Shown in pieces: positions 1 through 64,000 of a stretch of DNA of 64,000 nt; position 1 is the first letter of the stretch; the number at the start of each line of letters is the position of its first letter. The stretch lies in the NCBI GenBank assembly GCA_030429625.1, contig JAUIFA010000001.1, positions 207,868 through 271,867 of the forward strand, read 5' to 3'. The translations under genes were made by a program, and so were the position numbers. Under the pieces are notes generated by a model. The model saw only the letters and a list, made by a program, of their open reading frames with translations. It searched no databases and had not been told where the DNA came from. Origin of the DNA: Alphaproteobacteria bacterium. GTDB taxonomy: Bacteria > Pseudomonadota > Alphaproteobacteria > Rickettsiales > UBA8987.

Positions 1-432
1 ACGGCCAATTATTATCAGGGCGACGATCAGGTTTTTTCTACCAATGCCAGTGAAAACTTATCCGTGGAATATGGTATCAAAGCCAATGATCAGGCCTTTC
101 AAGACCTGATTGCTGCGTACCATAAAATAATGGATTATGAGGCATCAGGTACAGATGCCGATTACGAGGAAGCCTATGGTTTTGTCCAATCGGCCGTTGC
201 AGGGCTCAATGCAATGCGTTCAAGTATAGGCTTGGATATGGGTGCTTTAGAAGATTCAAACGCACAGCATGAGGCTACGTCTGCGTTGTTGACCGACTCT
301 CTCAACGATGAAATCGGAGTGGATTTGGTGGAGGCAACAATAAAGTCTTCTTTAACGGAGGCCACATTGACCGCAACCTTGCAAACCTTTTCTCGAATAA
401 GCCAACTGACATTGTCTGATTTCATCCGTTAG
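1..432 (+). CDS. flgL: Flagellar hook-associated protein 3, C-terminal part (5' end outside window)
   Basis: Open from base 1 (TANYYQGDD); flagellin-like C-terminus VDLVEAT...TFSRISQLTLSDFI; lies upstream of fliW. Confidence 0.85.
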   Translation, partial: TANYYQGDDQVFSTNASENLSVEYGIKANDQAFQDLIAAYHKIMDYEASGTDADYEEAYGFVQSAVAGLNAMRSSIGLDMGALEDSNAQHEATSALLTDSLNDEIGVDLVEATIKSSLTEATLTATLQTFSRISQLTLSDFIR

Positions 433-570
433 TTGGGAATTAGAAGGTTTTTAGATGGGCAAAGAAAGAAAAATTTATTGTTTAAATATAAGTGGGGAAA
501 TGATAAGATGTACACAAGAGCTGAGGTTACGGAAGAATCTTTTGATGTTGCAAGAACAAGGTTATTAAAC

Positions 571-1032
571 ATGTCAGCAGTCGAGGAAAACATAAGCAGT
601 GAAGTGATCAAAATAAGAAGCCGTTTTGGCGAAGTGGCCATTCATCTTGAGAATGCTATCTTTTTTCCCCAAGGGTTGTTGGGATTGCCGGATAACTTGC
701 ATTTTGGCCTCACCGAAATCCCTAAAGAAAATATGGGGCAGTTTAAGTTGTTACAGTGTTTGAACGACCATGACTTGTCTTTTGTGGTATTGCCGTTGGA
801 CATCGACAATATCCTCATTGACAAGGAAGACATTCAGGATTGTTGCCGTCAGGTCAATATTGCGGAAGAAAATCTGGCCATTCTATTGATTATTTCGGTA
901 CAACGTTCACCTGATGGGGTAAGAATTACCGCCAATGTGCGTGCGCCTATTTTAATTGATGTGCAAGACAGAGCTGCCATTCAATTTGTTTTTTCAAATA
1001 GTAAGTATAATATTTGCCATCCAATGGCTTAG
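571..1032 (+). CDS. fliW: Flagellar assembly factor FliW (start could be 508)
   Basis: SRFGEV, IFFPQGLLG, LQCLNDHDLSFVV, TANVRAPILI motifs. Confidence 0.9.
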   Translation: MSAVEENISSEVIKIRSRFGEVAIHLENAIFFPQGLLGLPDNLHFGLTEIPKENMGQFKLLQCLNDHDLSFVVLPLDIDNILIDKEDIQDCCRQVNIAEENLAILLIISVQRSPDGVRITANVRAPILIDVQDRAAIQFVFSNSKYNICHPMA

Positions 1033-1074
1033 CCGTTATATTGTAATTTTACGAATTAAATTTAAGATAGTAGC

Positions 1075-2247
1075 ATGTCAGAGATAAAGCGATATGCATT
1101 TCTAGACTCATTTTCTTGCATAGGAGCAGAATGTGAGGATACGTGCTGTAAGGGCTGGGGTATGCAGGTGGATCAGGGTACGATCACCCGCTATGAAAAA
1201 GATGCCCCTGAGCTTTTGGAGAGTGTCACATCCGGAGAGGCAGAAAATATCATGAAACGCAACCCTAAGACGGGGTATTGTGTGCGTTTTGACGATGGTT
1301 TATGTTCCATTCACCGTGAAAGGGGCGATGCGTTTCTGGGTGATGCCTGTCACTTTTTCCCTAGAATTACACGTAGAATCGGCGAGGAAGTCATTATGTC
1401 CGCGTCTATTTCCTGCCCTGAGATAGTCCGTATTATTTTAAACAGTGATGCGCCGTTTAAAGTTGAGAACAGGAGCATAGATCGTCAGCCTTATACATTG
1501 AAAAATTATTTACCAGAGGGATTGGAAGAGGGGCATGGTCAGGAAATCATTAGTGCTCTGATGGACATGGTAGAAGAGGCGCCCAACGCTGAGCGTGCCA
1601 TGGCGCGTATTGTTATCATTGCCAAATCATTGGAAACATTTGAGCCAGAAAAATGGCATGAAGTTGTCCCGTTTCTTATCAAAATGGCCGATAGCAGGCT
1701 TCTGCCACCACAAAAGAACCAGAACGACCCCTATTTCTTATTGCAAACATTATGGGCATTGATTCACGCTTCAGGAAACACAAAACGGCCGCGTATGGAA
1801 GAAGTATTTGAACGGATGGAAAAAGCTCTAGGTATGATAATTGATCGCTCTAGCCTCGATATTATGCTTAATGTTGGGCAGGAAGACTATCCACAAATTC
1901 TAAGCAAAAAGTGGGATATTTCTGCGCGGGAGGAAAGTGATAAAATTTTAAAACGTTGGATGCAGGCACAGCTGAGTATGGCAGGATTTCCGTTTGCTGG
2001 CTTTGGCAAAACATTATACGATCGGGCCGTTATCATGGCGGTACGGTTTGCCACCACAAAACTGGCTTTAATGTGTCACATGCAAGAAGATGGAAATAGG
2101 GCAGAGGACGCAGCAGTAGTAAAAATTATACAAACCATTTCACGTTTTATGGATCATCTTGCAGATCCGGAACTTTCCATTAATCTTTACACAGATGCTG
2201 GTTGGATGCACGATGCGCGCTTACGGGCTTTGGTGGGGGACAGTTAG
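1075..2247 (+). CDS. fliB: Flagellin lysine-N-methylase FliB family
   Basis: Cys-rich FSCIGAECEDTCCKGW, GLCSIH, ACHFFPR, SISCPE; flagellar context. Confidence 0.85.
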   Translation: MSEIKRYAFLDSFSCIGAECEDTCCKGWGMQVDQGTITRYEKDAPELLESVTSGEAENIMKRNPKTGYCVRFDDGLCSIHRERGDAFLGDACHFFPRITRRIGEEVIMSASISCPEIVRIILNSDAPFKVENRSIDRQPYTLKNYLPEGLEEGHGQEIISALMDMVEEAPNAERAMARIVIIAKSLETFEPEKWHEVVPFLIKMADSRLLPPQKNQNDPYFLLQTLWALIHASGNTKRPRMEEVFERMEKALGMIIDRSSLDIMLNVGQEDYPQILSKKWDISAREESDKILKRWMQAQLSMAGFPFAGFGKTLYDRAVIMAVRFATTKLALMCHMQEDGNRAEDAAVVKIIQTISRFMDHLADPELSINLYTDAGWMHDARLRALVGDS

Positions 2248-4046
2248 TGGAGAATATTGAGAAAGTTTATGTCCAAGCTACCCAACTTCATGAAAAGGGG
2301 CAGTTGGCTCAGGCCTTTGCTCTGTATAAACAAGTTATTGCGCTTAAGCCAAACCATGCCGACGCGTTGCACCGTATCGGGGTGATTTTTCATCAGAATG
2401 GGCAACATCATCAAGCCGTAGCCTGCATCGGTAAGGCCATTGAAATTGGGCCGGATAAGGCAGAATATCACTGCAATTTAGGCAGTTGCTTTATCCATTT
2501 GCAAAAACCTAAAGAAGCCGAAGGGCAATATAAAATTGCTCTGAGCCTTGATCCCAAAAGTGCCAGTGTCTACCAAAATATGGGTGTGTTGATGCATCAG
2601 CAAGACCGTTATAATGATGAGATTGCCAGTTATGCCAAGGGCAGAAAATTTCATCCCAATAACATCAAACTGCTCAATGAATTGGTCAAAACCAAGAAAG
2701 ATGCCTGCGATTGGGATGAGTTGGACGCGTTGAATAAACAGCTTCAAAAAGAAATCAAGAAGGAAATAAAAACCACCGGAAAAACCACTGCCACCGCCTT
2801 TCATATGCTTTACACATTTGATAGTTTTAAGGACCAGTATTACTTTGCCAAGGCCTATGCTAAGGGTAGGTTTACACCGTTAAAGACACTAAGAGACCAG
2901 TTGGCTTTTTCCTATCATCCTCGTAAAGGAGAAAAAATCCGTATTGGCTATGTTTGTTCGGATTTTGGCAACCATCCTACCGGACATTTGATGCGTACCA
3001 TGTTTGAGCATCACAATCGTGATCGGTTTGAGATTTTTGCCTATTCGTTGAATAAGGACGATGGCAGTGATTATTATAAAAACATTTCGCAAAGTGCAGA
3101 CCATTTTGTGGAGTTATTTGGTATGTCTATTCCGGACAAGGCCAAGCGGATAAATGCGGATAAGATTGATATTTTGCTCGATGTGATGGGCTATATCCAA
3201 AATTCGCAAAGTGAGATCTTTGCTCTCAGGCCTGCCCCGATTCAGGTCAGTTTTCTAGCCTATCCGGGGACGATGGGCGCGGAATTTATTGATTATCTGG
3301 TGACCGATTCGCAGGTGGTGCATCTGGGAGAGGAAAAATATTTCACCGAGAAATTATTAAAGATGCCCGACAGTTATTTTGTCACCGACAATCAGCAAAA
3401 AATATCAGACGATGTGCCGAGCCGGGCAGAATGTGGTTTGCCGGAAGAGGGCTTTGTTTTTGCCTGTTTTAATAAGCCCTATAAAATTACTGCCCAGATG
3501 TTTGATCTTTGGGCACAGATTTTAAAACAAGTGCCAGATTCAGTGCTGTGGTTGTTTAGCAATATAAAAGATTGTGAAGATAATTTAAAGAAAGAGGCAG
3601 AAAAACGTGGTTTTGCGGATCGGTTGGTATTTGCTAAACGGGAAGAAAAATCCCAACATCTGGCACGTCATGCGTTGGCAGATATGTTTTTGGATTGTTT
3701 TGAAATCAATGCTCATACTACGGCCATTGATGCGCTTTGGGCGGGTTTGCCGGTGTTAACCAAGCCGGGGAATTCCATTATTTCCCGTGCTTCGGCAAGC
3801 ATCATCAATGCCATGGGGATGGAAAATTGGGTGGTTACTTCAAATGAGGAATATGTCGAAAAAGCAGTGTATTATGCCACCAATCCAACCAAACTATCTG
3901 CTGAGAAGAAAAAGCTAAAGACGTTAAAAAACAAAACTGCCTTGTTTGATACGGCAAAATACGTTAAATCACTTGAAGAAGGTTTCTTACAAGCGTATGA
4001 ACAATATAAAGAAAGCCAGCCACCAAAGGAGATTAATGTCATATGA
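2247..4046 (+). CDS. TPR-containing GT41 O-GlcNAc transferase (OGT-like)
   Basis: N-terminal TPRs; RIGYVCSDFGNHPTGHLM, PAPIQVSFLAYPGT, FNKPYKI, NAHTTAIDALWAG; GTG start overlaps the fliB stop. Confidence 0.88.
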   Translation: MENIEKVYVQATQLHEKGQLAQAFALYKQVIALKPNHADALHRIGVIFHQNGQHHQAVACIGKAIEIGPDKAEYHCNLGSCFIHLQKPKEAEGQYKIALSLDPKSASVYQNMGVLMHQQDRYNDEIASYAKGRKFHPNNIKLLNELVKTKKDACDWDELDALNKQLQKEIKKEIKTTGKTTATAFHMLYTFDSFKDQYYFAKAYAKGRFTPLKTLRDQLAFSYHPRKGEKIRIGYVCSDFGNHPTGHLMRTMFEHHNRDRFEIFAYSLNKDDGSDYYKNISQSADHFVELFGMSIPDKAKRINADKIDILLDVMGYIQNSQSEIFALRPAPIQVSFLAYPGTMGAEFIDYLVTDSQVVHLGEEKYFTEKLLKMPDSYFVTDNQQKISDDVPSRAECGLPEEGFVFACFNKPYKITAQMFDLWAQILKQVPDSVLWLFSNIKDCEDNLKKEAEKRGFADRLVFAKREEKSQHLARHALADMFLDCFEINAHTTAIDALWAGLPVLTKPGNSIISRASASIINAMGMENWVVTSNEEYVEKAVYYATNPTKLSAEKKKLKTLKNKTALFDTAKYVKSLEEGFLQAYEQYKESQPPKEINVI

Positions 4047-4345
4047 TGGTGTCCAACCCATTATTTTATCTGATTTATATCGTCATTGAGGTCTATACTT
4101 ATTTGCTTGTGGCCTATGTAATTATTAGCTGGCTCATTGCGTTTGAGGTGATTAATCGTCACAGTCAATTTGTACAACAGATCAGCTATGCGTTGCATCG
4201 CCTTTTTGAACCGGTGTTGAAGCGCATCCGTCCTCACATGCCGGATTTAGGTGGCATAGACCTTTCTGTGTTGGTGTTGTTCATTGGTGTTCAGGTGGTG
4301 GCCTATACGGTACGCTGGGTAGAATATAACCTTGCTCAAATGTGA
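4043..4345 (+). CDS. YggT family membrane protein
   Basis: ISWL...EPVLKRIR...GGIDLS. Confidence 0.9.
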   Translation: MMVSNPLFYLIYIVIEVYTYLLVAYVIISWLIAFEVINRHSQFVQQISYALHRLFEPVLKRIRPHMPDLGGIDLSVLVLFIGVQVVAYTVRWVEYNLAQM

Positions 4346-4650
4346 TGCGTTTTTTTAAAGAGCATAAATCAGGGGTGGTTATTAGCATTAAAGTAATTCC
4401 TGCGAGTTCAAAAAATATGATAGAAGGCGTATGTGAAGACGCAGACGGTCAGGAATATCTCAGAATCAAAGTCACCGAAGTCCCTGAAAAAGGCAAGGCA
4501 AACAAACTGGTGTTAAAATTATTAGCCAAAGAATGGGGGTTCGCACCCTCAAGCCTAGAAATTATCTCTAAACCAACCAACAAACACAAATCCATCCTTG
4601 TTTATGGTGACACACAGGAGATTCTAAATTTCTTAGATGAGATGTATTAA
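4345..4650 (+). CDS. DUF167/YggU family protein
   Basis: IKVIPASSKN, PEKGKAN; follows the YggT gene. Confidence 0.85.
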   Translation: MRFFKEHKSGVVISIKVIPASSKNMIEGVCEDADGQEYLRIKVTEVPEKGKANKLVLKLLAKEWGFAPSSLEIISKPTNKHKSILVYGDTQEILNFLDEMY

Positions 4651-5183
4651 CGTTTCCGGCGCAGCAAAACATAGACCGCACCCTGACCGCCATCTTTGGG
4701 CAAGGCGTGACAGAACATCAAGATAAAAGGGCGGACTTCTGGCAGGTTAAGCCAGTTGGGGAGGTTGCTGTAGAGTGCTCCATAATTTCCCTGTTTGTCC
4801 TTACCCTTGCCGGTGACAATGCATACACAGCGCCAATCATTGATATAGCTATTGCGGATAAATTCGATGGTTTTTTTGATGGCGGGTTCTTGATAATAGC
4901 CATGCAGATCAAGTGTCGCATCAAGGGCTATTTTGCCCGTACGTAGTTTTTTAGCCAAATTGCCGTCGACAAAAGACGAATCGTTTAGGGCTAGCTCAGG
5001 ATAATTCTTTGCATCAACATATTCTAGATTAAGTTGGGTGGTATTATTTGTCTTGGAAGATTTTCCTGCGGTGTGGGTTTTTATCAGCGCGTCTGGGCTG
5101 ATGATTTTTTTATTTTTTAGTGGTTGCACATCGCCAACTTCCTGTTGCCAATCACTGTCACTATGTTGATTATCATCTTCCAC
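4647..5183 (-). CDS. Smr/MutS2-domain protein
   Basis: LDLHG, IVTGKG, GGQGAVYVLL. Confidence 0.9.
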   Translation of the reverse strand: MEDDNQHSDSDWQQEVGDVQPLKNKKIISPDALIKTHTAGKSSKTNNTTQLNLEYVDAKNYPELALNDSSFVDGNLAKKLRTGKIALDATLDLHGYYQEPAIKKTIEFIRNSYINDWRCVCIVTGKGKDKQGNYGALYSNLPNWLNLPEVRPFILMFCHALPKDGGQGAVYVLLRRKR

Positions 5184-5910
5184 AAATTTTACATTCAGAG
5201 TCGGGCGTTAGAGAAATCTTCCGGCTAGTGGCCGCAAGTCCATCATAGAGTAGCATAGATCCGGCCAAACTGCCAATGCCAATAATTTCTTTGATAATTT
5301 CCGTTGCCTGCATCGCTCCCATTGTACCGGCAACACTGCCAAGAATTCCTGCCTCAGAACAATTGGGCATTGTGCCTTCCGGTGGAATGTCGCCATAGAT
5401 ACAGCGATAGCAGGGGGCATTGGGTTTAAACACATAAAGATGACCTTCAAAGCGGTGAATAGCCGCAGAAACCAGAATCTTGCCGGCCTTTATAACCGTA
5501 TCATTAAGTAGAAAACGGGTTTCAAAATTATCACTCCCATCAACGATGATGTCATAGTCAGCAATAATTTGAACAATATTCTGCGCATCAAGACGCTGAT
5601 CGTAACAGGTGATGTTAATCTCAGGATTAAGGTCAAGCAGAGCTTCTTTGGCACTTTCGGCTTTGCTCTGCCCGATGTCCGATGTTTCAAAAAGAATCTG
5701 GCGCTGTAAATTGGAAAGATCCACCACATCACCATCAATGATGCCAAGATTTCCTACTCCGCTAGCAGCCAGATACAGAAGAACAGGCGAGCCTAAACCA
5801 CCCGCACCAACTACCAGAACCCGTGCGTTGAGCAATTTTTGTTGCCCTTCTTCGCCCACTTCCGGAAGAATGATATTACGCGAATAACGCCGTTTTTGGT
5901 CGTGAAGCAT
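5173..5910 (-). CDS. MoeB/ThiF-family adenylyltransferase (no rhodanese domain)
   Basis: RYSR, GAGGLGSP, SNLQRQ, DGSDNF, two CxxC motifs. Confidence 0.88.
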   Translation of the reverse strand: MLHDQKRRYSRNIILPEVGEEGQQKLLNARVLVVGAGGLGSPVLLYLAASGVGNLGIIDGDVVDLSNLQRQILFETSDIGQSKAESAKEALLDLNPEINITCYDQRLDAQNIVQIIADYDIIVDGSDNFETRFLLNDTVIKAGKILVSAAIHRFEGHLYVFKPNAPCYRCIYGDIPPEGTMPNCSEAGILGSVAGTMGAMQATEIIKEIIGIGSLAGSMLLYDGLAATSRKISLTPDSECKICGR

Positions 5911-5959
5911 ACGGTTTGCCTCGCAAAGCAACACTAGATTTTAAAATCCGGCAACCTGA

Positions 5960-6949
5960 TTATAAATCGTTAAACAACGCTGTAGACATATAACGTTCGG
6001 CTGTAGAAGCCACAATCACCACGATTTTCTTGCCTTTATTCTCTGGGCGGGCAGCAACTTCCAACGCCGCAGCAATGGTGGCGCCAGAAGAAATCCCTAC
6101 CGGAATACCATCACTTTGAGCCACTTTGCGTGCGGTTTCAAAAGAAGTTTCATTGCCAACAGTGACCACTTCATCAATCAAGTCGGTTTTAAGAATGTCC
6201 GGAACAAAACCCGCACCGATGCCTTGAATTTTATGTGGTCCGGGTTGACCGCCAGAAAGCACAGGGCTGTCTTCAGGTTCAACCGCGATAATTTTTACCG
6301 AAGGTTTCTTTTCTTTCAACACTTCAGCCGTTCCAGTTAATGTACCGCCCGTTCCCACGCCGGTGATAAAAATATCAACTTCACCGTTTGTATCATTCCA
6401 AATTTCAATAGCGGTAGTGTTGCGGTGAACAAGAGGATTAGCAGGATTTTGGAATTGTTGTGGAATCACAGAATTGTCTATTTTGCTGGCTAGCTCTTCC
6501 GCACGCTCAATTGCTCCGCGCATGCCTTTAGCAGCAGGAGTAAGTTCAAGCTGAGCGCCTAGTAATTTCAACATGTTACGACGTTCAATGGACATACTCT
6601 CAGGCATGGTAAGAATCAATTTATACCCTTTTGCAGCACAGATGAAGGCCAACGCAATGCCTGTATTTCCAGAAGTTGCTTCAATGAGGGTGGTGTCCTG
6701 ATTGATAGCTCCAGTAGCTTCACCGGCCTCAATCATAGAAAGTGCCAAGCGGTCTTTGACCGATGAAAGTGGGTTAAAGAACTCTAATTTGGCATAGATT
6801 TCAGCCACGGCACCGGCTTCTTCCGCAATTCGGTTAAGGCGCACAAGAGGTGTGTTCCCAATTGTTTCGGCAATGTTATTATAGACTTGACCACGTCCTT
6901 GTGTTGAAAAAGCATTGTGGTTTTCATTCTTTATAGCTGCAACAGACAT
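5960..6949 (-). CDS. cysK: Cysteine synthase A
   Basis: [32 protein letters not shown]. Confidence 0.95.
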
Positions 6950-7055
6950 ATTCTCTACCCTTAATTTGTTGACATATATTTGTAATATGACGATTAGTTA
7001 TATACTTAATAAACAGATATTCAAGGGAATTTGTTATTTTTTAAAATTAACAAAT

Positions 7056-7493
7056 TTATATTGTGAAATCAGTATTGGATTTACTGCCGCAGGGCAATAT
7101 ATCAAGCTCTTTAGTTTTTGTGCATAAGTCAGCAATTGAAATAGTGTTGAGATAGTCTTCAAAAGCTTGAACAGCATCGTTTTCTATGGAGGAGATAATG
7201 TGTGTGTTGATGTTAGAGCTTGAGATATTATCTTTATTTTCCAGCTCTCTGGTTGCTGCATAAATATCAGATAACATCATCTTTCGTCGATCGTTAGCCA
7301 GTAAATATCCGCCTTTTGGCCCACGCACCCCTTTTAAAATATTATGCTGTACCAGTTTTTGTAAAATCTGTTCCAGATAGCGAAGGGTTAAATTCATGTA
7401 TGTACAGATATCATTGCTGCGCACCGGCTTGCTGCCGTTGTGACAGGCAATAAACAACACTGCTTCAATCGCAATAAAAGTCTTTTTTGTCAT
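7056..7493 (-). CDS. Rrf2-family regulator (CymR-like position, upstream of cysK)
   Basis: RYLEQILQKL, GVRGPKGGYLLA. Confidence 0.85.
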   Translation of the reverse strand: MTKKTFIAIEAVLFIACHNGSKPVRSNDICTYMNLTLRYLEQILQKLVQHNILKGVRGPKGGYLLANDRRKMMLSDIYAATRELENKDNISSSNINTHIISSIENDAVQAFEDYLNTISIADLCTKTKELDILPCGSKSNTDFTI

Positions 7494-7578
7494 TGTAATA
7501 TACTAATATTTACCGTTAATATATACGGAATTAGTATCGTTAACCGCCAAAGAAATCAAGCAGAATATCTATTTACAT

Positions 7579-9036
7579 TCAGAATATGATAAAATCCGAT
7601 TCTGCCAGTGATGAAATTCCTGTCAATGAAACTGAAGCACCTACACCTAGAGTTAGCGTTCCTCCGCTAAAATGTGAGGCCGCTTCTGCTGCGGTAGCAT
7701 AAATGTCAGAGCTGATTTTAATAAGGTCGCTACCTCGTGAAAAGTCGGTGATAACATCAATTCCAGACCCAACATTAAACACAAATATGTCTGCCCCTGT
7801 GCCGCCAGTCATGGTGTCGTTACCAAGGTCACCAAACATAAAATCGTCCCCAGCTCCGCCATAAAGCAGGTCTTGCGCGGTACCACCATGAACGGTATCG
7901 TTATCATTGTCGCCATAGACGGTGTCATTCCCTTTGTTGCCGTTGACAAAATCATTACCGTCTTGTCCATAAATTAGATCCTGATCTTTACCGCCTAACA
8001 TACGGTATTCATTCCCAGAACCGCCGTACAGAGTGTCATTGCCTTGATTGCCATTGGCAAAGGCATCGTCGCCTGTTCCCATGGTGATGTAATCATTGCC
8101 TACGCCTCCACGGGCTTCATCAATACCAGTGCCTCCGTCGAGTGTGTCGTCATCTTCGTCACCATAGAGTGTGTCGTTGCCACCATTGCCATAAATTAAA
8201 TCATCGCCTGCTCCGCCATAAATAAGGTCATTGGTTTGGTCGACTTCGGAGCCGCCGCCACCTCCGCCACCAGAGCCACCACCTCCGCCACCAGAGCCAC
8301 CACCTCCGCCGCCAGAGCCACCACCTCCGCCGCCAGAGCTTTCGCTACTGCCAGATTCACCGGAAATAGTGTCGTTACCAGCGCCGCCATTGATTGTGTC
8401 GTTACCAGAGCCGCCATCAATCGTGTCATCTCCACCACCACTATCAACCGTATCGTTACCAGAGCCACCATCAATCGTGTCGTTGCCACCGCCACCATCA
8501 ATCGTGTCGTCCCCAGTACCGCCGGTGATAATTATGGGATCGTCATTTTCTCCGCCTAGACCACTCTCTTCATCTTCACTGACGCGGATGGTAAAATCAT
8601 AATTCTCTACCGAGCCATGTTCTATGGTAATTTTGATGTAATAAGTGGCGGTAGCCTCTGCTGTGAAGGCATTAATTTCGGTGTTGTCATCGGCTGATTG
8701 CATCGCTTCACCATCGACAGCCTCATAATTGACTTGCAATTGATAGCCTTCGTCATCAAAAATAGCAATGTCGTAATCCACATTTTCAGCCGCATCCACA
8801 ATAAAGTCGTAGATCACGTCCTGCGTTAGAATGATTGTTGCAAAATAACTGTTGTTGATAGTTTGAGGTGAGCCGTCATACCCCACTGTATTGAATGTGT
8901 CGCTGCTTCCAATGCCGATGTAACTAACCAGCTCTTCGTCCAGAGTAATTTCTACTTCTGGATTTTGGAAAATATCCGATGCAAAAACGGCAGCCGCATC
9001 ACCATCTGATGATATTCTTACCATGTTCCCCTCCAT
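7579..9036 (-). CDS. RTX Ca-binding secreted protein with a PPC-like N-domain and Gly/Ser linker
   Basis: Many GGxGxDxIx nonapeptides; C-terminal DVITDF motif typical of T1SS substrates; very acidic. Confidence 0.85.
   Translation of the reverse strand: MEGNMVRISSDGDAAAVFASDIFQNPEVEITLDEELVSYIGIGSSDTFNTVGYDGSPQTINNSYFATIILTQDVIYDFIVDAAENVDYDIAIFDDEGYQLQVNYEAVDGEAMQSADDNTEINAFTAEATATYYIKITIEHGSVENYDFTIRVSEDEESGLGGENDDPIIITGGTGDDTIDGGGGNDTIDGGSGNDTVDSGGGDDTIDGGSGNDTINGGAGNDTISGESGSSESSGGGGGGSGGGGGGSGGGGGGSGGGGGGGSEVDQTNDLIYGGAGDDLIYGNGGNDTLYGDEDDDTLDGGTGIDEARGGVGNDYITMGTGDDAFANGNQGNDTLYGGSGNEYRMLGGKDQDLIYGQDGNDFVNGNKGNDTVYGDNDNDTVHGGTAQDLLYGGAGDDFMFGDLGNDTMTGGTGADIFVFNVGSGIDVITDFSRGSDLIKISSDIYATAAEAASHFSGGTLTLGVGASVSLTGISSLAESDFIIF
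8248..8338. repeat. About 4 copies of a 21-bp tandem repeat encoding SGGGGGG
   Basis: agagccaccacctccgcc(a/g)cc units. Confidence 0.9.
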
Positions 9037-9072
9037 GTTAAGCCCGTTGCAGGCTTATAACGTCATACCCCA

Positions 9073-9104
9073 ATTGTATCATAAAAATATTAACAATTCA
9101 CTAA
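9073..9104 (-). promoter_or_regulatory. Near-consensus CtrA-type box plus -10 element upstream of the RTX gene
   Basis: Minus strand TTAG-N7-TTAA-N11-TACAAT. Confidence 0.5.
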
Positions 9105-9256
9105 TTTTCTACGTTTGTGGCCGTTAAACATAAATAAATAGACGTTCACCATATAAATTTCTTGAAAATTAGCCCATTTGGGCTATTAAAAGTGATTCTC
9201 AACAGGTGCCTGTTTGAAGTGTGGGTGCTGTAACAATTAATCTTAAGGGAAAACTC

Positions 9257-11938
9257 ATGACAAAATGGGTATATACATTTGGAGATGGTACGGCCGAAGG
9301 CAGTGCGAGTGATCGTAATTTATTAGGCGGAAAAGGGGCAAATTTGGCGGAAATGAGCGCACAAGGATTGCCGGTGCCACCAGGATTTACCATCTCAACA
9401 GAGTTATGTACCGCTTATTATGAGAATGACAGGCAGTATCCCGACGATCTGACTTCTCAAGTGAACAAGGCCGTGTCCTACATTGAAAGCAAAATAGGGG
9501 CGCAATTTGGTAGTGTGGACAATCCGTTATTGGTTTCTGTACGTTCAGGCGCACGAGCCTCCATGCCGGGCATGATGGACACAGTACTTAATCTTGGTTT
9601 GAACGATCAGACGGTTGAGGCGTTGGCCAATAACAGTAATAATCCTCGTTTTGCGTACGATTCCTATCGCCGTTTCATTCAGATGTATTCAGACGTAGTC
9701 CTTGGGGTGGATCACTATAATTTTGAAGAAATTCTGGAACTGAAAAAAGAAGATAAAAACATTGATCTGGATACGGATCTCGATGCTGACGATCTCAAGG
9801 ATCTGGTAAAACAATACAAAGAAAAGGTTGAAGAACAGTTGGGCAAGCCTTTCCCACAAGACGTGCAGGAACAATTATGGGGTGCGATCAGTGCGGTGTT
9901 TAGCTCATGGATGAATGAGCGTGCCATTACCTATCGCAAAATGTATGATATTCCTGAAAGCTGGGGCACGGCGGTGAACGTGCAGGCGATGGTTTTTGGT
10001 AACATGGGTAATGATTGTGCTACGGGTGTAGCCTTTACAAGAGATCCATCTACTGGTGAGAAAACCTTCTTTGGTGAATATCTTATCAATGCCCAAGGTG
10101 AAGACGTAGTTGCTGGCATACGTACGCCACAACAGGTCACTATTGAAGGTAAGGAACGTCAAGGCTCAGAATTGCCGGCCATGGAAGAGTCTATGCCACA
10201 AGTCTATCAAGAGCTGGTGGAAACGTATAAGAAACTTGAAGCGCATTACCGTGACATGCAAGACATTGAATTCACTGTCCAAAATAATAAATTATGGATG
10301 TTGCAGACGCGTAACGGAAAACGTACCGCTCCAGCGGCGATCAAGATTGCTGTGGACATGGTCGGCGAGGGGCTTATTAGCAAAGAAGAGGCCATTACCC
10401 GTATTGAGCCAGATTCATTGGATCAACTTTTGCACCCAACGTTGGATCCAAACGCAGAAAAACAAGTCATCACTCGTGGTTTGCCGGCATCACCCGGTGC
10501 GGCAACGGGGATGGTGGTATTTTCGGCAGATGACGCAGAATCATACGCAACCAAAGGGGATAAAGTGATGCTGGTGCGGCTTGAAACCAGTCCGGAAGAC
10601 ATCCATGGTATGCATGCGGCACAGGGTATTTTGACCGCGCGTGGCGGTATGACATCACATGCGGCAGTCGTAGCTCGTGGTATGGGGCGTGCCTGTGTTT
10701 CCGGCGCAGGAAACATTTCCATTTCCCAAGAAAATAAAACACTTACCGTGGGGAATGTGACAATAAAAGAAGGCGAATATATTACCATTAATGGTTCGAC
10801 CGGTGAAGTGATGCTTGGTGCCGTGCCAATGATTGAGCCAAACCTCTCTGGTGATTTTGAAACGGTAATGCAATGGGCTGATGAAATTCGTTCCCTTAAC
10901 GTACGTACCAACGCTGAAACGCCCGAAGATGTGGCCACTGCCAGAAAATTTGGGGCAGAAGGGATTGGTCTGTGTCGTACGGAACATATGTTTTTTGACG
11001 CAGAAAGAATCACCGCCATCCGTGAGATGATCGTAGCAGAAAACAAGCACGGACGTAAAAAAGCCATTGATAAATTGTTACCGTTCCAGAGGGAAGATTT
11101 TAGACAGATATTTGATATTATGGATGGGTTGCCGGTGACTATTCGGTTGCTTGATCCCCCGTTGCATGAATTTTTGCCACACACAGAAGAAGACATGCAG
11201 TCTGTAGCTAAAGCGGCAAATGTGAGTGTGAGTGACATTAAGAAACGTGCCATTGCGCTTAAAGAAGAAAACCCCATGTTGGGTCACCGTGGATGTCGTT
11301 TGGGCATCAGCTATCCTGAAATTTACCAGATGCAGGCGCGCGCTATCATTGAAGCGGCGGTTGAGGTGGTTGCATCCGGTAAAAAAGTGCTTCCAGAGAT
11401 TATGGTGCCACTGGTGATGAATGTGAAAGAGCTTGAAATTATTAAGAAGATCATCAATTCTGAAGCAGAAACAGTGTTTGCGGAAAAGAATTCCCGTGTT
11501 GAGTATTTGGTTGGAACCATGATTGAGCTGCCACGTGCGGCACTTCAGGCTGGAAATATTGCCAAGGAAGCCGAATTCTTCAGTTTTGGCACTAACGATT
11601 TAACACAAACCACCATGGGTATTTCGCGGGATGACTCTGCCTCATTTATCGGCGATTATATTGGCCAGCAGATTTTAGAAAAAGACCCGTTTGTGGTATT
11701 GGATCAGGACGGTGTAGGTGAGTTAATCAAGATAGCCGCGGAACGTGGTAGGAAAACTCGTCCGGACATTAAAATGGGCATTTGCGGAGAACATGGTGGC
11801 AATCCAGCCTCCATCGAATTCTGCCATAATGTGGGTTTAAATTACGTATCTTGCTCACCATATCGCGTACCAATTGCACGTCTTGCTGCGGCTCACTCTG
11901 CTATTAAAGGCGGAACAAAACTGAAAAAAGCAGCCTAA
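9257..11938 (+). CDS. ppdK: Pyruvate phosphate dikinase
   Basis: LGGKGANLAEM, GGMTSHAAVVAR, GIGLCRTEHMF, SFGTNDLTQ. Confidence 0.97.
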   Translation: MTKWVYTFGDGTAEGSASDRNLLGGKGANLAEMSAQGLPVPPGFTISTELCTAYYENDRQYPDDLTSQVNKAVSYIESKIGAQFGSVDNPLLVSVRSGARASMPGMMDTVLNLGLNDQTVEALANNSNNPRFAYDSYRRFIQMYSDVVLGVDHYNFEEILELKKEDKNIDLDTDLDADDLKDLVKQYKEKVEEQLGKPFPQDVQEQLWGAISAVFSSWMNERAITYRKMYDIPESWGTAVNVQAMVFGNMGNDCATGVAFTRDPSTGEKTFFGEYLINAQGEDVVAGIRTPQQVTIEGKERQGSELPAMEESMPQVYQELVETYKKLEAHYRDMQDIEFTVQNNKLWMLQTRNGKRTAPAAIKIAVDMVGEGLISKEEAITRIEPDSLDQLLHPTLDPNAEKQVITRGLPASPGAATGMVVFSADDAESYATKGDKVMLVRLETSPEDIHGMHAAQGILTARGGMTSHAAVVARGMGRACVSGAGNISISQENKTLTVGNVTIKEGEYITINGSTGEVMLGAVPMIEPNLSGDFETVMQWADEIRSLNVRTNAETPEDVATARKFGAEGIGLCRTEHMFFDAERITAIREMIVAENKHGRKKAIDKLLPFQREDFRQIFDIMDGLPVTIRLLDPPLHEFLPHTEEDMQSVAKAANVSVSDIKKRAIALKEENPMLGHRGCRLGISYPEIYQMQARAIIEAAVEVVASGKKVLPEIMVPLVMNVKELEIIKKIINSEAETVFAEKNSRVEYLVGTMIELPRAALQAGNIAKEAEFFSFGTNDLTQTTMGISRDDSASFIGDYIGQQILEKDPFVVLDQDGVGELIKIAAERGRKTRPDIKMGICGEHGGNPASIEFCHNVGLNYVSCSPYRVPIARLAAAHSAIKGGTKLKKAA

Positions 11939-11939
11939 T

Positions 11940-13199
11940 TTAAAGCTTTTGTCCGCGCACCAGTTTTGGACTGTTCTCAGTGATATGTCCCATGGCGTGT
12001 TTCATAAACATCTTTTTAAGCATTGGTTGGTGATTGACCAGTTTCAGACCAATGCGCCGCATGATTTTGACCGGTGTGATGTTGTTAGAAAATAAGCGGT
12101 TTAATCCATCAGTAGCGGCAATCATTTTTAGATTGTCTGTTTTGCGCACCCGCTCGTATTTTTTTAGCATGCCCGCACTGCCAATGTCTAATCCAAGCCG
12201 GTGTGTTTCAGCGATGAGTTCGGCCAACAAAGTAACGTCACGCATGCCCAGATTAAAACCTTGTCCGGAAATGGGATGAATACCATGAGCTGCATCTCCT
12301 ACTAAACACATGCGGTGAGCAATGTAAGTATCGGCAAAAATCAGTGATAGGGGATAAGACCAGCGCTTGCCTTCAAGAGACACATCACCCAAATAATCAC
12401 CAAAGCGGATTTTTAGCTGTTCAATGAAATCTTCTTCTTCCATTTCCATAAAGAAGGGCGCTAATTCACTGTCTTCCGTCCACACAATGGAAGAATGATA
12501 ACCACTGCCCATCGGTAAGATTGCAAAAGGGCCAGAAGGCAGGAAATTTTCTATGGCCACATTACCATGATGTTTTTCATGTTTGACCACGCAGGTGATG
12601 GCACATTGATCGTAGTTAACCGAAGTGGTGTGAATGCCCGCTTCTTTACGGATGCGTGAGGGGCGGCCATCCGCACCAAGCAGGAGCTTTGCCTTAATTG
12701 CGATGTCACTGTCTGTATGAACCACCACACTGTTTTGTTTGTATTTAATTTCTGTGGCTTCCACCGGTGCAATCAAATCAACATTTTTATAGCGGGTTAG
12801 GGCGTTAAACAATGCCCGTCTTATAAAACGGATTTCTACCACATGCCCCAATGGATCATCACTGACCTCCGCACCATTAAAATGTAAAAACATAGGAGAG
12901 GCCGCATCGGTTACCCGAATTTCATCTATTTCTCCGGCAACCATATTGTCTTTAAAGAAATCGGTTTTTAGCGGATTAGAAATTTCGTCCCACACACCCA
13001 GATGTTCAAAAACGTTCTTTGTATCGTGAGCAAGCGCCAACACACGTCCATCAAATTCTTTCTCTTGGATTTTATCAGGATCAAATTTTTCGAGGATGGT
13101 CACATGAACGCCCGTGGGAGCTAGGGCACAAGCAATGGTTAGGCCAACAATGCCGCCACCAATGATCACAAGATCTGTATTTTTTATCACAGCCGTCAT
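11940..13199 (-). CDS. UbiH/UbiF/COQ6-family FAD ubiquinone hydroxylase
   Basis: GGGIVG, GADG, GDAAHGIHPISGQGFNLG. Confidence 0.9.
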   Translation of the reverse strand: MTAVIKNTDLVIIGGGIVGLTIACALAPTGVHVTILEKFDPDKIQEKEFDGRVLALAHDTKNVFEHLGVWDEISNPLKTDFFKDNMVAGEIDEIRVTDAASPMFLHFNGAEVSDDPLGHVVEIRFIRRALFNALTRYKNVDLIAPVEATEIKYKQNSVVVHTDSDIAIKAKLLLGADGRPSRIRKEAGIHTTSVNYDQCAITCVVKHEKHHGNVAIENFLPSGPFAILPMGSGYHSSIVWTEDSELAPFFMEMEEEDFIEQLKIRFGDYLGDVSLEGKRWSYPLSLIFADTYIAHRMCLVGDAAHGIHPISGQGFNLGMRDVTLLAELIAETHRLGLDIGSAGMLKKYERVRKTDNLKMIAATDGLNRLFSNNITPVKIMRRIGLKLVNHQPMLKKMFMKHAMGHITENSPKLVRGQKL

Positions 13200-13339
13200 G
13201 AACTTATCTCTCCCCTGATAAGGACTTCTAATGAGAATAACTATCATAAAAATTGTATTATGTCACGCAGAAAATATAATATACAACCTAAGGTTATAAT
13301 GTGGGCTGGGGAATATCGGAACAGATGTAAGCTTTATAA

Positions 13340-15805
13340 TTATCTGTTTCTACCAGAATTGCGTTCTGGATCATCCGGAGAATCATTGCCCTTATCCTTG
13401 CCAGAATCAGGCTCTTTCGGTGGACGGGGGGCATTTGGGTCGAAGTCTTTGCTGTCGAAAGCCGACCTTAGCCCCTCTACCGCACTGCGTCCGGCTTCGC
13501 CTTCCATGGCCTTTTTTAGATCCTCTCTGTCGCCTCGTGCATCGGCAGCGGTTTGACGGTCATGCGTTTCTTTTTCACGTACTGTTTCTGCCAAGCGCTC
13601 AAAGGCCGATTTGGCCTCTGGCGGCAAATCATCAATTCGAGGTGGCAAAGATTCTACCCCAATTTGCTCAACAAGCTGCTGCATAAATTCTTCTTTCAGG
13701 CCAGTTTTTCCAAGCTTCTTGGCAACGTTCTTAAACGCTTGGTAATACAACTCACTTGTTGGAAAATTATCAATAGCTTCAAGTCTAGCTAAAAATTCTG
13801 GCTTTTTAAGATAGTTGTCTACATTATGGATGGTAGTGATGTCTTTAGCCTCATTTCTCAAGGAAACCATCATTTTTCCAGTATCACGGTCAAAGAAAAA
13901 TGTTTCTTCCGGTTTGCTGCTGAGTAAACTGACGACCGCATTACTTGCTAAATTAGCCGCAGGGATTTCATCAGAAATAACAGAACCATCCACTTTGTTC
14001 TTTATTTGTGCCATGGTCGCACCAGAGACCGCTCTTTGTATCCGATCACTTATAGAATCCATCTGTTGCAGGGTCAGATCAACCTCTTCCCCGTCTTTTT
14101 GTGCGCTGAGCACCATATGACCACTACCGCTTCTCTCTATTTTTAGTTCGATGTCAAGGTTACGTGAGCAGAAATCACTAATTTGTTCGTCAGTAATCCC
14201 ACGTAATTTTCTCTGTGCTTCTTCTAAGTTTCTTATGGTAATAAATTCAGCCATGGAGAGCGTGGATTCCCTGTTTGCGGATAAAATTACCTCATCAATT
14301 TTAACCTTTTGCCCTTTGCCGATAATGTCTAAGAACTCATCAGGGGAAATCCCGGATTGTTCAAACATATTTTTTACGGTTTTGCGAGAATTTTCTAATT
14401 CAACATCACGGCTTTTACCCTCAAGAAGTTCCCTCGGCAACAGGGCTTGGAAAAGCCGTCCCATATCTTCTAAATTTGTAAGATCATATTCAAAACCCCT
14501 AACTTTACCAGTTTCAGGATCTCTGTGTTTTACAGTCACATTCCCAAGATCATCCATAGTTTTGATTTCGCGACCCAACAATTTACCGAGAGAGCCTGCG
14601 GCAATAAATCGTTGATCGTGTTGATTAAAACCATCAGGGTACAAAAGATCAATATTGTTGACAATTTTGTCACCGTAATGGTCTATGTTATCGCTTATCA
14701 GGCGTTGAATTCGCTTGTCCATCTTTTTAACAACCGGAACGCTAAATTCACTAAGCATCTCATCCCTGAAAATATTTTTTGGAGATTTGAGTTCTTGTCC
14801 TACAACTTTGCCTTCTTCATTAAAAATAGGTTGTGTCATATTTTGATCGGTAGATGTGCTCATCAGACCATCAATCATCCCCTGCATGAGTGCGATTCCA
14901 ACGTCACCCCCTATTTCATGCACCACAAAACTAAAAAGCCCACCACCAACACCTAGTATGTTTTTGCCCGAGCGCAACAGAAATTCGGCACTTTCTCCAG
15001 GAAATTTCCACAAGGCACACTTGGCGGCATTATGGAACCATCGTGTACCATCATGAACTTCTCCGTCATAGGTCTTATTTTCTATCTGTCTCCGCTTTAG
15101 TTCTAATGCGGCGATCTCTTCTCTGTAGGCAATTGCTTTGTCTGGATCCGTTTCTGTTTTAACTCTTTTAACAAGGGCTTCTATCTTACCCTCTGTCCAT
15201 TTCTTTGTGCCGTGGTGAAGTTCGCCCTTCCGCTCAGTAATTTCTTCCCTACGTTGCCGAAGCTCTTCAATTTTCTCTCGTAGCTGTGCGGTTTCGGGGT
15301 CCTCCCCACCCTGAATATTACGTTTTTCCTGCCTCTTTTCTCTCCGTTTCAAAAGTCTTTCTGATTTCTTTAGCTCTTTTTTTACGCCAAGTAGCTTTGT
15401 CTCTAAAGCCTTTTTTTCGTCTCGATCTCTCAGATTATCTTCGTAGAAACTTGAAAAAACATGTTTTTTGTTTGGATTTGGATCATCAATGCGGCGAACG
15501 GTTTCTCTTCCCGCATCAATAACGCTGTGAACCTCGTTTCTAAACGCAGAGTTTGTATCCCCAATTTTATCACAAACCTGCCGGAGGACACGGGCATTGG
15601 CTGCCCTAAACTCATAGTCTTGTGGAGACAGTAAATTATTCTCTTTTGGAGTTTTTAACCGGCGTGTAGGATCATGGGGTTCATTATATGCTCTGTCCGC
15701 TTCATCCAGTGCTCGTAATTCCATCTGTTCCAGCGTATCATATATATTACCTGGATCGTCAGTTGCGGAAAACGCATCCCTATGTTCTTCCCGTTCATCA
15801 GCCAT
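13340..15805 (-). CDS. Large orphan protein, charged/coiled-coil (candidate secreted effector)
   Basis: 821-aa ORF with no recognised motif; basic tail ERNSGRNR. Confidence 0.75.
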   Translation of the reverse strand: MADEREEHRDAFSATDDPGNIYDTLEQMELRALDEADRAYNEPHDPTRRLKTPKENNLLSPQDYEFRAANARVLRQVCDKIGDTNSAFRNEVHSVIDAGRETVRRIDDPNPNKKHVFSSFYEDNLRDRDEKKALETKLLGVKKELKKSERLLKRREKRQEKRNIQGGEDPETAQLREKIEELRQRREEITERKGELHHGTKKWTEGKIEALVKRVKTETDPDKAIAYREEIAALELKRRQIENKTYDGEVHDGTRWFHNAAKCALWKFPGESAEFLLRSGKNILGVGGGLFSFVVHEIGGDVGIALMQGMIDGLMSTSTDQNMTQPIFNEEGKVVGQELKSPKNIFRDEMLSEFSVPVVKKMDKRIQRLISDNIDHYGDKIVNNIDLLYPDGFNQHDQRFIAAGSLGKLLGREIKTMDDLGNVTVKHRDPETGKVRGFEYDLTNLEDMGRLFQALLPRELLEGKSRDVELENSRKTVKNMFEQSGISPDEFLDIIGKGQKVKIDEVILSANRESTLSMAEFITIRNLEEAQRKLRGITDEQISDFCSRNLDIELKIERSGSGHMVLSAQKDGEEVDLTLQQMDSISDRIQRAVSGATMAQIKNKVDGSVISDEIPAANLASNAVVSLLSSKPEETFFFDRDTGKMMVSLRNEAKDITTIHNVDNYLKKPEFLARLEAIDNFPTSELYYQAFKNVAKKLGKTGLKEEFMQQLVEQIGVESLPPRIDDLPPEAKSAFERLAETVREKETHDRQTAADARGDREDLKKAMEGEAGRSAVEGLRSAFDSKDFDPNAPRPPKEPDSGKDKGNDSPDDPERNSGRNR

Positions 15806-15844
15806 TTACAATCTCATTCTCAACCAGTTTTTACTCATAGGATG

Positions 15845-15877
15845 ATTATAATACAGAAGTATTAATAAAAAGTTAAC
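15845..15877 (-). promoter_or_regulatory. CtrA-type box plus -10 element
   Basis: Minus strand GTTAA-N7-TTAA-N11-TATAAT. Confidence 0.65.
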
Positions 15878-15900
15878 TAAAAATTGTTTTATTAAGTAAG

Positions 15901-16761
15901 TTAGGATTTGTTTTCTAGGGTTTGGCCAAGAATAATTCTGGCTTTTGCCGGTGTGGCAATTTCTCGATGTGTCGTCTCTACGGATTTTATATATTGTAAC
16001 ACAAGATCAGCATTGTTCTTAGCTAAGGATCCGTCTGCAAGAAAGTGATTATTTTCAAAGCCGATACGGGGATTTCCACCGCATTTTGTGACTTTTTGCA
16101 TGATAGAGTTTTCGTATCCTCCGAAGGCACAGACGTGCCAAATAGTCTCCGATAAAAGCAATTCACCGTCAAAACTTTCAAGAAACGGGTCAAGTTGATC
16201 GCTCAGTGCCCAAGTGGATTTATCGTTTATGGAGGCATATTTTTGCCCTAAAACAAACAGAACAGAGACTTTTTTCCCTGGAATTTTACCGTCTTTACGC
16301 AATTTTGCAAAATACCGAACTTCGTCAAGAGAATAGAGAACATATTGGGTAAGAATTCCTTCTGCAAATAAATCGGCAAAGAACGCAAGCGCGGAAGCCT
16401 CATGAGAAGAATCGGGGATAAACTCTCGCAAAGCAACGGAGGCGGCTTCAGGATGCAATTGTGTAATGATCTCCATTTGTTGTTTTGGGGTGTATATTCC
16501 CCCTGATTCGCTGGTGCATTGTATAATCAAATCATCACCGGCAACTTCACGTATGGCACTGATGGTCTGAGAGTATATTTCAGGATCAAGAGTATGTTTT
16601 TGGTTGTCGTCACGCACATGCAAATGCACCATTGCTGCGCCGGCTTTAGCAAACTCTCTTGCCGCATAGGCAATGGATTCTGCTGTTACAGGAATGTTTG
16701 GCAAATCTGCAGTTGTCTTTTTTGCCCCATTTGGTGCAACATCAATAATAATAGGTTCCAT
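15901..16761 (-). CDS. Beta-keto acid cleavage enzyme (BKACE, DUF849/Kce family)
   Basis: IIIDVAPNGA, AGAAMVHLHVRD (Zn ligands), RIGFENN. Confidence 0.9.
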   Translation of the reverse strand: MEPIIIDVAPNGAKKTTADLPNIPVTAESIAYAAREFAKAGAAMVHLHVRDDNQKHTLDPEIYSQTISAIREVAGDDLIIQCTSESGGIYTPKQQMEIITQLHPEAASVALREFIPDSSHEASALAFFADLFAEGILTQYVLYSLDEVRYFAKLRKDGKIPGKKVSVLFVLGQKYASINDKSTWALSDQLDPFLESFDGELLLSETIWHVCAFGGYENSIMQKVTKCGGNPRIGFENNHFLADGSLAKNNADLVLQYIKSVETTHREIATPAKARIILGQTLENKS

Positions 16762-16834
16762 GGATACTAATTTGTGTTATTTTCAACGTGTTTTCACACC
16801 ATAGCACAAATTTAAGCCAATTGGAAAATAATAG

Positions 16835-17449
16835 ATGAACGAATCATTACAGAATTCTTCCCAACTTTTAAAAAAGATTAAACACCATAAGGGAGATAAG
16901 ATCACGGTCGAAGAAATTATGACCATTTTTCGTGAAGGTGGGTTTAGCCTGCTGTTGATTATATTTGCTAGTCCGTTGGCGCTACCCCTGCCAGCGTTGG
17001 GTATCGCCCAGATCATGGCCGTGCCTATTCTGATATTGGCCACACAGTTGACTATGGGGCGACAATCTTTGTGGATGCCACAGAAAATTGCTAAAAAAGA
17101 GATGAACATGCAAAATCTCTGTTCAATTATTGATAAGGCTATCCCATGGCTTGAAAAAATAGAGTATTTTGTCAAACCACGCCTGATATTTTTTAGCTCG
17201 TCAGCAGGTCATCGGGTCATTGGTTTGTTCTGCCTGATTTGTGCCATTTCGGTGGCCGTGCCTATTCCCTTTAGCAATACGGTACCCAGCATGGGAATAG
17301 TACTGATGTCAATTGGTTTGCTTGAAAGAGATGGTTTGGTCATCCTTGCGGGGATGTGTGTCGGATTTATCGGGATATGTCTGACAAGCATTGTAATATT
17401 CTTTGGGGCAGAGGCAATAAGAACCTCCATTGATGCCATTTTTAGTTAG
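16835..17449 (+). CDS. ExoD-family membrane protein
   Basis: [27 protein letters not shown]. Confidence 0.85.
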
Positions 17450-18426
17450 GCCGCTTTGTCTGCTTTTGCCGGTGGGGACATTTCTAGCATTTTATCCAGA
17501 GATAATTTGGCTTTTGCCCGCAATTCTTCGTCCATTTCGATTGAAGGTGAACGGTTGACCATGCATAAATAAAGCTTTTCTAAAGTGTTGAGCTTCATGT
17601 AAGGGCAGTTGTTGCAACTGGTGCAGCCTTCTTCCACCCCCGGAACGGCATAAAATTGACTCTTTGGAGCAAATTTTTTCATTTGATGGAGTATTCCTGG
17701 TTCGGTCAGGACAATAAAATCACCTCCGTCATGGGCAGTGGTATAATCCAGCAATGAGCGGGTAGATCCTATATGATCGGCATATTTTAGCAAAGCCTCA
17801 GGGCATTCTGGATGCGCAATGATTTTTGCCGAGCTGTGTTGGTTGCGCAGTTGAATCAGGGTTTTTTCAGAAAACTGTTCATGCACCACGCATGTCCCGT
17901 CCCAAAGCAGCATGTCTCGTCCAGTCTGTTTGTTGATGTAGTTACCAAGATATTTATCTGGTGCAAAGATAATTTTTTGGTCTTTAGGCAGCTGATCAAT
18001 AATATGTTTGGCGTTGGAAGAGGTAACAATAATGTCCGAAAGTGCCTTAATCTCTGCGGAACAATTGATATAGGTAATGGCAATATGATCGGGATGGGCT
18101 GCACGGAAGGCCTTGAATTTATCAGGTTGGCAAGATTCTTCCAAAGAACATCCGGCATTGAGATCAGGAAGCAGAACCAACCGATTAGGGCTAAGAATTT
18201 TAGCAACTTCAGCCATAAACTTCACCCCGCAAAACACAATTACCTCCGCGTCAGTAGCCGCCGCTCTACGTGAAAGATCAAGCGAGTCACCAATGAAATC
18301 GGCAATGTCCTGCAAGTCTGAATCTTGATAATAATGGGCAAGAATCACCGCGTTCATCTCTTTCTTTAAACGCTTTATTTCTTCTTCAAGATCAAGTGTT
18401 GGATCAATATTATTTTCTGTTAACAT
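17446..18426 (-). CDS. nadA: Quinolinate synthase
   Basis: [32 protein letters not shown]. Confidence 0.95.
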
Positions 18427-18566
18427 CGAGTTTATTTAGTAAATTTTTTGCTGTGTTCTAACCAAGATTTCTATCCCTGTCCAGCGTCTTTTGTTCATCC
18501 TGCTTGATTTAGACTACAATACTGTATAATTAAGTTAAATTTCTTGAATCTACAGGCGTTGTTTTT

Positions 18567-18659
18567 ATGGACATAGAATTGAAAAAACAAATTCGCTCAT
18601 GGCTGATTATACTCTTAAGTATGGCCATTGCGTTTGGCTTTGGTATGAGCATAAATTAG
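18567..18659 (+). CDS. Putative 30-aa single-pass membrane protein (not in ORF track)
   Basis: MDIELKKQIRSWLIILLSMAIAFGFGMSIN; TATAAT at 18525-18530. Confidence 0.4.
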   Translation: MDIELKKQIRSWLIILLSMAIAFGFGMSIN

Positions 18660-18725
18660 CATATTTTATTTTGCTATTTATGTTAGTTCTGCTATCCTTG
18701 GATTAAGATAATATTAGGTTTTGCG

Positions 18726-19076
18726 ATGAAAAAATTTACAATTCCATGTGATTTCGGCAATCAGAAATCCCCGTTTGATGTCTATATTGGACACCCTAAG
18801 GAGGGCAATCACCCTCTACAGAATCAGGCATCTTGGCTTTCATCGGAACGTGGCGGCACAATTCCTGCCAATGTAATGGAAAGTTTTGCCAATCTTCTCA
18901 AGCTTGCCAGTGAGAATGGGGTGGAATTTGAGGATTTGTGTGTGTATGCATTAGAAGCCGCCCAAAAAGAAAAGAGTAATGAAGTGGCTGCAACCGAAGC
19001 CGAACCTTCTCTGTCCGCACCGACACAATCACAAGAGCCCAATAGTGATGTCCCTTCTGTAGAAAAAGACAGTTAG
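18726..19076 (+). CDS. DUF2610-family protein
   Basis: KKFTIPCDFG...PF.VYIG.P...HPLQ.Q..WL..ERGG.IP pattern recalled from Rickettsiales proteins. Confidence 0.75.
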   Translation: MKKFTIPCDFGNQKSPFDVYIGHPKEGNHPLQNQASWLSSERGGTIPANVMESFANLLKLASENGVEFEDLCVYALEAAQKEKSNEVAATEAEPSLSAPTQSQEPNSDVPSVEKDS

Positions 19077-19080
19077 CAAA

Positions 19081-19524
19081 TTAATAATTAATTTTCCACC
19101 GTGCGGCCTTGTCGGGTTGAATGGTAAAATCAATAGTGTATTCTTGATTTTTTCCACAAGATTCCAAAAGCCAGCTTTCACTCCAATTTCGTGTGATGTT
19201 CCATGCTCGATTGTCTGATAAGTCTGGCGTCATAGGAGAGTAAATTTTAACGTTCTTGAGGGCATAATTTTCTTTTACAAAGTCACAGTCGGGATAACGT
19301 GTGCTGATCTCATTGATAATGGAATAAAACACATCGGCTTTTGGCAATAGCCCCTCAGATTTATTATACGCATCGGCCAATTTGGAGATTACATCATGGT
19401 AGACTCGGTCACTGTCTTCTTTTGGAGGGATGTGGGCATTTTCATTGTTCCAGACAAGAGAACCACATCCCGCAATGGTAAACAAGGCGGCAATAGACAA
19501 ATAATATTTTAAATGACGAAGCAT
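19081..19524 (-). CDS. Hypothetical lipoprotein
   Basis: Signal peptide with lipobox IAGC; starts 3 bp after the aminomutase stop. Confidence 0.7.
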   Translation of the reverse strand: MLRHLKYYLSIAALFTIAGCGSLVWNNENAHIPPKEDSDRVYHDVISKLADAYNKSEGLLPKADVFYSIINEISTRYPDCDFVKENYALKNVKIYSPMTPDLSDNRAWNITRNWSESWLLESCGKNQEYTIDFTIQPDKAARWKINY

Positions 19525-19527
19525 CTT

Positions 19528-21048
19528 CTACACGTTTTGGAGTATTTTCTCCATAGTATCAGATTCTGTCAAAGGAGCAAATACTGATTTTAAGAATGTT
19601 CCCATAGGGGAAAAACGTGCGTCCCCATCTTTCCGCCCATCGTATAAAATACGATCTTCATAACCCGAAATCCAAAGAGCTTCAGGGTTGCGTTTGGCAA
19701 TAACAATTTGCCCTTGGCTGGTGGACGATTCACCCGTGCGGTGGGCTTTAAAAATAATAATACCATCTTTAAAAATAGCATTAGCCAATTTAAGTGCTTC
19801 TTCAGGAAGGTCTGGTGCCAGAGCAGTCACATCAAACCCATCCATCACGGAAACTACTTCCAGCTTGCCAAACTCGGTTGACATAACAAAGCGAGATTTT
19901 TCAATCCCAGACAAACCATGTTGTGATTCGGTGTGGATTCTCCATGCTTTTTCCACTGGCACGGCAAAGGTTTTATGGCCTTCAATTTCGCGGCATTGAA
20001 AATAATAGTGATTGTTGATGCCTAGACGTTTTAGCTCCACATGCAAACGGCGTAAATCTTGTGAATTGTCGTTGACACTATCAATGATCGGCGCTTGATT
20101 TTCTAAAGTGATGTAGTTACGGCTGCGAAGGCGACCCACGGCCTCTTCTACCTGAGGAATTCTTGTGTAATGATAACCTTTGGTGCGCACATATTCTTTG
20201 TTTTTATCGCGTTGAAGAATTTCATCTGCGTGCGAGAAGTGCGTCATAAACGCTAAGTTTACATTCGGGTGTAACTCATGGAAAAGATCGATCATGTCAA
20301 AGAAATTATCGTCAAAACGCATAGGATAAAAGGATAATTCTTTTGTCCCAATACGAATAGTACGAATACCCGCACCAGCCAACCCATCAAGATAGCCAAA
20401 TAAGTTGCGGTTGGAAAGTACCATCGGATCGCCGCCAGAAAGCAATGCCTCACGAATTGGGAATTTTTTTACATCCCCTTCAATAAAGGCACGATCCACA
20501 TCCTCAATGGTCATACCCTCTTTGACTTTGGCGTTGTAGTCTTTAACATAATTGACAATTTGACTGATGCTGCCAATATCCTTGTCGGTTTTGCTTGTTA
20601 GGAAGTCGGAACGATAGCAATAGCGACACCACGAACTGCACGTACGCACCACGTATAACAGGATTAATTCATACTTATGTAATAGGCCGGGAACAGGGCT
20701 GTATTTTAGCTGATTAGAAGGATCAGCCTCCCCGCTGAGATCGTCCATCTCTTCCGGACGGGCTTTGATAAGGTTGGTGATGGCATGGCTTTTTGCCGCC
20801 AGCTCCATATAATATTTTGTCGCACGCGGGGGCAAACGATCAGAAAGACCAGCCGCCTGTAAATCCTGCAACTCTTTTTCCGAATAGATTTGAACGCCTC
20901 CATTTGCAACATGGCGTCTATAGCCCTCAATATCATGGGCAATATATTTATGAAATTTAGACTCTTTAATTTGTGAATTTAGATTATCCAATCTCGGATT
21001 GCGTTCACGTTTGTTATTTCTTTTTGGGCGCCTGTTTGTAGAGGTCAT
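19528..21048 (-). CDS. KamA-family radical SAM 2,3-aminomutase (probably not lysine-specific)
   Basis: CSSWCRYC, LLSGGDPM, IRIGTK, YYFQCR, FVMSTEFGK (PLP Lys); RBS before ATG 21048. Confidence 0.88.
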   Translation of the reverse strand: MTSTNRRPKRNNKRERNPRLDNLNSQIKESKFHKYIAHDIEGYRRHVANGGVQIYSEKELQDLQAAGLSDRLPPRATKYYMELAAKSHAITNLIKARPEEMDDLSGEADPSNQLKYSPVPGLLHKYELILLYVVRTCSSWCRYCYRSDFLTSKTDKDIGSISQIVNYVKDYNAKVKEGMTIEDVDRAFIEGDVKKFPIREALLSGGDPMVLSNRNLFGYLDGLAGAGIRTIRIGTKELSFYPMRFDDNFFDMIDLFHELHPNVNLAFMTHFSHADEILQRDKNKEYVRTKGYHYTRIPQVEEAVGRLRSRNYITLENQAPIIDSVNDNSQDLRRLHVELKRLGINNHYYFQCREIEGHKTFAVPVEKAWRIHTESQHGLSGIEKSRFVMSTEFGKLEVVSVMDGFDVTALAPDLPEEALKLANAIFKDGIIIFKAHRTGESSTSQGQIVIAKRNPEALWISGYEDRILYDGRKDGDARFSPMGTFLKSVFAPLTESDTMEKILQNV

Positions 21049-21092
21049 ACAACACCTTTGAAAAATCATTACAAATATATTTTCTGTAAAAA

Positions 21093-21230
21093 TTGTGCGC
21101 TGCACAACAAAAATATCCAGCAAAAATCGCTGGATACCAATGTATTTTACAGATGTGCATTATATCTGTTTATTCCACAAAAGCAAGAATAAAAAACGCA
21201 GCAAATCCGCACTCATGTTGCATTGCAGCA
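21093..21230. promoter_or_regulatory. Two PhaR/AniA-type boxes
   Basis: TGCGCTGCACAA (21096-21107, within the palindrome TTGTGC-GCT-GCACAA) and TGCATTGCAGCA (21219-21230). Confidence 0.6.
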
Positions 21231-21295
21231 AATCGAGGTATATTTATTTTTATGTAGATAAAACTATCTTTCGTATAACGAGCTGTTAACAAGGT

Positions 21296-22618
21296 TTATA
21301 GAGATTTTTCTAAGGCGGCCGAAAACTTATTTACGATCTCATCAATGTGCTTATCTTCCATGATAAATGGCGGAGCAAACATCACATGTGCTCCTTGAAC
21401 TCCATCAATTGTTCCGCCCATAGGATAGCACATTAACCCTTCTGCCATGGCTGCTGCTTTGATTGTGGTAGGTAATTTCTTGGCTGGATCGAAAGGTTTT
21501 TTACTGGCCTTGTCTTCTACCAATTCTAAACCGATAAACAAACCACGCCCACGAATGTCACCGATGTTGGGATGTTGGCCAAAAGCATCTTCAAAGGCGG
21601 CATGCAATTTGGCACCTTTATTTTTCACATTTTCCAGCAATCCGTCACGCTGGATAATTTGTTGTACCTTCAGTGCTGTGGCGCAGGCAATCGCATGACC
21701 GATATAGGTGTGACCGTGTTGGAAAAACCCACTACCTTTTTGAATGGTTTCAAAGATATTTTTGGAGACCAACATTGCGCCAATGGGTTGATATCCCGCA
21801 CCAAGCCCCTTGGCAATGGTCATCAGGTCAGGAGCAACGCCATCTTCTTCACAAGCATACATATAGCCGGTTCTGCCCATGCCGCACATCACTTCGTCAA
21901 GAATCATCAACACATCATATTTTGTACAGATTTCACGAATGCGTTTTAAATAACCTTCAACGGCCGGAACGCAGCCGAGCGTTGCTCCCACCACCGGTTC
22001 ACAAATAAAGGCAGCCACTTTTTCTGCACCGATCTCATTGATTTTATCCTCTAACTCGTTGGCTACTCTTTGGCCAAAATCGAATTGCGATTCGCCGTCT
22101 TTTTTCAGGCGATATTCGTAACAAGGTGAAATATGATGCATGTTCACCAACATCGGTTTAAATTGGGCACGGCGCCATTCATTGCCACCGGCAGACAGTG
22201 CGCCCAACGTGTTGCCGTGATAGCTTTGTTTGCGGGCGATGATGACTGACTTTTCGTTTTTGCCTTGTTCTAAGAAATATTGCCTAGCAATTTTTAAAGA
22301 GGCTTCCACTGCTTCCGAACCACCGGAAAAGAAATAGACCCGATCCAATCCTTCTGGCGCGCGTTCAATCAAAAAGTCAGCCAGTTCTTCCATCGGCTCA
22401 TTGGTAAAAAATCCGGTATGAGCAAAGGCCAATGTATCAATCTGTTTCTTCATCGCTTCACGCACTTCTTCATTGCTGTGACCAAGGCAGGAAACCGCAG
22501 CCCCGCAACTTCCATCAAAATAACGTTTATTGTTGCTGTCAATGAGATAGCAACCTTCTCCTGATATAGCGGTAGGGTAGTTGGTTAGAGTATGACGATG
22601 AAAAACATGGTTTGGCAT
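21296..22618 (-). CDS. Class III PLP aminotransferase (omega/beta-amino acid type)
   Basis: DGSCGAAVSCLGH, SGGSEA, SYHGNT, DEVMCGMGRTG, AKGLGAGY, HGHTY. Confidence 0.92.
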   Translation of the reverse strand: MPNHVFHRHTLTNYPTAISGEGCYLIDSNNKRYFDGSCGAAVSCLGHSNEEVREAMKKQIDTLAFAHTGFFTNEPMEELADFLIERAPEGLDRVYFFSGGSEAVEASLKIARQYFLEQGKNEKSVIIARKQSYHGNTLGALSAGGNEWRRAQFKPMLVNMHHISPCYEYRLKKDGESQFDFGQRVANELEDKINEIGAEKVAAFICEPVVGATLGCVPAVEGYLKRIREICTKYDVLMILDEVMCGMGRTGYMYACEEDGVAPDLMTIAKGLGAGYQPIGAMLVSKNIFETIQKGSGFFQHGHTYIGHAIACATALKVQQIIQRDGLLENVKNKGAKLHAAFEDAFGQHPNIGDIRGRGLFIGLELVEDKASKKPFDPAKKLPTTIKAAAMAEGLMCYPMGGTIDGVQGAHVMFAPPFIMEDKHIDEIVNKFSAALEKSL

Positions 22619-22690
22619 GATGATAATCCCAATGAGTTAATTTTTTGGGATTATGGCCACAAATATATCTTTATCAAGAAATAATCACAT

Positions 22691-22897
22691 TCAGATTAAA
22701 TTTCTGTGGCCGTTCTCTTTTTCTAATTCATAGACAACATTATCAGAAAGCAGGGGGTGCGATACTTTAGCAAACGGATCATTATTTTCAATAAAATCAG
22801 CCCCCATATGGTTGTCGTCTATATCATCATTGCGACGAGATTTAAATTTTTGCTGATGTTTATAAGCTTCAAGCGCTTCTTCAATAGGGATAAACAT
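22691..22897 (-). CDS. Small hypothetical protein (68 aa)
   Basis: AAGGAG RBS before ATG 22897; CtrA-type promoter upstream. Confidence 0.6.
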   Translation of the reverse strand: MFIPIEEALEAYKHQQKFKSRRNDDIDDNHMGADFIENNDPFAKVSHPLLSDNVVYELEKENGHRNLI

Positions 22898-22932
22898 GGC
22901 TTTGCTCCTTTTACCTACGTGGTGATAAGAAC

Positions 22933-22966
22933 ATACTAACATACAAATAGTTAACATAAGGTTAAC
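22933..22966 (-). promoter_or_regulatory. CtrA-type box plus -10 element
   Basis: TTAACATAAGGTTAAC; TAGTAT 12 nt downstream on the minus strand. Confidence 0.6.
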
Positions 22967-23105
22967 AAAACACAATATATTGTGTATATTTTTTATTTTA
23001 TCACAAAATATAGTATTATTCTATTATTTTTATAGCAACGTATAGACATAGATTATAAAAAATTATAACTTGCGGATCTGCTACCAATTGATACAGGAAT
23101 AATGG

Positions 23106-24641
23106 ATGAACAATCAACAACAAGTGCTAACAATAGATCAGGCAATGGCCAAGGCGGAGGAGTCTAAGAAAGAAAAAAAGCCAATGGTGGCATTACAGAT
23201 CTATAATGATATCCTCAACAAATATCCGCATAACCTTAATGCTCTGTTTAGTCGAGGCATGTTATTAGAAGAAAATAAAGAATATAAGGCCGCGCTTAAA
23301 GATTATAATACATTGATAGATTTGTCTTACGATGTTCATATTGTGTATTCTAAAATGGGTGATTGTTACAGCAAATTAATGGACAATGACATAGCCGTTG
23401 AATGCTATATCAAATCAATGCAATCCAAACCTGATTATGTGAACACTTACGCTCCGGCGGTCAGCTTTATGGAGCGGGTCGGGAGATTAAAGGATGCAGA
23501 AAAACTTGTGGATAATGCGCTGAAGCTTGTTCCCAAAAGCTCTGATCTGCATTTTCTAAAAGGCAAAATTTATCTCAAAGGAAAGGATTATAAAAGAGCA
23601 GAAAAACATTATGCCAAAGCCGTAAATTTTGGGTTATTTGAACGCAGTGCACATATTGTTCTGGCCGAATATTCTTCGGTCAAAGAGAAATTAGGCAAAT
23701 ATGATGAAGCAATGGGGCTGGCGGTTCAGGCACAGAAGTTTGCTTCACAGACAAAAGATGCCTTAAACGCACATACGTCGCCTTTACAAAATACAAAAAT
23801 CATTGAACAATCAATGGGGTGGTTTAGTAAAAAGGACATTAAGGGCTGGGAAAAGGCAGATTATACGGGGAAAAAGGCACCGGTTTTTTTGGTGGGCTTT
23901 CCCCGTTCTGGTACCACATTGATGGAGCAGATACTCTTTGCTCACCATAATTTGACAGTGACTGATGAAGTGCAGGTTCTGCCAGCAAAGATGGTATATA
24001 TTAATAAAGTGTTTGGACGTGAGATCCAGTATCCACAGGATTACGCTACCATCACCCATGAAGAAATTCAAAAATGGCGTGATGAGTATTTTGCCGCCAT
24101 GCAACGCACGTTGCCACACATTGATCACAGCTTACGTATTGTGGATAAAAACCCGATGTCCTTCATTTACATGGGAGCGATCAAGCGCTTTTTCCCTGAA
24201 TCACCGATGTTGATGATGATCCGTGATCCGCGCGATGTGTGTTTAAGCTGTTTCTTCCAAACCTTTGCTCCTAATTCAGACACAGTACATTTCTATGATC
24301 TAAAAGAAACGGCTACCTATTATGCTAAGGCGATGGATCTTTATTTTAAGTTCCGTGACACGATGTCGATGGACATATTGGAAGTCAAATACGAGGATAT
24401 GATTGATGATTTTGAGAACCATGCGCGTAACATCATAAAATTTATTGGTGAAGAATGGGACGATAATGTATTGACCTATTACGAACAAAAAAACAGTCGC
24501 TTTATTAAAACACCAAGTTATGAAGCAGTCAAACAGCCGGTGAACAATAAAGCAGTGGGTCGTTGGCAGAAATATGAAAAATATTTCAAAGAGATTACCC
24601 CTATTCTTCAGCCATATTTAAAAGAATTTGGATATGATTGA
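23106..24641 (+). CDS. TPR + PAPS-dependent sulfotransferase
   Basis: TPRs; VGFPRSGTTL, VDKNP, RDPRDVCLS. Confidence 0.9.
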   Translation: MNNQQQVLTIDQAMAKAEESKKEKKPMVALQIYNDILNKYPHNLNALFSRGMLLEENKEYKAALKDYNTLIDLSYDVHIVYSKMGDCYSKLMDNDIAVECYIKSMQSKPDYVNTYAPAVSFMERVGRLKDAEKLVDNALKLVPKSSDLHFLKGKIYLKGKDYKRAEKHYAKAVNFGLFERSAHIVLAEYSSVKEKLGKYDEAMGLAVQAQKFASQTKDALNAHTSPLQNTKIIEQSMGWFSKKDIKGWEKADYTGKKAPVFLVGFPRSGTTLMEQILFAHHNLTVTDEVQVLPAKMVYINKVFGREIQYPQDYATITHEEIQKWRDEYFAAMQRTLPHIDHSLRIVDKNPMSFIYMGAIKRFFPESPMLMMIRDPRDVCLSCFFQTFAPNSDTVHFYDLKETATYYAKAMDLYFKFRDTMSMDILEVKYEDMIDDFENHARNIIKFIGEEWDDNVLTYYEQKNSRFIKTPSYEAVKQPVNNKAVGRWQKYEKYFKEITPILQPYLKEFGYD

Positions 24642-24644
24642 TCG

Positions 24645-25103
24645 ATGTATAAAGTACTGATAACCCTTTTAATATTTTTATTTCCAGCCTATGTGTGGGC
24701 GTGTGAAGTCACACCAGAGGAAGAAAGCTTTGATGCAGTGGTACATAAAGCAGATGTGATTTTTTATGGTAAGCCAATTATCATCGGCAAGCGTTATCCT
24801 GAAGAGCTGGCCAGCAAAGACCTTGTTGAAATCACAGGCAAATTCTTAAACGCGCCTTACGAAGTCCAATTTGAAGTGTTAAAAGTTTGGAAAGGTGAAA
24901 TAGCAAGAGATTTCTATCTGATGGACAAAGACGGAGAATGTGGTCATAAGCTGCCAGAAAAGTTAGAGCAGCCAATGCTTGTTTTTGCTAAGTTTGATAA
25001 GGAAGGCCTTAAGATAATGGACATTGGCTCTAAAGAATTTAACGCATTAAGTCAGGCACAGAGAATCGGGTTGCTCGAGTCGCCTATTTGGCAGATGAAT
25101 TAG
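24645..25103 (+). CDS. Exported TIMP/NTR-like protein
   Basis: Signal peptide then mature Cys1; ADVIFYGK, FEVLKVWKG, ECG, MLVFA. Confidence 0.55.
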   Translation: MYKVLITLLIFLFPAYVWACEVTPEEESFDAVVHKADVIFYGKPIIIGKRYPEELASKDLVEITGKFLNAPYEVQFEVLKVWKGEIARDFYLMDKDGECGHKLPEKLEQPMLVFAKFDKEGLKIMDIGSKEFNALSQAQRIGLLESPIWQMN

Positions 25104-26293
25104 CCTCTTCCCCTGTCTTGCTCGAAAAGATGGGTAATTGCTTCGGCTATATTGCGGTCTATTCTTTCTTTTTCGGGAGCAAAACTAACCCGTGCTTCGG
25201 AAGCAATTTTAAAATAAGACAGTACGTCGCCAAGAATTGTTTTAATTGTGGCAAGAGAGCGTATGTCTTCATTCACGCTGATGCGTGCAGCAAATCCTTG
25301 GGCGCCAAGATCAATAGATTTTTTCTCAGCCATTTCATCAAAAGCGTTTGTAACGGATTTCTCTAACGCATTGTAATACGCAATATCGTCGTTAAATCCG
25401 CACTCATTTTTTTTAATCTGAGTTAATTTTTTTGCATAGGCTGCCAGATGGTGCATGTTTGTTACAAACTCACGGGCACTGTCTCCCAGAGTAGAGGCGG
25501 CCAGATCACACAGACCATCCTTAAGTTCATCAATACTCTTCATGGCTACAGCAATTTTGGTAAAACGAGAGCCATAAAATGCGCTCAGCCCGTTAGTAAC
25601 AATTTTCGCCGGCTCACCAAAAAACTCCCCAAGCTTCACTTCTTCAACCTGTGGACGTTGGTGATAGTGATGTACGTTGTCTTGCACGGAAGATAATGCC
25701 ATCAAATCTTTAGAAATTTTACGTACTGTCGGTGATTGTTGTTTGGCTGCAAAGCGTGTCGCACGTTCTTCTTCCAATGCCTCTAAGCTGTCAAATATTC
25801 TATTGGCATCTTCCGGGTGAATAAGTTTTCGTTCCTTTTTAATGGCTTTAATGCAGGAATCACACATTCTGTTAAACAGTGATACAGCATATTGTGCTCC
25901 GTGCGTGCGAGTTACCTCCGTCTGGAATATGGTGTCAGGGGTAACCCTTTTTTTTCCTCCTTTGACTTCTTCCAGCCTGTGTTGGCTGGCTTCAAACCGT
26001 TGCCGATTTTCATCCACATATCGGGCATTACTATTGATATTGCCCTCAGCGTATTTCATCAAACGTCTTTGGAAGCTTTCTATGAGCGCTATTTGCTCTG
26101 CATAATAATTCTCTAATGTCAGCTTTTTACCGTCCAGAGGTTGGTAGTTTCTCACAGGATAGAGCGGGTCAGGTTTTCCTGCATGGCACAGTTTATAGTC
26201 TTTACCGCCCATGGTAATAATATCCCCGGCACGACCATTATGCGTGGGGGTAAAATCATCTTGTATTTTGTCTAAAAAAGAGGACATGACCAA
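25100..26293 (-). CDS. Orphan helical protein (candidate secreted effector)
   Basis: 397-aa ORF; tail EQDRGRG. Confidence 0.7.
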   Translation of the reverse strand: MVMSSFLDKIQDDFTPTHNGRAGDIITMGGKDYKLCHAGKPDPLYPVRNYQPLDGKKLTLENYYAEQIALIESFQRRLMKYAEGNINSNARYVDENRQRFEASQHRLEEVKGGKKRVTPDTIFQTEVTRTHGAQYAVSLFNRMCDSCIKAIKKERKLIHPEDANRIFDSLEALEEERATRFAAKQQSPTVRKISKDLMALSSVQDNVHHYHQRPQVEEVKLGEFFGEPAKIVTNGLSAFYGSRFTKIAVAMKSIDELKDGLCDLAASTLGDSAREFVTNMHHLAAYAKKLTQIKKNECGFNDDIAYYNALEKSVTNAFDEMAEKKSIDLGAQGFAARISVNEDIRSLATIKTILGDVLSYFKIASEARVSFAPEKERIDRNIAEAITHLFEQDRGRG

Positions 26294-26316
26294 TCTTTTT
26301 ATGTTAAATAAGTTTG

Positions 26317-26348
26317 ACTATAGCGTATAAAAGTTAACATAGCGTTAA
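26317..26348 (-). promoter_or_regulatory. CtrA-type box plus -10 element
   Basis: Minus strand TTAA-N7-TTAA-N11-TATAGT. Confidence 0.65.
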
Positions 26349-26486
26349 TGATAACTATATTTTATAATATTACTATAATAAAACTATAAAACTGTTTTCT
26401 ATTTTATTAAGAATATGTATAACGTTTATAACCTAGCCATTTAATGGGTTATTAATTGTCATGAATTTATTTTTGAAGAGACCATA

Positions 26487-27578
26487 ATGAGAAATTTTTT
26501 TGCTATATTATTAGTTGTTCTGCTTGTTGCGCTATTCTGGTATTTTGGGCTTGGTGGTACAGAAAATAAGTCACAGCAAAATGGTGGAAACGTGGTAGTA
26601 GACACGTATGTCATAGCAGAATCCCCGGTGTATGACCGTGTGGAGGCGCTGGGGACAACCTATGCGAATGAATCGATTGATATCACTGCCAACACTACCG
26701 AAACCATCAAGAACATCTATTTTGAAGATGGGCAGGAGGTTGCGCAAGGCGATGTGATCGCTGTGTTGGAGCAAGACGAAGAGCAAGCGCAGCTTAAAGC
26801 ATCTCAAGTGCAATTGGCTGAGCATGAGCGTGAATTAGAACGTTTGGCGGGCTTGCTGGCCAATAAAGTCATTTCCAAGCGGGAATATGACGAGCGCAAA
26901 ACTTTGCTGGACATCAACAAACAAAGAATAGAAGAAATCAAGGCACGCATTGGGGAACGCACATTGCGTGCGCCCTTTGATGGTGTGCTGGGTCTAAGGC
27001 GGCTCAGTGTAGGTGCGTTGGTGCGTCCAGGAGATATCATCACCACATTGGACGATATCCGCCAGATCAAACTGGACTTTAACGTACCAGATATTTACCT
27101 TAATAAAATTCATAAAGCTATGCCCATTCAGGCGCACAGTGTGTCTCTTAGAGATCGGTTGTTTGAAGGGGTCATTTCTACCATTGACAGTCGGGTGAAC
27201 CCGATTACGCGTTCGGTGCTGGTGCGGGCGGTCATTGACAACGAAGACAAAATCATCCGTCCGGGGTTATTGATGCAGGTGCTTCTGCTTAAAGACCAGC
27301 GCAAGGCTATTGTGGCGCCGGAAGAGGCAGTGTTTCAGAAGAAGAACAAGCATTATGTGATGTTGTTGGAAGAAGGATCGTCAACAGTGCGCCAGCAAGA
27401 GGTTCATATTGGTATTCGTCGCCCAGGCATTGTGGAAATAACGCAAGGGCTGGAAATAGAGGATCGGGTGGTGATTCGTGGCATACATAAAGTCCGTGAT
27501 GGGCAGGCTGTAGAAGTGAGGAACACCTTGCATGCGGTGGATATTTTGGGCAGTGACTCCGCAGAAGGAGCTAAATAA
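26487..27578 (+). CDS. RND efflux membrane fusion protein
   Basis: N-terminal anchor, lipoyl halves, RAPFDGVLG, IRPGLL. Confidence 0.92.
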   Translation: MRNFFAILLVVLLVALFWYFGLGGTENKSQQNGGNVVVDTYVIAESPVYDRVEALGTTYANESIDITANTTETIKNIYFEDGQEVAQGDVIAVLEQDEEQAQLKASQVQLAEHERELERLAGLLANKVISKREYDERKTLLDINKQRIEEIKARIGERTLRAPFDGVLGLRRLSVGALVRPGDIITTLDDIRQIKLDFNVPDIYLNKIHKAMPIQAHSVSLRDRLFEGVISTIDSRVNPITRSVLVRAVIDNEDKIIRPGLLMQVLLLKDQRKAIVAPEEAVFQKKNKHYVMLLEEGSSTVRQQEVHIGIRRPGIVEITQGLEIEDRVVIRGIHKVRDGQAVEVRNTLHAVDILGSDSAEGAK

Positions 27579-30500
27579 TGTGGCTATCAGATACATCGGT
27601 TCGCCGGCCAGTTCTCGCCGTTGTAGTCAATTTATTGATCATTGCTTTTGGCCTTGTTTCTTTTGGCAAATTGCCGCTGCGCGAATATCCAGACATTGAC
27701 CCGCCGGTAGTGTCTATCGATACCAATTACCGTGGTGCGTCGGCCAGTGTGGTCGAAACCCGTGTCACCGAATTGATTGAGGATCGGGTAGCCGGAGTAG
27801 AGGGGGTTAAAACCATTTCCTCCAGCTCGTCGGACGGACGCTCTCGTATTACCATTGAATTTGATATTGACCGCAATATTGATGACGCTGCTAATGATTT
27901 GCGGGATCGGGTGTCGGGCATTTTGGACAATTTGCCCGAAGAAGCCGATCCGCCAGAAATTGAAAAATCCGATTCTAACGACGATGTGATTATGTGGTTA
28001 AATCTGGCGGGGGAAGGAATGAGCATCATGGAGTTGAGCGATTATGCGCGGCGCTATTTGCAGGATCGTTTCTCTGCGCTTGATGGTGTAGCACGGGTGC
28101 GTGTGGGTGGCGGTCAGGAAATCGCCATGCGTATTTGGTTGGATCGTGACGCTTTGGCGGCGCGTAACTTAACGGCAGAGGACGTTGAAACGGCTTTGCG
28201 TTCAGAAAATGTTGAGCTGCCTGCCGGCTCTATTGAGTCTTCCATGCGTGATTTTACCGTACGCATGGAGCGCAGCTATCAAACCATTGAAGAATTTAAA
28301 AATCTAGTAATCAAACGCGGAGCCGATGGCTACTTGGTGCGTTTGGGTGATGTGGCAGATGTGGAAATTGGGGCGGTGGAAAGCCGTTCTACCCTACGCG
28401 GTAATGGTGTGCCAATGGTGGGTGTGGGCATCATTAAACAATCTCAGGCTAACACGATTGAAGTGGCGCGTTTGGCCAAAGAAGAAATGGCGCGGGTCAA
28501 TAAAACGTTGCCTGCCAATATGGCACTGAAGCAGAGTTACGACACCAGCGTGTTTATTGAAAGCTCGATTGAGGAAGTGTATAAAACACTGTTCATTGCC
28601 GTATTGCTGGTGGTATTGGTGATTTATTGTTTCTTAGGCAATTTTCGAGCCATGCTGGTGCCGGCGGTAACGGTACCCGTATCGCTGATTGGTACGTTTA
28701 TCATTCTTTATGCCTTTGGTTTTACCATTAATTTGTTAACCTTGCTGGCGTTGGTGCTGGCCATCGGTTTGGTGGTGGACGATGCGATTGTGGTCATTGA
28801 AAACATCCACCGCCGTATTGAGATGGGAGAGCCAAGGGTGGTAGCGGCCTATCGTGGTACACGTCAGGTGGGGTTTGCCGTCATTGCTACCACCATTGTG
28901 TTAGTGTCGGTGTTTATGCCCATCACCTTCTTAGAGGGAGATTTGGGCAGGTTGTTTACCGAATTTGCTGTCACTATGAGTGCAGCGGTACTGTTTTCCA
29001 GCTTTGTGGCGTTGACTTTTTCGCCCATGCTTTCGTCTAAAATTCTTGATCGTCATGGCAGCCATAACCGTTTTACCAGTTGGTTGGATAAGAAATTTGA
29101 AGCATTACGTACCGGCTATATCGCCTTTTTGAAAAAAGCCATGAAGCATCCGGTGATGGTGGTGGTGCTGTTGCTGGCTGTTTTTGGCTGCGCGTTTACG
29201 TTGTTTAAACTGGTGCCCAGCGAATATGCTCCCAAAGAAGACAGGGGCGCGTTTTTCTTAATGTTACGTGGGCCGGAAGGCACCTCGTACAACTACATCA
29301 CTCAGCAATTGAATGAGGTGGAAAGACGTTTGACCCCGTTTGTGGAATCAGGCGAATTTGAACGGTTGCTGATGCGTGCCCCACGTAGTTTTGGAGCGGC
29401 CTCGTCGTTTAATGATGGGATTGGAATTGTGGTGTTGAGCCATTGGGACAGTGGCCGTAAACCTATCTGGTATTATGTGAACAAGGTGAGGGAGCTGACC
29501 TCTGACATGCCGGGCATTCAGGTGTTCCCTGTGGTACGGCAGGCGCTGGGGGGCGGCTGGAAAAAACCGGTGCAGTTTGTGTTGGGTGGTCCCACTTACG
29601 ATGAGCTGGCACAGTGGCGTGATATCATGCTGGAAAAGGCCTCAGAAAATAAAAATCTCATTGGGCTGGACCATGATTATCTGGAAACCAAGCCGCAAAT
29701 TGGGCTGACCATACAGCGCAACCGTGCGGGCGATTTGGGCGTGCCGGTGGCAGTAATCAACCGAACACTCGAAAGTATGCTTGGTTCGCGCAACGTCACC
29801 ACCTTTATTGACCGTGGTGAAGAATATGACGTGATTCTGGAGAGCAAGAAAGACCTTAAACAAAGCCCGACCGACATCAGCAATATCTATGTGCGCTCGC
29901 AAACCACCGGGCAGCTGATTCCGCTTTCTAATTTGGTGGAAATCAAAGAATACGCCGATGCCACCTCGCTCAATCGCTACAATCGTATGCGTAGTATCAC
30001 GTTGGAAGCCAATCTTGCTGATGGCTACAGCATGGGCGAGGCGCTCAACTATCTTGAAGGGCTGGTGCGCAGTGAATTGCCGCCGGGTGTCAGCATTGAT
30101 TATAAAGGTGGATCTCTGGATTATATCGAATCGGGCAGTTCTATCTTCTTAATTTTCCTCTTGGCATTGGTGGTGGTGTATCTGGTGTTGGCTGGGCAGT
30201 TTGAAAGTTTTGTGCATCCGTTTATCATCATGATGACCGTACCCCTGGCCATTACGGGGGCGCTGTTTGCCTTGTGGGCGATGGGGCTATCGCTGAATAT
30301 TTACAGCGAGATTGGTCTGATCATCCTCATTGGTTTGGCGGCGAAAAACGGGATTCTGATCGTTGAATTTATCAACCAGTTGCGCGACGAAGGGGTGGAA
30401 TTTACTGAGGCGATTTTAGAAGCTTCCGGCAAACGTCTGCGCCCAATTCTGATGACCGCCATTACCACTGCTATGGGTGCGGTACCACTGATTCTTTCCT

Positions 30501-30688
30501 TTGGGGCTGGGGCAGAAACCCGTTTCGTCATCGGCATAGTGATCTTCGCCGGGGTGATTATCGCCACCGCCTTCACCATTGTGGTTATTCCGGTGATGTA
30601 CCATCTTCTGGCCAAAAACACCACCTCTCCTCATGCCGTTAGCCAACGTCTGGAAAAACTCCTCAAAGAGCACAAACACGAGGTTTAG
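27578..30688 (+). CDS. RND efflux permease (AcrB family)
   Basis: 1036 aa; GLVVDDAIVV, AKNGILIVEF, RLRPILMT. Confidence 0.95.
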   Translation: MWLSDTSVRRPVLAVVVNLLIIAFGLVSFGKLPLREYPDIDPPVVSIDTNYRGASASVVETRVTELIEDRVAGVEGVKTISSSSSDGRSRITIEFDIDRNIDDAANDLRDRVSGILDNLPEEADPPEIEKSDSNDDVIMWLNLAGEGMSIMELSDYARRYLQDRFSALDGVARVRVGGGQEIAMRIWLDRDALAARNLTAEDVETALRSENVELPAGSIESSMRDFTVRMERSYQTIEEFKNLVIKRGADGYLVRLGDVADVEIGAVESRSTLRGNGVPMVGVGIIKQSQANTIEVARLAKEEMARVNKTLPANMALKQSYDTSVFIESSIEEVYKTLFIAVLLVVLVIYCFLGNFRAMLVPAVTVPVSLIGTFIILYAFGFTINLLTLLALVLAIGLVVDDAIVVIENIHRRIEMGEPRVVAAYRGTRQVGFAVIATTIVLVSVFMPITFLEGDLGRLFTEFAVTMSAAVLFSSFVALTFSPMLSSKILDRHGSHNRFTSWLDKKFEALRTGYIAFLKKAMKHPVMVVVLLLAVFGCAFTLFKLVPSEYAPKEDRGAFFLMLRGPEGTSYNYITQQLNEVERRLTPFVESGEFERLLMRAPRSFGAASSFNDGIGIVVLSHWDSGRKPIWYYVNKVRELTSDMPGIQVFPVVRQALGGGWKKPVQFVLGGPTYDELAQWRDIMLEKASENKNLIGLDHDYLETKPQIGLTIQRNRAGDLGVPVAVINRTLESMLGSRNVTTFIDRGEEYDVILESKKDLKQSPTDISNIYVRSQTTGQLIPLSNLVEIKEYADATSLNRYNRMRSITLEANLADGYSMGEALNYLEGLVRSELPPGVSIDYKGGSLDYIESGSSIFLIFLLALVVVYLVLAGQFESFVHPFIIMMTVPLAITGALFALWAMGLSLNIYSEIGLIILIGLAAKNGILIVEFINQLRDEGVEFTEAILEASGKRLRPILMTAITTAMGAVPLILSFGAGAETRFVIGIVIFAGVIIATAFTIVVIPVMYHLLAKNTTSPHAVSQRLEKLLKEHKHEV

Positions 30689-30696
30689 GGAAAAAT

Positions 30697-30757
<61 letters not shown>

Positions 30758-30773
<16 letters not shown>

Positions 30774-30871
30774 ACAATGTATACGTCCGAGCCGAAACTC
30801 GGTAGCAATCTTAACTGTCCCACGCGCTTGTGGCACTTCGGGACGGGCGGGCTGCTCTACTCCGCGACAAT
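30758..30871. repeat. 21-bp direct repeat of the tRNA-fMet 5' end flanking a ~72-bp palindromic insert
   Basis: gctgctctactccgcgacaat at 30758-30778 and 30851-30871. Confidence 0.85.
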
Positions 30872-30968
30872 ATATTATTAAGCGTTGCGCTAAAATAATC
30901 GTGTGGCTGGGTATATAACGCGTCTTTGCGTATGCCGCAAGGAAAAACCACTCTTTTTATCAGAAATC

Positions 30969-31709
30969 TTAGCCGAAGCTTTTGACCAGATTCTCGCTGA
31001 GCATATGCCAGCCATCAATCAACACAAAGAAAATAATCTTAAACGGCAGGGAAATCATTACCGGCGGTAGCATCATCATCCCCATCGACATCAAGGTGGA
31101 CGCCACCATCATGTCAATGATCAGGAAGGGAATGAAGACCAGAAAGCCAATCTCGAAGGCGCGCTTCAACTCACTGATCATAAAGGCAGGTACCAGCACT
31201 TTGTAGGGCAGGTCTTCAGGTTTTTCAACCATGTCTGTGCCCGACAGCTCCATAAACAGTGCAACATCATTCTCGTTTACCTGCCCGCGCATAAATTCAT
31301 GAAAAGGTGCTGCGGTTCTTTCCATCGCGGTTTTTTCATCAATTTGTTCATTAATAAGCGGCTCAATACCATCATTGTAGGCGGCCTCAAACGTAGGGGT
31401 CATGATAAAAGCCGTGAGGAACAATGCCAGACTGATCAATACCGAGTTAGGCGGCGTTTGCTGAATTCCCATCGCGCTACGCAGCAAAGACAACACCACA
31501 ATGATGCGTGTGAAGGAGGTCACCATCATCAGGATCGAAGGCGCAAGGCTCAGAATGGTCAGTAAAATAACCAGACGCATGATTTGCCCGGTGGCTGAGC
31601 CGCCAATTTCTCCGCCTAAATCCACATTGATGGTTTGTGCTGCCGCAGGATGGGCATAGAAAAACACAGTAGCAAGAAGCAATAGGCCAGAGAAGAAAAT
31701 GCGTTTCAT
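30969..31709 (-). CDS. fliP: Flagellar export gate protein FliP
   Basis: TSFTRIIVV, QQTPPN, PAFMISELKRAF, GMMMLPP. Confidence 0.97.
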   Translation of the reverse strand: MKRIFFSGLLLLATVFFYAHPAAAQTINVDLGGEIGGSATGQIMRLVILLTILSLAPSILMMVTSFTRIIVVLSLLRSAMGIQQTPPNSVLISLALFLTAFIMTPTFEAAYNDGIEPLINEQIDEKTAMERTAAPFHEFMRGQVNENDVALFMELSGTDMVEKPEDLPYKVLVPAFMISELKRAFEIGFLVFIPFLIIDMMVASTLMSMGMMMLPPVMISLPFKIIFFVLIDGWHMLSENLVKSFG

Positions 31710-32011
31710 GGTTGTTTTGATGCCCCTTTCGTCGCAGATTTCTTTGAACCAACCTCAGTATCAATTATCACCGCGCCACTTTCAGTACCCACGCATAGCA
31801 AATATTCTGTTTTGTCACATTTGGCAATCACCAGCTTATTTTTTCCATCAATAATTTTAATCTCTGAAACAGAGAGACGTTTTTTACTGGTGTTGGTTGT
31901 TCCTGAAACGCGCTCCGTGCCGTACTTTCTCAACAGGAAAGACACCAGAGCAATCAACGCTAATACAAAAACCAGTGCAGCGGCAGATGTAAGAACGGCG
32001 GTGGTTTCCAT
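31706..32011 (-). CDS. fliO: Flagellar protein FliO
   Basis: One TM segment followed by RLSVSE...KLVI...EYLLCVG; directly upstream of fliP. Confidence 0.8.
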   Translation of the reverse strand: METTAVLTSAAALVFVLALIALVSFLLRKYGTERVSGTTNTSKKRLSVSEIKIIDGKNKLVIAKCDKTEYLLCVGTESGAVIIDTEVGSKKSATKGASKQP

Positions 32012-32337
32012 TATTTATTTCCAGCATTGGCATTGTTATTGTAAGCCGTGCTGGCTTTGCTGGCGGCATTGAGCTCATTGATTTGGGTTTTTATAGAATC
32101 CCTCCGGCTGACAAGTGCCTCAGACAAGTCCTGCAGAGAAATACCCAGTGAATTCAGGCTTTTCTCATACAATTTTGCGTCCTCACGTGACATGTCAGAG
32201 AGTTCATTGCAAAAATCCGTGGCAAGCTTCTCAAATCCAGACATATCAATGGTTTTCCCATCATTAAGATTACGCTGATACAGCGCAATGTAATTCTCTG
32301 CCTCATGCAGTAACGTCCTAACTCTTTCATGGCTCAT
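32011..32337 (-). CDS. Hypothetical helical flagellar-cluster protein
   Basis: Coupled between the flhB-like gene and fliO. Confidence 0.65.
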   Translation of the reverse strand: MSHERVRTLLHEAENYIALYQRNLNDGKTIDMSGFEKLATDFCNELSDMSREDAKLYEKSLNSLGISLQDLSEALVSRRDSIKTQINELNAASKASTAYNNNANAGNK

Positions 32338-32639
32338 GACTTTCTCCCATTATCCCGAGCAGATTTCTCAGAGTTCTTACTATAGATATATGAAAGGATT
32401 TCTGCAACTGCTGAATACGCATCAAGCGGAATAAATGATTCGACTTCAAGGACAGAAAGGATTTCTATTAATGCCGCATCTTCACGTACCTCAATATTAT
32501 TTTCCTGCGCGATCTTAAGGATCTGTTCTGCCAGATAGCCTTGCCCTTTGGCCACCACCTGAGGGGCAGGCATGCTATCCATGTCGTATTTTAACGCAAC
32601 CGCAGAGGTATTTTTTATGTCCTTATCGTCTTTTTTCAT
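32334..32639 (-). CDS. FlhB C-terminal-like protein (EscU/YscU family)
   Basis: AVALKY, APQVVAKG, IP...Y.AVAEIL. Confidence 0.9.
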   Translation of the reverse strand: MKKDDKDIKNTSAVALKYDMDSMPAPQVVAKGQGYLAEQILKIAQENNIEVREDAALIEILSVLEVESFIPLDAYSAVAEILSYIYSKNSEKSARDNGRKS

Positions 32640-32747
32640 AATATTGGTATAGCAGTTTTATGAGCCTATTTGAAGTGCTAACTTATAATAATTCCCTTTG
32701 CAACAATTGTCTAAGCAGGGTATTGTTTGTATTTTAAAGTAGAGCAT

Positions 32748-33266
32748 ATGGCAAAATCACCTGAGCGAATCATAAATGTGTTTCTGGAAAGCGGCTTTGA
32801 TGAAAGCAAGCGTACAGCAGAAATTGAGTATGAATATCAAACAGCGGTTCGTGATCTTCTGGCCAAGAGCTACTTTCACCTATGTAAGAATCCTGGAAAC
32901 GCGCCGGTGGATCGTGGGCCGTATAATTTGCATTTACGCATTGAAGACGGAAGATTAATTATGGATCTGCGTCTGATGAAAAAACAGGACGATGACAGCT
33001 ACAAAGAAATGATGAGTGAGGTAGTCAAAGTGCCGATGTCTCCGTTTCGTCGGATTATAAAAGATTATTTTTTTATCTGTGAAAGCCATATGAACGCGGT
33101 TAAATCCTCCAACCCTTCACAAATTGAAACCATCGATATGGCTCGCCGTGGCATCCATAATGATGGGGCAGAAATCCTAAAAAATATTTTATCACCCAAC
33201 GTTGAAACGGATTTTGACACTGCCCGTCGCTTATTTACACTGGTTTGCCTATTACATATCAGATAA
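32748..33266 (+). CDS. UPF0262 family protein
   Basis: PFRRIIKDYF.ICES, IETIDMARRGIHN, TARRLFTL. Confidence 0.88.
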   Translation: MAKSPERIINVFLESGFDESKRTAEIEYEYQTAVRDLLAKSYFHLCKNPGNAPVDRGPYNLHLRIEDGRLIMDLRLMKKQDDDSYKEMMSEVVKVPMSPFRRIIKDYFFICESHMNAVKSSNPSQIETIDMARRGIHNDGAEILKNILSPNVETDFDTARRLFTLVCLLHIR

Positions 33267-33354
33267 ACGGCTCATAATCTCAAATTTTCCTTGATAATTC
33301 GCCAGAATAGGTTAATAGACTTCTTCATCATTCAAATAAGATACATAAGGTTTT

Positions 33355-33573
33355 ATGGCGAAAGAAGAATTATTAGAGTTTGAAGGCACGGTGATGGAAA
33401 TTCTCCCTAACGCAATGTTTAGGGTTGAGCTGGAAAACGGACATGAAATTATTGCTCACACTTCCGGACGGATGCGTAAGCACCGTATCCGTATTCTTCT
33501 GGGTGATAAGGTGACGGTCGAAATGACCCCTTACGATTTAACCAAAGGACGTGTGATTCTACGTCACAAATAA
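33355..33573 (+). CDS. infA: Translation initiation factor IF-1
   Basis: [31 protein letters not shown]. Confidence 0.98.
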
Positions 33574-33583
33574 GAGGCTTACT

Positions 33584-34156
33584 GTGATGAAGCTTGTTCT
33601 TGCCTCACAATCCCCTGCACGTTTGCAGCTGTTAAAGAATATTGGCTTTGTTCCCGATGTGGTACAGCCCGCTGATATTGACGAAACCCCATTAAAAAAC
33701 GAAGACCCTAAGCAATATGTGGTGCGTTTGGCAGAAGAAAAAGCCAAAACCGTCCATGTTCAGCACTCAGACGCGTATGTGATTGCAGCGGACAGCATTG
33801 CCTGCTGTGGGAGAAAAATTTTAGGTAAGCCGGAAGACCGTAACCATGCGCGTGAAATATTGCAAATGCTTTCGGGTCGTCGGCACAAATTATACACTGG
33901 CTTATGTGTGATAGCGCCGGACGGCACATTGCGCATTAAATCAGTGTTAACTATGGTAAAATTCAAACGCATTGGCACGCAAGAGATGGAGGACTATCTC
34001 GACACGCAGGAATGGGAGGGTAAATGTGGTGCTTATGGTATACAAAAAGACGCGGGCGCTTTTGTCCACTCGATCAATGGCAGCTATACCAACGTGATTG
34101 GCCTACCGCTGGTGGAAACAAAAAATTTACTATTGGGTCTCGGATTTAAAAAGTAA
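33584..34156 (+). CDS. maf: Maf/YhdE nucleoside triphosphate pyrophosphatase
   Basis: LASQSPAR, LGKP, GKCGAYGIQ, NVIGLP. Confidence 0.93.
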   Translation: MMKLVLASQSPARLQLLKNIGFVPDVVQPADIDETPLKNEDPKQYVVRLAEEKAKTVHVQHSDAYVIAADSIACCGRKILGKPEDRNHAREILQMLSGRRHKLYTGLCVIAPDGTLRIKSVLTMVKFKRIGTQEMEDYLDTQEWEGKCGAYGIQKDAGAFVHSINGSYTNVIGLPLVETKNLLLGLGFKK

Positions 34157-34217
34157 ATTATTACTTGGCACGAACTGCCATACATAGTAAACTTCCAGCA
34201 CTATTTGGGGTTTATGC

Positions 34218-35915
34218 ATGAACAGTCTTATTGAAAAAGCGCCGGATTATTCCGGCATTTCTACAAAATTACAGTCAAACAGTCTAAACGAACAAGCAGC
34301 GTTGGAAGAAAAGATAAATCAAACGTTTTTGCTTGCGGTGGATCACCATCAACATATGCGCCTGAAAGAGGCGGAATATTTATACCGCCGGATATTGGAA
34401 ATTCGCCCCAATCTGGTGGAATGTCTGAATAACCTCATCACATTGCTTATTACCAAAGAAGAGGGTACAGATTTGAATGAGTTGGGGCGCATGTGTTTGC
34501 ATGCACTTTCTTTAGAGCCGAACAACGCAAAACTGCACGATAAATTTGCCGCTGCGCTCACCCTTAACGGTCAGCCCGAAGAAGCCGAAAAAGAATATAA
34601 GAAGGCCATTGAGCTTGACCCTAATGACATGAATATTCGTAGCAACTACAGTAAGTTGTTAGGGGAGATTTTAAAGTCGGAAGAAGCCATCAAGCAGATA
34701 GACATTGCCCTGAAGAAGGAGGTGACCCCCAAATTTATTATGAACAAAGGTGTGGCGCTCATTGCCCTTGGGCGGTTGGAGGAAGCAGAAGAATGTTTTC
34801 GGAAGGCCATTGGGCTGGAGCAGTCCAATGCGGAGGCGTGGCGCAACATTACCTCGATCCTAAAATATAAAACCAGTGATAACAAGGATGCTTCAGAAAT
34901 CAGAAAGCTTTTGGAAACAGGGAAATTATCTCCACAACAAAAAGCCTGCCTGTATTTTTCATTGGGCAAGATACATGACGACAGCAAAGAATATGATCAG
35001 GCATTTGAAAATTATAAAAAAGGTAATGAGCTGATTTTTGATAATGCCCAAAAAGGAAACAAGTTTTTTTACGACCGCAAGAGCCATGATGCGTTCTGCA
35101 AAGGGGTCATTAAGGGGTTTGATAAAAAGTTTTGGCAGGAGTTTAAAAAGAGTGGCTATAAGGGCAATGATTCACGCATGCCGATATTTGTGGTGGGAAT
35201 GCCGCGTTCGGGTACGACGCTGACAGAAAAAATCATCGCGCAACATCCGCAGGCATCGGGTGCGGGTGAGCTAACAGAGATGCGCAATACCATAAAATTA
35301 ATGACACCAGCGTTAAATAAGTTTGCTCAAACCGGTCAGCCTTTTAGCGAGGAGGAGCGGCACTATTTTGACCGTTTGGCAGAAAAATATTTGGCGCGTT
35401 TGGGGCGTGATGCGGAAGACGGCGTGGTGCGTGTGGTAGACAAGCTGCCGGGCAATTTCTTGCATCTTGGGCATATTGCTATTTTGTTCCCCAACGCAAA
35501 GATCATTCATTGCAACAGAAACCCCCTCGATACCTGTTTGTCTAACTTTTTTCAGTATTTTGCTTCGGGCATTGGGTTTTCGTTTAATCTTGAGGCAATG
35601 GCGCATTATTATGGGCATTATAAAAGACTTATGGAGCATTATAACCAGTCCGGTCTTCCATTGGAGATTCTGGACGTACATTACGAAGAACTAACTTCGG
35701 ATACAGATACCGGCGTGAAGAAGATTTTGGACTTTATCGGTTTGGATTTTGATGAAAACTGTTTGAAACCGCATGAATCTTCTAGCGGTGCACATACGGC
35801 CAGCGCGTGGCAGATCAAGCAGCCCATTTATAAAACTTCGCAGGAGCGTTGGAAAAGGTACGAGTCGCAGCTTCAGCCATTAATGTCTGCGTTGGAAAAA
35901 GAAGGGGTGCTGTGA
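34218..35915 (+). CDS. TPR + sulfotransferase
   Basis: TPRs; VGMPRSGTTL, DKLPGN, RNPLDTCLS, TASAWQ. Confidence 0.9.
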   Translation: MNSLIEKAPDYSGISTKLQSNSLNEQAALEEKINQTFLLAVDHHQHMRLKEAEYLYRRILEIRPNLVECLNNLITLLITKEEGTDLNELGRMCLHALSLEPNNAKLHDKFAAALTLNGQPEEAEKEYKKAIELDPNDMNIRSNYSKLLGEILKSEEAIKQIDIALKKEVTPKFIMNKGVALIALGRLEEAEECFRKAIGLEQSNAEAWRNITSILKYKTSDNKDASEIRKLLETGKLSPQQKACLYFSLGKIHDDSKEYDQAFENYKKGNELIFDNAQKGNKFFYDRKSHDAFCKGVIKGFDKKFWQEFKKSGYKGNDSRMPIFVVGMPRSGTTLTEKIIAQHPQASGAGELTEMRNTIKLMTPALNKFAQTGQPFSEEERHYFDRLAEKYLARLGRDAEDGVVRVVDKLPGNFLHLGHIAILFPNAKIIHCNRNPLDTCLSNFFQYFASGIGFSFNLEAMAHYYGHYKRLMEHYNQSGLPLEILDVHYEELTSDTDTGVKKILDFIGLDFDENCLKPHESSSGAHTASAWQIKQPIYKTSQERWKRYESQLQPLMSALEKEGVL

Positions 35916-37540
35916 TGAAGAATGGTTTTGGAGGCGGACAGCAAAGTCAGGTGAGTGTGAAAACCAAGGAGCAGGAGGTTGCAGAAGCCTTTGCTGTGGC
36001 ACATAAATATCATCTTTCGGGGGATTTGCAAAAAGCCGAGGCGATCTATCGAAATATTTTTGAGGCAGATCCAAACCATGTCGACACGATCAACAATCTT
36101 TCGGTAATTTTAATTGACCGCAAAGAGTTTAATGATGCGAATTTGCTGCTGGAGCATGGCATGCAAATTGCACCAGACAATCATCGGATTGTTGAGAATT
36201 TTGGCTATAATCTGGCAGCTCAGGGCAGAGAAGAAGCGGCACTGCCCTATTATGAAAAGGCGTTAACGATAGAACCTAAATCCCAGCAAACCTATGTCAT
36301 GTATGGTAAATTATTATATTTGTTGGGGAAATACGATCAGGCGACGGAGCAATATAAGAAAGCGCTAAAGATAAATCCTAAGAATATTGCGGCTATGGAG
36401 AATCTAGCGGCCACCGATTTTGTAATGGGTAATTTTGATGAATCGATAGATTTATATGAGAAAGTCATAGAGTTAAACCCAAAATGTGGGCGATTATATC
36501 GTACCATTACCCAATCTAAGAAGTTCAAATCAGCAGACGACCGTCATGTAAAAATGATAGAGGGCTTTGATATCGATGGCGTGGATGCAGAAAGTCGATC
36601 GCATATCTTTTTTGCTAAAGGAAAAATATACAGTGATCTTAAAGAATACGATAAGTCGTTTGAATATTACAAAAAAGGCAACGATATAAAGCAGAAGCTT
36701 ATTCCCTACGATCAATATAATTTTGACCGTTTCTTTACGCAAGCCAAGGAGCTTTACACCAAAGCATTTTGGGACAACAACAAGTTTTCTGGATCATCTT
36801 CAGAAGTGCCGGTGTTTGTGGTGGGGATGCCACGTTCTGGCACCACATTGACGGAGCAAATCATTGCTCGCCATCCTGATGTGGACGGGGCAGGGGAGCT
36901 GCCGTTTATTACAAGAAATGCTGCGGCAATTGCCAGTTTAATGAAAGATCCAAAAATTACACAGCAAAATGCGGGTGTGATTGTTCCGCCTATTCTAAAG
37001 AAATTTGCTCAGGACTATCTGCACCGACTAACGCTGAATGTAAAAGATAAAAATGTGAAACACGTAGTAGATAAACAGCCCACCAATTTCCAGTATTTAT
37101 CAGAAATTGCGCTGCTTTTTCCTAAGGCTAAGATTGTACATTGTAAGCGCAATGCGTTGGATACGTGTATTTCCAATTACTTCCAATATTTTATTGACGG
37201 TAACACGTTTGCTAATAATCTGGAAAGCTTAGCGCATTATTTTAATGCTTATGAAAATATTATGGAGTTTTATAAAGAGAATTTACCGTTGGAAATATAC
37301 GATCTTGAATATGAAAAATTGACCAGCAGTCCGGAAGAGGAGGCAAGAAAATTGCTTGAGTTCATTGGGTTGGAATTTGACGAAAGATGTATCCATCCCG
37401 AGGAAAGTAAGCGGGCGGCCAGTACGGCCAGCGCGTGGCAGGTCAAGCAGCCCATTTACCAAACATCGCAGCAGCGTTGGCGGCGCTATGAAGAGCATCT
37501 TCAGCCATTAATAAAAGCACTAAATAACCCACCTGTTTGA
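35915..37540 (+). CDS. TPR + sulfotransferase (tandem paralogue)
   Basis: TPRs; VGMPRSGTTL, DKQPTN, RNALDTCIS; TGATG overlap with the previous gene. Confidence 0.9.
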   Translation: MKNGFGGGQQSQVSVKTKEQEVAEAFAVAHKYHLSGDLQKAEAIYRNIFEADPNHVDTINNLSVILIDRKEFNDANLLLEHGMQIAPDNHRIVENFGYNLAAQGREEAALPYYEKALTIEPKSQQTYVMYGKLLYLLGKYDQATEQYKKALKINPKNIAAMENLAATDFVMGNFDESIDLYEKVIELNPKCGRLYRTITQSKKFKSADDRHVKMIEGFDIDGVDAESRSHIFFAKGKIYSDLKEYDKSFEYYKKGNDIKQKLIPYDQYNFDRFFTQAKELYTKAFWDNNKFSGSSSEVPVFVVGMPRSGTTLTEQIIARHPDVDGAGELPFITRNAAAIASLMKDPKITQQNAGVIVPPILKKFAQDYLHRLTLNVKDKNVKHVVDKQPTNFQYLSEIALLFPKAKIVHCKRNALDTCISNYFQYFIDGNTFANNLESLAHYFNAYENIMEFYKENLPLEIYDLEYEKLTSSPEEEARKLLEFIGLEFDERCIHPEESKRAASTASAWQVKQPIYQTSQQRWRRYEEHLQPLIKALNNPPV

Positions 37541-37669
37541 TTCACATAGATTTTTTGTTTGACCGGCCTTTTAAAAAATGCTAGTTTAGTAGAGTGGGCA
37601 AGTAGCCCCTTTAACCGATATGCCTTCTTTGGGGGGTGTATTTCATATAATCCACGTAGGAGAAAAATT

Positions 37670-39916
37670 ATGGTTGGTATTATATCTAACAGTGCGGCGT
37701 TGTTCGCACAGCGGAATCTTGGCGTTGCTGCTGCGGATTCTGAATCTTCAATTGCGAAACTTTCAAGTGGTAATAGAATTATCCGTGCTTCGGATGATGT
37801 TGCGGGCCTAGCGGTCGGTACGTCTTTGGCCACTACGGTTTCCACACTTAAAACGGTACTTGGTACAACAAACCAAGCATCTTCATTGCTTCAGATCGCC
37901 GATGGTGGTTTGAAAAACATTGCAGACATTCTTGCTCGTCAGAAATCACTGGCAGTATCAGCGAACTCCGGTTCACTGTCTGATACTGAACGTGCGTTCC
38001 TACAACAAGAATTTGCTGCTCTATCTACTGAGATTGACCGTATCGTAGATTCTACAGAATTTAACGGTATTAAACTTCTGGACGGTTCTGTGTCTGGTAA
38101 TGCAAATCTGACTACTGCAGAAGGCACGACAACAGAATATTACAGTCTTGATGATAAAACACACTATAGTGTTAATGGTGTGGGTTCAACCGGTACAGTA
38201 GATTCTATTTCTATTCAGGAAGGCGTTACTACTGCGGCGGTTCAAGGTCGTTTCAGCTTTGCGTTAACCATTACCGACAATACGTCTAGTGATGGTTTGT
38301 TCCAGTTCAACAGTGCTGCGGGTACAACCGTATCTGTGACCATTAATAGTGCTAGTGCTGCTACGGAAGCCGGTGATATTGTTGCTGCTCTTAATGCGGT
38401 TAACACTACCACTACTTCAGCAGCCTATGGTTGGCAGTTCTCTATTGAGGGTGCTTCTACCATCGTTGCCGAATATATTGGTAACTCTTTAACAGCCGCA
38501 CAAGTTAACGCTGCAACGGTTGAAATTACTGATGGTGGTACGACTACCATTGATATTAACCTCAACGGCGGCGGTAACCTTGCTAGTGGTGCGACTACGG
38601 CTGTAAACACCAATGCTGGTACGGCTTCTGGTACGCAAGCGGCTGTGGATGCGGTGTATGACAGCACAACTACTGTGTTTAGTTCTACGCTACAGGGTGC
38701 TATCACCAATATTGAGGCTCAGTTTGTTGCTGGTGCTCAAACAGGTGTGGGTACTTATACCAATAACACTGTGATTTTCACAGCTACTATTGGTGGTGTA
38801 AGCTATGTGTCTGATGCGATTGAACTTGCAGGAACTACTTACGTTCAAGCAACCGATACCGTAACATTGGGTACAACATTACTTGATAACACAGTGATTA
38901 ACTTCAGAGCGTCTGGTTCTACTGCAACAACGGCTCAGCATATCCAAATGACCATCAATGGTAATCAAACCATTGCAAGTCAGGCCAATGCAACCACTGT
39001 TGCTTCTACCATTGAATCAGAATTCACGACTGACAGTGTTACTATTTACCAAAGTCGTGAAGTTTCTAGCTTCAGTACAACCGCTATCGTAGGTACTGTG
39101 CTTGATGGTATTACTGCAGATAACGTGTTCTTGAAAGTGGATGATTTCAGTACCACAGGTACTTGGGGTGATATTAGCTCGTTCAATGTAGATCGTGTTG
39201 CGGGCACCATCACTGTTTCTATCAACGGTGTTGAATATCAAACTGACTTGAATGCATTCGGTGGTACTCATGTTGATAATACTTCATTCAACAATGATGC
39301 TGACCTTGTGTTCTCAAGTACGGATACAACGGATGCGCGTACCTTTACGCTTGATCTTGATGGTACAAGTGGTGGTGCTGGTCTGGATTTAACCACTATC
39401 AGCTATGGTACTGCTGCGGAAGAAGCTAATCTTGAAGCGGCATTAAACGCTGCCTTTGGCGTAGGTTCTAGTGAGGCTCTTACCTTCCAAGTAGGCTCTG
39501 ATGCAACAGATACTATTGGTGTATCTATCTCTAGTGCGGCCACAAGCGGTCTGTATGTAGATGCTGACGGTACTGCTGTATCTCTAAGCATTGCCACTGC
39601 GGGTGAAGCTTCATCTGCTAATGGTGGTGACGGTACAGGTTCAATTTTGGCCTCAAACGTTATTGACCGTGCGATCAGTAGTGTAACAAGTCTGCGTGCA
39701 GACGTTGGTGCGTTACAATCTAGGTTTAACTTTGCTGCGTCTAACATCAGTTCTGCAATTCAGAACACCGATGCTGCACGTAGTAGCTTCCTAGATGTGG
39801 ATGTTGCAGAGGAATCTACAACATTTGCAACTGCACAGGTTCGTTTGCAAGCGTCTATTTCAGTGCTTGCACAAGCAAACCAAATTCCACAAAACCTACT
39901 AAAACTTATCGGTTAG
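37670..39916 (+). CDS. fliC: Flagellin, 748 aa, with a large Ser/Thr-rich outer region
   Basis: KLSSGNRI...DDVAGLA, EIDRIVDSTEFNG, RADVGALQSRF, VLAQANQ; AGGAG RBS. Confidence 0.95.
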   Translation: MVGIISNSAALFAQRNLGVAAADSESSIAKLSSGNRIIRASDDVAGLAVGTSLATTVSTLKTVLGTTNQASSLLQIADGGLKNIADILARQKSLAVSANSGSLSDTERAFLQQEFAALSTEIDRIVDSTEFNGIKLLDGSVSGNANLTTAEGTTTEYYSLDDKTHYSVNGVGSTGTVDSISIQEGVTTAAVQGRFSFALTITDNTSSDGLFQFNSAAGTTVSVTINSASAATEAGDIVAALNAVNTTTTSAAYGWQFSIEGASTIVAEYIGNSLTAAQVNAATVEITDGGTTTIDINLNGGGNLASGATTAVNTNAGTASGTQAAVDAVYDSTTTVFSSTLQGAITNIEAQFVAGAQTGVGTYTNNTVIFTATIGGVSYVSDAIELAGTTYVQATDTVTLGTTLLDNTVINFRASGSTATTAQHIQMTINGNQTIASQANATTVASTIESEFTTDSVTIYQSREVSSFSTTAIVGTVLDGITADNVFLKVDDFSTTGTWGDISSFNVDRVAGTITVSINGVEYQTDLNAFGGTHVDNTSFNNDADLVFSSTDTTDARTFTLDLDGTSGGAGLDLTTISYGTAAEEANLEAALNAAFGVGSSEALTFQVGSDATDTIGVSISSAATSGLYVDADGTAVSLSIATAGEASSANGGDGTGSILASNVIDRAISSVTSLRADVGALQSRFNFAASNISSAIQNTDAARSSFLDVDVAEESTTFATAQVRLQASISVLAQANQIPQNLLKLIG

Positions 39917-39934
39917 TGGAAAGTATCTTTATGG

Positions 39935-39957
39935 TGGTGGGGCTTCGGCCTCACCAT
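39935..39957 (+). terminator. Hairpin after flagellin
   Basis: ggtggggc-ttcg-gcctcacc; weak U-tract. Confidence 0.6.
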
Positions 39958-40031
39958 CTATAAGATAATTTAATATTTTTCTATATTTCTGGAGAGGCAA
40001 TATAGAATTTTAGAACAAAAGGAGAGTAGTC

Positions 40032-40433
40032 ATGGAAAACTTTTCATTACCCAATACGGCACAGGCTTCACAGGCTTCGCAGGCTTCACAAACAGCGGCT
40101 GCGGCTCCAAGAACAGAAGTTCAGCATGCGGAAATTCAAGCGCAGAGAATTGTAAGCACAAAAGAAGCTGAGCAAACTCCATTGGATGCTCGTGACCAAG
40201 ATCAGGCGCGTTTTGATGCGGTTAAAAAGGCAGCTAAAAGAGTGGTTTCAACCAACCCGCTTTCGCCTAGTTCTGCGCGCTTTACGATTTATCGTGACAC
40301 AAATGTGTCGGGTGTGGTGTACGTAACACGTTTTACTAACATTTTTGATGGTAAGGTAACTTTAGTGCGTGATGAGCAGCTCTTAGCAGACTTTGCCAAA
40401 GAGCAAGGTACAATTCTTGATGGGGTTGTATAA
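40032..40433 (+). CDS. FlaG-like protein
   Basis: Located between fliC and fliD; low-complexity N-terminus; C-terminal GTILD. Confidence 0.5.
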   Translation: MENFSLPNTAQASQASQASQTAAAAPRTEVQHAEIQAQRIVSTKEAEQTPLDARDQDQARFDAVKKAAKRVVSTNPLSPSSARFTIYRDTNVSGVVYVTRFTNIFDGKVTLVRDEQLLADFAKEQGTILDGVV

Positions 40434-40471
40434 AAATATCAATAAAAGAGAGAGGACAATTTTGTTATCTT

Positions 40472-40486
40472 TGGCACGTTTTGTGC
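40472..40486 (+). promoter_or_regulatory. Sigma-54 -24/-12 promoter for fliD-fliS
   Basis: TGGCACGTTTTGTGC has GG-N10-GC spacing, 40 bp before the fliD ATG. Confidence 0.7.
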
Positions 40487-40526
40487 GTATTTTTAAGTAG
40501 CAATATTGTTATTGGGAGTATGAGTT

Positions 40527-43502
40527 ATGACAATTAATTTAGGGAGCATAGTGAATCTCAATGGTCGCTCCGTTGGTAGTGGGATATCGTCAGGGCTTGA
40601 CACTGAAGCTATCATTAATGCCTTAACTGAGGCAAGAAGAGCGCCGGCCGCACGTCTTGAAGACACAATCGAACTTAATCAGTCAAGAATCACGGCTTTT
40701 TCTTCTCTAAAAACCATTGTTGAAGGTTTGCGTTCCGCGGCAGATTTTTTACGTGCGCCGCCAGGCTTTAACAATGCATCTGATAATATTTTTATGTATC
40801 GGACAAGTTCTCTTTCTTCCAGCCTGAGTTCTATCTCTAACTATCTCGGGGTAACAGCTTCAGCAGGCGCTGGTATTGGTGATTATGATATTGAAATTGG
40901 TCAGGTGGCGCTAAACCGTCAACAAAGAACCGGCTCTTTTTCTAGTCAATCTTCGGATATTGTCGATGATGCAACAGGGGCAATTACTTCATTAGATTTC
41001 GGAGAAAATGAGCCAGTTGTAGACGATACTATCACCATTGGCGGTGCAACTTACACATTTGTGGAAAATGGAACAGACAGTGATGGAACCAGCATCGAAC
41101 TGGGAACAACATTAACAGAAACCTTGGCCAATATTAAATCCCATCTTTCCAGTACTAATGGGCAAGCCGTCCATGCGGATGTGGATAATTTTACCTATAG
41201 TGTTTCAGGCACGTCGATCATTGCCACCTCTAAAACAGTGGGTGGGGCAGACGATGCTATTGATTTTTCAGCTTCCATTGCGGCGGGTGCACCAACAGTA
41301 GGGGACACAGCAGGTTCATACGGCAACAGTGCGGGCATGTTTTCGGCTGGAATATTTCAATTTGCTTCTACCCTGGCGGTAGATGTTGCCTCTACCACAG
41401 ACACAAGTATTAATCTCACTTCATCGGACTATACCGTTAATGGTGCGGTGGGAAGCTCTGTCTTGTCAACGGGTATTTCCAACATCACCGTTGATGGGGA
41501 TGAACCTAATGGGTATAAAGGGTTACTAAGAACGATCACAGGTATTTCTGGTTCGTATGATGTGGATGCGGACACATTAACGCTTTCGGTTAGCATTAAC
41601 GGCAGAACATTTACATCCAATGAAATTAGTACCGCAGCCGGAGCAGGTAGTGATAGTATTGCCGCTGGGCAGACTATTACGTTTACGGACGGAGACGAAA
41701 CTTCGGCTACCAGCTTTGATGTGGTAGTCGGTGCAGAATATTTGATTGATGATACGGTAGAAAATGCGGACGCATTTGTGACTTCACTGGAAGCGGATTT
41801 GGCCTCACAAACTATTCTTCAGGATCGCGCGCTTTCCAATGTAAACACAGACAATATTCCACCGGCATCACCTCTTTATGGATTGACCTCCTCGGATGTG
41901 ATATACAGAACTGGGGATTATTCAAGCATTGGCCTAGCAGGAGACATCTCTGGATTTACCGTCACACGCAACGGCTCAAACGATACGGATATTTCTGTAA
42001 CAATAAACGATGAAGTGTTCACTGTCACAGGGCTTAGCGATACGTTAAATGGTAATATTACCCTTACAGGAAGTAACGGTGAGCAGCTCTCTCTTAATTT
42101 GGGAGATGCTGGTGTATCTTTTGATATTGCTGATGATGCAGCTGCGACGGAGCTTCAGAACGCATTGGATTTTGCTTTTGGCACAAAAAGCCTGACCCAC
42201 ATAGAAATAGAAAATGACTTTACGTTAGTAGATATCGCTGCGGCAATCAATGCGCAATCCTCTGCAAGCGGAGTTTCTGCTAGCATCGTGCAAGTCAGTG
42301 ATACGGATTTCCGTTTGACTTTGCAGGCTACGGATGTGGGTTTGGACAACTCTTATGAGATTGTTGATTATAACCAAGTGTGGCATGCTGGCACAGGCGA
42401 TGGCAGTGATGGGGTAGAAATGATCGCCGTACAATCTGCTCAAGATTCTTTCATCAGTGTTAATGGTATCGTGGTACAGAGGTCTTCAAATTCTATTGAT
42501 GACGTTATTGATAACATTACGTTTAGTATTCATGAGGTTACCGGTTCAGCGTTTACCAGCCAGTCTACCTATGATGCGTTAGGATCTCACACAGAGATTG
42601 TGGCGACCATTGCCAATGATACTGAAACAGTTGAATCTGCGGTTGTTAATTTTATCAATGCGTATAATGAATTTAGGGTGTTTGCAGCAACACAAACATT
42701 CCGTGATGCACAGGGTAATTTAGGGGAAGATGCGGTATTGGGCGATAACACGACCTTATCGACCTTAATCAATCAAATTTCAGGTGAAGTTTCCTCTGCT
42801 ATCAGCGGTGTATCTGACTCAGACTTTGCTACGTTAGGCGCTATTGGTATTACTTTGACGGATTATGATGGCGATGATGAAAATCCAGAGGTAAGCAATA
42901 TCCTAACCTATGACCCAGATAAGCTGTCTGCGGCATTGGCAAATAATTACGATGAGGTTCGTGAAATTTTTGAAATGTCCTTTTCTGCTAGCTCCAGTAA
43001 CTTGGCACTGTATGAAAGTAACAATAGTGCTACATTAACAGACTATCAGATAGACATTGACACGAGTCGTGAATCGGGTGATGAAGTGCGTATCTTGGAT
43101 TCAGATGGTGACTTCTTGTTCAATGCAACCCTCTCCAGTCTTGGTGGCAGTTATTATATTAGTGGGGATAGTGGAACAACACTTTCAGGGCTTGGCTTTA
43201 TCTATACCGGCGATGGAGATGATGTTATCACGGTTGGGTCGTCCTACGGTATTGCTGATCGTCTTTACAATATCATGGATGATTATGCTGAAGATGATGG
43301 TGTGATTGATACGACCGTAGCAGATATTGTGGATGAAAATGAAGACCTGGAGGTTGAAGTCACGGATATTGACTATGCGGTGGATCAGTATCGTCTACAA
43401 CTCATTGATCAATATACAGCACTTGAATCGGCTATCACTCAGGTCAATACGTTGCTGCAATTTATCGAATCACAGGCGAATTTGGCCGCGTCGGGTAACT
43501 AA
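40527..43502 (+). CDS. fliD: Flagellar filament cap FliD, 991 aa with large insertions
   Basis: GISSGLDTEAIINAL, SSNSIDDVI, VNFINAYN, LGAIGIT, QYTALE. Confidence 0.92.
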   Translation: MTINLGSIVNLNGRSVGSGISSGLDTEAIINALTEARRAPAARLEDTIELNQSRITAFSSLKTIVEGLRSAADFLRAPPGFNNASDNIFMYRTSSLSSSLSSISNYLGVTASAGAGIGDYDIEIGQVALNRQQRTGSFSSQSSDIVDDATGAITSLDFGENEPVVDDTITIGGATYTFVENGTDSDGTSIELGTTLTETLANIKSHLSSTNGQAVHADVDNFTYSVSGTSIIATSKTVGGADDAIDFSASIAAGAPTVGDTAGSYGNSAGMFSAGIFQFASTLAVDVASTTDTSINLTSSDYTVNGAVGSSVLSTGISNITVDGDEPNGYKGLLRTITGISGSYDVDADTLTLSVSINGRTFTSNEISTAAGAGSDSIAAGQTITFTDGDETSATSFDVVVGAEYLIDDTVENADAFVTSLEADLASQTILQDRALSNVNTDNIPPASPLYGLTSSDVIYRTGDYSSIGLAGDISGFTVTRNGSNDTDISVTINDEVFTVTGLSDTLNGNITLTGSNGEQLSLNLGDAGVSFDIADDAAATELQNALDFAFGTKSLTHIEIENDFTLVDIAAAINAQSSASGVSASIVQVSDTDFRLTLQATDVGLDNSYEIVDYNQVWHAGTGDGSDGVEMIAVQSAQDSFISVNGIVVQRSSNSIDDVIDNITFSIHEVTGSAFTSQSTYDALGSHTEIVATIANDTETVESAVVNFINAYNEFRVFAATQTFRDAQGNLGEDAVLGDNTTLSTLINQISGEVSSAISGVSDSDFATLGAIGITLTDYDGDDENPEVSNILTYDPDKLSAALANNYDEVREIFEMSFSASSSNLALYESNNSATLTDYQIDIDTSRESGDEVRILDSDGDFLFNATLSSLGGSYYISGDSGTTLSGLGFIYTGDGDDVITVGSSYGIADRLYNIMDDYAEDDGVIDTTVADIVDENEDLEVEVTDIDYAVDQYRLQLIDQYTALESAITQVNTLLQFIESQANLAASGN

Positions 43503-43527
43503 TAAAAACAAACAAGGGGTAGAAAAT

Positions 43528-44031
43528 ATGACGTATGATAAACAGTGTCAAGCATACACAAATAACAGCCACATGGTGCGTAAAACCAAGCAGGTTGTGA
43601 TGTTGTATGAGGGCGCGATACGTTTTCTACAACAAGCAAAAGCCGCAATAGAAGAGCAAAGAATAGAAGACCGTTTTAATATGCTGACCAAGGCATCGGA
43701 TGTGGTCACGGGTCTTCAGTTGAGTTTGGATAAGGAAAATGGTGGGGATATTGCCAACCTTCTGGATGATTATTATTCAGGTCTAGACATGCGCATTATG
43801 TCACTGCATCAGAGTAATGACCTGACCATGCTGGATATGTGTGTGCGTCATCTGAAAATGATGAAAGAAGCATGGGAAGAAATAGACCATAATCATGAAG
43901 AGGACGATGCTGGGTCGTTTAATGATTATGTTACTGTGGGTGAGAAAAATGATTCTGAGATTGATATGTCGGATCCTGAAGTTTCCCAGAAAATAATGAG
44001 TGTGGCAGACAGTATTAATGTCAGAGCCTAG
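43528..44031 (+). CDS. fliS: Flagellin chaperone FliS
   Basis: VMLYEGAIRFL, L.LSLD..NGGDIANLL..YY, AWEEI. Confidence 0.92.
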   Translation: MTYDKQCQAYTNNSHMVRKTKQVVMLYEGAIRFLQQAKAAIEEQRIEDRFNMLTKASDVVTGLQLSLDKENGGDIANLLDDYYSGLDMRIMSLHQSNDLTMLDMCVRHLKMMKEAWEEIDHNHEEDDAGSFNDYVTVGEKNDSEIDMSDPEVSQKIMSVADSINVRA

Positions 44032-44129
44032 GTTACCTTGCTCGTGCCAGATAAGACATTGCATATTATACCCAACTAATATATATAGCTTTTTCATGTT
44101 TAATAAAAACACTATACGATAAGGCTTAT

Positions 44130-45362
44130 ATGGCATTAATAGTACAAAAATTTGGTGGTACTTCGGTGGCGGATCTTGATTGTATTCGTAATGTGGCAAC
44201 CCGTGTTAAGAAAGAGGTCGATCAGGGCAATCAGGTGGTGGTAGTGCTTTCTGCGATGGCTGGGGTAACCAATCAGCTAGTGGGATGGGCCAATGAAGTC
44301 TCTGATTTTAGCGATCATAATCAATATGCAGAATATGACACGGTAGTGTGTACCGGAGAGCAGGTGACTGTTGGATTGTTAGCATTGTGCTTACAGAATA
44401 TGGGTATTTCTGCACGGTCATGGTTAAGCTGGCAATTGCCGATCAAAACCGACTCCTTCCATTCCAAAGCCCGTATTGAATCCATCGACACAACCAACAT
44501 ACGATCTTCTCTAGATAAGGGAGAGGTGGTTGTTATTCCTGGTTTTCAAGGCATTACCGAAGAAGGCAGACTGGCTACACTTGGCCGTGGTGGGTCGGAT
44601 ACTTCTGCGGTCGCAATGGCGGCGGTGCTTGAGGCAGATCGCTGTGATATTTACACCGATGTGGATGGGGTATATACCTCTGATCCTAGAATTGTCACCA
44701 AAGCACGCAAGCTCAACAAAGTAAGTTACGAAGAAGTGCTGGAAATGGCTTCTTTGGGCGCAAAAGTGTTGCACACACGTTCGGTTGAAATGGCCATGAA
44801 ATGTGGCGTAAAGGTTCAGGTGCGCTCGTCTTTTTCAGACGCACAGGGAACAATGTTAGTAGAAGAGGAAGAAGTTATGGAACGTCGTTTAATTACAGGC
44901 ATTGCGTACAGTCGTAATGATGCAGAAATCACCCTTTCCAAGGTCGAAAACATCCCCGGTGTGGCCGCACATATTTTTGGCCCTCTGGCAGAAAGAGAAA
45001 TCAATGTGGACATGATTGTCCAGTCTATTGGTGACGATGGTAATACCACCGACATCACCTTTACCGTGCCCAAAGAGGAAGTGCACAATGCCGTTGAGGC
45101 CATTGAAAACTCTCAGATCAAATACGACAAGATATTGAGCGACAAGGATGTAGCAAAAATATCAGTTATTGGGGTGGGAATGCGCTCTCACGCTGGTTTA
45201 GCACAAAAAATGTTCCAAACATTGGCGGATAAAGGTATAAATATTAGGGTGATTTCCACCTCAGAAATTAAAATCAGTGTGCTGGTTTCAGAAGAATATT
45301 TAGAGCTGGCTTTGCGCGCGTTGCACACAGCCTACGATTTAGACGATAAAGAGGCAGAATAA
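44130..45362 (+). CDS. lysC: Aspartokinase
   Basis: VQKFGGTSV, TLGRGGSDTSA, DVDGVYTSDPR, two ACT domains. Confidence 0.96.
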   Translation: MALIVQKFGGTSVADLDCIRNVATRVKKEVDQGNQVVVVLSAMAGVTNQLVGWANEVSDFSDHNQYAEYDTVVCTGEQVTVGLLALCLQNMGISARSWLSWQLPIKTDSFHSKARIESIDTTNIRSSLDKGEVVVIPGFQGITEEGRLATLGRGGSDTSAVAMAAVLEADRCDIYTDVDGVYTSDPRIVTKARKLNKVSYEEVLEMASLGAKVLHTRSVEMAMKCGVKVQVRSSFSDAQGTMLVEEEEVMERRLITGIAYSRNDAEITLSKVENIPGVAAHIFGPLAEREINVDMIVQSIGDDGNTTDITFTVPKEEVHNAVEAIENSQIKYDKILSDKDVAKISVIGVGMRSHAGLAQKMFQTLADKGINIRVISTSEIKISVLVSEEYLELALRALHTAYDLDDKEAE

Positions 45363-45363
45363 T

Positions 45364-46371
45364 ATGAGTAAGACCACATTAGAGCAGCTTTGGCAAAAAG
45401 GAACAGATTTTCTGGGAACTGAGGTTGCGATCATGTGTGGCGCAATGAGCTGGGTATCGGAAGCCAATCTGGTGGCGGCCATTTCCAATGCTGGCGGCTT
45501 TGGGGTGATTGCCTGCGGCGCGATGACACCGGAATTGCTGGACAAAGAAATTGAAAAGACCCAAGCAAAGACGCAAAAACCGTTTGGAGTGAACCTCATT
45601 ACCATGCACCCGGAGTTGGAAGAGCTCATTGCGGTCTGTGCCAAGCATAACATAACCCATGTGGTGTTGGCCGGTGGTTTGCCCAGTTCAGCCAGCATTC
45701 AGGCAATTAAAAAATTCGGGGCAAAGGTGGTATGTTTTGCGCCAGCCATTGCTCTGGTTAAAAAGCTGGTGCGCAGCGGGGCGGATGCTTTGATTATTGA
45801 AGGCTCAGAAGCGGGTGGTCATATTGGGCCAGTGTCTACGTCGGTATTGGCGCAGGAAATTTTGCCCTATGTACGGGAGAATCATCCTGAAATTCCGGTC
45901 TTTGTCGCCGGAGGAATTGGGCGTGGGGAAGCCATTGTCCAATATCTGCGTATGGGTGCTTCTGGCGTGCAGTTGGGTACGCGTTTTGTGTGTGCAGAAG
46001 AATCCATTGCCCATGAGAATTTCAAAAAATTATTCATCAAAAGCAAGGCCAAGGATGCGGTGGCTTCGGTGCAACTTGATCCGGATTTGCCGGTGATACC
46101 GGTACGTGCCATTGCTAATAAGGCTACGCAAGAATTTGAGCAGGTGCAAAGAGACACCTCGTCTGCCTTAAAAAATGGTGAGGTGGACAAAGAACAAGCA
46201 CAGTTAAAAGTCGAACATTATTGGGCGGGGGCATTGCGTCGTGCGGTGATGGACGGCGATGTGGAAAATGGCTCGGTGATGGCAGGTCAATCGGTCGGCA
46301 TGGTCGAAAAAATCCAACCGGCTAAAGAGATTATAGAAGAACTCATAAATCAGGCAAAGTCACAATTATAG
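45364..46371 (+). CDS. FabK-like flavin oxidoreductase (nitronate monooxygenase family)
   Basis: EGSEAGGHIG, AGGIG, GVQLGTRF, GDVENGSVMAGQ. Confidence 0.8.
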   Translation: MSKTTLEQLWQKGTDFLGTEVAIMCGAMSWVSEANLVAAISNAGGFGVIACGAMTPELLDKEIEKTQAKTQKPFGVNLITMHPELEELIAVCAKHNITHVVLAGGLPSSASIQAIKKFGAKVVCFAPAIALVKKLVRSGADALIIEGSEAGGHIGPVSTSVLAQEILPYVRENHPEIPVFVAGGIGRGEAIVQYLRMGASGVQLGTRFVCAEESIAHENFKKLFIKSKAKDAVASVQLDPDLPVIPVRAIANKATQEFEQVQRDTSSALKNGEVDKEQAQLKVEHYWAGALRRAVMDGDVENGSVMAGQSVGMVEKIQPAKEIIEELINQAKSQL

Positions 46372-46378
46372 GCATGCT

Positions 46379-46705
46379 ATGCATAAAAAATATCTGGAAG
46401 AACTTACTCAGGGCAACAAAGAACTCAAACAGGAATTACTGAAATTATTTTTTGATGGGATGGGAAAGAATCTGCCCTTATTGCACGATTTATCGTCTTC
46501 GGTCGAAGAGGACAAACGTTGGAAAGAAATCATCCATGAAGTCAAAGGGTCGTCACTCTCTCTTGGTTTTGCGAACTTAACCGAAAAATGTAGGCAGGCG
46601 GAGCAAATTCCGGCCGCATCGGTGGATGAGAAAAAAGCGATTTTGCAGGGCATGGAGCAAGATATTGCTTCACTGGCGCAGGATTTTTCCGATCTGCTGG
46701 GCTAA
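46379..46705 (+). CDS. Stand-alone Hpt phosphotransfer protein
   Basis: HEVKGSSLSLG phospho-His motif. Confidence 0.85.
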   Translation: MHKKYLEELTQGNKELKQELLKLFFDGMGKNLPLLHDLSSSVEEDKRWKEIIHEVKGSSLSLGFANLTEKCRQAEQIPAASVDEKKAILQGMEQDIASLAQDFSDLLG

Positions 46706-46777
46706 TTTCGCTACGGGGCAAATTTTCTGTTGCATCTTGGCGATTGTTTGAGTAGTAACATGCCCACGCTTTTGTGT

Positions 46778-46845
<68 letters not shown>

Positions 46846-46854
<9 letters not shown>

Positions 46855-47562
46855 TTTCTTTCTTAGAAAAGATAAGGTAACATCAGGTAATCGTATATAT
46901 CCTTCTTCCATCAGATGAGAGAATATTTACGGACTTAAAGGAAGATAAATCCTCTGAGGTAACATTATTAGCTATTTGTTCAGTCATTCCTTTCCAGGTA
47001 TCATCAAAATCAGGGACATCCCTGAGGTAAATGAGTAGATTTACTGGATCAGAGTAATTTTTAGATATTTTCCTTTCTAGAGCCATTTTTATTGCATAAA
47101 CGGCTATATTAAACAGTGTATTAGTATTCCATCCAATACCCGTAAGCTCACCGTTTACTACCTTTCCAAAAATGCGACTGTCTTTATCAGGATGATTCGT
47201 TCCACCCTCAAAGGCATCTGTTATTTCGTATGCTTCTATAGAATTTCTGTCGCCAAATAAAATTTCTCCATCAGGAAATTCTTCACGTATTAGCCGCAAC
47301 TGAGGTTTCGCGTCAGAAGGAAATGTAGAACAAAAGTTAGCCAGTACCCATGCTTCACGTAAGTCTTTGGAATCAGCAAAGCGTCCTAACCCTTGCCTTT
47401 TAGCTATCTCTGGTAAACACTCAAGCACCTCTTGGACTTCGTGGAAACCATAAAGAAAATCAGAATCAGTCATATCCTGTCTTGTTAACAGATAACTGTA
47501 AAACAAGCAATCTTAATTCAGGAAAGGTTCGAAATGCGTTCACTTTCCCCGACCATTTCTTT
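46846..47562. mobile_element. Mini genomic island remnant at tRNA-Pro
   Basis: 16-bp repeat ccccgaccatttcttt at 46846-46861 and 47547-47562, each preceded by aggttcgaa. Confidence 0.75.
46883..47506 (-). CDS. Island cargo protein, possible PD-(D/E)xK-like fold
   Basis: EFPDG...YEIT; start codon uncertain. Confidence 0.6.
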
Positions 47563-47572
47563 TCAGAGTTAC

Positions 47573-48577
47573 CTAACTCACCCTCCTCAATAAAAACAAT
47601 CCTGCTGATAAAGTGAGGATGGCGCCGGCTTGGTGGGCGGCGGCAAGGGGGATCGGCACGGCGTGGATCAGGGTTAAAATCCCCAACGTCACCTGCAGCA
47701 GAATCATCAACAACAGAGCGTGCCGCGCGCGGCGGATTTTGATTTCCCGCACATGGCGCAGGTTAAACCAAACATACACGCCCAACCCCACAATCACATA
47801 AGCCAGCATGCGGTGGTCAAACTGGACGGTGGTGTGGTTCTCAAAGAAATTAAGCCATAACGGTGATGTGGCAAATAGGTCGGACGGGATAAACCCCTCG
47901 CCCATCAAAGGCCACTGGTTATAGATTAATCCGGCGTTGAGTCCGGCGACCAAACCACCAAGAAGAATCTGGATAAGAATCAAGCCAATAAGCCATTTCA
48001 ACGGCGTAATATTCAGCCGTTTGCCATTATATTTTTTCATCACCAGCCCGCACGCCACCCAAAACATATAAAGATATATCAGCACGGCCAGCCCCAGATG
48101 CGCCGTCAGACGGTAGTGGCTGACATCGGGGTCGTCCACCAGCCCGCTTTTGACCATCCACCAGCCCAGTAATCCCTGCAATCCACCAAGGAAAAACATC
48201 ACCCATAATTGTGGTTTAAGCGCAGGTGAAACAGACTTTTTCAACAAGAAAACCATAAATGGCACAAAAAAAGCCAGCCCAATTAAGCGCCCTAATACGC
48301 GGTGGCCATATTCCCAATAGAAGATGGATTTGAATTCTTCCAAACTCATGCCGTGATTGACTTTCTGATACTCCGGATAGGCCTTATACGCCTCAAACTC
48401 CTCGTGCCATTGTGCTTCGTCCAGAGGGGGGATGATACCGCTGATCGGGTGCCATTTGACGATGCTCAGACCAGACTCGGTCAGGCGGGTGATGCCGCCA
48501 ACGACCACCATCAAAAAGATCATCGCACAGACGCAAAACAGCCAAAGGGCAATTTTTTGATCGTTTTTTCCTGACAT
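47573..48577 (-). CDS. ctaA: Heme A synthase (COX15 type)
   Basis: GGITRLTESGLSI, EYGHR, RLTAHL, AAHQ. Confidence 0.95.
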   Translation of the reverse strand: MSGKNDQKIALWLFCVCAMIFLMVVVGGITRLTESGLSIVKWHPISGIIPPLDEAQWHEEFEAYKAYPEYQKVNHGMSLEEFKSIFYWEYGHRVLGRLIGLAFFVPFMVFLLKKSVSPALKPQLWVMFFLGGLQGLLGWWMVKSGLVDDPDVSHYRLTAHLGLAVLIYLYMFWVACGLVMKKYNGKRLNITPLKWLIGLILIQILLGGLVAGLNAGLIYNQWPLMGEGFIPSDLFATSPLWLNFFENHTTVQFDHRMLAYVIVGLGVYVWFNLRHVREIKIRRARHALLLMILLQVTLGILTLIHAVPIPLAAAHQAGAILTLSAGLFLLRRVS

Positions 48578-48606
48578 TGCCAGTTTCTTCCTTTATAAGA
48601 CTCAAA

Positions 48607-49935
48607 ATGATGAGCCAATATACACTGAACATCGACAATGGCAATGCAAAGAATATGGCTTCTTTGTGGTTGAAGCTGGGCGTATTCTCACTGGGCGCAG
48701 CAGGGATTCTTGCCATATTGCTAGCCCTTTCCAGAACGCCGGGGATAAAAGACATCATCCCGTTTGTTGATTTCTTTCATATTGCGCTGGTGGTGCATGT
48801 GGATCTTTCGGTGTTGATATGGTTTCTTTCTTTTGCCGGAGTGTTGTGGAGCTTGGTGGCTGTGAGGAAGGTCACACTGGTGGACAGAGTAGCGCTTTTA
48901 CTGGCTGTATTGGGAACAGCGATGATTGTGATTGCGCCCTTTATTGGCATTGGCAACCCACTGATGAACAATTATGTGCCGGTGCTGGATCATGAGTTTT
49001 TTATCAGCGGATTGGCCATATTTGGTCTTGGCATAACCGTACTCTGTCTGCGCACTTTATGCTCGTTTAGAAGGTCGGTCTCCGTGTTGGAATTTGCTGC
49101 CCATCTTGCGGCTTTAACCACCATCATTGCCGGTATGTGCCTTGTGATCTCTTATCTTGGTATTGACCCATATTGGAGCGGTAAGGATTTTTATGAAATG
49201 CTGTTTTGGGGTGGTGGGCATGTGCTGCAATTCACCCACACAATTTTTATGCTGGTGGCATGGATGTGGCTGGTATCGGCAATGGGGGCAAAAATGCAGC
49301 TGTCCCGCAAGTGGGGAATTGTCTTATTTGCGCTGGTGGCGCTTCCTGTGCTTCAAGCCATTCCTATTTACGCGCGATACGACATTGTTTCTGCCGAACA
49401 TAGGGAAGCTTTTACCCAGATGATGCGCCATGGTGGTTTACTGTGTATGCCGCTTGGCCTCCTTGTTGCGTTTAAATTTATAAGGCTTGATCGTAAAAAT
49501 ATTGAAAAGAAATATCTTTATTCCTGTCTTTTAAGTTCTGCTATTCTGTTTGCAGCCGGCGGTATCATAGGTTTTCTAATAGATGGGATTAATGTTGTTA
49601 TTCCCGCTCACTATCATGGTTCAATCGTCGGGGTGACTCTGTCCTTTATGGGGCTGACTTACCTGCTGCTGCCTAAATTTGGCTTTGGTACGCCAGACGC
49701 AAAACTGGCGTACATTCAGCCTTATATTTATGGCGGAGGACAATTATTACATATTATCGGACTGGCTTGGTCAGGCGGATATGGGGTACAGAGAAAAACC
49801 GCAGGTGCCGATCAGGTATTAACCAGTTTTGCGGAAAAGGCTGGTATGGGGTTGATGGGTCTGGGCGGTCTTATTTCGATCATTGGGGGCGTATTATTCC
49901 TCATTGTTGCCATAAAGTCATTTAGAAACAGATAG
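48607..49935 (+). CDS. Degenerate heme-copper oxidase subunit I-like membrane protein
   Basis: About 12 TM segments; LVVHVD, FWGGGHVLQF, PAHYHG, GVQRK; no CuB His-His pair. Confidence 0.7.
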   Translation: MMSQYTLNIDNGNAKNMASLWLKLGVFSLGAAGILAILLALSRTPGIKDIIPFVDFFHIALVVHVDLSVLIWFLSFAGVLWSLVAVRKVTLVDRVALLLAVLGTAMIVIAPFIGIGNPLMNNYVPVLDHEFFISGLAIFGLGITVLCLRTLCSFRRSVSVLEFAAHLAALTTIIAGMCLVISYLGIDPYWSGKDFYEMLFWGGGHVLQFTHTIFMLVAWMWLVSAMGAKMQLSRKWGIVLFALVALPVLQAIPIYARYDIVSAEHREAFTQMMRHGGLLCMPLGLLVAFKFIRLDRKNIEKKYLYSCLLSSAILFAAGGIIGFLIDGINVVIPAHYHGSIVGVTLSFMGLTYLLLPKFGFGTPDAKLAYIQPYIYGGGQLLHIIGLAWSGGYGVQRKTAGADQVLTSFAEKAGMGLMGLGGLISIIGGVLFLIVAIKSFRNR

Positions 49936-50083
49936 TCAGAAAAATGTTTCCTATCTCTTATAATAAAGAATTGACAAGGTGGGATTTTAATGCCAAAAAT
50001 TACCCTTCGGCCCCCTGCGGCAGGGTTGCTTTTTGCTGCTCGGAGGCTCTTAGCTTTTGATATTACTATTTTAATGGGTTTGT

Positions 50084-50923
50084 ATGGTTAATATTGTATT
50101 TGTAGTGCTGATTTTAGTTGGTGGTGCCATCGGGTATGGTGCGTTTGTTGAACATTTTCCGGCAGATCAGCGGGCTTTGGGTATGCAAGAAGCACATTCT
50201 CCAGTGATGGAGCGTATAGCCGATTTGCATGATATGCTGTTGATCATGTGTTTTGCTATTTCACTTTTTATTGTGGCGCTGCTTGCCTATGTTGCTGTTC
50301 GCTACAATAAAAAGACTAACCCTGTTCCTAGTAAAGTAACGCACAATACCCCGCTTGAAATTATTTGGACCATTATTCCGGTTATTATTTTGGTTGCTAT
50401 CTCCATTCCCTCTATTAAACTTCTGTACTATATGGATAAATCTGTTGATGCGGACATGACGCTAAAGGTGATTGGTTATCAATGGTATTGGGGATATGAA
50501 TATCCGGACAATGATGACATTATGTTTGAAAGCTATATGCTGATGGACGATGAGCTGGAAGAGGGGCAGTTGCGCCTGCTTGAGACCGACAATCGTGTGG
50601 TGTTGCCGGTGGACACAGACATTAGAATTCTCCTTACGTCGTCGGATGTGATCCATGCTTGGGCGGTACCTCAGCTTGGTGTGAAGATAGATGCGGTGCC
50701 GGGTCGATTAAATGAAACATGGTTGAGGATTGATAAGCCAGGGGTCTATCGTGGGCAATGTTCCGAGCTTTGTGGTGTCAATCATGGCTTTATGCCGGTG
50801 GTCATTGAGGCCGTTAGCAAAGAAGATTTTGAAAAATGGGTAGAAGAAGCTAAAGAAGAATTTGCGGCAAACGATAATAGTCTTGAGCCAAAAAATATAA
50901 AGCTTAGTCTGCTGAACGAATAA
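50084..50923 (+). CDS. coxB: Cytochrome c oxidase subunit II
   Basis: [29 protein letters not shown] (CuA). Confidence 0.97.
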
Positions 50924-50951
50924 GTTTTTTGTCATTATAAAAAGGTTAAAC

Positions 50952-52517
50952 ATGAGTCACGATCACACACCTAAAGGCTGGAAACGCTGGGTATATTCAA
51001 CCAACCATAAAGACATTGGCACGATGTACATTATATTTTCTATAATGTCGGGTCTTGTTGGTGGTTTCTTTTCGGTTTTGTTCCGGATGGAGCTTCAAGA
51101 TCCGGGAATGCAGTTTTTTGGCGATAACAACCAAATGTTTAACGTGTTGATCACTGCCCATGCGCTTATTATGGTGTTCTTTATGGTGATGCCGGGGCTT
51201 ATTGGTGGTTTTGGTAACTGGTTTGTGCCGCTGATGATTGGCGCTCCGGACATGGCGTTTCCGCGTATGAATAATATCAGCTTTTGGCTGTTGATCCCTG
51301 CATTTATTTTGCTTGTTGGCTCATCTTTTGTTGATGGCGGTGCGGGAACGGGATGGACGCTTTACCCTCCTTTAAGTGGTGCTACAGGTCATAGTGGTAT
51401 GGCGGTGGATATGGCTATTTTGAGCCTGCATTTATTGGGCATATCGTCTGTACTTGGTGCAATTAACTTTATTGTGACCATCTTTAATATGCGTGCGCCG
51501 GGCATGACCATGCACAAAATGCCTCTTTTTGTCTGGTCTATTTTGATTACGGCATTCTTGCTTCTTCTGGCAGTTCCGGTGCTTGCTGGCGCAATTACAA
51601 TGCTGTTAACGGATCGTAACTTTGGCACTAGTTTCTTTACGCCGGAGGGCGGTGGTGACCCTATTCTGTTCCAGCATTTGTTCTGGTTTTTTGGCCATCC
51701 CGAAGTCTATATTATTATTCTTCCTGGTTTTGGGATTATCAGTCAGATTGTGTCCACTTTCTCACGCAAGAAAGTATTTGGCTATTTAGCGATGGCCTAT
51801 GCTATGGCCAGCATTGGTTTGGTTGGCTTTGCCGTGTGGGCACATCACATGTATACTGTGGGTGCGGACGTGGATGTGCGGGCTTACTTCACCTTGGCTA
51901 CGATGGTTATTGCGGTACCGACAGGCATTAAAATTTTCAGTTGGATTGCCACCATGTGGGGCGGCTCCATCACGTTTGAGACACCAATGATGTTTGCTGT
52001 TGGGTTTATCTTCTTGTTTGTTGTTGGTGGCGTCACTGGGGTGGTGCTGTCCAATAGCAGTGTAGACGTTGCGCTTCACGATACTTATTATGTGGTGGGT
52101 CACTTCCATTACGTGATGTCCTTGGGCGCATTGTTTGCGGCGCTGGGTGGTTTTTATTATTGGATTGGTAAAATGTGTGGCCGCCAATATAATGAAACTC
52201 TAGGTAAAATTCATTTCTGGCTGACCTTTATTGGTACTAACCTAACCTTCTTCCCACAACATTTCCTTGGTCTGCATGGTATGCCACGTCGTATTCCTGA
52301 CTACGCAGAAATGTATGCTGGCTGGAATTTTGTTTCGTCTGTCGGTTCGTATATTTCCTTTGGTGCGGCCTTGTTCTTTGTGTTTGTAATTTTCCACACA
52401 TTGAAATTTGGTAAGAAATGTGCAAAAAATCCTTGGGAAGGGGGCGATACTTTGGAATGGACTGTGGATTCTCCTCCTCCGTTCCACACATTCGAAACTC
52501 CACCAAAAATAAAATAG
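50952..52517 (+). CDS. coxA: Cytochrome c oxidase subunit I (A1 type)
   Basis: NHKDIG, GHPEVY, WAHHM, HFHYV. Confidence 0.98.
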
Positions 52518-52554
52518 TGTTGGATTTTTTCACATAATATAATGTGGTTTTAAT

Positions 52555-53448
52555 ATGGAATTAGCCGTTGGAAATGTGCAAGCAATCAATGCTTCTGTGA
52601 AGGATTACTTCCTTCTACTAAAGCCTAGGGTGATGTCGCTTGTGGTTTTTACCGGCATGGTGGGTATGTATGTGGCACCTGGACATGTGCATCCGTTTAT
52701 CGCCATTATTGCCACCCTGTTGATTGCTTTGGGCAGTGGTGCGGCAGGGGCGATAAATATGTGGTATGAACGGGATATTGATGCTGGGATGCGCCGGACA
52801 CAGAACCGTCCAATACCTGCGGGGAGAGTACATCCGGACTCTGCGCTTGAATTTGCTGTGGTATGCGCTATTTCTTCAGTATTTTTGATGGCGCTGGTGG
52901 TCAATTATCTTAGTGCCGCATTGTTATTATTTGCGATTTTGTTTTATGTGTTTGTGTATACGATCTGGCTGAAACAAAGCACGCCACTAAACATTGTCAT
53001 TGGTGGTGCGGCAGGGGCTATGCCTCCGGTTATTGGTTGGGCAGCGGTGACAAACAGTCTTGCCCTTGAGCCATTGATTTTGTTTGCCATCATTTTTATG
53101 TGGACGCCACCGCATTTTTGGGCTTTGGCTTTGGTGCGCTCGGAAGAATATGATAAAGTTGGCATTCCTATGATGCCTTCGGTTGCAGGTCGTCGATCTA
53201 CGTTGAAGCAAATGCTGGTTTATACATTGCTTTTGGTGCCGTTGACCACGGTTCCGTATTTCGTTAACGATGCGGGTTTTCTGTATTTGATTGGTGGGCT
53301 TGGATTGGGTTTAGGGTTTATATTCCATGCGGTTAGGATGTTCTTTAGTAAAGATAACAGCAAAGCCATGGCCATGTTTGGCTATTCAATTTTATATCTT
53401 TCTGGTATTTTCCTCCTTCTTGTCGTCGATAAATTTTTACAGGGTTAA
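52555..53448 (+). CDS. ctaB: Protoheme IX farnesyltransferase
   Basis: LKPRV, ERDIDAGMRRT.NRP, WTPPHFW. Confidence 0.96.
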   Translation: MELAVGNVQAINASVKDYFLLLKPRVMSLVVFTGMVGMYVAPGHVHPFIAIIATLLIALGSGAAGAINMWYERDIDAGMRRTQNRPIPAGRVHPDSALEFAVVCAISSVFLMALVVNYLSAALLLFAILFYVFVYTIWLKQSTPLNIVIGGAAGAMPPVIGWAAVTNSLALEPLILFAIIFMWTPPHFWALALVRSEEYDKVGIPMMPSVAGRRSTLKQMLVYTLLLVPLTTVPYFVNDAGFLYLIGGLGLGLGFIFHAVRMFFSKDNSKAMAMFGYSILYLSGIFLLLVVDKFLQG

Positions 53449-53450
53449 CC

Positions 53451-53585
53451 ATGTCAGATGATAATAAAGATAGTGGACAATCTGTCCATGAACAAAAAAA
53501 ATCTAAGAACTATGCACTGCTTGCTGTGCTGGTTTCTGTGGTGGTTATCTTGTTTTTTGCAACGATGATAAAAATATCTTCATAA
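53451..53585 (+). CDS. Small CoxF-like membrane protein, 44 aa (not in ORF track)
   Basis: KKSKNYALLAVLVSVVVILFFATMIK; fills the ctaB-ctaG gap. Confidence 0.7.
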   Translation: MSDDNKDSGQSVHEQKKSKNYALLAVLVSVVVILFFATMIKISS

Positions 53586-53586
53586 T

Positions 53587-54138
53587 ATGTCTGACGAGCC
53601 AGAAAATCAGGAAAATAGTCACAGAAAACTGGTGATAATTTTGGTGTCTGTAGTTGCATTGATGTTTGGTGTGGCCTTTGCCTCTGTGCCTCTATATAAT
53701 CTGTTTTGTCGAGTAACGGGTTTTGGTGGTACGACACAAGTTGCAGAGGATCAAAGCAGTCAGGTGATTGATCGCTGGATTACGGTTCGGTTTAATGCGG
53801 ACATAGATAAAGATCTGCCTTGGAAATTTAAACCCGATCAAAAAGAAGTGATGGTACGTGTGGGTGAAAACTCTCTCGTTTCGTTTAGTGCAGAAAATCT
53901 TACCAATGAGTCTATAAAAGGGATGGCAGTATATAATGTCACGCCTGATAAAGTTGGGCCGTACTTTTATAAAATAGCCTGTTTTTGTTTTGATGAACAA
54001 ACCCTTGAACCAAGACAGAAAGTTCATATGCCCGTGTCTTTTTATATTGACCCTGATATCATAACAGACGATAATCTCGATGAGGTTAAAACAATAACAT
54101 TGTCCTATACATTTTTTAGGGCAGTGGATGATGAATAA
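53587..54138 (+). CDS. ctaG: Copper chaperone Cox11/CtaG
   Basis: VPLY.LFCRVTGFGGT, CFCF, TLSYTF. Confidence 0.96.
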   Translation: MSDEPENQENSHRKLVIILVSVVALMFGVAFASVPLYNLFCRVTGFGGTTQVAEDQSSQVIDRWITVRFNADIDKDLPWKFKPDQKEVMVRVGENSLVSFSAENLTNESIKGMAVYNVTPDKVGPYFYKIACFCFDEQTLEPRQKVHMPVSFYIDPDIITDDNLDEVKTITLSYTFFRAVDDE

Positions 54139-54156
54139 TAATCAAATGGATAGATT

Positions 54157-54972
54157 ATGAGCGAGAAAACACATGATTATCACTTGGTAGACCCAAGCCC
54201 ACTGCCAATATTAGGAACAATATCCCTTCTTATCTTAGCTGCGGGTGCTATTTTGTTCATGCACGAAGTGCAATATGGCACAGCATTGTTGGCTGTTGGG
54301 TTTCTTTCTGTTCTTTCAGTGATGTTTGTATGGTGGAAAACCGTTATCAAAGAGGGCATAAAAGATAAGGCACATACGGCGGTGGTACGAAATGGTCTAA
54401 AATGGGGGATGATTTTGTTCATTGCCTCAGAAGTAATGTTCTTTTTTGCCTTTTTCTTTTCCTTTTTTAAATCAAGTCTTTTCCCCGTGGATATATTTGA
54501 TGGTGAAACCTGGCCGGTCAGTGCGGGTGTTTGGCCGCCGGAAGGTATTGTCACCTTTGACCCATGGGGTATTCCGTTCCTAAACACTATCATTCTCCTT
54601 ATATCAAGCTATACAGCACATATTGCTCACCATGCTGTGGTCAAAGGTGACATGAAAAAGGTAGTTAAGTGGCTAACGGTTACGGTAATACTTGGTGTAA
54701 CCTTTACCTCACTACAGGCTTATGAATATCATCATGCAGCGTTTGGTTTTACCGATGGTGTCTATGCGTCTAACTTCTATATGGCTACAGGCTTCCATGG
54801 CTTCCATGTAATTGTGGGTACCATTTTCTTATTTGTGTGCTTGCTCAGGGCTAAGAAAGGTACATTAACCAAAAAAGGCCATCTTGGGTTGGAGTTTGCC
54901 AGCTGGTATTGGCACTTTGTCGATGTGGTATGGGTATTCCTATTTACTTGGGTCTATGTGTGGGGTGGTTGA
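54157..54972 (+). CDS. coxC: Cytochrome c oxidase subunit III
   Basis: HDYHLVDPSP, FIASEVMFF, TGFHGFHV, WYWHFVDVVW. Confidence 0.97.
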   Translation: MSEKTHDYHLVDPSPLPILGTISLLILAAGAILFMHEVQYGTALLAVGFLSVLSVMFVWWKTVIKEGIKDKAHTAVVRNGLKWGMILFIASEVMFFFAFFFSFFKSSLFPVDIFDGETWPVSAGVWPPEGIVTFDPWGIPFLNTIILLISSYTAHIAHHAVVKGDMKKVVKWLTVTVILGVTFTSLQAYEYHHAAFGFTDGVYASNFYMATGFHGFHVIVGTIFLFVCLLRAKKGTLTKKGHLGLEFASWYWHFVDVVWVFLFTWVYVWGG

Positions 54973-55003
54973 TAAAACTGAAATCCATTCAAATAATGAA
55001 GAT

Positions 55004-55032
55004 GGGCGGAGTTTTCTCCGCCTATTTTTTTT
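55004..55032 (+). terminator. Intrinsic terminator of the cox operon
   Basis: ggcggag-tttt-ctccgcc followed by a T-run. Confidence 0.85.
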
Positions 55033-55171
55033 GCTTTTTATAAATAGACTATTATACAATAATTATAGAAATCTAAAAATATGGTTGACAAGACTTTTAT
55101 AGTATTTTATTGGGTAGTATGTATGGCTGGATTTCTGGTTATCATTACATAATATGCTTGGGAGCGATAAA

Positions 55172-56182
55172 ATGAAAAAAACTCTATTACCTATTGTGGC
55201 CGCAGTGGTGGCTATTTCTGCGGGAACAGCACATGCCCGTGATCAAATCCGTATCGTAGGTTCTTCTACGGTCTATCCTTTTACCACTGCCGCGGCAGAA
55301 GAATTTGGCAATAATACCAAGTTCCGTTCACCAATTGTTGAATCTACCGGCACCGGTGGTGGATTTAAATTATTCTGTAAAGGCATTGGTGAAGATACTC
55401 CTGACTTTTCGGATGCATCACGTGCCATCAAAAAAAGCGAAGCTGAAATGTGTCAGAAAAATGGTGTGACCGATATTGCCGAAATCAAAATTGGTTACGA
55501 TGGTATTGTGGTTGCCAACTCTAAAACAGAAAAACGTTACAATCTTACAAAAGAACAACTGTTTTTGGCATTAGGCAAACAAGTACCTTCAAAAGGAAAA
55601 TTGGTAGATAATTTTTATCAAAAATGGAGCGAGATAGATCCCTCCCTTCCTGATGAAGAAATTACAGTCTATGGCCCTCCACCAACGTCTGGAACACGTG
55701 ACGCGTTTGCAGAGCTTGTGTTAGAAAAAGCATGTAAAGACTTGCCTGAATTTAAGGCTGTGTACGAAGATAAAAAAGTGCGTGGCAAAGCATGTCATAT
55801 GGTTCGTGAAGACGGAAAATATGTAGAAGCTGGTGAGAATGACAACCTGATTGTTAAAAAACTTCAAGCCAATAAACATTCGCTTGGTATTTTTGGATTT
55901 AGCTTCTTGGATCAAAACCTAAACACCATTCAGGGCAGCGTCATTGAAGGAGTAACCCCAACATTTGAAAATATCTCTGATGGCTCGTACAGCGTATCTC
56001 GTCCTTTGTTTGTGTACGCGAAAAAACAAAACAAAGCATTTGTTAAAGGCATAAAAGAATTTGCCCAAGAATTAACAAGTGATGCGGCACTTGGCGCTGA
56101 TGGATATTTGTCTGAGAGAGGTTTAATTCCTTTGTCAAAAGATGAAATTAGTACTATGCAAAAAATTGCTAACGAGTTATAA
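55172..56182 (+). CDS. pstS: Phosphate-binding protein
   Basis: GSSTVYPF, STGTGGG, SGTRDAF, SRPLFVY. Confidence 0.95.
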   Translation: MKKTLLPIVAAVVAISAGTAHARDQIRIVGSSTVYPFTTAAAEEFGNNTKFRSPIVESTGTGGGFKLFCKGIGEDTPDFSDASRAIKKSEAEMCQKNGVTDIAEIKIGYDGIVVANSKTEKRYNLTKEQLFLALGKQVPSKGKLVDNFYQKWSEIDPSLPDEEITVYGPPPTSGTRDAFAELVLEKACKDLPEFKAVYEDKKVRGKACHMVREDGKYVEAGENDNLIVKKLQANKHSLGIFGFSFLDQNLNTIQGSVIEGVTPTFENISDGSYSVSRPLFVYAKKQNKAFVKGIKEFAQELTSDAALGADGYLSERGLIPLSKDEISTMQKIANEL

Positions 56183-56203
56183 AATTCAGAAGTTTGATAA
56201 TTG

Positions 56204-56237
56204 GCGGATCATAGTTTCTGCTATGGTCCGCTCTTTT
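56204..56237 (+). terminator. pstS-pstC intergenic stem-loop
   Basis: gcggatcatag-tttctg-ctatggtccgc followed by tctttt. Confidence 0.65.
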
Positions 56238-56253
56238 ATGGATTAGTGCATTT

Positions 56254-57177
56254 ATGAACGTGAAGACATCTGAAACCATAGTCAAGACAGTGCTGTTTCT
56301 CTGTGCAGCGGTGACTATTTTGATTACGGTTATGATTGTCGCATCGGTGTTGTTTGAGTCGATTCGCTTTTTTTCACAAGTTCCGTTGCATGAATTCTTA
56401 TTTGGTCTTGAGTGGAGTCCACAAACCAGCATTCGGGCGGATCAGGCCGCCAGTGACGGGACCTTTGGTGTAGTGCCTGTCTTTTTGGGCACCATATTAA
56501 TTACCTTTATTGCCATGTTCATTGCTACGCCGGTGGGTTTATTCTCGGCGATTTATCTTTCCGAATATGCCTCGTTTAAAATCCGTAACGTTATAAAACC
56601 TGTGTTGGAGATGTTGGCCGGAATTCCCACTGTGGTTTACGGTTATTTTGCAGTATCTACATTTTCACCCTTTCTGCGTGAGATTGCTGCTACTATGGAC
56701 ATATCCCTTGCGGCAGAGAGTGCGTTGGCAGCGGGGTTTGTCATGGGAATTATGATCATCCCATTTGTCATGTCCCTTTCGGACGATTCGATGAATTCCG
56801 TACCTGCTTCGTTAAAATATGCGTCCATTGGGATGGGGGCAACTCAGTCTGAAACCATCAAAAAAGTGATTGTTCCTGCTGCATTGCCGGGAATTATCAG
56901 TGCGGTGCTTTTAGGAATTTCGCGCGGCATTGGCGAAACCATGATTGTGGTGATGGCTGCCGGGCTGGCAGCTAATTTAACGTTTAATCCGTTTGAGGCA
57001 GTAACCACGGTTACGGTACAAATTGTAACGCTTCTTATTGGCGATCATGAGTTTGACAGCACAAAAACATTGGCCGCATTCGCATTGGGTTTGGTGCTTT
57101 TCGTGTTCACGCTGGTGTTAAACGCATTGGCACAGTGGATAAAAAATCATTTCGGGATACGCTACGATGGCTCATAA
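56254..57177 (+). CDS. pstC: Phosphate ABC permease
   Basis: AIYLSEYA, LAGIPTVVYG, RGIGETM. Confidence 0.95.
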   Translation: MNVKTSETIVKTVLFLCAAVTILITVMIVASVLFESIRFFSQVPLHEFLFGLEWSPQTSIRADQAASDGTFGVVPVFLGTILITFIAMFIATPVGLFSAIYLSEYASFKIRNVIKPVLEMLAGIPTVVYGYFAVSTFSPFLREIAATMDISLAAESALAAGFVMGIMIIPFVMSLSDDSMNSVPASLKYASIGMGATQSETIKKVIVPAALPGIISAVLLGISRGIGETMIVVMAAGLAANLTFNPFEAVTTVTVQIVTLLIGDHEFDSTKTLAAFALGLVLFVFTLVLNALAQWIKNHFGIRYDGS

Positions 57178-58492
57178 TAAAACCCTGAGAATGGCAAAGA
57201 TTGTCAGCAAGAGGATTAAGAAAAAGAAAAACCCTTTTGTCTATAAGCCGAAAAGTGATAGCCCCAAACATCAGTGGCTGAAGCAAAGACACAGTAAAGA
57301 GGATCGATTTAAACTATTTGGTATACTGGCTGTTAGTCTTTCAATTCTTTTTATGATAAGTTTATTTTTTGGCATTATTTCCGGTGGGGCGAGTGCGTTT
57401 GTTAAAACAGAATTAAACATATCTGTAAAGCTTCTAGCAGCCTCCGATGGAGACAGATCCGCTTATCGTAATCTTATTCGTAAATCGTTGTTAAAAGAAT
57501 TTCCTGATATTTCTGGTCGTCGACAAAAGCTCGAATTGTATAATTTGCTTAGCAATGGTGCGATAGAAAAACTTTCTCAATATGCACAGGACAATCCCGA
57601 ATTGGCCGACAAAGAGGTGAAAGTGTGGCTGCCGGCCTCTGATATTGTCGATATGTATGTAAAGGGCATGATTGCCATGGAGCTTGATGAGAGCCTGCGT
57701 AAGATCAGCGATATGCAAGTTACTGCGGTCGAAAAAATGACGGCGAACAATAATGTGCGCAAAGTATTCAATTTTGATTTCTTTACTCATGGTGATTCAC
57801 GCAATCCGGAAGAGGCAGGCATCTTTACCGCGTTGGTAGGGTCGTTGTTTACCATGCTTGTGGCGCTCATGGTGGCGTTTCCTCTTGGTGTGGCTTCGGC
57901 AATTTATCTTGAAGAATTTGCCTCAAGAAACTGGTTTACCACACTCATTGAAATCAATATTAATAACCTTGCGGCTGTCCCTTCAATTATCTTTGGATTG
58001 CTGGGTCTTTCTATTTATCTGAATTACTTTGGTATGCCGCGATCTTCTTCCTTGGTCGGTGGGATGACGTTGGCGCTTCTGGTGCTGCCGGTGATTATTA
58101 TTGCCGCACGAAATGCACTGAGTTGTGTTCCTGATACAGTACGTTACGCGGCATTTGCCTTGGGAGCTTCAAAGGTTCAGGTGGTATTCCATCACATATT
58201 GCCTTATTCCATGCCGGGCATTATGACGGGGGTTATTCTGGCCGTTGCTAGGGCGTTTGGTGAAACAGCTCCGTTGCTTATGATTGGCATGATGGCGTTT
58301 ATTGTGGACTCTCCCAGTGGGGTGACGGATCCGTCCACCTCTCTGCCGATACAGATTTATCTTTGGGCGGACAGTCCTGAAGCGGCTTTTGCCGAAAAAA
58401 CATCCGCCGCAATTTTGGTATTGTTGGTGATTTTGATATTTATTAATCTGTTTGCGACCTATTTGCGTAAACGTTTTGCAGTGAAGTGGTAG
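57167..58492 (+). CDS. pstA: Phosphate ABC permease
   Basis: [27 protein letters not shown]. Confidence 0.95.
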
Positions 58493-58494
58493 AT

Positions 58495-59274
58495 ATGGCT
58501 AATAAAGATGATAAGAAAAACATTCGTATGTATTCCGAAAATTTGAGTGTGTTTTATGGCGAGAAACAGGCACTCTTTGATGTAAATATTGGCATTGAAA
58601 CCAATAAAGTGACTGCCTTAATTGGCCCGTCTGGTTGTGGTAAATCTACCTACCTGCGCTGCTTAAACCGGATGAATGATTTGGTGGACAGCTGTAGGAT
58701 TGAAGGCAAGGTCTATCTTGATGGGTATAACATCTATAAAAAGAAAGTGGACGTGGTACTTCTGCGGCAGAAGATTGGCATGGTGTTTCAGAAACCAAAC
58801 CCGTTCCCTAAATCCATATACGACAACATTGCTTATGGGCCCAGACTGCACAATTTAACCAACAGCAAAGAAGAACTTGATGCGCTGGTGGAAAAATGCT
58901 TGCGTCGGGTAGGGCTTTGGGAGGAAGTCAGCGACAGGTTAAATACACCCGGTACGTCGCTTTCTGGCGGACAACAGCAACGTTTATGTATCGCTCGTGC
59001 CATTGCGGTTTCACCGGAAGTCATTCTGATGGATGAGCCTTGTTCGGCACTTGATCCGATTGCTACAGGGAAAATTGAAGAATTAATCATCGAGCTTAAA
59101 AAGAAATTTACTATCGTCATTGTAACTCACTCTATGCAGCAAGCCGCCCGTATTTCTGATAATACCGCCTTTTTCCACATGGGTAAGGTGATTGAATATG
59201 GCACAACCGAAAAAATCTTCAATGACGCGAAAGAGAAGAAAACCAAGGACTATATTTCTGGTAAATACGGTTAA
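58495..59274 (+). CDS. pstB: Phosphate ABC ATPase
   Basis: [36 protein letters not shown]. Confidence 0.97.
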
Positions 59275-59411
59275 TTATTATGGGTATACGTTGCTATGAT
59301 TTTGTTAAAATTTAAGCAGATCTCTGTTTGACCTTTGGAAAAGATCAGACTATATTAACCCTGATTTTTAAGGGTTTTTAAGCCCGCTTCATGTCAAAAG
59401 GAGTGTTAGAT

Positions 59412-59831
59412 ATGCAAGTCTCTGAAATTATGACAGAAAATCCGGTAATGATTGATAAGAATAGCAGCATAGCGGATGCCGCTAAGAAGATGCGTGATGA
59501 AGATTGTGGCGTGCTTCCGGTGGGAGATCTACAAAATCTTGAAGGTATGATCACTGATCGCGATATTACCATCTGGGCAGTGGCTGAAGAGCTAAATCTT
59601 CAACAGTCAACAGTGGCCGACATTATGAGTACGGAGATTATCACCTGCCATGCCGCAGATGACCTTGGAAAGGCTGCTGACATTATGAGCCTCAACGGTG
59701 TACGTCGCTTAGTGGTAAAGGACGATAACCAAGAGGTGGTAGGCATTGTTTCTATTTCGGATCTGATGAAAAATATTGGAGACGAAAACGTTACGGACGA
59801 TGTCATGCATCACGTACTCAAATACGCATAG
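59412..59831 (+). CDS. CBS-pair protein
   Basis: GMITDRDI, VRRLVV, GIVSISD; AAGGAG RBS. Confidence 0.9.
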   Translation: MQVSEIMTENPVMIDKNSSIADAAKKMRDEDCGVLPVGDLQNLEGMITDRDITIWAVAEELNLQQSTVADIMSTEIITCHAADDLGKAADIMSLNGVRRLVVKDDNQEVVGIVSISDLMKNIGDENVTDDVMHHVLKYA

Positions 59832-59944
59832 TCAGACATTCTGGAAACCAGATCGGTTGTTTTTGTTGAAAAGACCAGAAAATTGAAAAAATGCTTTGAC
59901 CTTCATATAATGTAATGGTAGAAGCCTTCGCACACCATGAGTAC

Positions 59945-60019
59945 GGCCCCTTCGTCTAGTGGTTAGGACATCGCCCTTTCACGGCGGCAACACGGGTTCA
60001 AATCCCGTAGGGGTCACCA
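59945..60019 (+). tRNA. tRNA-Glu(TTC)
   Basis: GGCCCCT/AGGGGTC acceptor stem, TTC anticodon, CCA. Confidence 0.95.
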
Positions 60020-60090
60020 GCTAACCTACTGTAATTGTTCGCCTTTATTCGTTTTGCCATTGGTTTTCAACGGCATAATACCCCCACCTT

Positions 60091-60364
60091 TTCACTACTG
60101 TTCACCGCTGTTCATCTACAGTCACCCTGCATATCAGCACAAATAGCAGCATCAGTCATAATCGAACTACATTTTGCTACATTATTCCGGTCCATTTAAC
60201 AGTCTTTTATTTGATGGCCGGACGATGGACAATATGGACAGTCAGTTTTTTATGAAAAAATCTCTTGCAATACTCCTGAAAAACATACATAAAAGTATGT
60301 AACTATCTGATTTTACTAGTTATTTTGTTCGCAGTTGTTCATGGTTGTTCATGCCTGTTCACCG
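60091..60364. repeat. Two arrays of 10-bp-phased TGTTC(A) repeats
   Basis: ttca at 60091, 60101, 60111; tgttc at 60326, 60336, 60346, 60356. Confidence 0.8.
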
Positions 60365-60400
60365 CCGCAAACATTAGAACCATAGAATTTTTGAAAGGAG

Positions 60401-61621
60401 ATGAAAATGAAGCTAACACATATACAAATTAAGAACGCAAAACCGAAAGAAAAGATGTATCGCCTTAGCGATGGTGATGGTCTGAGTTTAGAAATTCAAC
60501 CCAATGGGGCAAAATATTGGCGTATGGCATACACCTACAATAATAAACGTAGGCAGATCGCGTTCGGAAAATATCCCATTATATCATTACAAGATGCGAG
60601 GGAGCTGCGCTTAGAGACCAAGAAGAAGCTCGTTAAAAACATTGATCCCGTAGAAGATAGAAGGCAGGCAAAGCTGGAAAGGGAAATGAAATATGAAAAT
60701 AACTTCGAGGCGATAGCCCGTGAGTGGCACGAGAATAAAAAGCATACATGGCAACCCAAGCATGCAGATAATATTTTGAAGCGGTTGTCGGTACATATTT
60801 TCCCCGTCATTGGAGCAAAGCCAATCACGGATATTAAGCCCCCAGAATTATTACATGCGCTTAGAGCCATTGAGAGCGCTGGTAAGCACGAGATGGCACA
60901 TCGTATGTTGCAGACCACAAGCCAGATATTTCGCTATGCTGTGGCAACGGGCAAGGCCGATTTTGATATAACGCCAAGTCTAAAAGGTGCGCTTAAACCT
61001 ACACAAAGTAAACATCATCCTCACCTTAAAGAAGAGGAACTGCCGGCATTTCTAAGAAAACTCAATAACTATGACCTTGATAAAGATGATGGTGGCTGTA
61101 ACGGCAACCCTATTACAAAATGGGGTTTTCAGCTTATGATTATGACCTTTGTTCGCACGGGTGAAATGCGTGGGGCTAAATGGGATGAGATAGATTTTGA
61201 TAAAGCACAGTGGCGTATACCGGAAGAACGTATGAAGATGAAAGAACAGCATGTGGTACCGTTATCAAAACAAGCGGTTACGTTGTTTAAGAAAATCTAT
61301 GAAGTGACAGGTGATTGTTATAGTGGGTATGTATTGCCAAGTTTTCAGAACCCGAGGAAAAGTATCAGTGAAAACACATTCTTACGTGCAATTTTTCTCA
61401 TGGGTTATAAGGGTAAAACCGTTGGGCATGGCTTCCGTGCGACAGCTTCAACGATATTGAATGAAAATGGCTTTAGACCTGATATAATCGAACGGCAGCT
61501 TGCTCACTGTGAGCCTAACCAAGTCCGCGCTGCTTATAATCATGCTCAATACCTTCCCGAACGTGTTGAAATGATGCAGTGGTGGGCAAATTACTTAGAA
61601 AGATCGGGAATGGAGATTTAA
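60401..61621 (+). CDS. P4-family tyrosine integrase with arm-binding domain
   Basis: DGDGL, GKYP; catalytic R (VRTGE), K, HGFR, LAH, Y (RAAY). Confidence 0.95.
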   Translation: MKMKLTHIQIKNAKPKEKMYRLSDGDGLSLEIQPNGAKYWRMAYTYNNKRRQIAFGKYPIISLQDARELRLETKKKLVKNIDPVEDRRQAKLEREMKYENNFEAIAREWHENKKHTWQPKHADNILKRLSVHIFPVIGAKPITDIKPPELLHALRAIESAGKHEMAHRMLQTTSQIFRYAVATGKADFDITPSLKGALKPTQSKHHPHLKEEELPAFLRKLNNYDLDKDDGGCNGNPITKWGFQLMIMTFVRTGEMRGAKWDEIDFDKAQWRIPEERMKMKEQHVVPLSKQAVTLFKKIYEVTGDCYSGYVLPSFQNPRKSISENTFLRAIFLMGYKGKTVGHGFRATASTILNENGFRPDIIERQLAHCEPNQVRAAYNHAQYLPERVEMMQWWANYLERSGMEI

Positions 61622-61623
61622 GT

Positions 61624-62163
61624 ATGGCAAAGGATAAGGTTAATGAGCGGCTTGAGGGCATCTCCCAAGAAAACTTGGAAAAGGCGCAAGCACGACTTAA
61701 TAAATTATGTGATCAATACAATATGCAGCGCATTACACTAACCCATGGAAAAAACAGGTGGAGAGAGCTATGCTTTCGTATAATTGGCCTACCTCCACAT
61801 GAAGCAAACTCTGCTGGCCGATCTGCTATGATGAAGAAGGAAGAGCAGGATTATTTTGTTGGCTACATGGATATAATAGATGAATTTTCCGTTTTTGATG
61901 AAGGTAGCGATGGCACTATCAAAAAAACAACTGTTGATGAAAAAATAGCTCTCTATTCAAAGAAGAATGCTCCAAAAGATCATACAACAGAGCATACGAA
62001 CAAAACATTTACAGGTATAAAAAGACTGAAAAATTTCTGGAAGAATTTCGGTAGAACACACTTAGACAAACTTGCCGAAGAGGAATTAAGGGCACGGCAG
62101 GATGAAGATTGGTCGGATCATCCAGCTGAGTATTACGACAATTTCTACAAAGACAAAAAGTAA
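61624..62163 (+). CDS. Hypothetical element protein
   Basis: ATG 3 bp after the integrase stop. Confidence 0.65.
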   Translation: MAKDKVNERLEGISQENLEKAQARLNKLCDQYNMQRITLTHGKNRWRELCFRIIGLPPHEANSAGRSAMMKKEEQDYFVGYMDIIDEFSVFDEGSDGTIKKTTVDEKIALYSKKNAPKDHTTEHTNKTFTGIKRLKNFWKNFGRTHLDKLAEEELRARQDEDWSDHPAEYYDNFYKDKK

Positions 62164-62271
62164 AGTCACAAAATATCTCTCCTAATTTTTTGTGACTTCA
62201 GAAACTGCTTCAATGGCTACATGTGATCACACGGAGTGACACATGTACAACTTAAGCCATAGGAGTAAATT

Positions 62272-62475
62272 ATGGAAAATCAAAAACTTTTTTATACCAT
62301 CAATGAGGTTGCGGAAGCAATTTCGTTGGGGCGCACAAGCATTTACAAAGCTATCAATGAAGGACGGCTTACTGCGAAGAAATTCGGTTCTAAATCGTTA
62401 GTAAGTGCTGAGTCGTTGGATGATTTTATTGCTGGACTTCCCAACAAGGAAAAAGTGGGAGGTAGCAATGAGTAA
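62272..62475 (+). CDS. Excisionase/AlpA-like HTH protein
   Basis: YTINEVAEAISLGRTSIYKAINEGRL; AGGAG RBS. Confidence 0.88.
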   Translation: MENQKLFYTINEVAEAISLGRTSIYKAINEGRLTAKKFGSKSLVSAESLDDFIAGLPNKEKVGGSNE

Positions 62476-62677
62476 AAAGCATACAGAACTATGTTTCATA
62501 CACAGTCTTTTTGATCACGAAGTAGAAGCGACACATGTACGACACTTTCCAACTTACATTGATGATTGCGAGAATGAGTATTCTTGCTGTGCACTTTGTG
62601 ATCAATGCTCACCCTTAGATAAGGCTCTGACGCCTGAACTAATGTCGTATTTAATCGAAGTTAGTCTGGGGGTATAA
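62468..62677 (+). CDS. Small Cys/His-rich hypothetical protein
   Basis: GGAGG RBS; overlaps the HTH gene stop; CCALCDQC. Confidence 0.55.
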   Translation: MSKKHTELCFIHSLFDHEVEATHVRHFPTYIDDCENEYSCCALCDQCSPLDKALTPELMSYLIEVSLGV

Positions 62678-62678
62678 C

Positions 62679-64000
62679 ATGAAAACTATTTTTAATGATT
62701 CATTCACCTCTCTGCATGATCTTGGCTTCAGTGTTTTTCCAATACCACATGGGAGTAAAATACCTAACAGTGGCTGGAAAAAATATCAGTCAGCAAAACC
62801 AACCATTGAGCAATGCCAAAAATGGGATGAAGGTGAGTACAATATTGCCATTGCGACAGGCAATGTATCGGGCATTTTTGTCGTTGATATTGATGGAGAG
62901 GCAGGAGAGAAAACAATCCAGACCCTTGAAGCTCAATATGGCAAATTACCTGAAACGGTTTCCGTTAAAACGGGGAGAGGAAAGCACTTATACTTTCATT
63001 ATCCTGATGGAGATTGTGATATACGTAATCTTGCGAGCAAGAGTGCTCAGGGGGAGGAGCTGCTGGGCGTAGATGTCCGTGGCAATGGTGGCTATGTGGT
63101 TGCCCCTCCGTCACTCCACCCTGACGGTGGTCATTATGAGTGGTTGCTTTCACCCTCGACTTCATCTATTGCTGTTGCACCTCAATGGTTGCTGGATTTG
63201 ATGACACAATCTTCGCAGCAATGGCAGGAGTATGCTTCTACCGAGCAGATATCGGAATCTCTTATTAATGAGTTGATTGGTAAGGAGTGCGCTATTCTTG
63301 AAGATGCTGAGGAAGGTGAACGCAATGATCAGCTAAATAGGGCTGCGTTTGCATTGGGTCAGTATATTCATCTCGGATTGCCTGAAGCACATGTGCGAGA
63401 GGCTTTAAAGGAATCTGCTCTTAAAATTGGCCTCGAGGGACGCGAGATAGAATCCACTATCACCAGTGGGTTAAATGGCGGCAAGAAGAACCCTCGGGCG
63501 TTCAATGACAGGTGGGATAATCCTGACATGGGAATTATCACCCGTCGTAAAGCCGAACTTCCTGAGTGTCCTTACCATCTCCTTGGCGCTGAAATAAAAC
63601 AGTACATTGAAGATGCGGCAGCATGTAAGTCTGCTCCACCAGATTACGTTCTTGCAGGTCTACTAAACGCCGCCGCCGGATTAATTGGCAATGCCCGTCA
63701 GGTGGAGATTTGGGGCGGCTGGAATGAGGCAACAGCCTTGTGGTTCATGCTGGTAGGCTTACCTTCCTGTAATAAGTCTCCCGCTTTGGATGCTGTGTTT
63801 CCGGTCGTTCGTGACTTTGAGGCTCAATATCACCAGCAGTATAAGCTTGAAATGCAGGACTACAAAATTGCACTTGAGCAGTACAGAGCCATGAAGCAGA
63901 TGAAGGGTAAGAAAGATGCACCCGATCCAACGGCTGATATGACAGAACCCGTAAAGCCCATTATGAAACGGATTATCGTTAACGATACCACCGTTGAAAA
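62679..64000 (+). CDS. Prim-Pol primase fused to a DUF3987/YfjI-like NTPase (runs off window; not in ORF track)
   Basis: Hand translation: FSVFPI, NIAIATG, VVDID, TGRGKHLYF, DVRGNGGYVVAPPS, GERNDQL, VGLPSCNKS, IIVNDTTVE. Confidence 0.85.
   Translation, partial: MKTIFNDSFTSLHDLGFSVFPIPHGSKIPNSGWKKYQSAKPTIEQCQKWDEGEYNIAIATGNVSGIFVVDIDGEAGEKTIQTLEAQYGKLPETVSVKTGRGKHLYFHYPDGDCDIRNLASKSAQGEELLGVDVRGNGGYVVAPPSLHPDGGHYEWLLSPSTSSIAVAPQWLLDLMTQSSQQWQEYASTEQISESLINELIGKECAILEDAEEGERNDQLNRAAFALGQYIHLGLPEAHVREALKESALKIGLEGREIESTITSGLNGGKKNPRAFNDRWDNPDMGIITRRKAELPECPYHLLGAEIKQYIEDAAACKSAPPDYVLAGLLNAAAGLIGNARQVEIWGGWNEATALWFMLVGLPSCNKSPALDAVFPVVRDFEAQYHQQYKLEMQDYKIALEQYRAMKQMKGKKDAPDPTADMTEPVKPIMKRIIVNDTTVE

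Follow-up and report, generated by a model that had tools for sequence, protein, structure and literature searches.

Within 7 kb of a 64,000-nucleotide window from a Rickettsiales-like genome lie three co-oriented genes, encoding a radical SAM/PLP protein of the KamA family, a class-III aminotransferase and a BKACE, and they raise the question of whether they form one pathway, on which substrate and for what purpose. The first-pass annotation of this DNA had proposed that they take L-glutamate through beta-glutamate and 3-oxoglutarate to malonyl-CoA and acetoacetate, so that acetyl-CoA carboxylase (ACC) would not be needed. The underlying sequence reading was accurate: the three genes all map to the minus strand at the given coordinates, the nadA, exoD-like and DUF2610 genes interleaved with them are matched by Pfam and NCBIfam scores (Table 1), and the motifs FQCR and FVMS of the radical SAM protein and NGAK of the BKACE were read at their positions. 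The radical SAM ORF extends from 19528 to 21123, and the Met at 21048 is its likely start. Two features of the locus count against a single pathway: genes on the opposite strand separate the BKACE from the other two members of the trio, and the aminotransferase is set off from the KamA-like gene by a terminator-like hairpin, of a kind not found above its chance count. The lipoprotein-like ORF gave no match in Pfam or NCBIfam, nor by tblastn against 45 related loci, and is therefore considered to be outside the conserved part of the system. The ExoD gene is also close to the trio in loci L002, L004, L005 and L010, which looks like synteny.

Table 1. Genes of the three-gene locus and their neighbours, in positions of the window.
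Feature	Position	Strand	Score or assignment
BKACE, 286 aa	15901..16761	-	PF05853, 202.8 bits
ExoD-family protein, interleaved, probably unrelated	16835..17449	+	PF06055, 185.7 bits
NadA quinolinate synthase, interleaved housekeeping gene	17446..18426	-	PF02445, 393 bits; NF006878, 451.6 (cut-off 294)
DUF2610 protein, interleaved	18726..19076	+	PF11020, 126 bits
Lipoprotein-like ORF, 147 aa	19081..19524	-	Follows the radical SAM gene at a distance of 4 bp
KamA-family radical SAM/PLP protein, divergent, 506 aa	19528..21048	-	Candidate acidic-amino-acid 2,3-aminomutase
Class-III (omega-type) aminotransferase, 440 aa	21296..22618	-	Candidate beta-amino acid transaminase

Judged from its sequence, the KamA-like protein is a distant offshoot of the KamA family. 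Its best PDB sequence match was lysine 2,3-aminomutase 2A5H (E 1.2e-14), which was also the top Foldseek match of its AF2 model (mean pLDDT 85.8; E 7e-18, TM 0.50/0.62); the matches ranked after it, also radical SAM enzymes, had E values no better than 2e-5. The KamA-family model TIGR00238 gave 112.5 bits, below its cut-off of 199.2, and the cut-offs for lysine 2,3-aminomutase and EpmB (TIGR03820, 89 vs. 525; TIGR03821, 90 vs. 369) and for glutamate 2,3-aminomutase (TIGR04368, 83.2 bits vs. an equivalog cut-off of 650) were missed as well. Only 46 representatives among 1.84 billion reached E ≤ 1e-30. The CxxxCxxC cluster motif is present, with CSSWCRYC aligning to that of other KamA proteins, and FQCR (in YFQCRE) aligns with YQCD of 2A5H. 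The second Asp site, FVVD in lysine aminomutase, was compared by means of lysine-aminomutase-like representatives, which read YVI-D-APGGGGK where the KamA-like protein (RFVMSTEFGK) has Ser390; the Lys395 of STEFGK aligns with the lysine of their GGGGK, in a loop two residues shorter. Both Asp residues of lysine aminomutase are thus replaced, by Arg353 and Ser390, in 120/120 members. Given that these two residues, together with the three Cys of CSSWCRYC, the GGDP motif and the PLP Lys395, were invariant in all 120 homologues, the motifs are not due to chance, and the active-site swap noticed in this one protein is a trait of the whole family. The 506-aa protein has no Cys after Cys352 and so lacks the C-terminal Cys-rich zinc site of lysine aminomutase 2A5H. 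It must be noted that the Arg/Ser pair is also found in a large uncharacterised KamA clade, so the pair alone does not specify glutamate.

The BKACE exceeded the gathering threshold of its Pfam family (24.8), covering profile positions 1-273 of 274, and stayed under every NCBIfam equivalog cut-off, among them those of Kce (127.3 vs. 382) and of 3-oxoadipate:acetyl-CoA acetyltransferase (NF053568, 106.6 vs. 350). Against Kce 2Y7D, its VHLHVRDD pairs with IHLHIRED and its GFENN with GFEDN, and the shared HLH and GFE(N/D)N were kept across 120 homologues; His-x-His and Glu are the Zn-binding residues in Kce. The alignment with 2Y7D bore out the substitution of NGAK for TGAE, by which Lys14 stands in place of Kce Glu14. 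The subfamily motif is APNGA[R/K][K/R]T, read as APNGAKKT in the window, and the site was occupied by NGAR in 94, NGAK in 13 and TGAR in five of the 120 homologues, while the divergent BKACE of genome G060 has Tyr at position 14 instead of a basic residue. The window's genome encodes another BKACE (G000:C8:128714-129520), which passes NF053568 at 389.7 vs. 350, and since this paralogue is a 3-oxoadipate-type equivalog, that substrate already has an enzyme in the genome. The aminotransferase scored above both PF00202 (338.6 bits vs. 30.5) and NF005685, of the PRK07483 group (750.1 vs. 485), and the solved structures closest to it are transaminases of the omega, GABA and beta-alanine types.

The distribution of the genes was followed in 61 genomes of the order, the window's own included, which are related and hence dependent samples. 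The KamA-like gene was found in 20 of them and orthologues of the BKACE and of the aminotransferase in 15 each; all three were present in 13 genomes over nine GTDB families, and none in 40. The KamA-like gene accompanied the BKACE in 14 of 15 genomes, vs. 6 of the 46 BKACE-negative ones, and the aminotransferase was likewise present in 14 of those 15. The trio lies within 7 kb in six of the 13 genomes (G000, G023, G028, G036, G060, and G064), and in four more two of the three genes are adjacent or at most 5 kb apart. Co-occurrence elsewhere, the test that the first-pass annotation had set for itself, was therefore passed. Gene order and orientation vary between genomes, and in G060 the cluster is kept despite deeply divergent copies (41, 38, and 51% identity) and adjoins a 3-hydroxybutyrate dehydrogenase gene (TIGR01963, 336 vs. 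307). Five genomes of the order (G017, G021, G035, G043, and G050) carry the KamA-like gene alone. The three linked genes probably form one short pathway in this small genome.

Beyond the order, among 300 other Alphaproteobacteria genomes, the BKACE subfamily was present in 30, of which 25 had the aminotransferase nearby, at <100 bp in 22 and at 1-1.3 kb in three. The KamA-like gene was found in none of the 300, and any gene of the KamA family was absent from the five module carriers examined. The aminotransferase and the BKACE are thus an old, tightly linked two-gene module, the core of the system, for which the aminomutase is dispensable. Aminotransferase orthologues, in 83/300 genomes, were far commoner than the BKACE, which indicates that this family has other roles too. 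In 20 loci a recurrent gene order was observed, consisting of RpiR, aminotransferase, BKACE, TAXI binding protein, fused TRAP membrane unit and Usp, with the binding protein and the membrane unit each present in 16. The binding protein of locus L066 matched 8S4J, that is VcGluP of the Vibrio cholerae VcGluPQM system, with 426 bits. VcGluP is described as binding L-glutamate with a Kd of 65 nM, and the other characterised TAXI ligands as glutamate/glutamine and alpha-ketoglutarate; VcGluP itself reportedly does not bind adipate, aspartate, lysine or alpha-ketoglutarate, and beta-glutamate is absent from the text of that paper (PMC11574862). The module-linked proteins keep Y45, S75, Q93, and E125 of VcGluP but depart from it at water-mediating positions (S40G; D157 replaced by Q, A, S or T), and the Vibrio genes are described with other genomic partners, argR and mdh (PMC11574862). 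This operon linkage to a VcGluP-like importer in free-living Alphaproteobacteria suggests, as an independent pointer, a glutamate-like substrate; given these site differences and the L-glutamate ligand of VcGluP, it could also reflect the use of L-glutamate as amino donor, or synteny.

Co-occurrence, the link between module and importer, and the family-wide Arg/Ser and BKACE Arg/Lys residues make a glutamate route plausible, and we tentatively favour it as the best explanation. The KamA-like enzyme would perform a C2-to-C3 amino shift on an acidic alpha-amino acid, most likely converting L-glutamate to beta-glutamate (3-aminoglutarate); the aminotransferase would turn this beta-amino acid into its beta-keto acid, 3-oxoglutarate; and the BKACE, by the chemistry of its family, would cleave it with acetyl-CoA to malonyl-CoA and acetoacetate. 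The latter could then pass to 3-oxoacid CoA-transferase and 3-hydroxybutyrate dehydrogenase, a ScoA/B-type CoA transferase and BdhA being encoded elsewhere in the window's genome. Where the aminomutase is missing, the most likely task of the module is to degrade a beta-amino dicarboxylate taken up by the importer, while in the window's order the KamA-like gene would provide an intracellular source of the beta-amino acid. The role is likely catabolism or turnover of glutamate and beta-glutamate, and not the replacement of ACC. In this regard, the first-pass proposal is supported by the clustering of the trio, by the family-wide active-site swaps and, as a new line of evidence, by the glutamate-type importer; its ACC-bypass purpose is not supported, and the substrate itself is what we infer.

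The route can be compared with several known systems. Lysine fermentation (KamA, KamDE, Kdd, Kce, Kal) likewise places a radical SAM/PLP 2,3-aminomutase upstream of an acetyl-CoA-using BKACE that yields an acyl-CoA and acetoacetate, and its two enzymes agree in fold and motifs with those described here. However, it belongs to a fermenting anaerobe instead of a Rickettsiales-like lineage, its keto acid comes from a dehydrogenase and not a transaminase, and its substrate-charge residues are inverted here in both enzymes. In the aerobic beta-lysine catabolism of Pseudomonas B4, reportedly studied in the Barker laboratory in 1979-81, the beta-amino acid is said to be transaminated to 3-keto-6-acetamidohexanoate, which with acetyl-CoA is said to give an acyl-CoA and acetoacetate. 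The logic of transaminase plus cleavage would thus be shared, whereas the B4 substrate is an acetylated basic amino acid; the comparison is one of chemistry and, to our knowledge, that pathway has no link to an aminomutase or a TAXI importer. Glutamate 2,3-aminomutase (Eam, TIGR04368; IdnL4) carries out the reaction proposed for the KamA-like protein, L-glutamate to beta-glutamate, and has also lost both lysine-aminomutase Asp residues; Eam reportedly carries Lys and Asn at the two substrate sites (work attributed to Ruzicka and Frey, 2007), where the KamA-like protein has Arg and Ser. The latter exceeds Eam in length by about 100 aa, has insertions as well as extensions at both termini, contains no cysteine after Cys352 and is far from the Eam model. 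Should glutamate be its substrate, it would represent an independent solution. IdnL4 is described as the glutamate 2,3-aminomutase of incednine biosynthesis (PMC11284099). The fold, Zn-site motifs and predicted pocket of the BKACE, apparently suited to anionic beta-keto acids, resemble those of BKACE group G4, listed for 'negatively charged' substrates (Bastard et al., 2014, via Table 7 of PMC4922564).

The same three steps might act on another anionic or neutral substrate, for example L-2-aminoadipate, to be converted via 3-aminoadipate and 3-oxoadipate to succinyl-CoA and acetoacetate. The Arg/Ser swap, common to many uncharacterised KamA proteins, argues only for a non-basic, probably anionic side chain, and NCBIfam has an equivalog for BKACE enzymes with 3-oxoadipate as substrate. 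Nevertheless, the window's BKACE falls far below that model, which the genome's second BKACE passes, and the characterised protein closest to the operon-linked binding protein reportedly does not bind adipate (PMC11574862); we regard this reading as unlikely, while giving it real weight. Equally unlikely in our view is that two separate functions are involved, the KamA-like enzyme making a beta-amino acid as compatible solute, building block or modification and the pair degrading an unrelated import, with ancestry and synteny accounting for their co-occurrence. Five of five Maricaulaceae genomes carry a KamA-like gene (about 60% identity) without BKACE or aminotransferase orthologue, with fliI, che and regulators as neighbours; in the 30 class genomes the pair is found with no KamA-like gene; and in L004 and L005 synteny around the trio extends to NadA and ExoD as well. 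Against this stand the strong association of the KamA-like gene with the BKACE within the order and a linkage that outlasts many rearrangements and, in G060, deep divergence.

Returning to the favoured glutamate route, its purpose was also considered. The first-pass annotation had seen in it a dedicated, ATP- and biotin-free supply of malonyl-CoA in place of ACC, and indeed neither accA nor accD was found above cut-off in the window's genome, the stoichiometry would yield malonyl-CoA, and the acetoacetate could be recycled. However, accA was found in none of the 61 order genomes, whether they bear the trio or, as in 40 of them, lack it altogether, and outside the order it was present in 4/5 free-living carriers of the pair and 5/5 Maricaulaceae. 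Additionally, the window's genome encodes one PccB/PccA-type carboxylase pair, as in the Rickettsia case where PCC is proposed to make malonyl-CoA in lieu of ACC, and a Wolbachia PCC is cited there as complementing an E. coli ACC mutant (PMC5615194). Since PCC is an established alternative source, the trio is unnecessary for that purpose, and replacement of ACC is improbable. Scarcely better are the prospects of the most ambitious version, that the KamA-like clade represents another glutamate 2,3-aminomutase, of independent origin and at work in aerobic-lineage Alphaproteobacteria, forming with the pair the first natural pathway from beta-glutamate to malonyl-CoA; in ACC-less Rickettsiales, this pathway would feed fatty-acid synthesis with glutamate from the host or the environment and would need no ATP, biotin or CO2. 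Finally, a lysine-type identity of the two enzymes, as their source annotations and best solved homologues (lysine aminomutase and Kce) would have it, is very improbable in view of the loss of both lysine-binding Asp in 120/120 members, the Arg/Lys in place of the Kce Glu and the lysine-specific equivalog cut-offs, all widely missed, to which the lack of a KamD (PF09043) match in the whole 1.84-Mb genome adds a weak negative, given that the model had no match in any of 14 control genomes either.

Microbes are known to use beta-glutamate as an osmolyte, and a full-text literature search found no described breakdown route for it. The conversion of glutamate via its beta-isomer to malonyl-CoA and acetoacetate would be an undescribed route. 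3-Oxoglutarate was reportedly among the substrates screened by Bastard et al. in 2014. With this analysis, the more dramatic claim of a replacement of ACC falls away. If the favoured reading is true, about one in ten Alphaproteobacteria (30/300) would carry an importer-transaminase-BKACE operon dedicated to beta-glutamate, a deeply divergent clade of radical SAM aminomutases would gain a function, and the BKACE reaction on 3-oxoglutarate would acquire a physiological role. Homologues in Azospirillum, Paremcibacter and Duganella provide cultured, tractable hosts for this idea.

The three co-oriented genes of the first-pass annotation were present as claimed. They lie on the minus strand and encode a BKACE-family protein, a KamA-like radical SAM protein and a class-III aminotransferase. 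Their coordinates and profile matches are provided in the table, together with other loci of the window and of its 1.84-Mb genome (G000). The motifs cited earlier were also recovered: FQCR and FVMS in the radical SAM protein, with FQCR aligned to the YQCD of lysine 2,3-aminomutase (2A5H), and NGAK in the BKACE, aligned to the TGAE of Kce (2Y7D), with HxH and GFE(N/D)N kept. A small lipoprotein-like ORF beside the radical SAM gene was weighed as a possible additional component but dropped, because it had no match in 45 related loci. Sites resembling promoters (21) and terminators (6) were no more numerous than in shuffled sequence, so that the regulatory scan served just as a weak hint.

Location of the trio and of other features in the window and, where a contig (C) is named, elsewhere in G000
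Feature	Location	Strand	Match or remark
821-aa ORF	13340-15805	-	no Pfam or NCBIfam match
BKACE	15901-16761	-	PF05853, 202.8 bits
ExoD gene	interleaved with trio	+	
NadA gene	interleaved with trio	-	
DUF2610 gene	interleaved with trio	+	
Radical SAM (KamA-like) gene, P0006	ORF 19528-21123	-	probable start Met at 21048, giving 506 aa
Lipoprotein-like ORF	4 bp downstream of radical SAM gene		147 aa
Terminator-like hairpin	21138-21112		between aminotransferase and KamA-like gene
Class-III aminotransferase	21296-22618	-	PF00202, 338.6 bits; NF005685, 750 (cut-off 485)
TPR-repeat protein fused to sulfotransferase domain	23106-24641	+	PF13469, 120 bits; divergent, upstream of aminotransferase
397-aa ORF	25100-26293	-	no Pfam match
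RimK-like ATP-grasp copy	C5:9862-11202		67% identical to the L052 copy; elsewhere on same contig
Family-I CoA transferase	C5:118222-119517		two subunits
Second BKACE	C8:128714-129520		3-oxoadipate:acetyl-CoA acetyltransferase equivalog, 390 (cut-off 350)
TAXI binding protein, TRAP membrane protein, Usp	C8:224466-228541		unlinked to trio
PccB-type carboxyltransferase and biotin carboxylase/carrier fusion (L084)	C10:2275-5856		509 aa (mmdA subfamily, 769 bits) and 676 aa, the fusion immediately after the carboxyltransferase
VirB11 and VirD4 (L086)	C10:217256-220262		pass NCBIfam equivalog models PRK13900 and PRK13897; beside 3-hydroxybutyrate dehydrogenase gene

Judged by its sequence, the radical SAM protein is a very distant member of the KamA family. 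It scored 112.5 bits against TIGR00238 (cut-off 199.2) and missed all the equivalog models widely, namely those for lysine (89 bits against a cut-off of 525), EpmB (90 against 369), arginine (89 against 600) and glutamate (83 against 650). Its own family is nonetheless well conserved: more than 120 homologues, with 59-81% identity, came from 'Rickettsiales' metagenome genomes and from the Maricaulaceae genera Oceanicaulis, Marinicauda, Woodsholea, Maricaulis, Glycocaulis and Alkalicaulis. Among 1.84 billion, the cluster representatives that reached E<=1e-30 numbered only 46. The ESM Atlas clusters were only 'hypothetical protein' and lysine-aminomutase-like. The AlphaFold model (mean pLDDT 85.8) had 2A5H as its top fold match (E 7e-18, TM 0.50/0.62), the next matches being other radical SAM enzymes with E values of 2e-5 and weaker. 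Invariant positions in 120/120 members are the cysteines of the cluster motif, GGDP, Arg353, Ser390 and Lys395 (the PLP lysine position). Features that set the family apart from lysine aminomutase are an N-terminal extension, two insertions, a conserved C-terminal domain and the lack of any cysteine after Cys352.

At the residue level, the Arg/Ser swap speaks for a substrate that is anionic or neutral rather than basic. Glutamate is not singled out by it, since the same pair is found in a large KamA group with proteins of 370-400 aa (archaea, Collinsella and others; YYxFQCRP...SHxxGK), whose representatives are called just 'KamA family radical SAM protein'. Ruzicka and Frey reportedly gave in 2007 a Lys/Asn signature for glutamate 2,3-aminomutase. 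Fourteen KamA-family representatives were scanned in search of a bona fide enzyme of this kind to align, and all scored below the TIGR04368 cut-off. Directly upstream of a 46%-identical KamA-like paralogue in G022 lies a RimK-like ATP-grasp gene with an N-terminal Zn-protease domain (L052:5244-6608); RimK-type enzymes ligate glutamate, and this neighbour is a further, weak hint of that substrate. A class I/II aminotransferase adjoins the KamA-like gene in three loci (L053, L058 and L063, from G006, G021 and G050), two of these lineages being without the class-III aminotransferase and BKACE, and its G000 orthologue had a sub-threshold match to an aspartate transaminase model (NF004769, 579 against a cut-off of 617). 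In-frame TAA stops inside the KamA-like genes of G017 (C46) and G050 (C6) possibly mark decaying copies or assembly errors.

The subfamily of the window's BKACE carries the motif APNGA[R/K][K/R]T, and at the position of the Kce Glu the 120 homologues had mainly NGAR (94), followed by NGAK (13) and TGAR (5). Cultured Azospirillum and Paremcibacter strains are among the bacteria with homologues of this BKACE. 3-Oxoglutarate was reportedly part of the BKACE screen of Bastard in 2014. In the summary of the BKACE family given in Table 7 of PMC4922564, one active-site group is that for negatively charged substrates. The second BKACE of the genome, found among housekeeping genes (L087:4706-5554, with PurN, PurM, class-II DAHP synthase and prephenate dehydratase), passes the 3-oxoadipate equivalog model, against which the window's protein scored 107, and this lowers the odds of 3-oxoadipate as the substrate of the latter. 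By the reaction of its family, the window's BKACE would convert 3-oxoglutarate and acetyl-CoA into malonyl-CoA and acetoacetate. The genome encodes a CoA transferase and a 3-hydroxybutyrate dehydrogenase (TIGR01963, 351 against 307), so the acetoacetate would be usable.

In the 61 genomes of the order, own genome included, which as related genomes are non-independent samples, the KamA-like gene was found in 20 and the BKACE and aminotransferase orthologues in 15 each. All three were present in 13 genomes across 9 GTDB families and none in 40, so that the outcome which the first-pass annotation gave as refuting, a lack of co-occurrence elsewhere, was not seen. Partial sets were seen in G061 (77% complete, without the aminotransferase), G008 (without BKACE) and G045 (85% complete, without the KamA-like gene). 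The patchiness of the KamA-like gene, together with the loss of the lysine-binding Asp, led us to set aside an EpmB-like role in EF-P modification. The whole trio lay inside 7 kb in 6 of the 13 complete carriers, with varying gene orders and orientations, and in 4 further carriers two members were adjacent or at most 5 kb apart. In G060 the cluster was retained, its genes having diverged deeply (identities of 41, 38 and 51%), and it adjoins a gene for 3-hydroxybutyrate dehydrogenase, which acts in acetoacetate metabolism (TIGR01963, 336 against 307). This patchy yet joint distribution, and a linkage persisting through rearrangement, argue for a functional tie of the trio. In L048, L049 and L006 the genes for the KamA-like protein and the aminotransferase flank one for a YdfG-like 3-hydroxy acid dehydrogenase; the two loci scanned scored below the cut-off of 411 (L048, 327 bits; L006, 321 bits). 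A single SDR cluster near the trio was rejected, as two distinct enzymes are involved, 3-hydroxybutyrate dehydrogenase in L050 and the YdfG-like one in L048 and L006. The BKACE genes of G061 (C1) and G057 (C2) contain an in-frame TAA and TAG, respectively, for which decay or assembly error is possible.

Among 300 other Alphaproteobacteria, the window's BKACE subfamily was present in 30, aminotransferase orthologues in 83 and the KamA-like gene in none. Of the 30 genomes with the BKACE, 22 had the aminotransferase less than 100 bp from it, 3 at 1-1.3 kb and 3 elsewhere, and in 2 it was not found. Moreover, none of five pair-carrying genomes (98-100% complete) had a KamA-family gene (TIGR00238, E<=1e-8). 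The aminotransferase-BKACE pair is the core of the system. Twenty loci fetched from free-living Alphaproteobacteria (L064-L083) had the recurrent order RpiR, aminotransferase, BKACE, TAXI binding protein, fused TRAP membrane protein and Usp, with the TAXI and the TRAP component each present in 16 of the 20; our literature search found no description of an RpiR-aminotransferase-BKACE-TAXI operon. In some loci the binding protein is encoded twice in tandem, and the binding site of one copy has diverged. The L066 binding protein matched PDB 8S4J with 426 bits. The protein of this structure, VcGluP from Vibrio cholerae, has a Kd of 65 nM for L-glutamate and binds L-glutamine more weakly; no binding of aspartate, lysine, alpha-ketoglutarate or adipate is reported for it (PMC11574862). 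Most of 11 operon-linked binding proteins, and G000's own copy, retain the direct-contact residues Y45, S75, Q93 and E125 of VcGluP. Other residues stand in place of S40 and of D157, which holds a water. The importer thus adds a second indication that the substrate is glutamate-shaped, one that does not rest on the active sites. Given that pair carriers lack the aminomutase, the simplest substrate of the pair would be an imported beta-amino dicarboxylate, e.g., beta-glutamate.

Several observations speak against a single pathway, and in view of them the aminomutase product may also serve other purposes, such as that of a solute. The KamA-like gene (~60% identity) was found in five Maricaulaceae without orthologues of BKACE or aminotransferase, and alone in five genomes of the order (G017, G021, G035, G043 and G050). 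In addition, opposite-strand genes cut the window's BKACE off from the other two, between which lies a terminator-like hairpin of a kind whose count was not above chance. In Maricaulaceae (L022 and others) the gene is flanked by those for a FliI-type ATPase and for an OmpR-type response regulator, with CheR and CheB encoded nearby. Che genes were also seen within 10 kb in L007, from a 'Rickettsiales' metagenome genome.

That the route replaces acetyl-CoA carboxylase (ACC), the purpose first proposed for it, is very unlikely and receives no support from the distribution of accA, which was found in none of the 61 genomes of the order, with or without the trio, but outside it in 4/5 pair carriers and 5/5 Maricaulaceae. 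In G000, neither accA nor accD was found above cut-off, and one PccB-type carboxyltransferase is encoded beside a biotin carboxylase/carrier fusion. Such a state is known from Rickettsiales: Rickettsia is described as being without ACC, with PCC proposed as malonyl-CoA source, and in work cited there Wolbachia PCC complements an ACC mutant of E. coli (PMC5615194). With genes for the synthesis of purines and aromatic amino acids still present, G000 is less reduced than classical Rickettsia.

The trio is therefore best read, with fair probability, as a generic scheme in which an alpha-amino acid would be converted to a beta-amino acid, then to a beta-keto acid, and finally to an acyl-CoA and acetoacetate. 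The glutamate series ending in malonyl-CoA, to which two independent inferences lead, is the most likely version of the scheme and is proposed tentatively. No natural pathway of such kind was found in the literature searched. The trio is more likely to have a role in catabolism or turnover than in bypassing ACC.

Follow-up and report, generated by a model that had tools for sequence, protein, structure and literature searches.

Tandem TPR-sulfotransferase genes directly upstream of flagellin in a Rickettsiales genome: candidates for flagellin sulfation

The flagellin locus and its coupled sulfotransferase genes

The window – the whole 64,000-nucleotide stretch of Rickettsiales DNA analysed here – contains a flagellin gene, directly preceded by two intact genes for TPR-sulfotransferases (ST1 and ST2). 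The features that matter to our discussion, all on the forward strand, are the following.

433..1032, +: fliW, preceded by flgK-flgL, which continue across the window start
1075..2247, +: FliB flagellin lysine methylase (NF038110, above cut-off)
2202..4046, +: TPR-GT41, O-GlcNAc-transferase-like (PF13844)
23106..24641, +: ST3, TPR-sulfotransferase (511 aa) from another subfamily, 12.9 kb away from fliC
33355..34156, +: infA and maf, in the same direction as ST1, 61 bp gap
34218..35915, +: ST1, 565 aa TPR-sulfotransferase, with GMPRSGTT at 35196, GEL at 35265, DKLP at 35439, RNPLDTCLS at 35517 and TASA at 35796
35915..37540, +: ST2, 541 aa TPR-sulfotransferase
37596..37662, +: fliC leader, two conserved hairpin-like motifs
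37670..39916, +: FliC flagellin, 748 aa, 26% Ser+Thr, 13 Tyr; proposed substrate
40032..40433, +: ORF of 133 aa in the position of flaG, a name presumed here
40527..43502, +: FliD filament cap, 991 aa, with 10 Tyr in acidic context; may be a second substrate
43528..44031, +: FliS flagellin chaperone

The TGA stop of ST1 (35913-35915) overlaps the ATG of ST2 (35915), and the flagellin ATG (37670) lies 129 bp past the end of ST2. A profile search finds Sulfotransfer_3 (PF13469) and N-terminal TPRs in both proteins (E 5e-42 for ST1 and 2e-41 for ST2; 145 and 143 bits against a curated cut-off of 27), with TPR families matched too. Both retain GMPRSGTT, GEL, DK(L/Q)P, RxxxDTCxS, YE and TASA, among which we take PRSGTT to be the 5'-phosphosulfate loop and R...S the 3'-phosphate motif. 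An earlier, sequence-only reading had described two coupled paralogues with intact PAPS-binding motifs upstream of flagellin, and its ORFs, overlap and motifs are all borne out; the tandem arrangement is real but commonplace, with at least two copies in 16 of 78 loci outside the order. One contig within the order (G187) carries eight tandem TPR-sulfotransferases; an attempt to join it to a flagellin contig found no end overlap.

ST1 and ST2 share about 40% identity and are each other's closest relatives (tree support 100/99). No close relative was found among their best matches, which are 29-39% identical and, apart from ST2, never exceed 39%. Matches to ST1 at E 1e-30 come from at least 12,663 clusters, TPR-driven ones included. 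The base composition of the pair (GC 0.44 and 0.41) bears no sign of recent transfer. A crude hydropathy scan detected no signal or membrane segment in either protein (highest 19-residue values 1.16 and 0.79), and both are predicted cytoplasmic enzymes. The gene at 23106, previously counted as a third copy alongside the two, proves to belong to a distant subfamily: its catalytic domain is about 29% identical to those of the pair and about 66% to that of a paralogue at C5:412609, which is flanked by RTX-repeat genes, and the tree agrees. The source genome has ten PF13469 matches, five of them TPR-sulfotransferases, and a source of PAPS, the lack of which the earlier reading set as grounds for refutation, is present in the form of cysD and cysNC (C8:305-309 kb). 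Across the order, APS kinase occurs in 35/41 genomes with TPR-sulfotransferases vs 94/360 others (401-genome sample); none was found in G033, which is 91% complete and has an intact enzyme beside fliC.

The gene upstream of maf we take to be infA from its likeness to IF-1. The maf gene itself (33584-34156) encodes a nucleotide pyrophosphatase (PF02545/TIGR00172), not a MAF_flag10/DUF115 protein, which rules it out as the flagellin glycosyltransferase Maf. In the fliC leader, one motif has the form stem-AAGTA-stem (37596-37608) and the other, CCACGTAGGAG, lies over the ribosome site (37652-37662). Neither ST1 nor fliC is preceded by a sigma-54 or sigma-28 pattern, FliA has no match above cut-off, and sigma-70-like sites are at chance level (14 vs 15.9). 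FliC is the sole full flagellin found in the genome. The 133 aa ORF has no Pfam match; its homologues sit between fliC and fliD in relatives. FliB and GT41, both named in the sequence-only reading, are located at 1075-4046; the latter is the only GT41 in the genome, with fly and human OGT as its best PDB matches (E 8e-83; XcOGT, 7e-73). A scan of 59 window ORFs found no dedicated nucleotide-sugar synthesis genes, and the OGT-like enzyme may draw on a housekeeping donor.

In its AF2 model (pLDDT 94.5), ST2 has a predicted TPST-like fold: TPST1 is the top-ranked match of the catalytic domain (Z 22.3, rmsd 2.8, 242 residues aligned), and TPST1/2 are also the best match in sequence (E 5e-11, about 21% identity). 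In the alignment to TPST1, R307, E328 and K387 of ST2 coincide with the equivalents of catalytic Arg78, Glu99 and Lys158; the part of PMC10951654 drawn on here describes catalytic Arg, Glu and Lys as necessary for TPST2 activity. The shared fold leaves the acceptor unfixed, because an olefin-synthase (polyketide) sulfotransferase also scores Z 17.0.

Recurrence beside fliC and association with GT41

Our sample comprised 401 genomes of the order, of which 41 carry TPR-sulfotransferases (enzyme counts are lower bounds, as at most seven candidates were scored per genome). In eight of the 41, belonging to six families and representing five to six enzyme lineages, such an enzyme is encoded beside fliC, compared with 0.19 expected by chance, and seven of the eight are co-directional with fliC and directly upstream of it. 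By comparison, none of 50 sulfotransferases of non-TPR type in a 61-genome sample lies within 50 kb of flagellin. Rows without a motif match were omitted from the trees – four from that of the adjacency set and, together with six truncated or long-branch rows, those from a further tree – as was the metagenome lineage L181 from the clade-test and position-change trees (67 rows). A single orthologous clade of flagellin sulfotransferases is rejected (p-AU 2e-108; five to six changes needed); the position beside fliC has therefore been taken repeatedly, and its occupation by separate lineages argues that the pair likely sulfates flagellin or its sugars.

The surrounding gene orders are consistent with such a role. 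In G056 the cluster reads flgK-flgL-fliW-fliB-GT41-TPR.X-GT41-ST-fliC-fliD-fliS; that of G018 resembles it, FliB being fused to GT41 there and methyltransferases being present too; G033 has flgL-fliW-fliB-ST-fliC, and the single metagenome lineage of L181 and L172 has fliK-flgD-flgE-ST-flagellin-flaF. The sulfotransferase thus shares a cluster with fliB in three of the eight adjacent genomes and with GT41 as well in two, so that the three-chemistry filament modification proposed from the window gains from the presence of FliB, GT41 and sulfotransferase in one flagellin cluster in these two relatives. Modifying enzymes are encoded among flagellin genes in the window, G018, G056 and G033, and they give the impression of interchangeable modules in a flagellin-decoration island, here in two pieces 30 kb apart, from which FliB methylase, TPR-GT41, TPR-methyltransferase, TPR-SGNH-like protein and TPR-sulfotransferase would be drawn.

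Synteny with fliC, suggested earlier as a check, recurs in this way across the order but is not conserved in the family, where none of the other 17 genomes has a TPR-sulfotransferase beside fliC and two have such enzymes elsewhere. Altogether 33 of the 41 genomes lack the adjacency, although for about 10 of 78 order genes the available sequence ends no more than 1.5 kb downstream. Nor are the paralogues that the tree places closest (G312, G017, G146, C11 of the source genome, G159; weak support, 95/75) adjacent; that of G159 is separated from fliS by 3.2 kb containing unrelated genes. Outside the order, none of 78 loci adjoins flagellin, and one has fliW and a flagellin-like match 6-7 kb away.

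An OGT-like GT41 is found in seven of the eight adjacent genomes vs 8/33 others (Fisher p 0.002, kin not being independent). Within the family, only the source genome has a strong GT41 match. G122, the one adjacent genome with no GT41 match, is 99% complete and has an intact enzyme. Fusions of sulfotransferase and GT41 make up 3/143 proteins; longer FliB fusions were scored in no case, by a search so insensitive that it missed the FliB-GT41 fusion of G018. The pairing of GT41 with TPR-sulfotransferases is not flagellum-specific, because the two are also neighbours in 5/78 loci outside the order where no flagellin is seen.

The active site is altered in three of the eight adjacent enzymes; all motifs are retained in ST1 and ST2 and in the enzymes of G033, G040, G073 and G122. 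The altered enzymes of G018 and G056 have PR[ST]GKT, DT for DK and no TAS loop, and that of L181 belongs to the GKT type as well; among metagenome GKT matches, inspected by eye, the DK lysine is Thr in 16/16, and the combination of GKT and DT looks as if the lysine had moved to compensate. A flagellin-specific GKT subfamily is rejected, since 2/16 matches, of one lineage, have the flagellin association. The G153 copy is degenerate; a split flagellin, a GT41 with stops and the lack of an APS kinase match suggest that its locus may be in decay.

What the pair may sulfate

The observed gene order, coupling, domains, motifs, PAPS genes, recurrent adjacency and GT41 co-occurrence, together with the predicted fold, leave us evenly balanced as to whether the pair carries out cytoplasmic sulfation with flagellin or FliD as carrier. 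The enzymes would be expressed with the flagellum; by analogy with FlmG and Maf-1, their TPR arms would likely dock on unexported flagellin, and their catalytic domains would likely transfer sulfate to it from PAPS. The most likely acceptor would be an O-linked sugar first placed on Ser/Thr by the OGT-like GT41, an option of the earlier reading that fits the comparative data better than its tyrosine motif; taken separately, a sugar as the site is possible though somewhat doubtful, and Tyr, Ser or Thr as a direct site unlikely. Modelling the TPR region of ST2 (12-290) together with FliC (40-748) gave a score of 0.00, which counts neither way.

A sub-case of this reading is that FliC or FliD is sulfated directly on tyrosine, in the manner of TPST or RaxST; we regard it as improbable. 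It would suit the resemblance to TPST1/2 in sequence and predicted fold – a fold that, as noted, does not by itself set the acceptor – as well as the intact enzyme of G122 with its lack of a GT41 match, and RaxST offers a bacterial precedent for protein-tyrosine sulfation in the portion of PMC4892823 consulted. The acidic motifs first pointed out do exist (TEYYSLDD at 38132-38155 in FliC, TDYDGDDE at 42858-42881 and DDYAEDD at 43278-43298 in FliD), but the argument built on them fails for FliC. FliC has two acidic-context Tyr vs 0.8 expected from 2000 shuffles (P=0.19), so that a signal there is rejected as chance, and such residues occur in 75% of 753 ORFs of at least 300 aa in the same genome. 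FliD is mildly enriched (10 vs 5.3 expected, P=0.028) and has the most among 20 FliDs compared; against this, FliDs from genomes without TPR-sulfotransferases reach 1-5 sites, and in three of the four other genomes with an intact adjacent enzyme the flagellin has no site, FliDs there having 0-1.

It is also conceivable, if rather unlikely, that the substrates of the pair are other molecules, exported or at the surface (RTX proteins, autotransporters, envelope glycans), and that the fliC neighbourhood is merely a variable slot for surface-modifying genes. Counting against a flagellin link, at 9/63 order loci a large exported protein rich in Gly/Ser/Thr/Asp/Asn (autotransporter, RTX, TPS) is encoded no more than 3 kb away, vs 4.8% expected from the own genome; G030 has a TPR.X-ST-GT41-methyltransferase set beside an autotransporter, G090 (98% complete) has TPR-sulfotransferases and GT41 with no flagellin match, and the source genome's paralogue between RTX-repeat genes, the unlinked nearest paralogues and the size of the family point the same way. 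Genes upstream of fliC do vary widely in the family, with cysNC among them in G003. Such a slot fits poorly, however, with the excess of adjacency over chance, with the co-directional position directly upstream of fliC, with the enzyme's place inside a run of flagellar genes in G018, G056, G033 and L181, or with the absence of non-TPR sulfotransferases there. The altered enzymes of G018, G056, G153 and L181 would suit a non-catalytic flagellar role or another chemistry, in which the TPR arm acts as a chaperone or regulator that binds flagellin, the sulfotransferase domain serving as a nucleotide-binding module; we consider this very unlikely, given the intact motifs of ST1, ST2 and four other adjacent enzymes, the regularity with which Thr replaces the DK lysine, as if the lysine had moved, and the possible decay of the G153 locus.

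Taken as a whole, the genes proposed at the locus are confirmed and their proposed function is, from sequence, plausible. A broader proposal, to which we give slightly less than an even chance, is that TPR-docked, TPST-like enzymes, drawn repeatedly from a very large family, sulfate flagellin before export, probably as sulfo-O-GlcNAc made with an OGT-like partner, and that the same family, including a natural lysine-swapped variant, serves as a general means of sulfating exported bacterial proteins (flagellin, autotransporters, RTX) in the cytoplasm.

Significance and relation to known systems

Known decorations of bacterial flagellin are glycosylation and lysine methylation. Sulfation, if true, would be a new flagellin chemistry that could shift filament charge, phage binding and host recognition, and would supply the first substrate for a family of thousands of TPR-sulfotransferases; the locus is a compact test case, with a single flagellin, a single GT41, both sulfotransferases intact and a complete set of PAPS genes, all of which could be expressed in a laboratory strain. 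Searches of open-access literature yielded no report of sulfated bacterial flagellin, and they likewise yielded no characterised member of the family that NCBI names 'Tetratricopeptide repeat-containing sulfotransferase family protein' (PF13469 + TPR), to which ST1 and ST2 belong in architecture and motifs.

TPSTs are Golgi membrane enzymes without TPRs, held by an N-terminal anchor and acting in the Golgi lumen. TPST1/TPST2 and the tick enzyme (PDB 5wri, 3ap3, 8w5z) have the fold and the aligned catalytic Arg/Glu/Lys in common with ST2, whereas ST1 and ST2 have a TPR array in place of the N-terminal membrane anchor; they are TPST-like in predicted working but fall outside the TPSTs. RaxST of Xanthomonas oryzae, compared here by description, is likewise bacterial and PAPS-dependent and acts on proteins bound for export; the part of PMC4892823 used here presents it as a TPST homologue with RaxX and Omp1X as substrates, whose mutant is unaffected in flagella-dependent motility. 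In Halobacterium salinarum, archaellins carry sulfated N-glycans whose loss bundles the filaments (PMC11239922, in the part used here), but archaellin is type IV pilus-like, is modified through an N-linked lipid-carrier pathway and is unrelated to bacterial flagellin.

The closest design is that of FlmG from Caulobacter crescentus, a 596 aa protein whose N-terminal TPR binds flagellin (PMC7591256), and of Maf-1 from Shewanella oneidensis, whose TPR does the same (bioRxiv 10.1101/2023.12.03.569772), both as given in the parts of these sources drawn on. ST1 and ST2 match their combination of a cytoplasmic TPR array with a catalytic domain and share with FlmG the N-terminal TPR array on a soluble enzyme, though not its C-terminal GT-B; where FlmG and Maf-1 carry glycosyltransferase domains (pseudaminic/legionaminic acid), the pair has a PAPS-dependent sulfotransferase domain and a predicted capacity to bind flagellin.

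The gene pair upstream of flagellin

The window lies on contig C5 (207868-271867) in a genome of 1.84 Mb at 99.7% completeness (G000), where the flagellar genes form two blocks 30 kb apart, the second of them headed by the TPR-sulfotransferase genes ST1 and ST2. Protein-family matches place the DNA in the Alphaproteobacteria, and Rickettsiales is the probable order.

Flagellar features of the window and its upstream flank
C5:204214-207384: 1056 aa ORF before flgL, FlgK by position
Window start: flagellar block 1, flgK-flgL-fliW-fliB-GT41
34218-35915: ST1, TPR + Sulfotransfer_3
35915-37540: ST2, TPR + Sulfotransfer_3
Flagellar block 2: ST1-ST2-fliC-(flaG)-fliD-fliS

The sequence-only reading placed two coupled paralogues with intact motifs before flagellin, and this is borne out: the ST1 stop codon overlaps the ST2 start codon, both genes retain the full set of catalytic motifs, and the flagellin ATG lies 129 bp past the end of ST2. 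The two genes are real and intact; they share ~40% identity, are sisters in the tree and belong to a complement of five TPR-sulfotransferases in the genome. The gene at 23106, previously taken for a third copy, belongs to a different subfamily; clustered just upstream of it (15901-22618) are a KamA-family radical SAM enzyme, a class III aminotransferase and a beta-keto acid cleavage enzyme. The maf gene upstream of the pair was ruled out as a flagellin glycosyltransferase, being a nucleotide pyrophosphatase. Close to the window end, a P4-type integrase (60401-61621) likely marks the edge of a mobile element. Residues 155-268 of FliD (40527-43502) are 42% identical to the 1056 aa ORF upstream of flgL (E 5e-16).

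The solved structures closest in sequence are human TPST1/2 (E 5e-11), followed by SULT1A (2e-5) and CurM, and the predicted ST2 model (pLDDT 94.5) matches the fold of TPST1 and tick TPST (Z 22.3) and of a polyketide sulfotransferase (17.0), with Foldseek concordant. R307, E328 and K387 of ST2 are the alignment counterparts of the Arg, Glu and Lys that PMC10951654 describes as required by TPST2. Because a crude scan found no signal or membrane segment in either protein, ST1 and ST2 are probably cytoplasmic, and the cytoplasm is the compartment holding both PAPS, the sulfate donor, and unexported flagellin. Their family is very large; no close relative of ST1 or ST2 was found in it.

The fliC leader carries a conserved double hairpin-like element (window 37596-37662), occurring once in the genome. 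CCANGTAGGAG covers the ribosome site in 22/22 leaders, and 19/22 have, further upstream, an ANGTA loop whose stem covaries (besides the window, L010-L013, L041, L048, L065, L071 and L077-L089 were compared). It resembles CsrA sites, whose canonical loop is ANGGA, but has a changed loop. The genome encodes csrA and fliW, with no FliA above cut-off, and the element may act as a CsrA-FliW switch whose RNA specificity has shifted.

Recurrence beside flagellin and elsewhere

PF13469 and flagellin were searched in 401 genomes of the order, and the DNA around long hits yielded 78 enzymes in 41 genomes. A TPR-sulfotransferase stands next to fliC in eight genomes from six families – G000 (two), G018, G056, G033, G040, G073 (two), G122 (divergent) and G153 – against 0.19 expected by chance, assuming one gene per kb and rounded sizes. 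The proposed synteny with fliC is therefore well above chance within the order, yet recurrent rather than conserved. A single clade of fliC-adjacent enzymes was rejected (p-AU 2e-108); adjacency changes six times on the tree (5-6 across bootstraps), three of the changes being forced by starred branches. No non-TPR-type sulfotransferase hit (0/50, in a 61-genome sample) lay within 50 kb of a flagellin.

In G056 and G018, counterparts of the window's two blocks are joined in one cluster with TPR-GT41s, the sulfotransferase being the last gene before fliC; both clusters also hold a TPR protein whose tail, lacking a Pfam match, is SGNH-like by eye. The G018 cluster adds two methyltransferases and a FliB lysine methylase-TPR-GT41 fusion (L010:3718-6798, a single 1027 aa ORF). 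The order is flgL-fliW-fliB-ST-fliC in G033, and fliK-flgD-flgE-ST-flagellin-flaF in a metagenome lineage that has a flagellar operon of the flaF type.

Not all adjacent enzymes are intact, which leaves room for a non-catalytic role: those of G018 and G056 have a PR[ST]GKT loop and DT instead of DK, and are missing the TAS loop, and the G153 copy is degenerate, but these altered sites have no direct bearing on ST1 and ST2. A search for the GKT form produced 16 hits from metagenomes, every one a TPR-sulfotransferase-family domain. The form has a Walker-A-like GxxxxGKT loop, and because Thr replaces the downstream catalytic DK lysine in 18/18 domains read (L010:11847-13499, L011:11212-12738 and L168-L183), the sequences suggest a compensatory lysine swap; a change of nucleotide use is a possible alternative.

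Elsewhere in the family of G000 no such adjacency was found, ten other fliC loci having been read and the remaining genomes having no TPR-type hit. As maf is near fliC in G001, G004 and G017 too, the pair appears to be an insertion between the two genes that is specific to this lineage; its nearest paralogues in the tree are not beside fliC. Outside the order, 0/78 TPR-sulfotransferase loci adjoin flagellin, 5/78 adjoin a TPR-GT41 and 16/78 have two or more enzymes; some of the hosts are Pelagibacteraceae, which are not known to be flagellated.

Within the order, large exported-type proteins lie within 3 kb in 9/63 loci, against 4.8% expected (autotransporters in G030, G045 and G090; RTX proteins in G000, G222 and G105; TPS in G054), and G090 has TPR-sulfotransferases and no flagellin match. 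The family therefore appears to modify exported proteins in general, flagellin being a client that recurs, and sulfation of adhesins is a candidate role for the autotransporter-linked enzymes. One module recurs – TPR-sulfotransferase, IalB, TPR-sulfotransferase and a large autotransporter-type gene (L016 and L031, in G002 and G090; L018, G030; L022, G045) – and in G030 TPR.X, a TPR-sulfotransferase, a TPR-GT41 and a methyltransferase adjoin an autotransporter. Eight tandem TPR-sulfotransferases make up the whole of the 12.5 kb contig C220 of G187 (L056, 1-12541), and a further two lie at the end of a different contig (L061).

Sulfate supply and acceptor

The PAPS source on which the proposal turned is present: the genome encodes a sulfite reductase and, on C8, a cysNC fusion, along with two genes of the PAPS-reductase family that are taken to be cysH and cysD. 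Among the 401 genomes of the order, APS kinase was detected in 35/41 TPR-sulfotransferase genomes versus 94/360 others. In G003, a family member without a PF13469 match, cysNC lies immediately upstream of fliC (L086:5651-7642).

The acidic Tyr contexts quoted earlier as possible acceptors do exist, but FliC is not enriched in them (2 vs 0.8 expected, P=0.19) and FliD only mildly (10 vs 5.3, P=0.028). Such sites are absent from 3/4 other flagellins whose neighbouring sulfotransferase is intact, and number 1-5 per FliD in genomes without such enzymes and 0-1 in the other intact cases. With this Tyr signal weak, we favour a GT41-added sugar as acceptor and place direct Tyr sulfation second, because FliC is 26% Ser+Thr (ordinary for these flagellins), the window GT41 is OGT-like, GT41 is encoded in 7/8 adjacent genomes versus 8/33 others (p 0.002, the genomes not being independent; the G153 copy carries stops), and ST-GT41 fusions make up 3/143 top ST1 hits. 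At least two sulfotransferase units occur in 61/143 of these hits (ranking by score inflates this proportion), a hint that tandem copies function jointly. Since G122 has no GT41 match, a single acceptor may not suit every adjacent enzyme. Sulfation of the flagellar filament is a predicted chemistry, which we judge about as likely as not.

Comparison with known systems

Open-access articles yielded no description of flagellin sulfation or of TPR-sulfotransferase-type enzymes; passages of PMC3542563 concern O-chain clusters. Precedents come from RaxST for bacterial protein sulfation (PMC4892823) and from haloarchaeal archaellins for sulfated filaments (PMC11239922). The TPR domains of FlmG and Maf-1 are described as binding flagellin (PMC7591256; bioRxiv 2023.12.03.569772). 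By analogy, ST1 and ST2 would work alike, pairing a TPR array with an enzyme, but with a TPST-like catalytic domain, and they are members of neither the FlmG/Maf-1 nor the TPST family.

What the first reader, a model, noticed from the sequence alone, without database searches (positions are those of the whole stretch)
38144..42185. Filament cap FliD contains a colinear copy of the flagellin outer domain
A ~260-aa FliD insert (41412-42185) aligns in order with the flagellin variable region (38144-39460). FliC/FliD pairs: HYSVNG/DYTVNG; TVIFTATIGGVSYVSDAI/TLTLSVSINGRTFTSNEI; NATTVASTIESEF/NADAFVTSLEADL; TIYQSREVSSFSTTAI/TILQDRALSNVNTDNI; LDGITADNVFLKVDDFSTTGTWGDISSFNVDR/LYGLTSSDVIYRTGDYSSIGLAGDISGFTVTR; ITVSINGVEY/ISVTINDEVF; EANLEAALNAAFG/ATELQNALDFAFG. 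Canonical FliD is about half this size and lacks such a module. The cap may template or continue an outer lattice, or present the same adhesive or modified surface. The divergence suggests an old, maintained duplication.
Basis: seen in the sequence. Interest (0 to 1): 0.85.

Follow-up and report, generated by a model that had tools for sequence, protein, structure and literature searches.

The report
Flagellin and cap share outer domain
The flagellar filament protein and the cap protein encoded next to it in this uncultured alphaproteobacterium carry the same unnamed surface domain of about 255 residues; this is a real, old, lineage-restricted case of flagellar genes sharing outer domains, which is a known kind of event.

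Summary
FliD residues 296-553 (window 41412-42185) and flagellin residues 314-597 (window 38609-39460, not from 38144) are homologous along their whole length. Profile-profile probability is 99.9%, E 9e-32, over 237 columns. A profile of FliD copies finds only FliD and flagellin among 13,109 open frames of the genome. Shuffled sequence never scores.

The domain has no Pfam family and no clear solved fold. It is modelled as two lobes, each a sheet followed by a helix. It lies beside the canonical FliD head rather than replacing it.

It is almost confined to one alphaproteobacterial order. In 14 relatives where both genes could be read, both carry it (12 clearly, 2 weakly). FliD copies form a single clade, so there was one old transfer and no later homogenisation.

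Two relatives have the domain in flagellin but not in FliD, so the cap copy is probably not needed for capping.

Domain sharing between FliD, FlgK and flagellin is already in print (Postel 2016; Nat Commun 2024). This is therefore a new member of a known kind. Its function is untested; I favour an accessory surface domain shown on both shaft and tip.

The parts
37670..39916 (+). Flagellin gene (748 aa)
   Evidence: Pfam Flagellin_N 5-140 (1.1e-28) and Flagellin_C 664-747 (9.9e-23). It is the only flagellin found in the genome by tblastn.
38090..38608 (+). Flagellin residues 141-313: a first outer region not related to the shared module
   Evidence: No significant hit to either module HMM. No Pfam hit at E<0.05. 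No BLASTP match covering at least 60% of it in the relatives' loci.
38609..39460 (+). Flagellin copy of the shared module (residues 314-597)
   Evidence: FliD-module HMM E 1.1e-19, HMM positions 7-256. hhalign E 9e-32. AF2 model from a flagellin-only alignment: pLDDT 76.5, pTM 0.64.
40032..40433 (+). Small conserved ORF between fliC and fliD (133 aa; FlaG-like by position only)
   Evidence: No Pfam family. phmmer finds homologues at the same position in loci of 13 relatives.
40527..43502 (+). fliD, filament cap gene (991 aa)
   Evidence: Pfam FliD_N 22-128, Flagellin_IN 566-603, FliD_C 638-974. phmmer matches solved FliD chains 5h5v, 5xlj and 5h5w.
40989..41330 (+). FliD residues 155-268: a small module shared with FlgK
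   Evidence: 41.5% identity over 118 aa to FlgK 462-579, E 6e-19 pairwise and 1.5e-15 against the genome. A second, weaker FlgK copy lies at 584-677.
41412..42185 (+). FliD copy of the shared module (residues 296-553)
   Evidence: 33 relatives among 1.84 billion representative proteins. Flagellin-module HMM E 4.4e-26. AF2 model pLDDT 88.3, pTM 0.77.
42177..42566 (+). FliD residues ~551-680: the canonical D3 (Flagellin_IN part) and D2 head sequence
   Evidence: phmmer to E. coli, Serratia and Salmonella-type FliD D2-D3 chains at E 1e-9 to 6e-7; the confident alignment starts at about residue 551.
43327..44031 (+). fliS (flagellin chaperone); the true start is probably downstream of the fliD stop codon
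   Evidence: Pfam FliS, 1.7e-26, residues 75-186 of the ORF.
34218..37540 (+). Two TPR-sulfotransferase genes directly upstream of flagellin; candidate flagellin modifiers (inference)
   Evidence: Pfam Sulfotransfer_3 5e-42 and 2e-41, plus TPR repeats. Homologues lie directly upstream of flagellin in 3 relatives: L029, L035, L036.

Best explanation
Shown: flagellin and the cap protein FliD each carry one copy of an unnamed domain of about 255 residues.
- It is acidic and rich in Ser/Thr.
- It is modelled as two lobes, each a beta-sheet closed by a helix, and the lobes are probably an internal duplication.
- In flagellin it sits in the outer (variable) region between the two halves of D1.
- In FliD it is an extra insert in the head, just before the canonical D3/D2 sequence.
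- FliD also carries a second, smaller insert that it shares with FlgK.

Shown by the tree and by distribution: the domain passed once between the adjacent fliC and fliD genes in an ancestor of this alphaproteobacterial family or order. Both copies have since been kept and have diverged independently. The flagellin copy occurs in more genomes than the FliD copy.

Inferred: it is an accessory, solvent-exposed outer domain. In the filament it forms part of the outer layer. On the pentameric or hexameric cap it projects from the rim of the head plate, so the tip presents the same surface as the shaft. That surface may also be a common substrate for the TPR-containing modifying enzymes encoded beside the flagellin gene. 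It is probably not needed for the capping and chaperoning reaction itself.
For: Homology:
- HMM E 1.1e-19 in one direction and 4.4e-26 in the other.
- hhalign E 9e-32 over 237 columns.
- Shuffle control.
- Q and R of a Q-x-R motif are kept in 30/30 and 29/30 copies of both proteins.

Same predicted architecture, from independent alignments:
- The order of strands and helices matches.
- 20 of the 50 entries listed by the wide structure search are common to both models, including FlgK 4ut1_A at the same residues.

The module is an extra insert: canonical D3/D2 lies at 551-677, and G001's FliD of 599 aa lacks the module.

One old transfer: the 15 FliD copies form one clade (SH-aLRT 99) and copies do not cluster by genome.

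Maintained:
- Both genes carry it in 12 relatives clearly and in 2 weakly or partly.
- The FliD copy is about as conserved as the FliD core.

Not essential for capping: G001 and G010 have the module in their flagellins but not in FliD.

Internal duplication of the lobes: hhalign probability 75%, E 2.4e-5.

Surface character and possible modification:
- 25-28% Ser+Thr; 30-37 acidic against 5-6 basic residues.
- A TPR-GT41 gene and three TPR-sulfotransferase genes lie in the window. Sulfotransferase homologues sit next to flagellin in 3 relatives.
- In Caulobacter, FlmG uses an N-terminal flagellin-binding domain to glycosylate flagellins (PMC7591256, abstract read).
Against: - No experiment or structure shows where the module sits in the cap or the filament. 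Exposure is inferred from the insertion points in known flagellin and FliD architecture.
- No modification was shown, and FliD as a substrate is pure inference.
- Retention in both genes across relatives reflects one shared ancestor, so it is not independent evidence of functional coupling.
- G001 and G010 are draft genomes of uncultured organisms. Whether their flagella are functional is unknown.
- The tree is unrooted, so the direction (flagellin to FliD) rests only on the wider distribution of the flagellin copy.
- The two models could not be superposed directly with the tools at hand.
Confidence: 0.6

Rival explanations
1. Template or lattice continuation. The cap's copy contacts the outer domain of the incoming or topmost flagellins. 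It guides their folding or packing, so that the outer layer of the filament is seeded from the cap.
For: The cap and the filament carry the same domain in 12 relatives clearly and 2 weakly. The FliD copy is as conserved as the FliD core. The template idea is in print for P. aeruginosa Head 2 and FliC (PMC5072837, discussion passage read).
Against: G001 (FliD 599 aa) and G010 (FliD 707 aa) lack the FliD copy while their flagellins keep the module. The two lineages of copies do not co-evolve by genome, and the window's copies are only 23.6% identical.
Confidence: 0.2
2. Tip adhesin or ligand-binding head. The extra FliD domains serve attachment to particles, hosts or polymers at the flagellar tip, as has been proposed for the enlarged heads of some pathogens' FliD. 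The resemblance to flagellin only reflects where the domain was borrowed from.
For: FliD heads with extra domains exist: H. pylori has D4 and D5, discussed as related to its role in infection (review PMC8306008, passage read). This FliD has two separate inserts. Some relatives carry 2-3 tandem module copies.
Against: No lectin, adhesin or other binding family was detected in the module. No clear solved fold was found. The same domain coats the whole filament, so it is not specific to the tip.
Confidence: 0.1
3. Neutral passenger. The module was copied into fliD by recombination between neighbouring genes and persists without function.
For: It has been lost, or was never gained, in FliD of G001 and G010. 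Domain shuffling among flagellar genes is described as a general process (PMC11532411, discussion passage read).
Against: It is kept intact in FliD of 12 of 17 genomes of the same family, plus 3 other families. Its conservation is close to that of the FliD core, and several core residues are invariant.
Confidence: 0.09
4. Chance or compositional similarity between two Ser/Thr/Gly-rich variable regions.
For: Both regions are compositionally biased. Plain Smith-Waterman against shuffles gives only z 3.8. HMMER reports a large bias term for the hit.
Against: hhalign E 9e-32. Reciprocal HMM hits. 0 of 500 shuffles exceed -0.7 bits against 80.7 for the real sequence. No other ORF of the genome scores.
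Confidence: 0.01

Closest known systems
P. aeruginosa FliD Head 2 (D3) versus the P. aeruginosa FliC outer domain (Postel et al. 2016, eLife, PMC5072837; passages read)
   Same: A head domain of the cap resembles the outer domain of the flagellin it caps.
Geovibrio thiophilus flagellin D4/D5 related to FliD D2, and D2 with a fold found in hook-associated proteins (Nat Commun 2024, PMC11532411; two passages read; its supplementary figure was not seen)
   Same: Flagellin outer domains are built from domains also found in other flagellar proteins. That paper explains this by recombination among flagellar genes.
   Different: It concerns a different domain and a different lineage. There the FliD part is the canonical D2. 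Here the shared unit is a lineage-specific insert present in both proteins of the same genome, with a traceable single origin.
Helicobacter pylori FliD with extra head domains D4 and D5 (review PMC8306008, passage read)
   Same: The cap is enlarged by additional domains in the head region.
   Different: H. pylori D4/D5 are described as having folds like D2/D3 of FliD itself. They are not described as a copy of the flagellin outer domain.
Earlier notes of this scan on other genomes (e1-4704157, e1-3307636): flagellin and cap sharing a cassette of 200-260 residues
   Same: The same kind of observation, reaching the same verdict (real homology, a known idea).
   Different: They concern other genomes.

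Membership tests
Flagellin (FliC/FlaA family) | N-terminal and C-terminal helical D0/D1 regions (Pfam PF00669, PF00700) flanking a variable outer region | tested here: met
   PF00669 1.1e-28 (residues 5-140) and PF00700 9.9e-23 (residues 664-747), both above the curated cut-offs.
FliD / HAP2 filament cap | FliD_N (PF02465) and FliD_C (PF07195) regions | tested here: met
   PF02465 6.1e-14 and PF07195 3.9e-31, both above the cut-offs.
FliD / HAP2 filament cap | Canonical D2-D3 head sequence between the leg helices | tested here: met
   phmmer to solved D2-D3 chains 5xlj_A (1.1e-9), 5h5w_A (8.9e-9) and 5h5t_A (6.4e-7); the confident alignment covers FliD residues ~551-677.
Flagellin_IN motif domain (Pfam PF07196) | Match of the shared module to the PF07196 profile | tested here: not met
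   PF07196 matches FliD 566-603, outside the module. The module alone gives no PF07196 hit at E<=10. hhalign of each lobe against 28 D3-IN regions gives probability <1%.
Canonical FliD D3 / P. aeruginosa-type flagellin outer domain fold (Postel 2016) | Structural similarity of the module to solved FliD D2-D3 or to the flagellin outer domain | tested here: inconclusive
DUF7601 / Gram-positive T-antigen pilin domain | Profile-level similarity to DUF7601 repeats | tested here: not met
   Single-sequence leads only: P0037 at 2.6e-4, 8f70_A at 0.011, Pfam at E 0.88. The module HMMs give no hit to P0037, and hhalign probability is <1%.
Outer domains shared among flagellar axial proteins (the kind described in PMC11532411) | The same domain present in the variable region of two or more axial proteins, with sequence or structure evidence of common origin | tested here: met
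   Flagellin and FliD: hhalign E 9e-32. FliD and FlgK small module: 41.5% identity, E 6e-19.

The most novel reading that the evidence does not exclude
The cap's copy of the flagellin outer domain docks onto, or nucleates, the filament's outer-domain layer. The cap would then chaperone not only the helical core but also the packing of the outer sheath. The module-less caps of G001 and G010 would be secondary simplifications with altered filament surfaces.
Probability: 0.15. Interest if true: 0.7.

Novelty: new member of a known kind. Interest (0 to 1): 0.35.

Why it matters
How flagellin outer domains arise, and whether the cap has to match them, is an open topic in flagellar structure. This lineage offers a clean natural series:
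- one domain, recognisable by sequence;
- present in the flagellin of every flagellated family member that was read;
- present in FliD of most, but absent from FliD in two;
- duplicated in tandem in some flagellins and caps.

Such a series makes the question "does the cap need the filament's outer domain?" testable by structure or by domain deletion. It also defines an unannotated domain family (no Pfam family, no clear solved fold) for annotation. It does not reveal a new kind of system.

Tried and rejected
- **The module elsewhere in this genome:** only FliD and flagellin score among 13,109 six-frame ORFs. FlgK (checked by name) is not among the hits; FlgL and FlgE were not looked at by name.
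- **Relation of the lobes to the canonical D3/Flagellin_IN region, or to the small FlgK-type module:** hhalign probabilities 0.3-8.7%.
- **DUF7601 / pilin lead:** rejected. P0036 (1330 aa, mixed low-complexity Pfam hits) was treated as spurious.
- **Sequence search of solved structures with the module:** no credible hit with the single sequence and none with the profile.
- **Foldseek against the PDB with both models:** no match at E<=0.001; the best TM-scores are about 0.1.
- **ESM Atlas look-up:** best score 0.80, uninformative.
- **Complex prediction of the FliD module with the flagellin module:** the tool returned "no answer", score 0.00, controls not run. This says nothing either way.
- **The search for related loci:** with the module alignment it failed for lack of conserved stretches. 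With the single module it found no relative in genome contigs.
- **Earlier notes of the scan for this place and this sequence:** nothing.
- **Direct superposition of the two AF2 models:** not possible with the tools at hand.

Full report
**What is there.**
- The window carries the gene run fliC (37670-39916, 748 aa), a small conserved ORF (40032-40433), fliD (40527-43502, 991 aa) and fliS.
- The genome is a 1.84-Mb, 12-contig, 99.7%-complete assembly. It belongs to an uncultured alphaproteobacterium: its aspartokinase is at most 71% identical to MAGs labelled Rickettsiales, Alphaproteobacteria or Rhodospirillaceae.
- It has a single flagellin gene.

**Is the similarity real?**

Pairwise evidence alone is modest:
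- BLASTP gives one 71-residue segment, 35% identical, E 1e-5.
- By tblastn against the whole genome, this is the best non-self match, at E 0.004-0.011.
- Smith-Waterman on the central regions scores 172, against 119.2 +/- 13.8 for 300 shuffles.

Profiles settle the question:
- A search of 1.84 billion representative proteins with FliD 296-553 found 33 proteins. By their termini, 28 are FliD, 2 are flagellins (P0035, P0039) and 3 are unclassified or spurious.
- An HMM of the 30 FliD copies, run against all 13,109 six-frame ORFs of the genome, hits FliD (1.2e-80) and flagellin (1.1e-19, HMM positions 7-256 of 257). Nothing else scores better than E 2.8.
- An HMM built only from flagellin copies of other genomes hits the window's FliD at 4.4e-26.
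- hhalign of 15 FliD copies (A1) against 16 flagellin copies (A2) gives probability 99.87%, E 9e-32, 237 columns.
- The real flagellin segment scores 80.7 bits. 500 shuffles reach at most -0.7, and the reversed sequence scores -20.3.

The flagellin copy is residues 314-597 (window 38609-39460).

**Anatomy.**
- No Pfam family covers the module.
- AlphaFold models were built from separate alignments. The FliD copy has pLDDT 88.3 and pTM 0.77; the flagellin copy has pLDDT 76.5 and pTM 0.64.
- Both models show the same order of elements: two lobes, each a run of strands closed by a helix.
- The two lobes align to each other (hhalign probability 75%, E 2.4e-5), which suggests an internal duplication.
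- Foldseek finds no solved relative.
- Across 30 copies from both proteins, the Q of a Q-x-R motif is kept in 30/30 and the R in 29/30, and several Gly and aromatic positions are kept.
- The module is acidic and 25-28% Ser+Thr.
- In FliD the canonical D3/D2 head sequence lies at about residues 551-677, immediately after the module. The module is therefore an additional insert.
- FliD 155-268 is a second insert. It is 41.5% identical to one of two tandem copies in the 1056-aa FlgK encoded just upstream of the window.

**Distribution and history.**
- With the FliD copy as query, 12 of 17 genomes of the same family and 3 of 24 other families of the order match.
- Only one further weak hit (4.2e-4) was found among 300 genomes sampled across the class.
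- I read the flagellin gene next to fliD in 14 relatives. All carry the module: 12 clearly and 2 (G030, G040) weakly or partly. Three of the flagellins have two tandem copies.
- Two further relatives, G001 (FliD 599 aa) and G010 (FliD 707 aa), have the module in their flagellins but not in FliD.
- In G009 and G012 neither gene was found. In G003 only a partial flagellin was found.
- No genome had the module in FliD only.
- In a tree of 33 copies, the 15 FliD copies form one clade (SH-aLRT 99). Copies never pair by genome. This indicates one old transfer and no later homogenisation.
- The FliD copy is about as conserved as the FliD core: median identity to relatives is 36% against 38-42%. The flagellin copy is much less conserved than its core: 29% against 55-62% (these are counts per locus, and some genomes are represented twice).

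**How it most likely works.**

Shown: homology, insertion points, single origin and retention.

Inferred:
- The module is an accessory, exposed outer domain.
- It forms part of the filament's outer layer and projects from the cap's head, so the tip carries the same surface as the shaft.
- That surface may be a common substrate for the TPR-GT41 and TPR-sulfotransferase enzymes encoded nearby. This rests on analogy with FlmG (PMC7591256, abstract).
- Because two relatives cap module-bearing flagellins with module-less FliD, I rate an obligatory template or lattice role as less likely (0.2).
- The complex prediction gave no verdict.

**Comparison with what is known.**
- Postel et al. 2016 (PMC5072837, passages read) showed that P. 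aeruginosa FliD Head 2 resembles the FliC outer domain and that Head 1 resembles FlgK. They also voiced the template idea.
- The 2024 Nat Commun survey (PMC11532411, two passages read; supplement not seen) relates a flagellin outer domain to FliD D2, and attributes this to recombination among flagellar genes.
- H. pylori FliD has extra head domains (PMC8306008, passage read).
- Earlier notes of this scan report similar cassettes in other genomes.

The case here is therefore a new, unnamed domain family in a known kind of event, with unusually strong sequence evidence and a useful natural series.

**Verdict.** Novelty: a new member of a known kind. Interest: 0.35.

Noticed in passing
L002:8215-11385 (G000:C5:204214-207384, just upstream of the window) and window 40989-41330: FlgK is 1056 aa, about twice the usual size. 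It carries two tandem copies of a module of about 110 residues. One copy is 41.5% identical to FliD 155-268, so this FliD is a mosaic of inserts shared with both FlgK and flagellin. The module has no Pfam family.
   Followed up: partly
window 2202-4046, 23106-24641, 34218-35915, 35849-37540: One TPR-GT41 glycosyltransferase gene and three TPR-sulfotransferase genes lie in the flagellar region, two of them directly upstream of flagellin. Sulfotransferase homologues also lie directly upstream of flagellin in three relatives (L029, L035, L036). This may be a flagellin glycosylation and sulfation system; nothing was tested.
   Followed up: partly
window 40032-40433: A 133-aa ORF lies between fliC and fliD. 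It has no Pfam match but is conserved at the same position in 13 relatives. It is FlaG-like by position only.
   Followed up: partly
window 38090-38608: Flagellin residues 141-313 form a further outer region. It has no Pfam family, no relation to the shared module, and no match in the relatives' loci that were read.
   Followed up: partly
L018, L026, L027 (flagellins of G004, G007, G013); P0007-P0010, P0015, P0018, P0019 (FliD): The module occurs in two tandem copies in some flagellins and in two to three copies in some FliD proteins of 1114-1243 aa. The domain therefore also expands within genes.
   Followed up: partly
window 42438-43448 (FliD residues 638-974): The FliD_C match spreads 235 profile positions over 337 residues, so the C-terminal leg region holds about 100 extra residues.
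   Followed up: no
window 26487-30688 and 30969-31709: An RND efflux pair (HlyD-type adaptor and AcrB-type pump) sits between flagellar genes. fliP lies on the minus strand next to it.
   Followed up: no
window 1075-2247 and 25100-26293: Two ORFs of 390 and 397 aa in the flagellar neighbourhood have no Pfam family at E<=1e-4.
   Followed up: no
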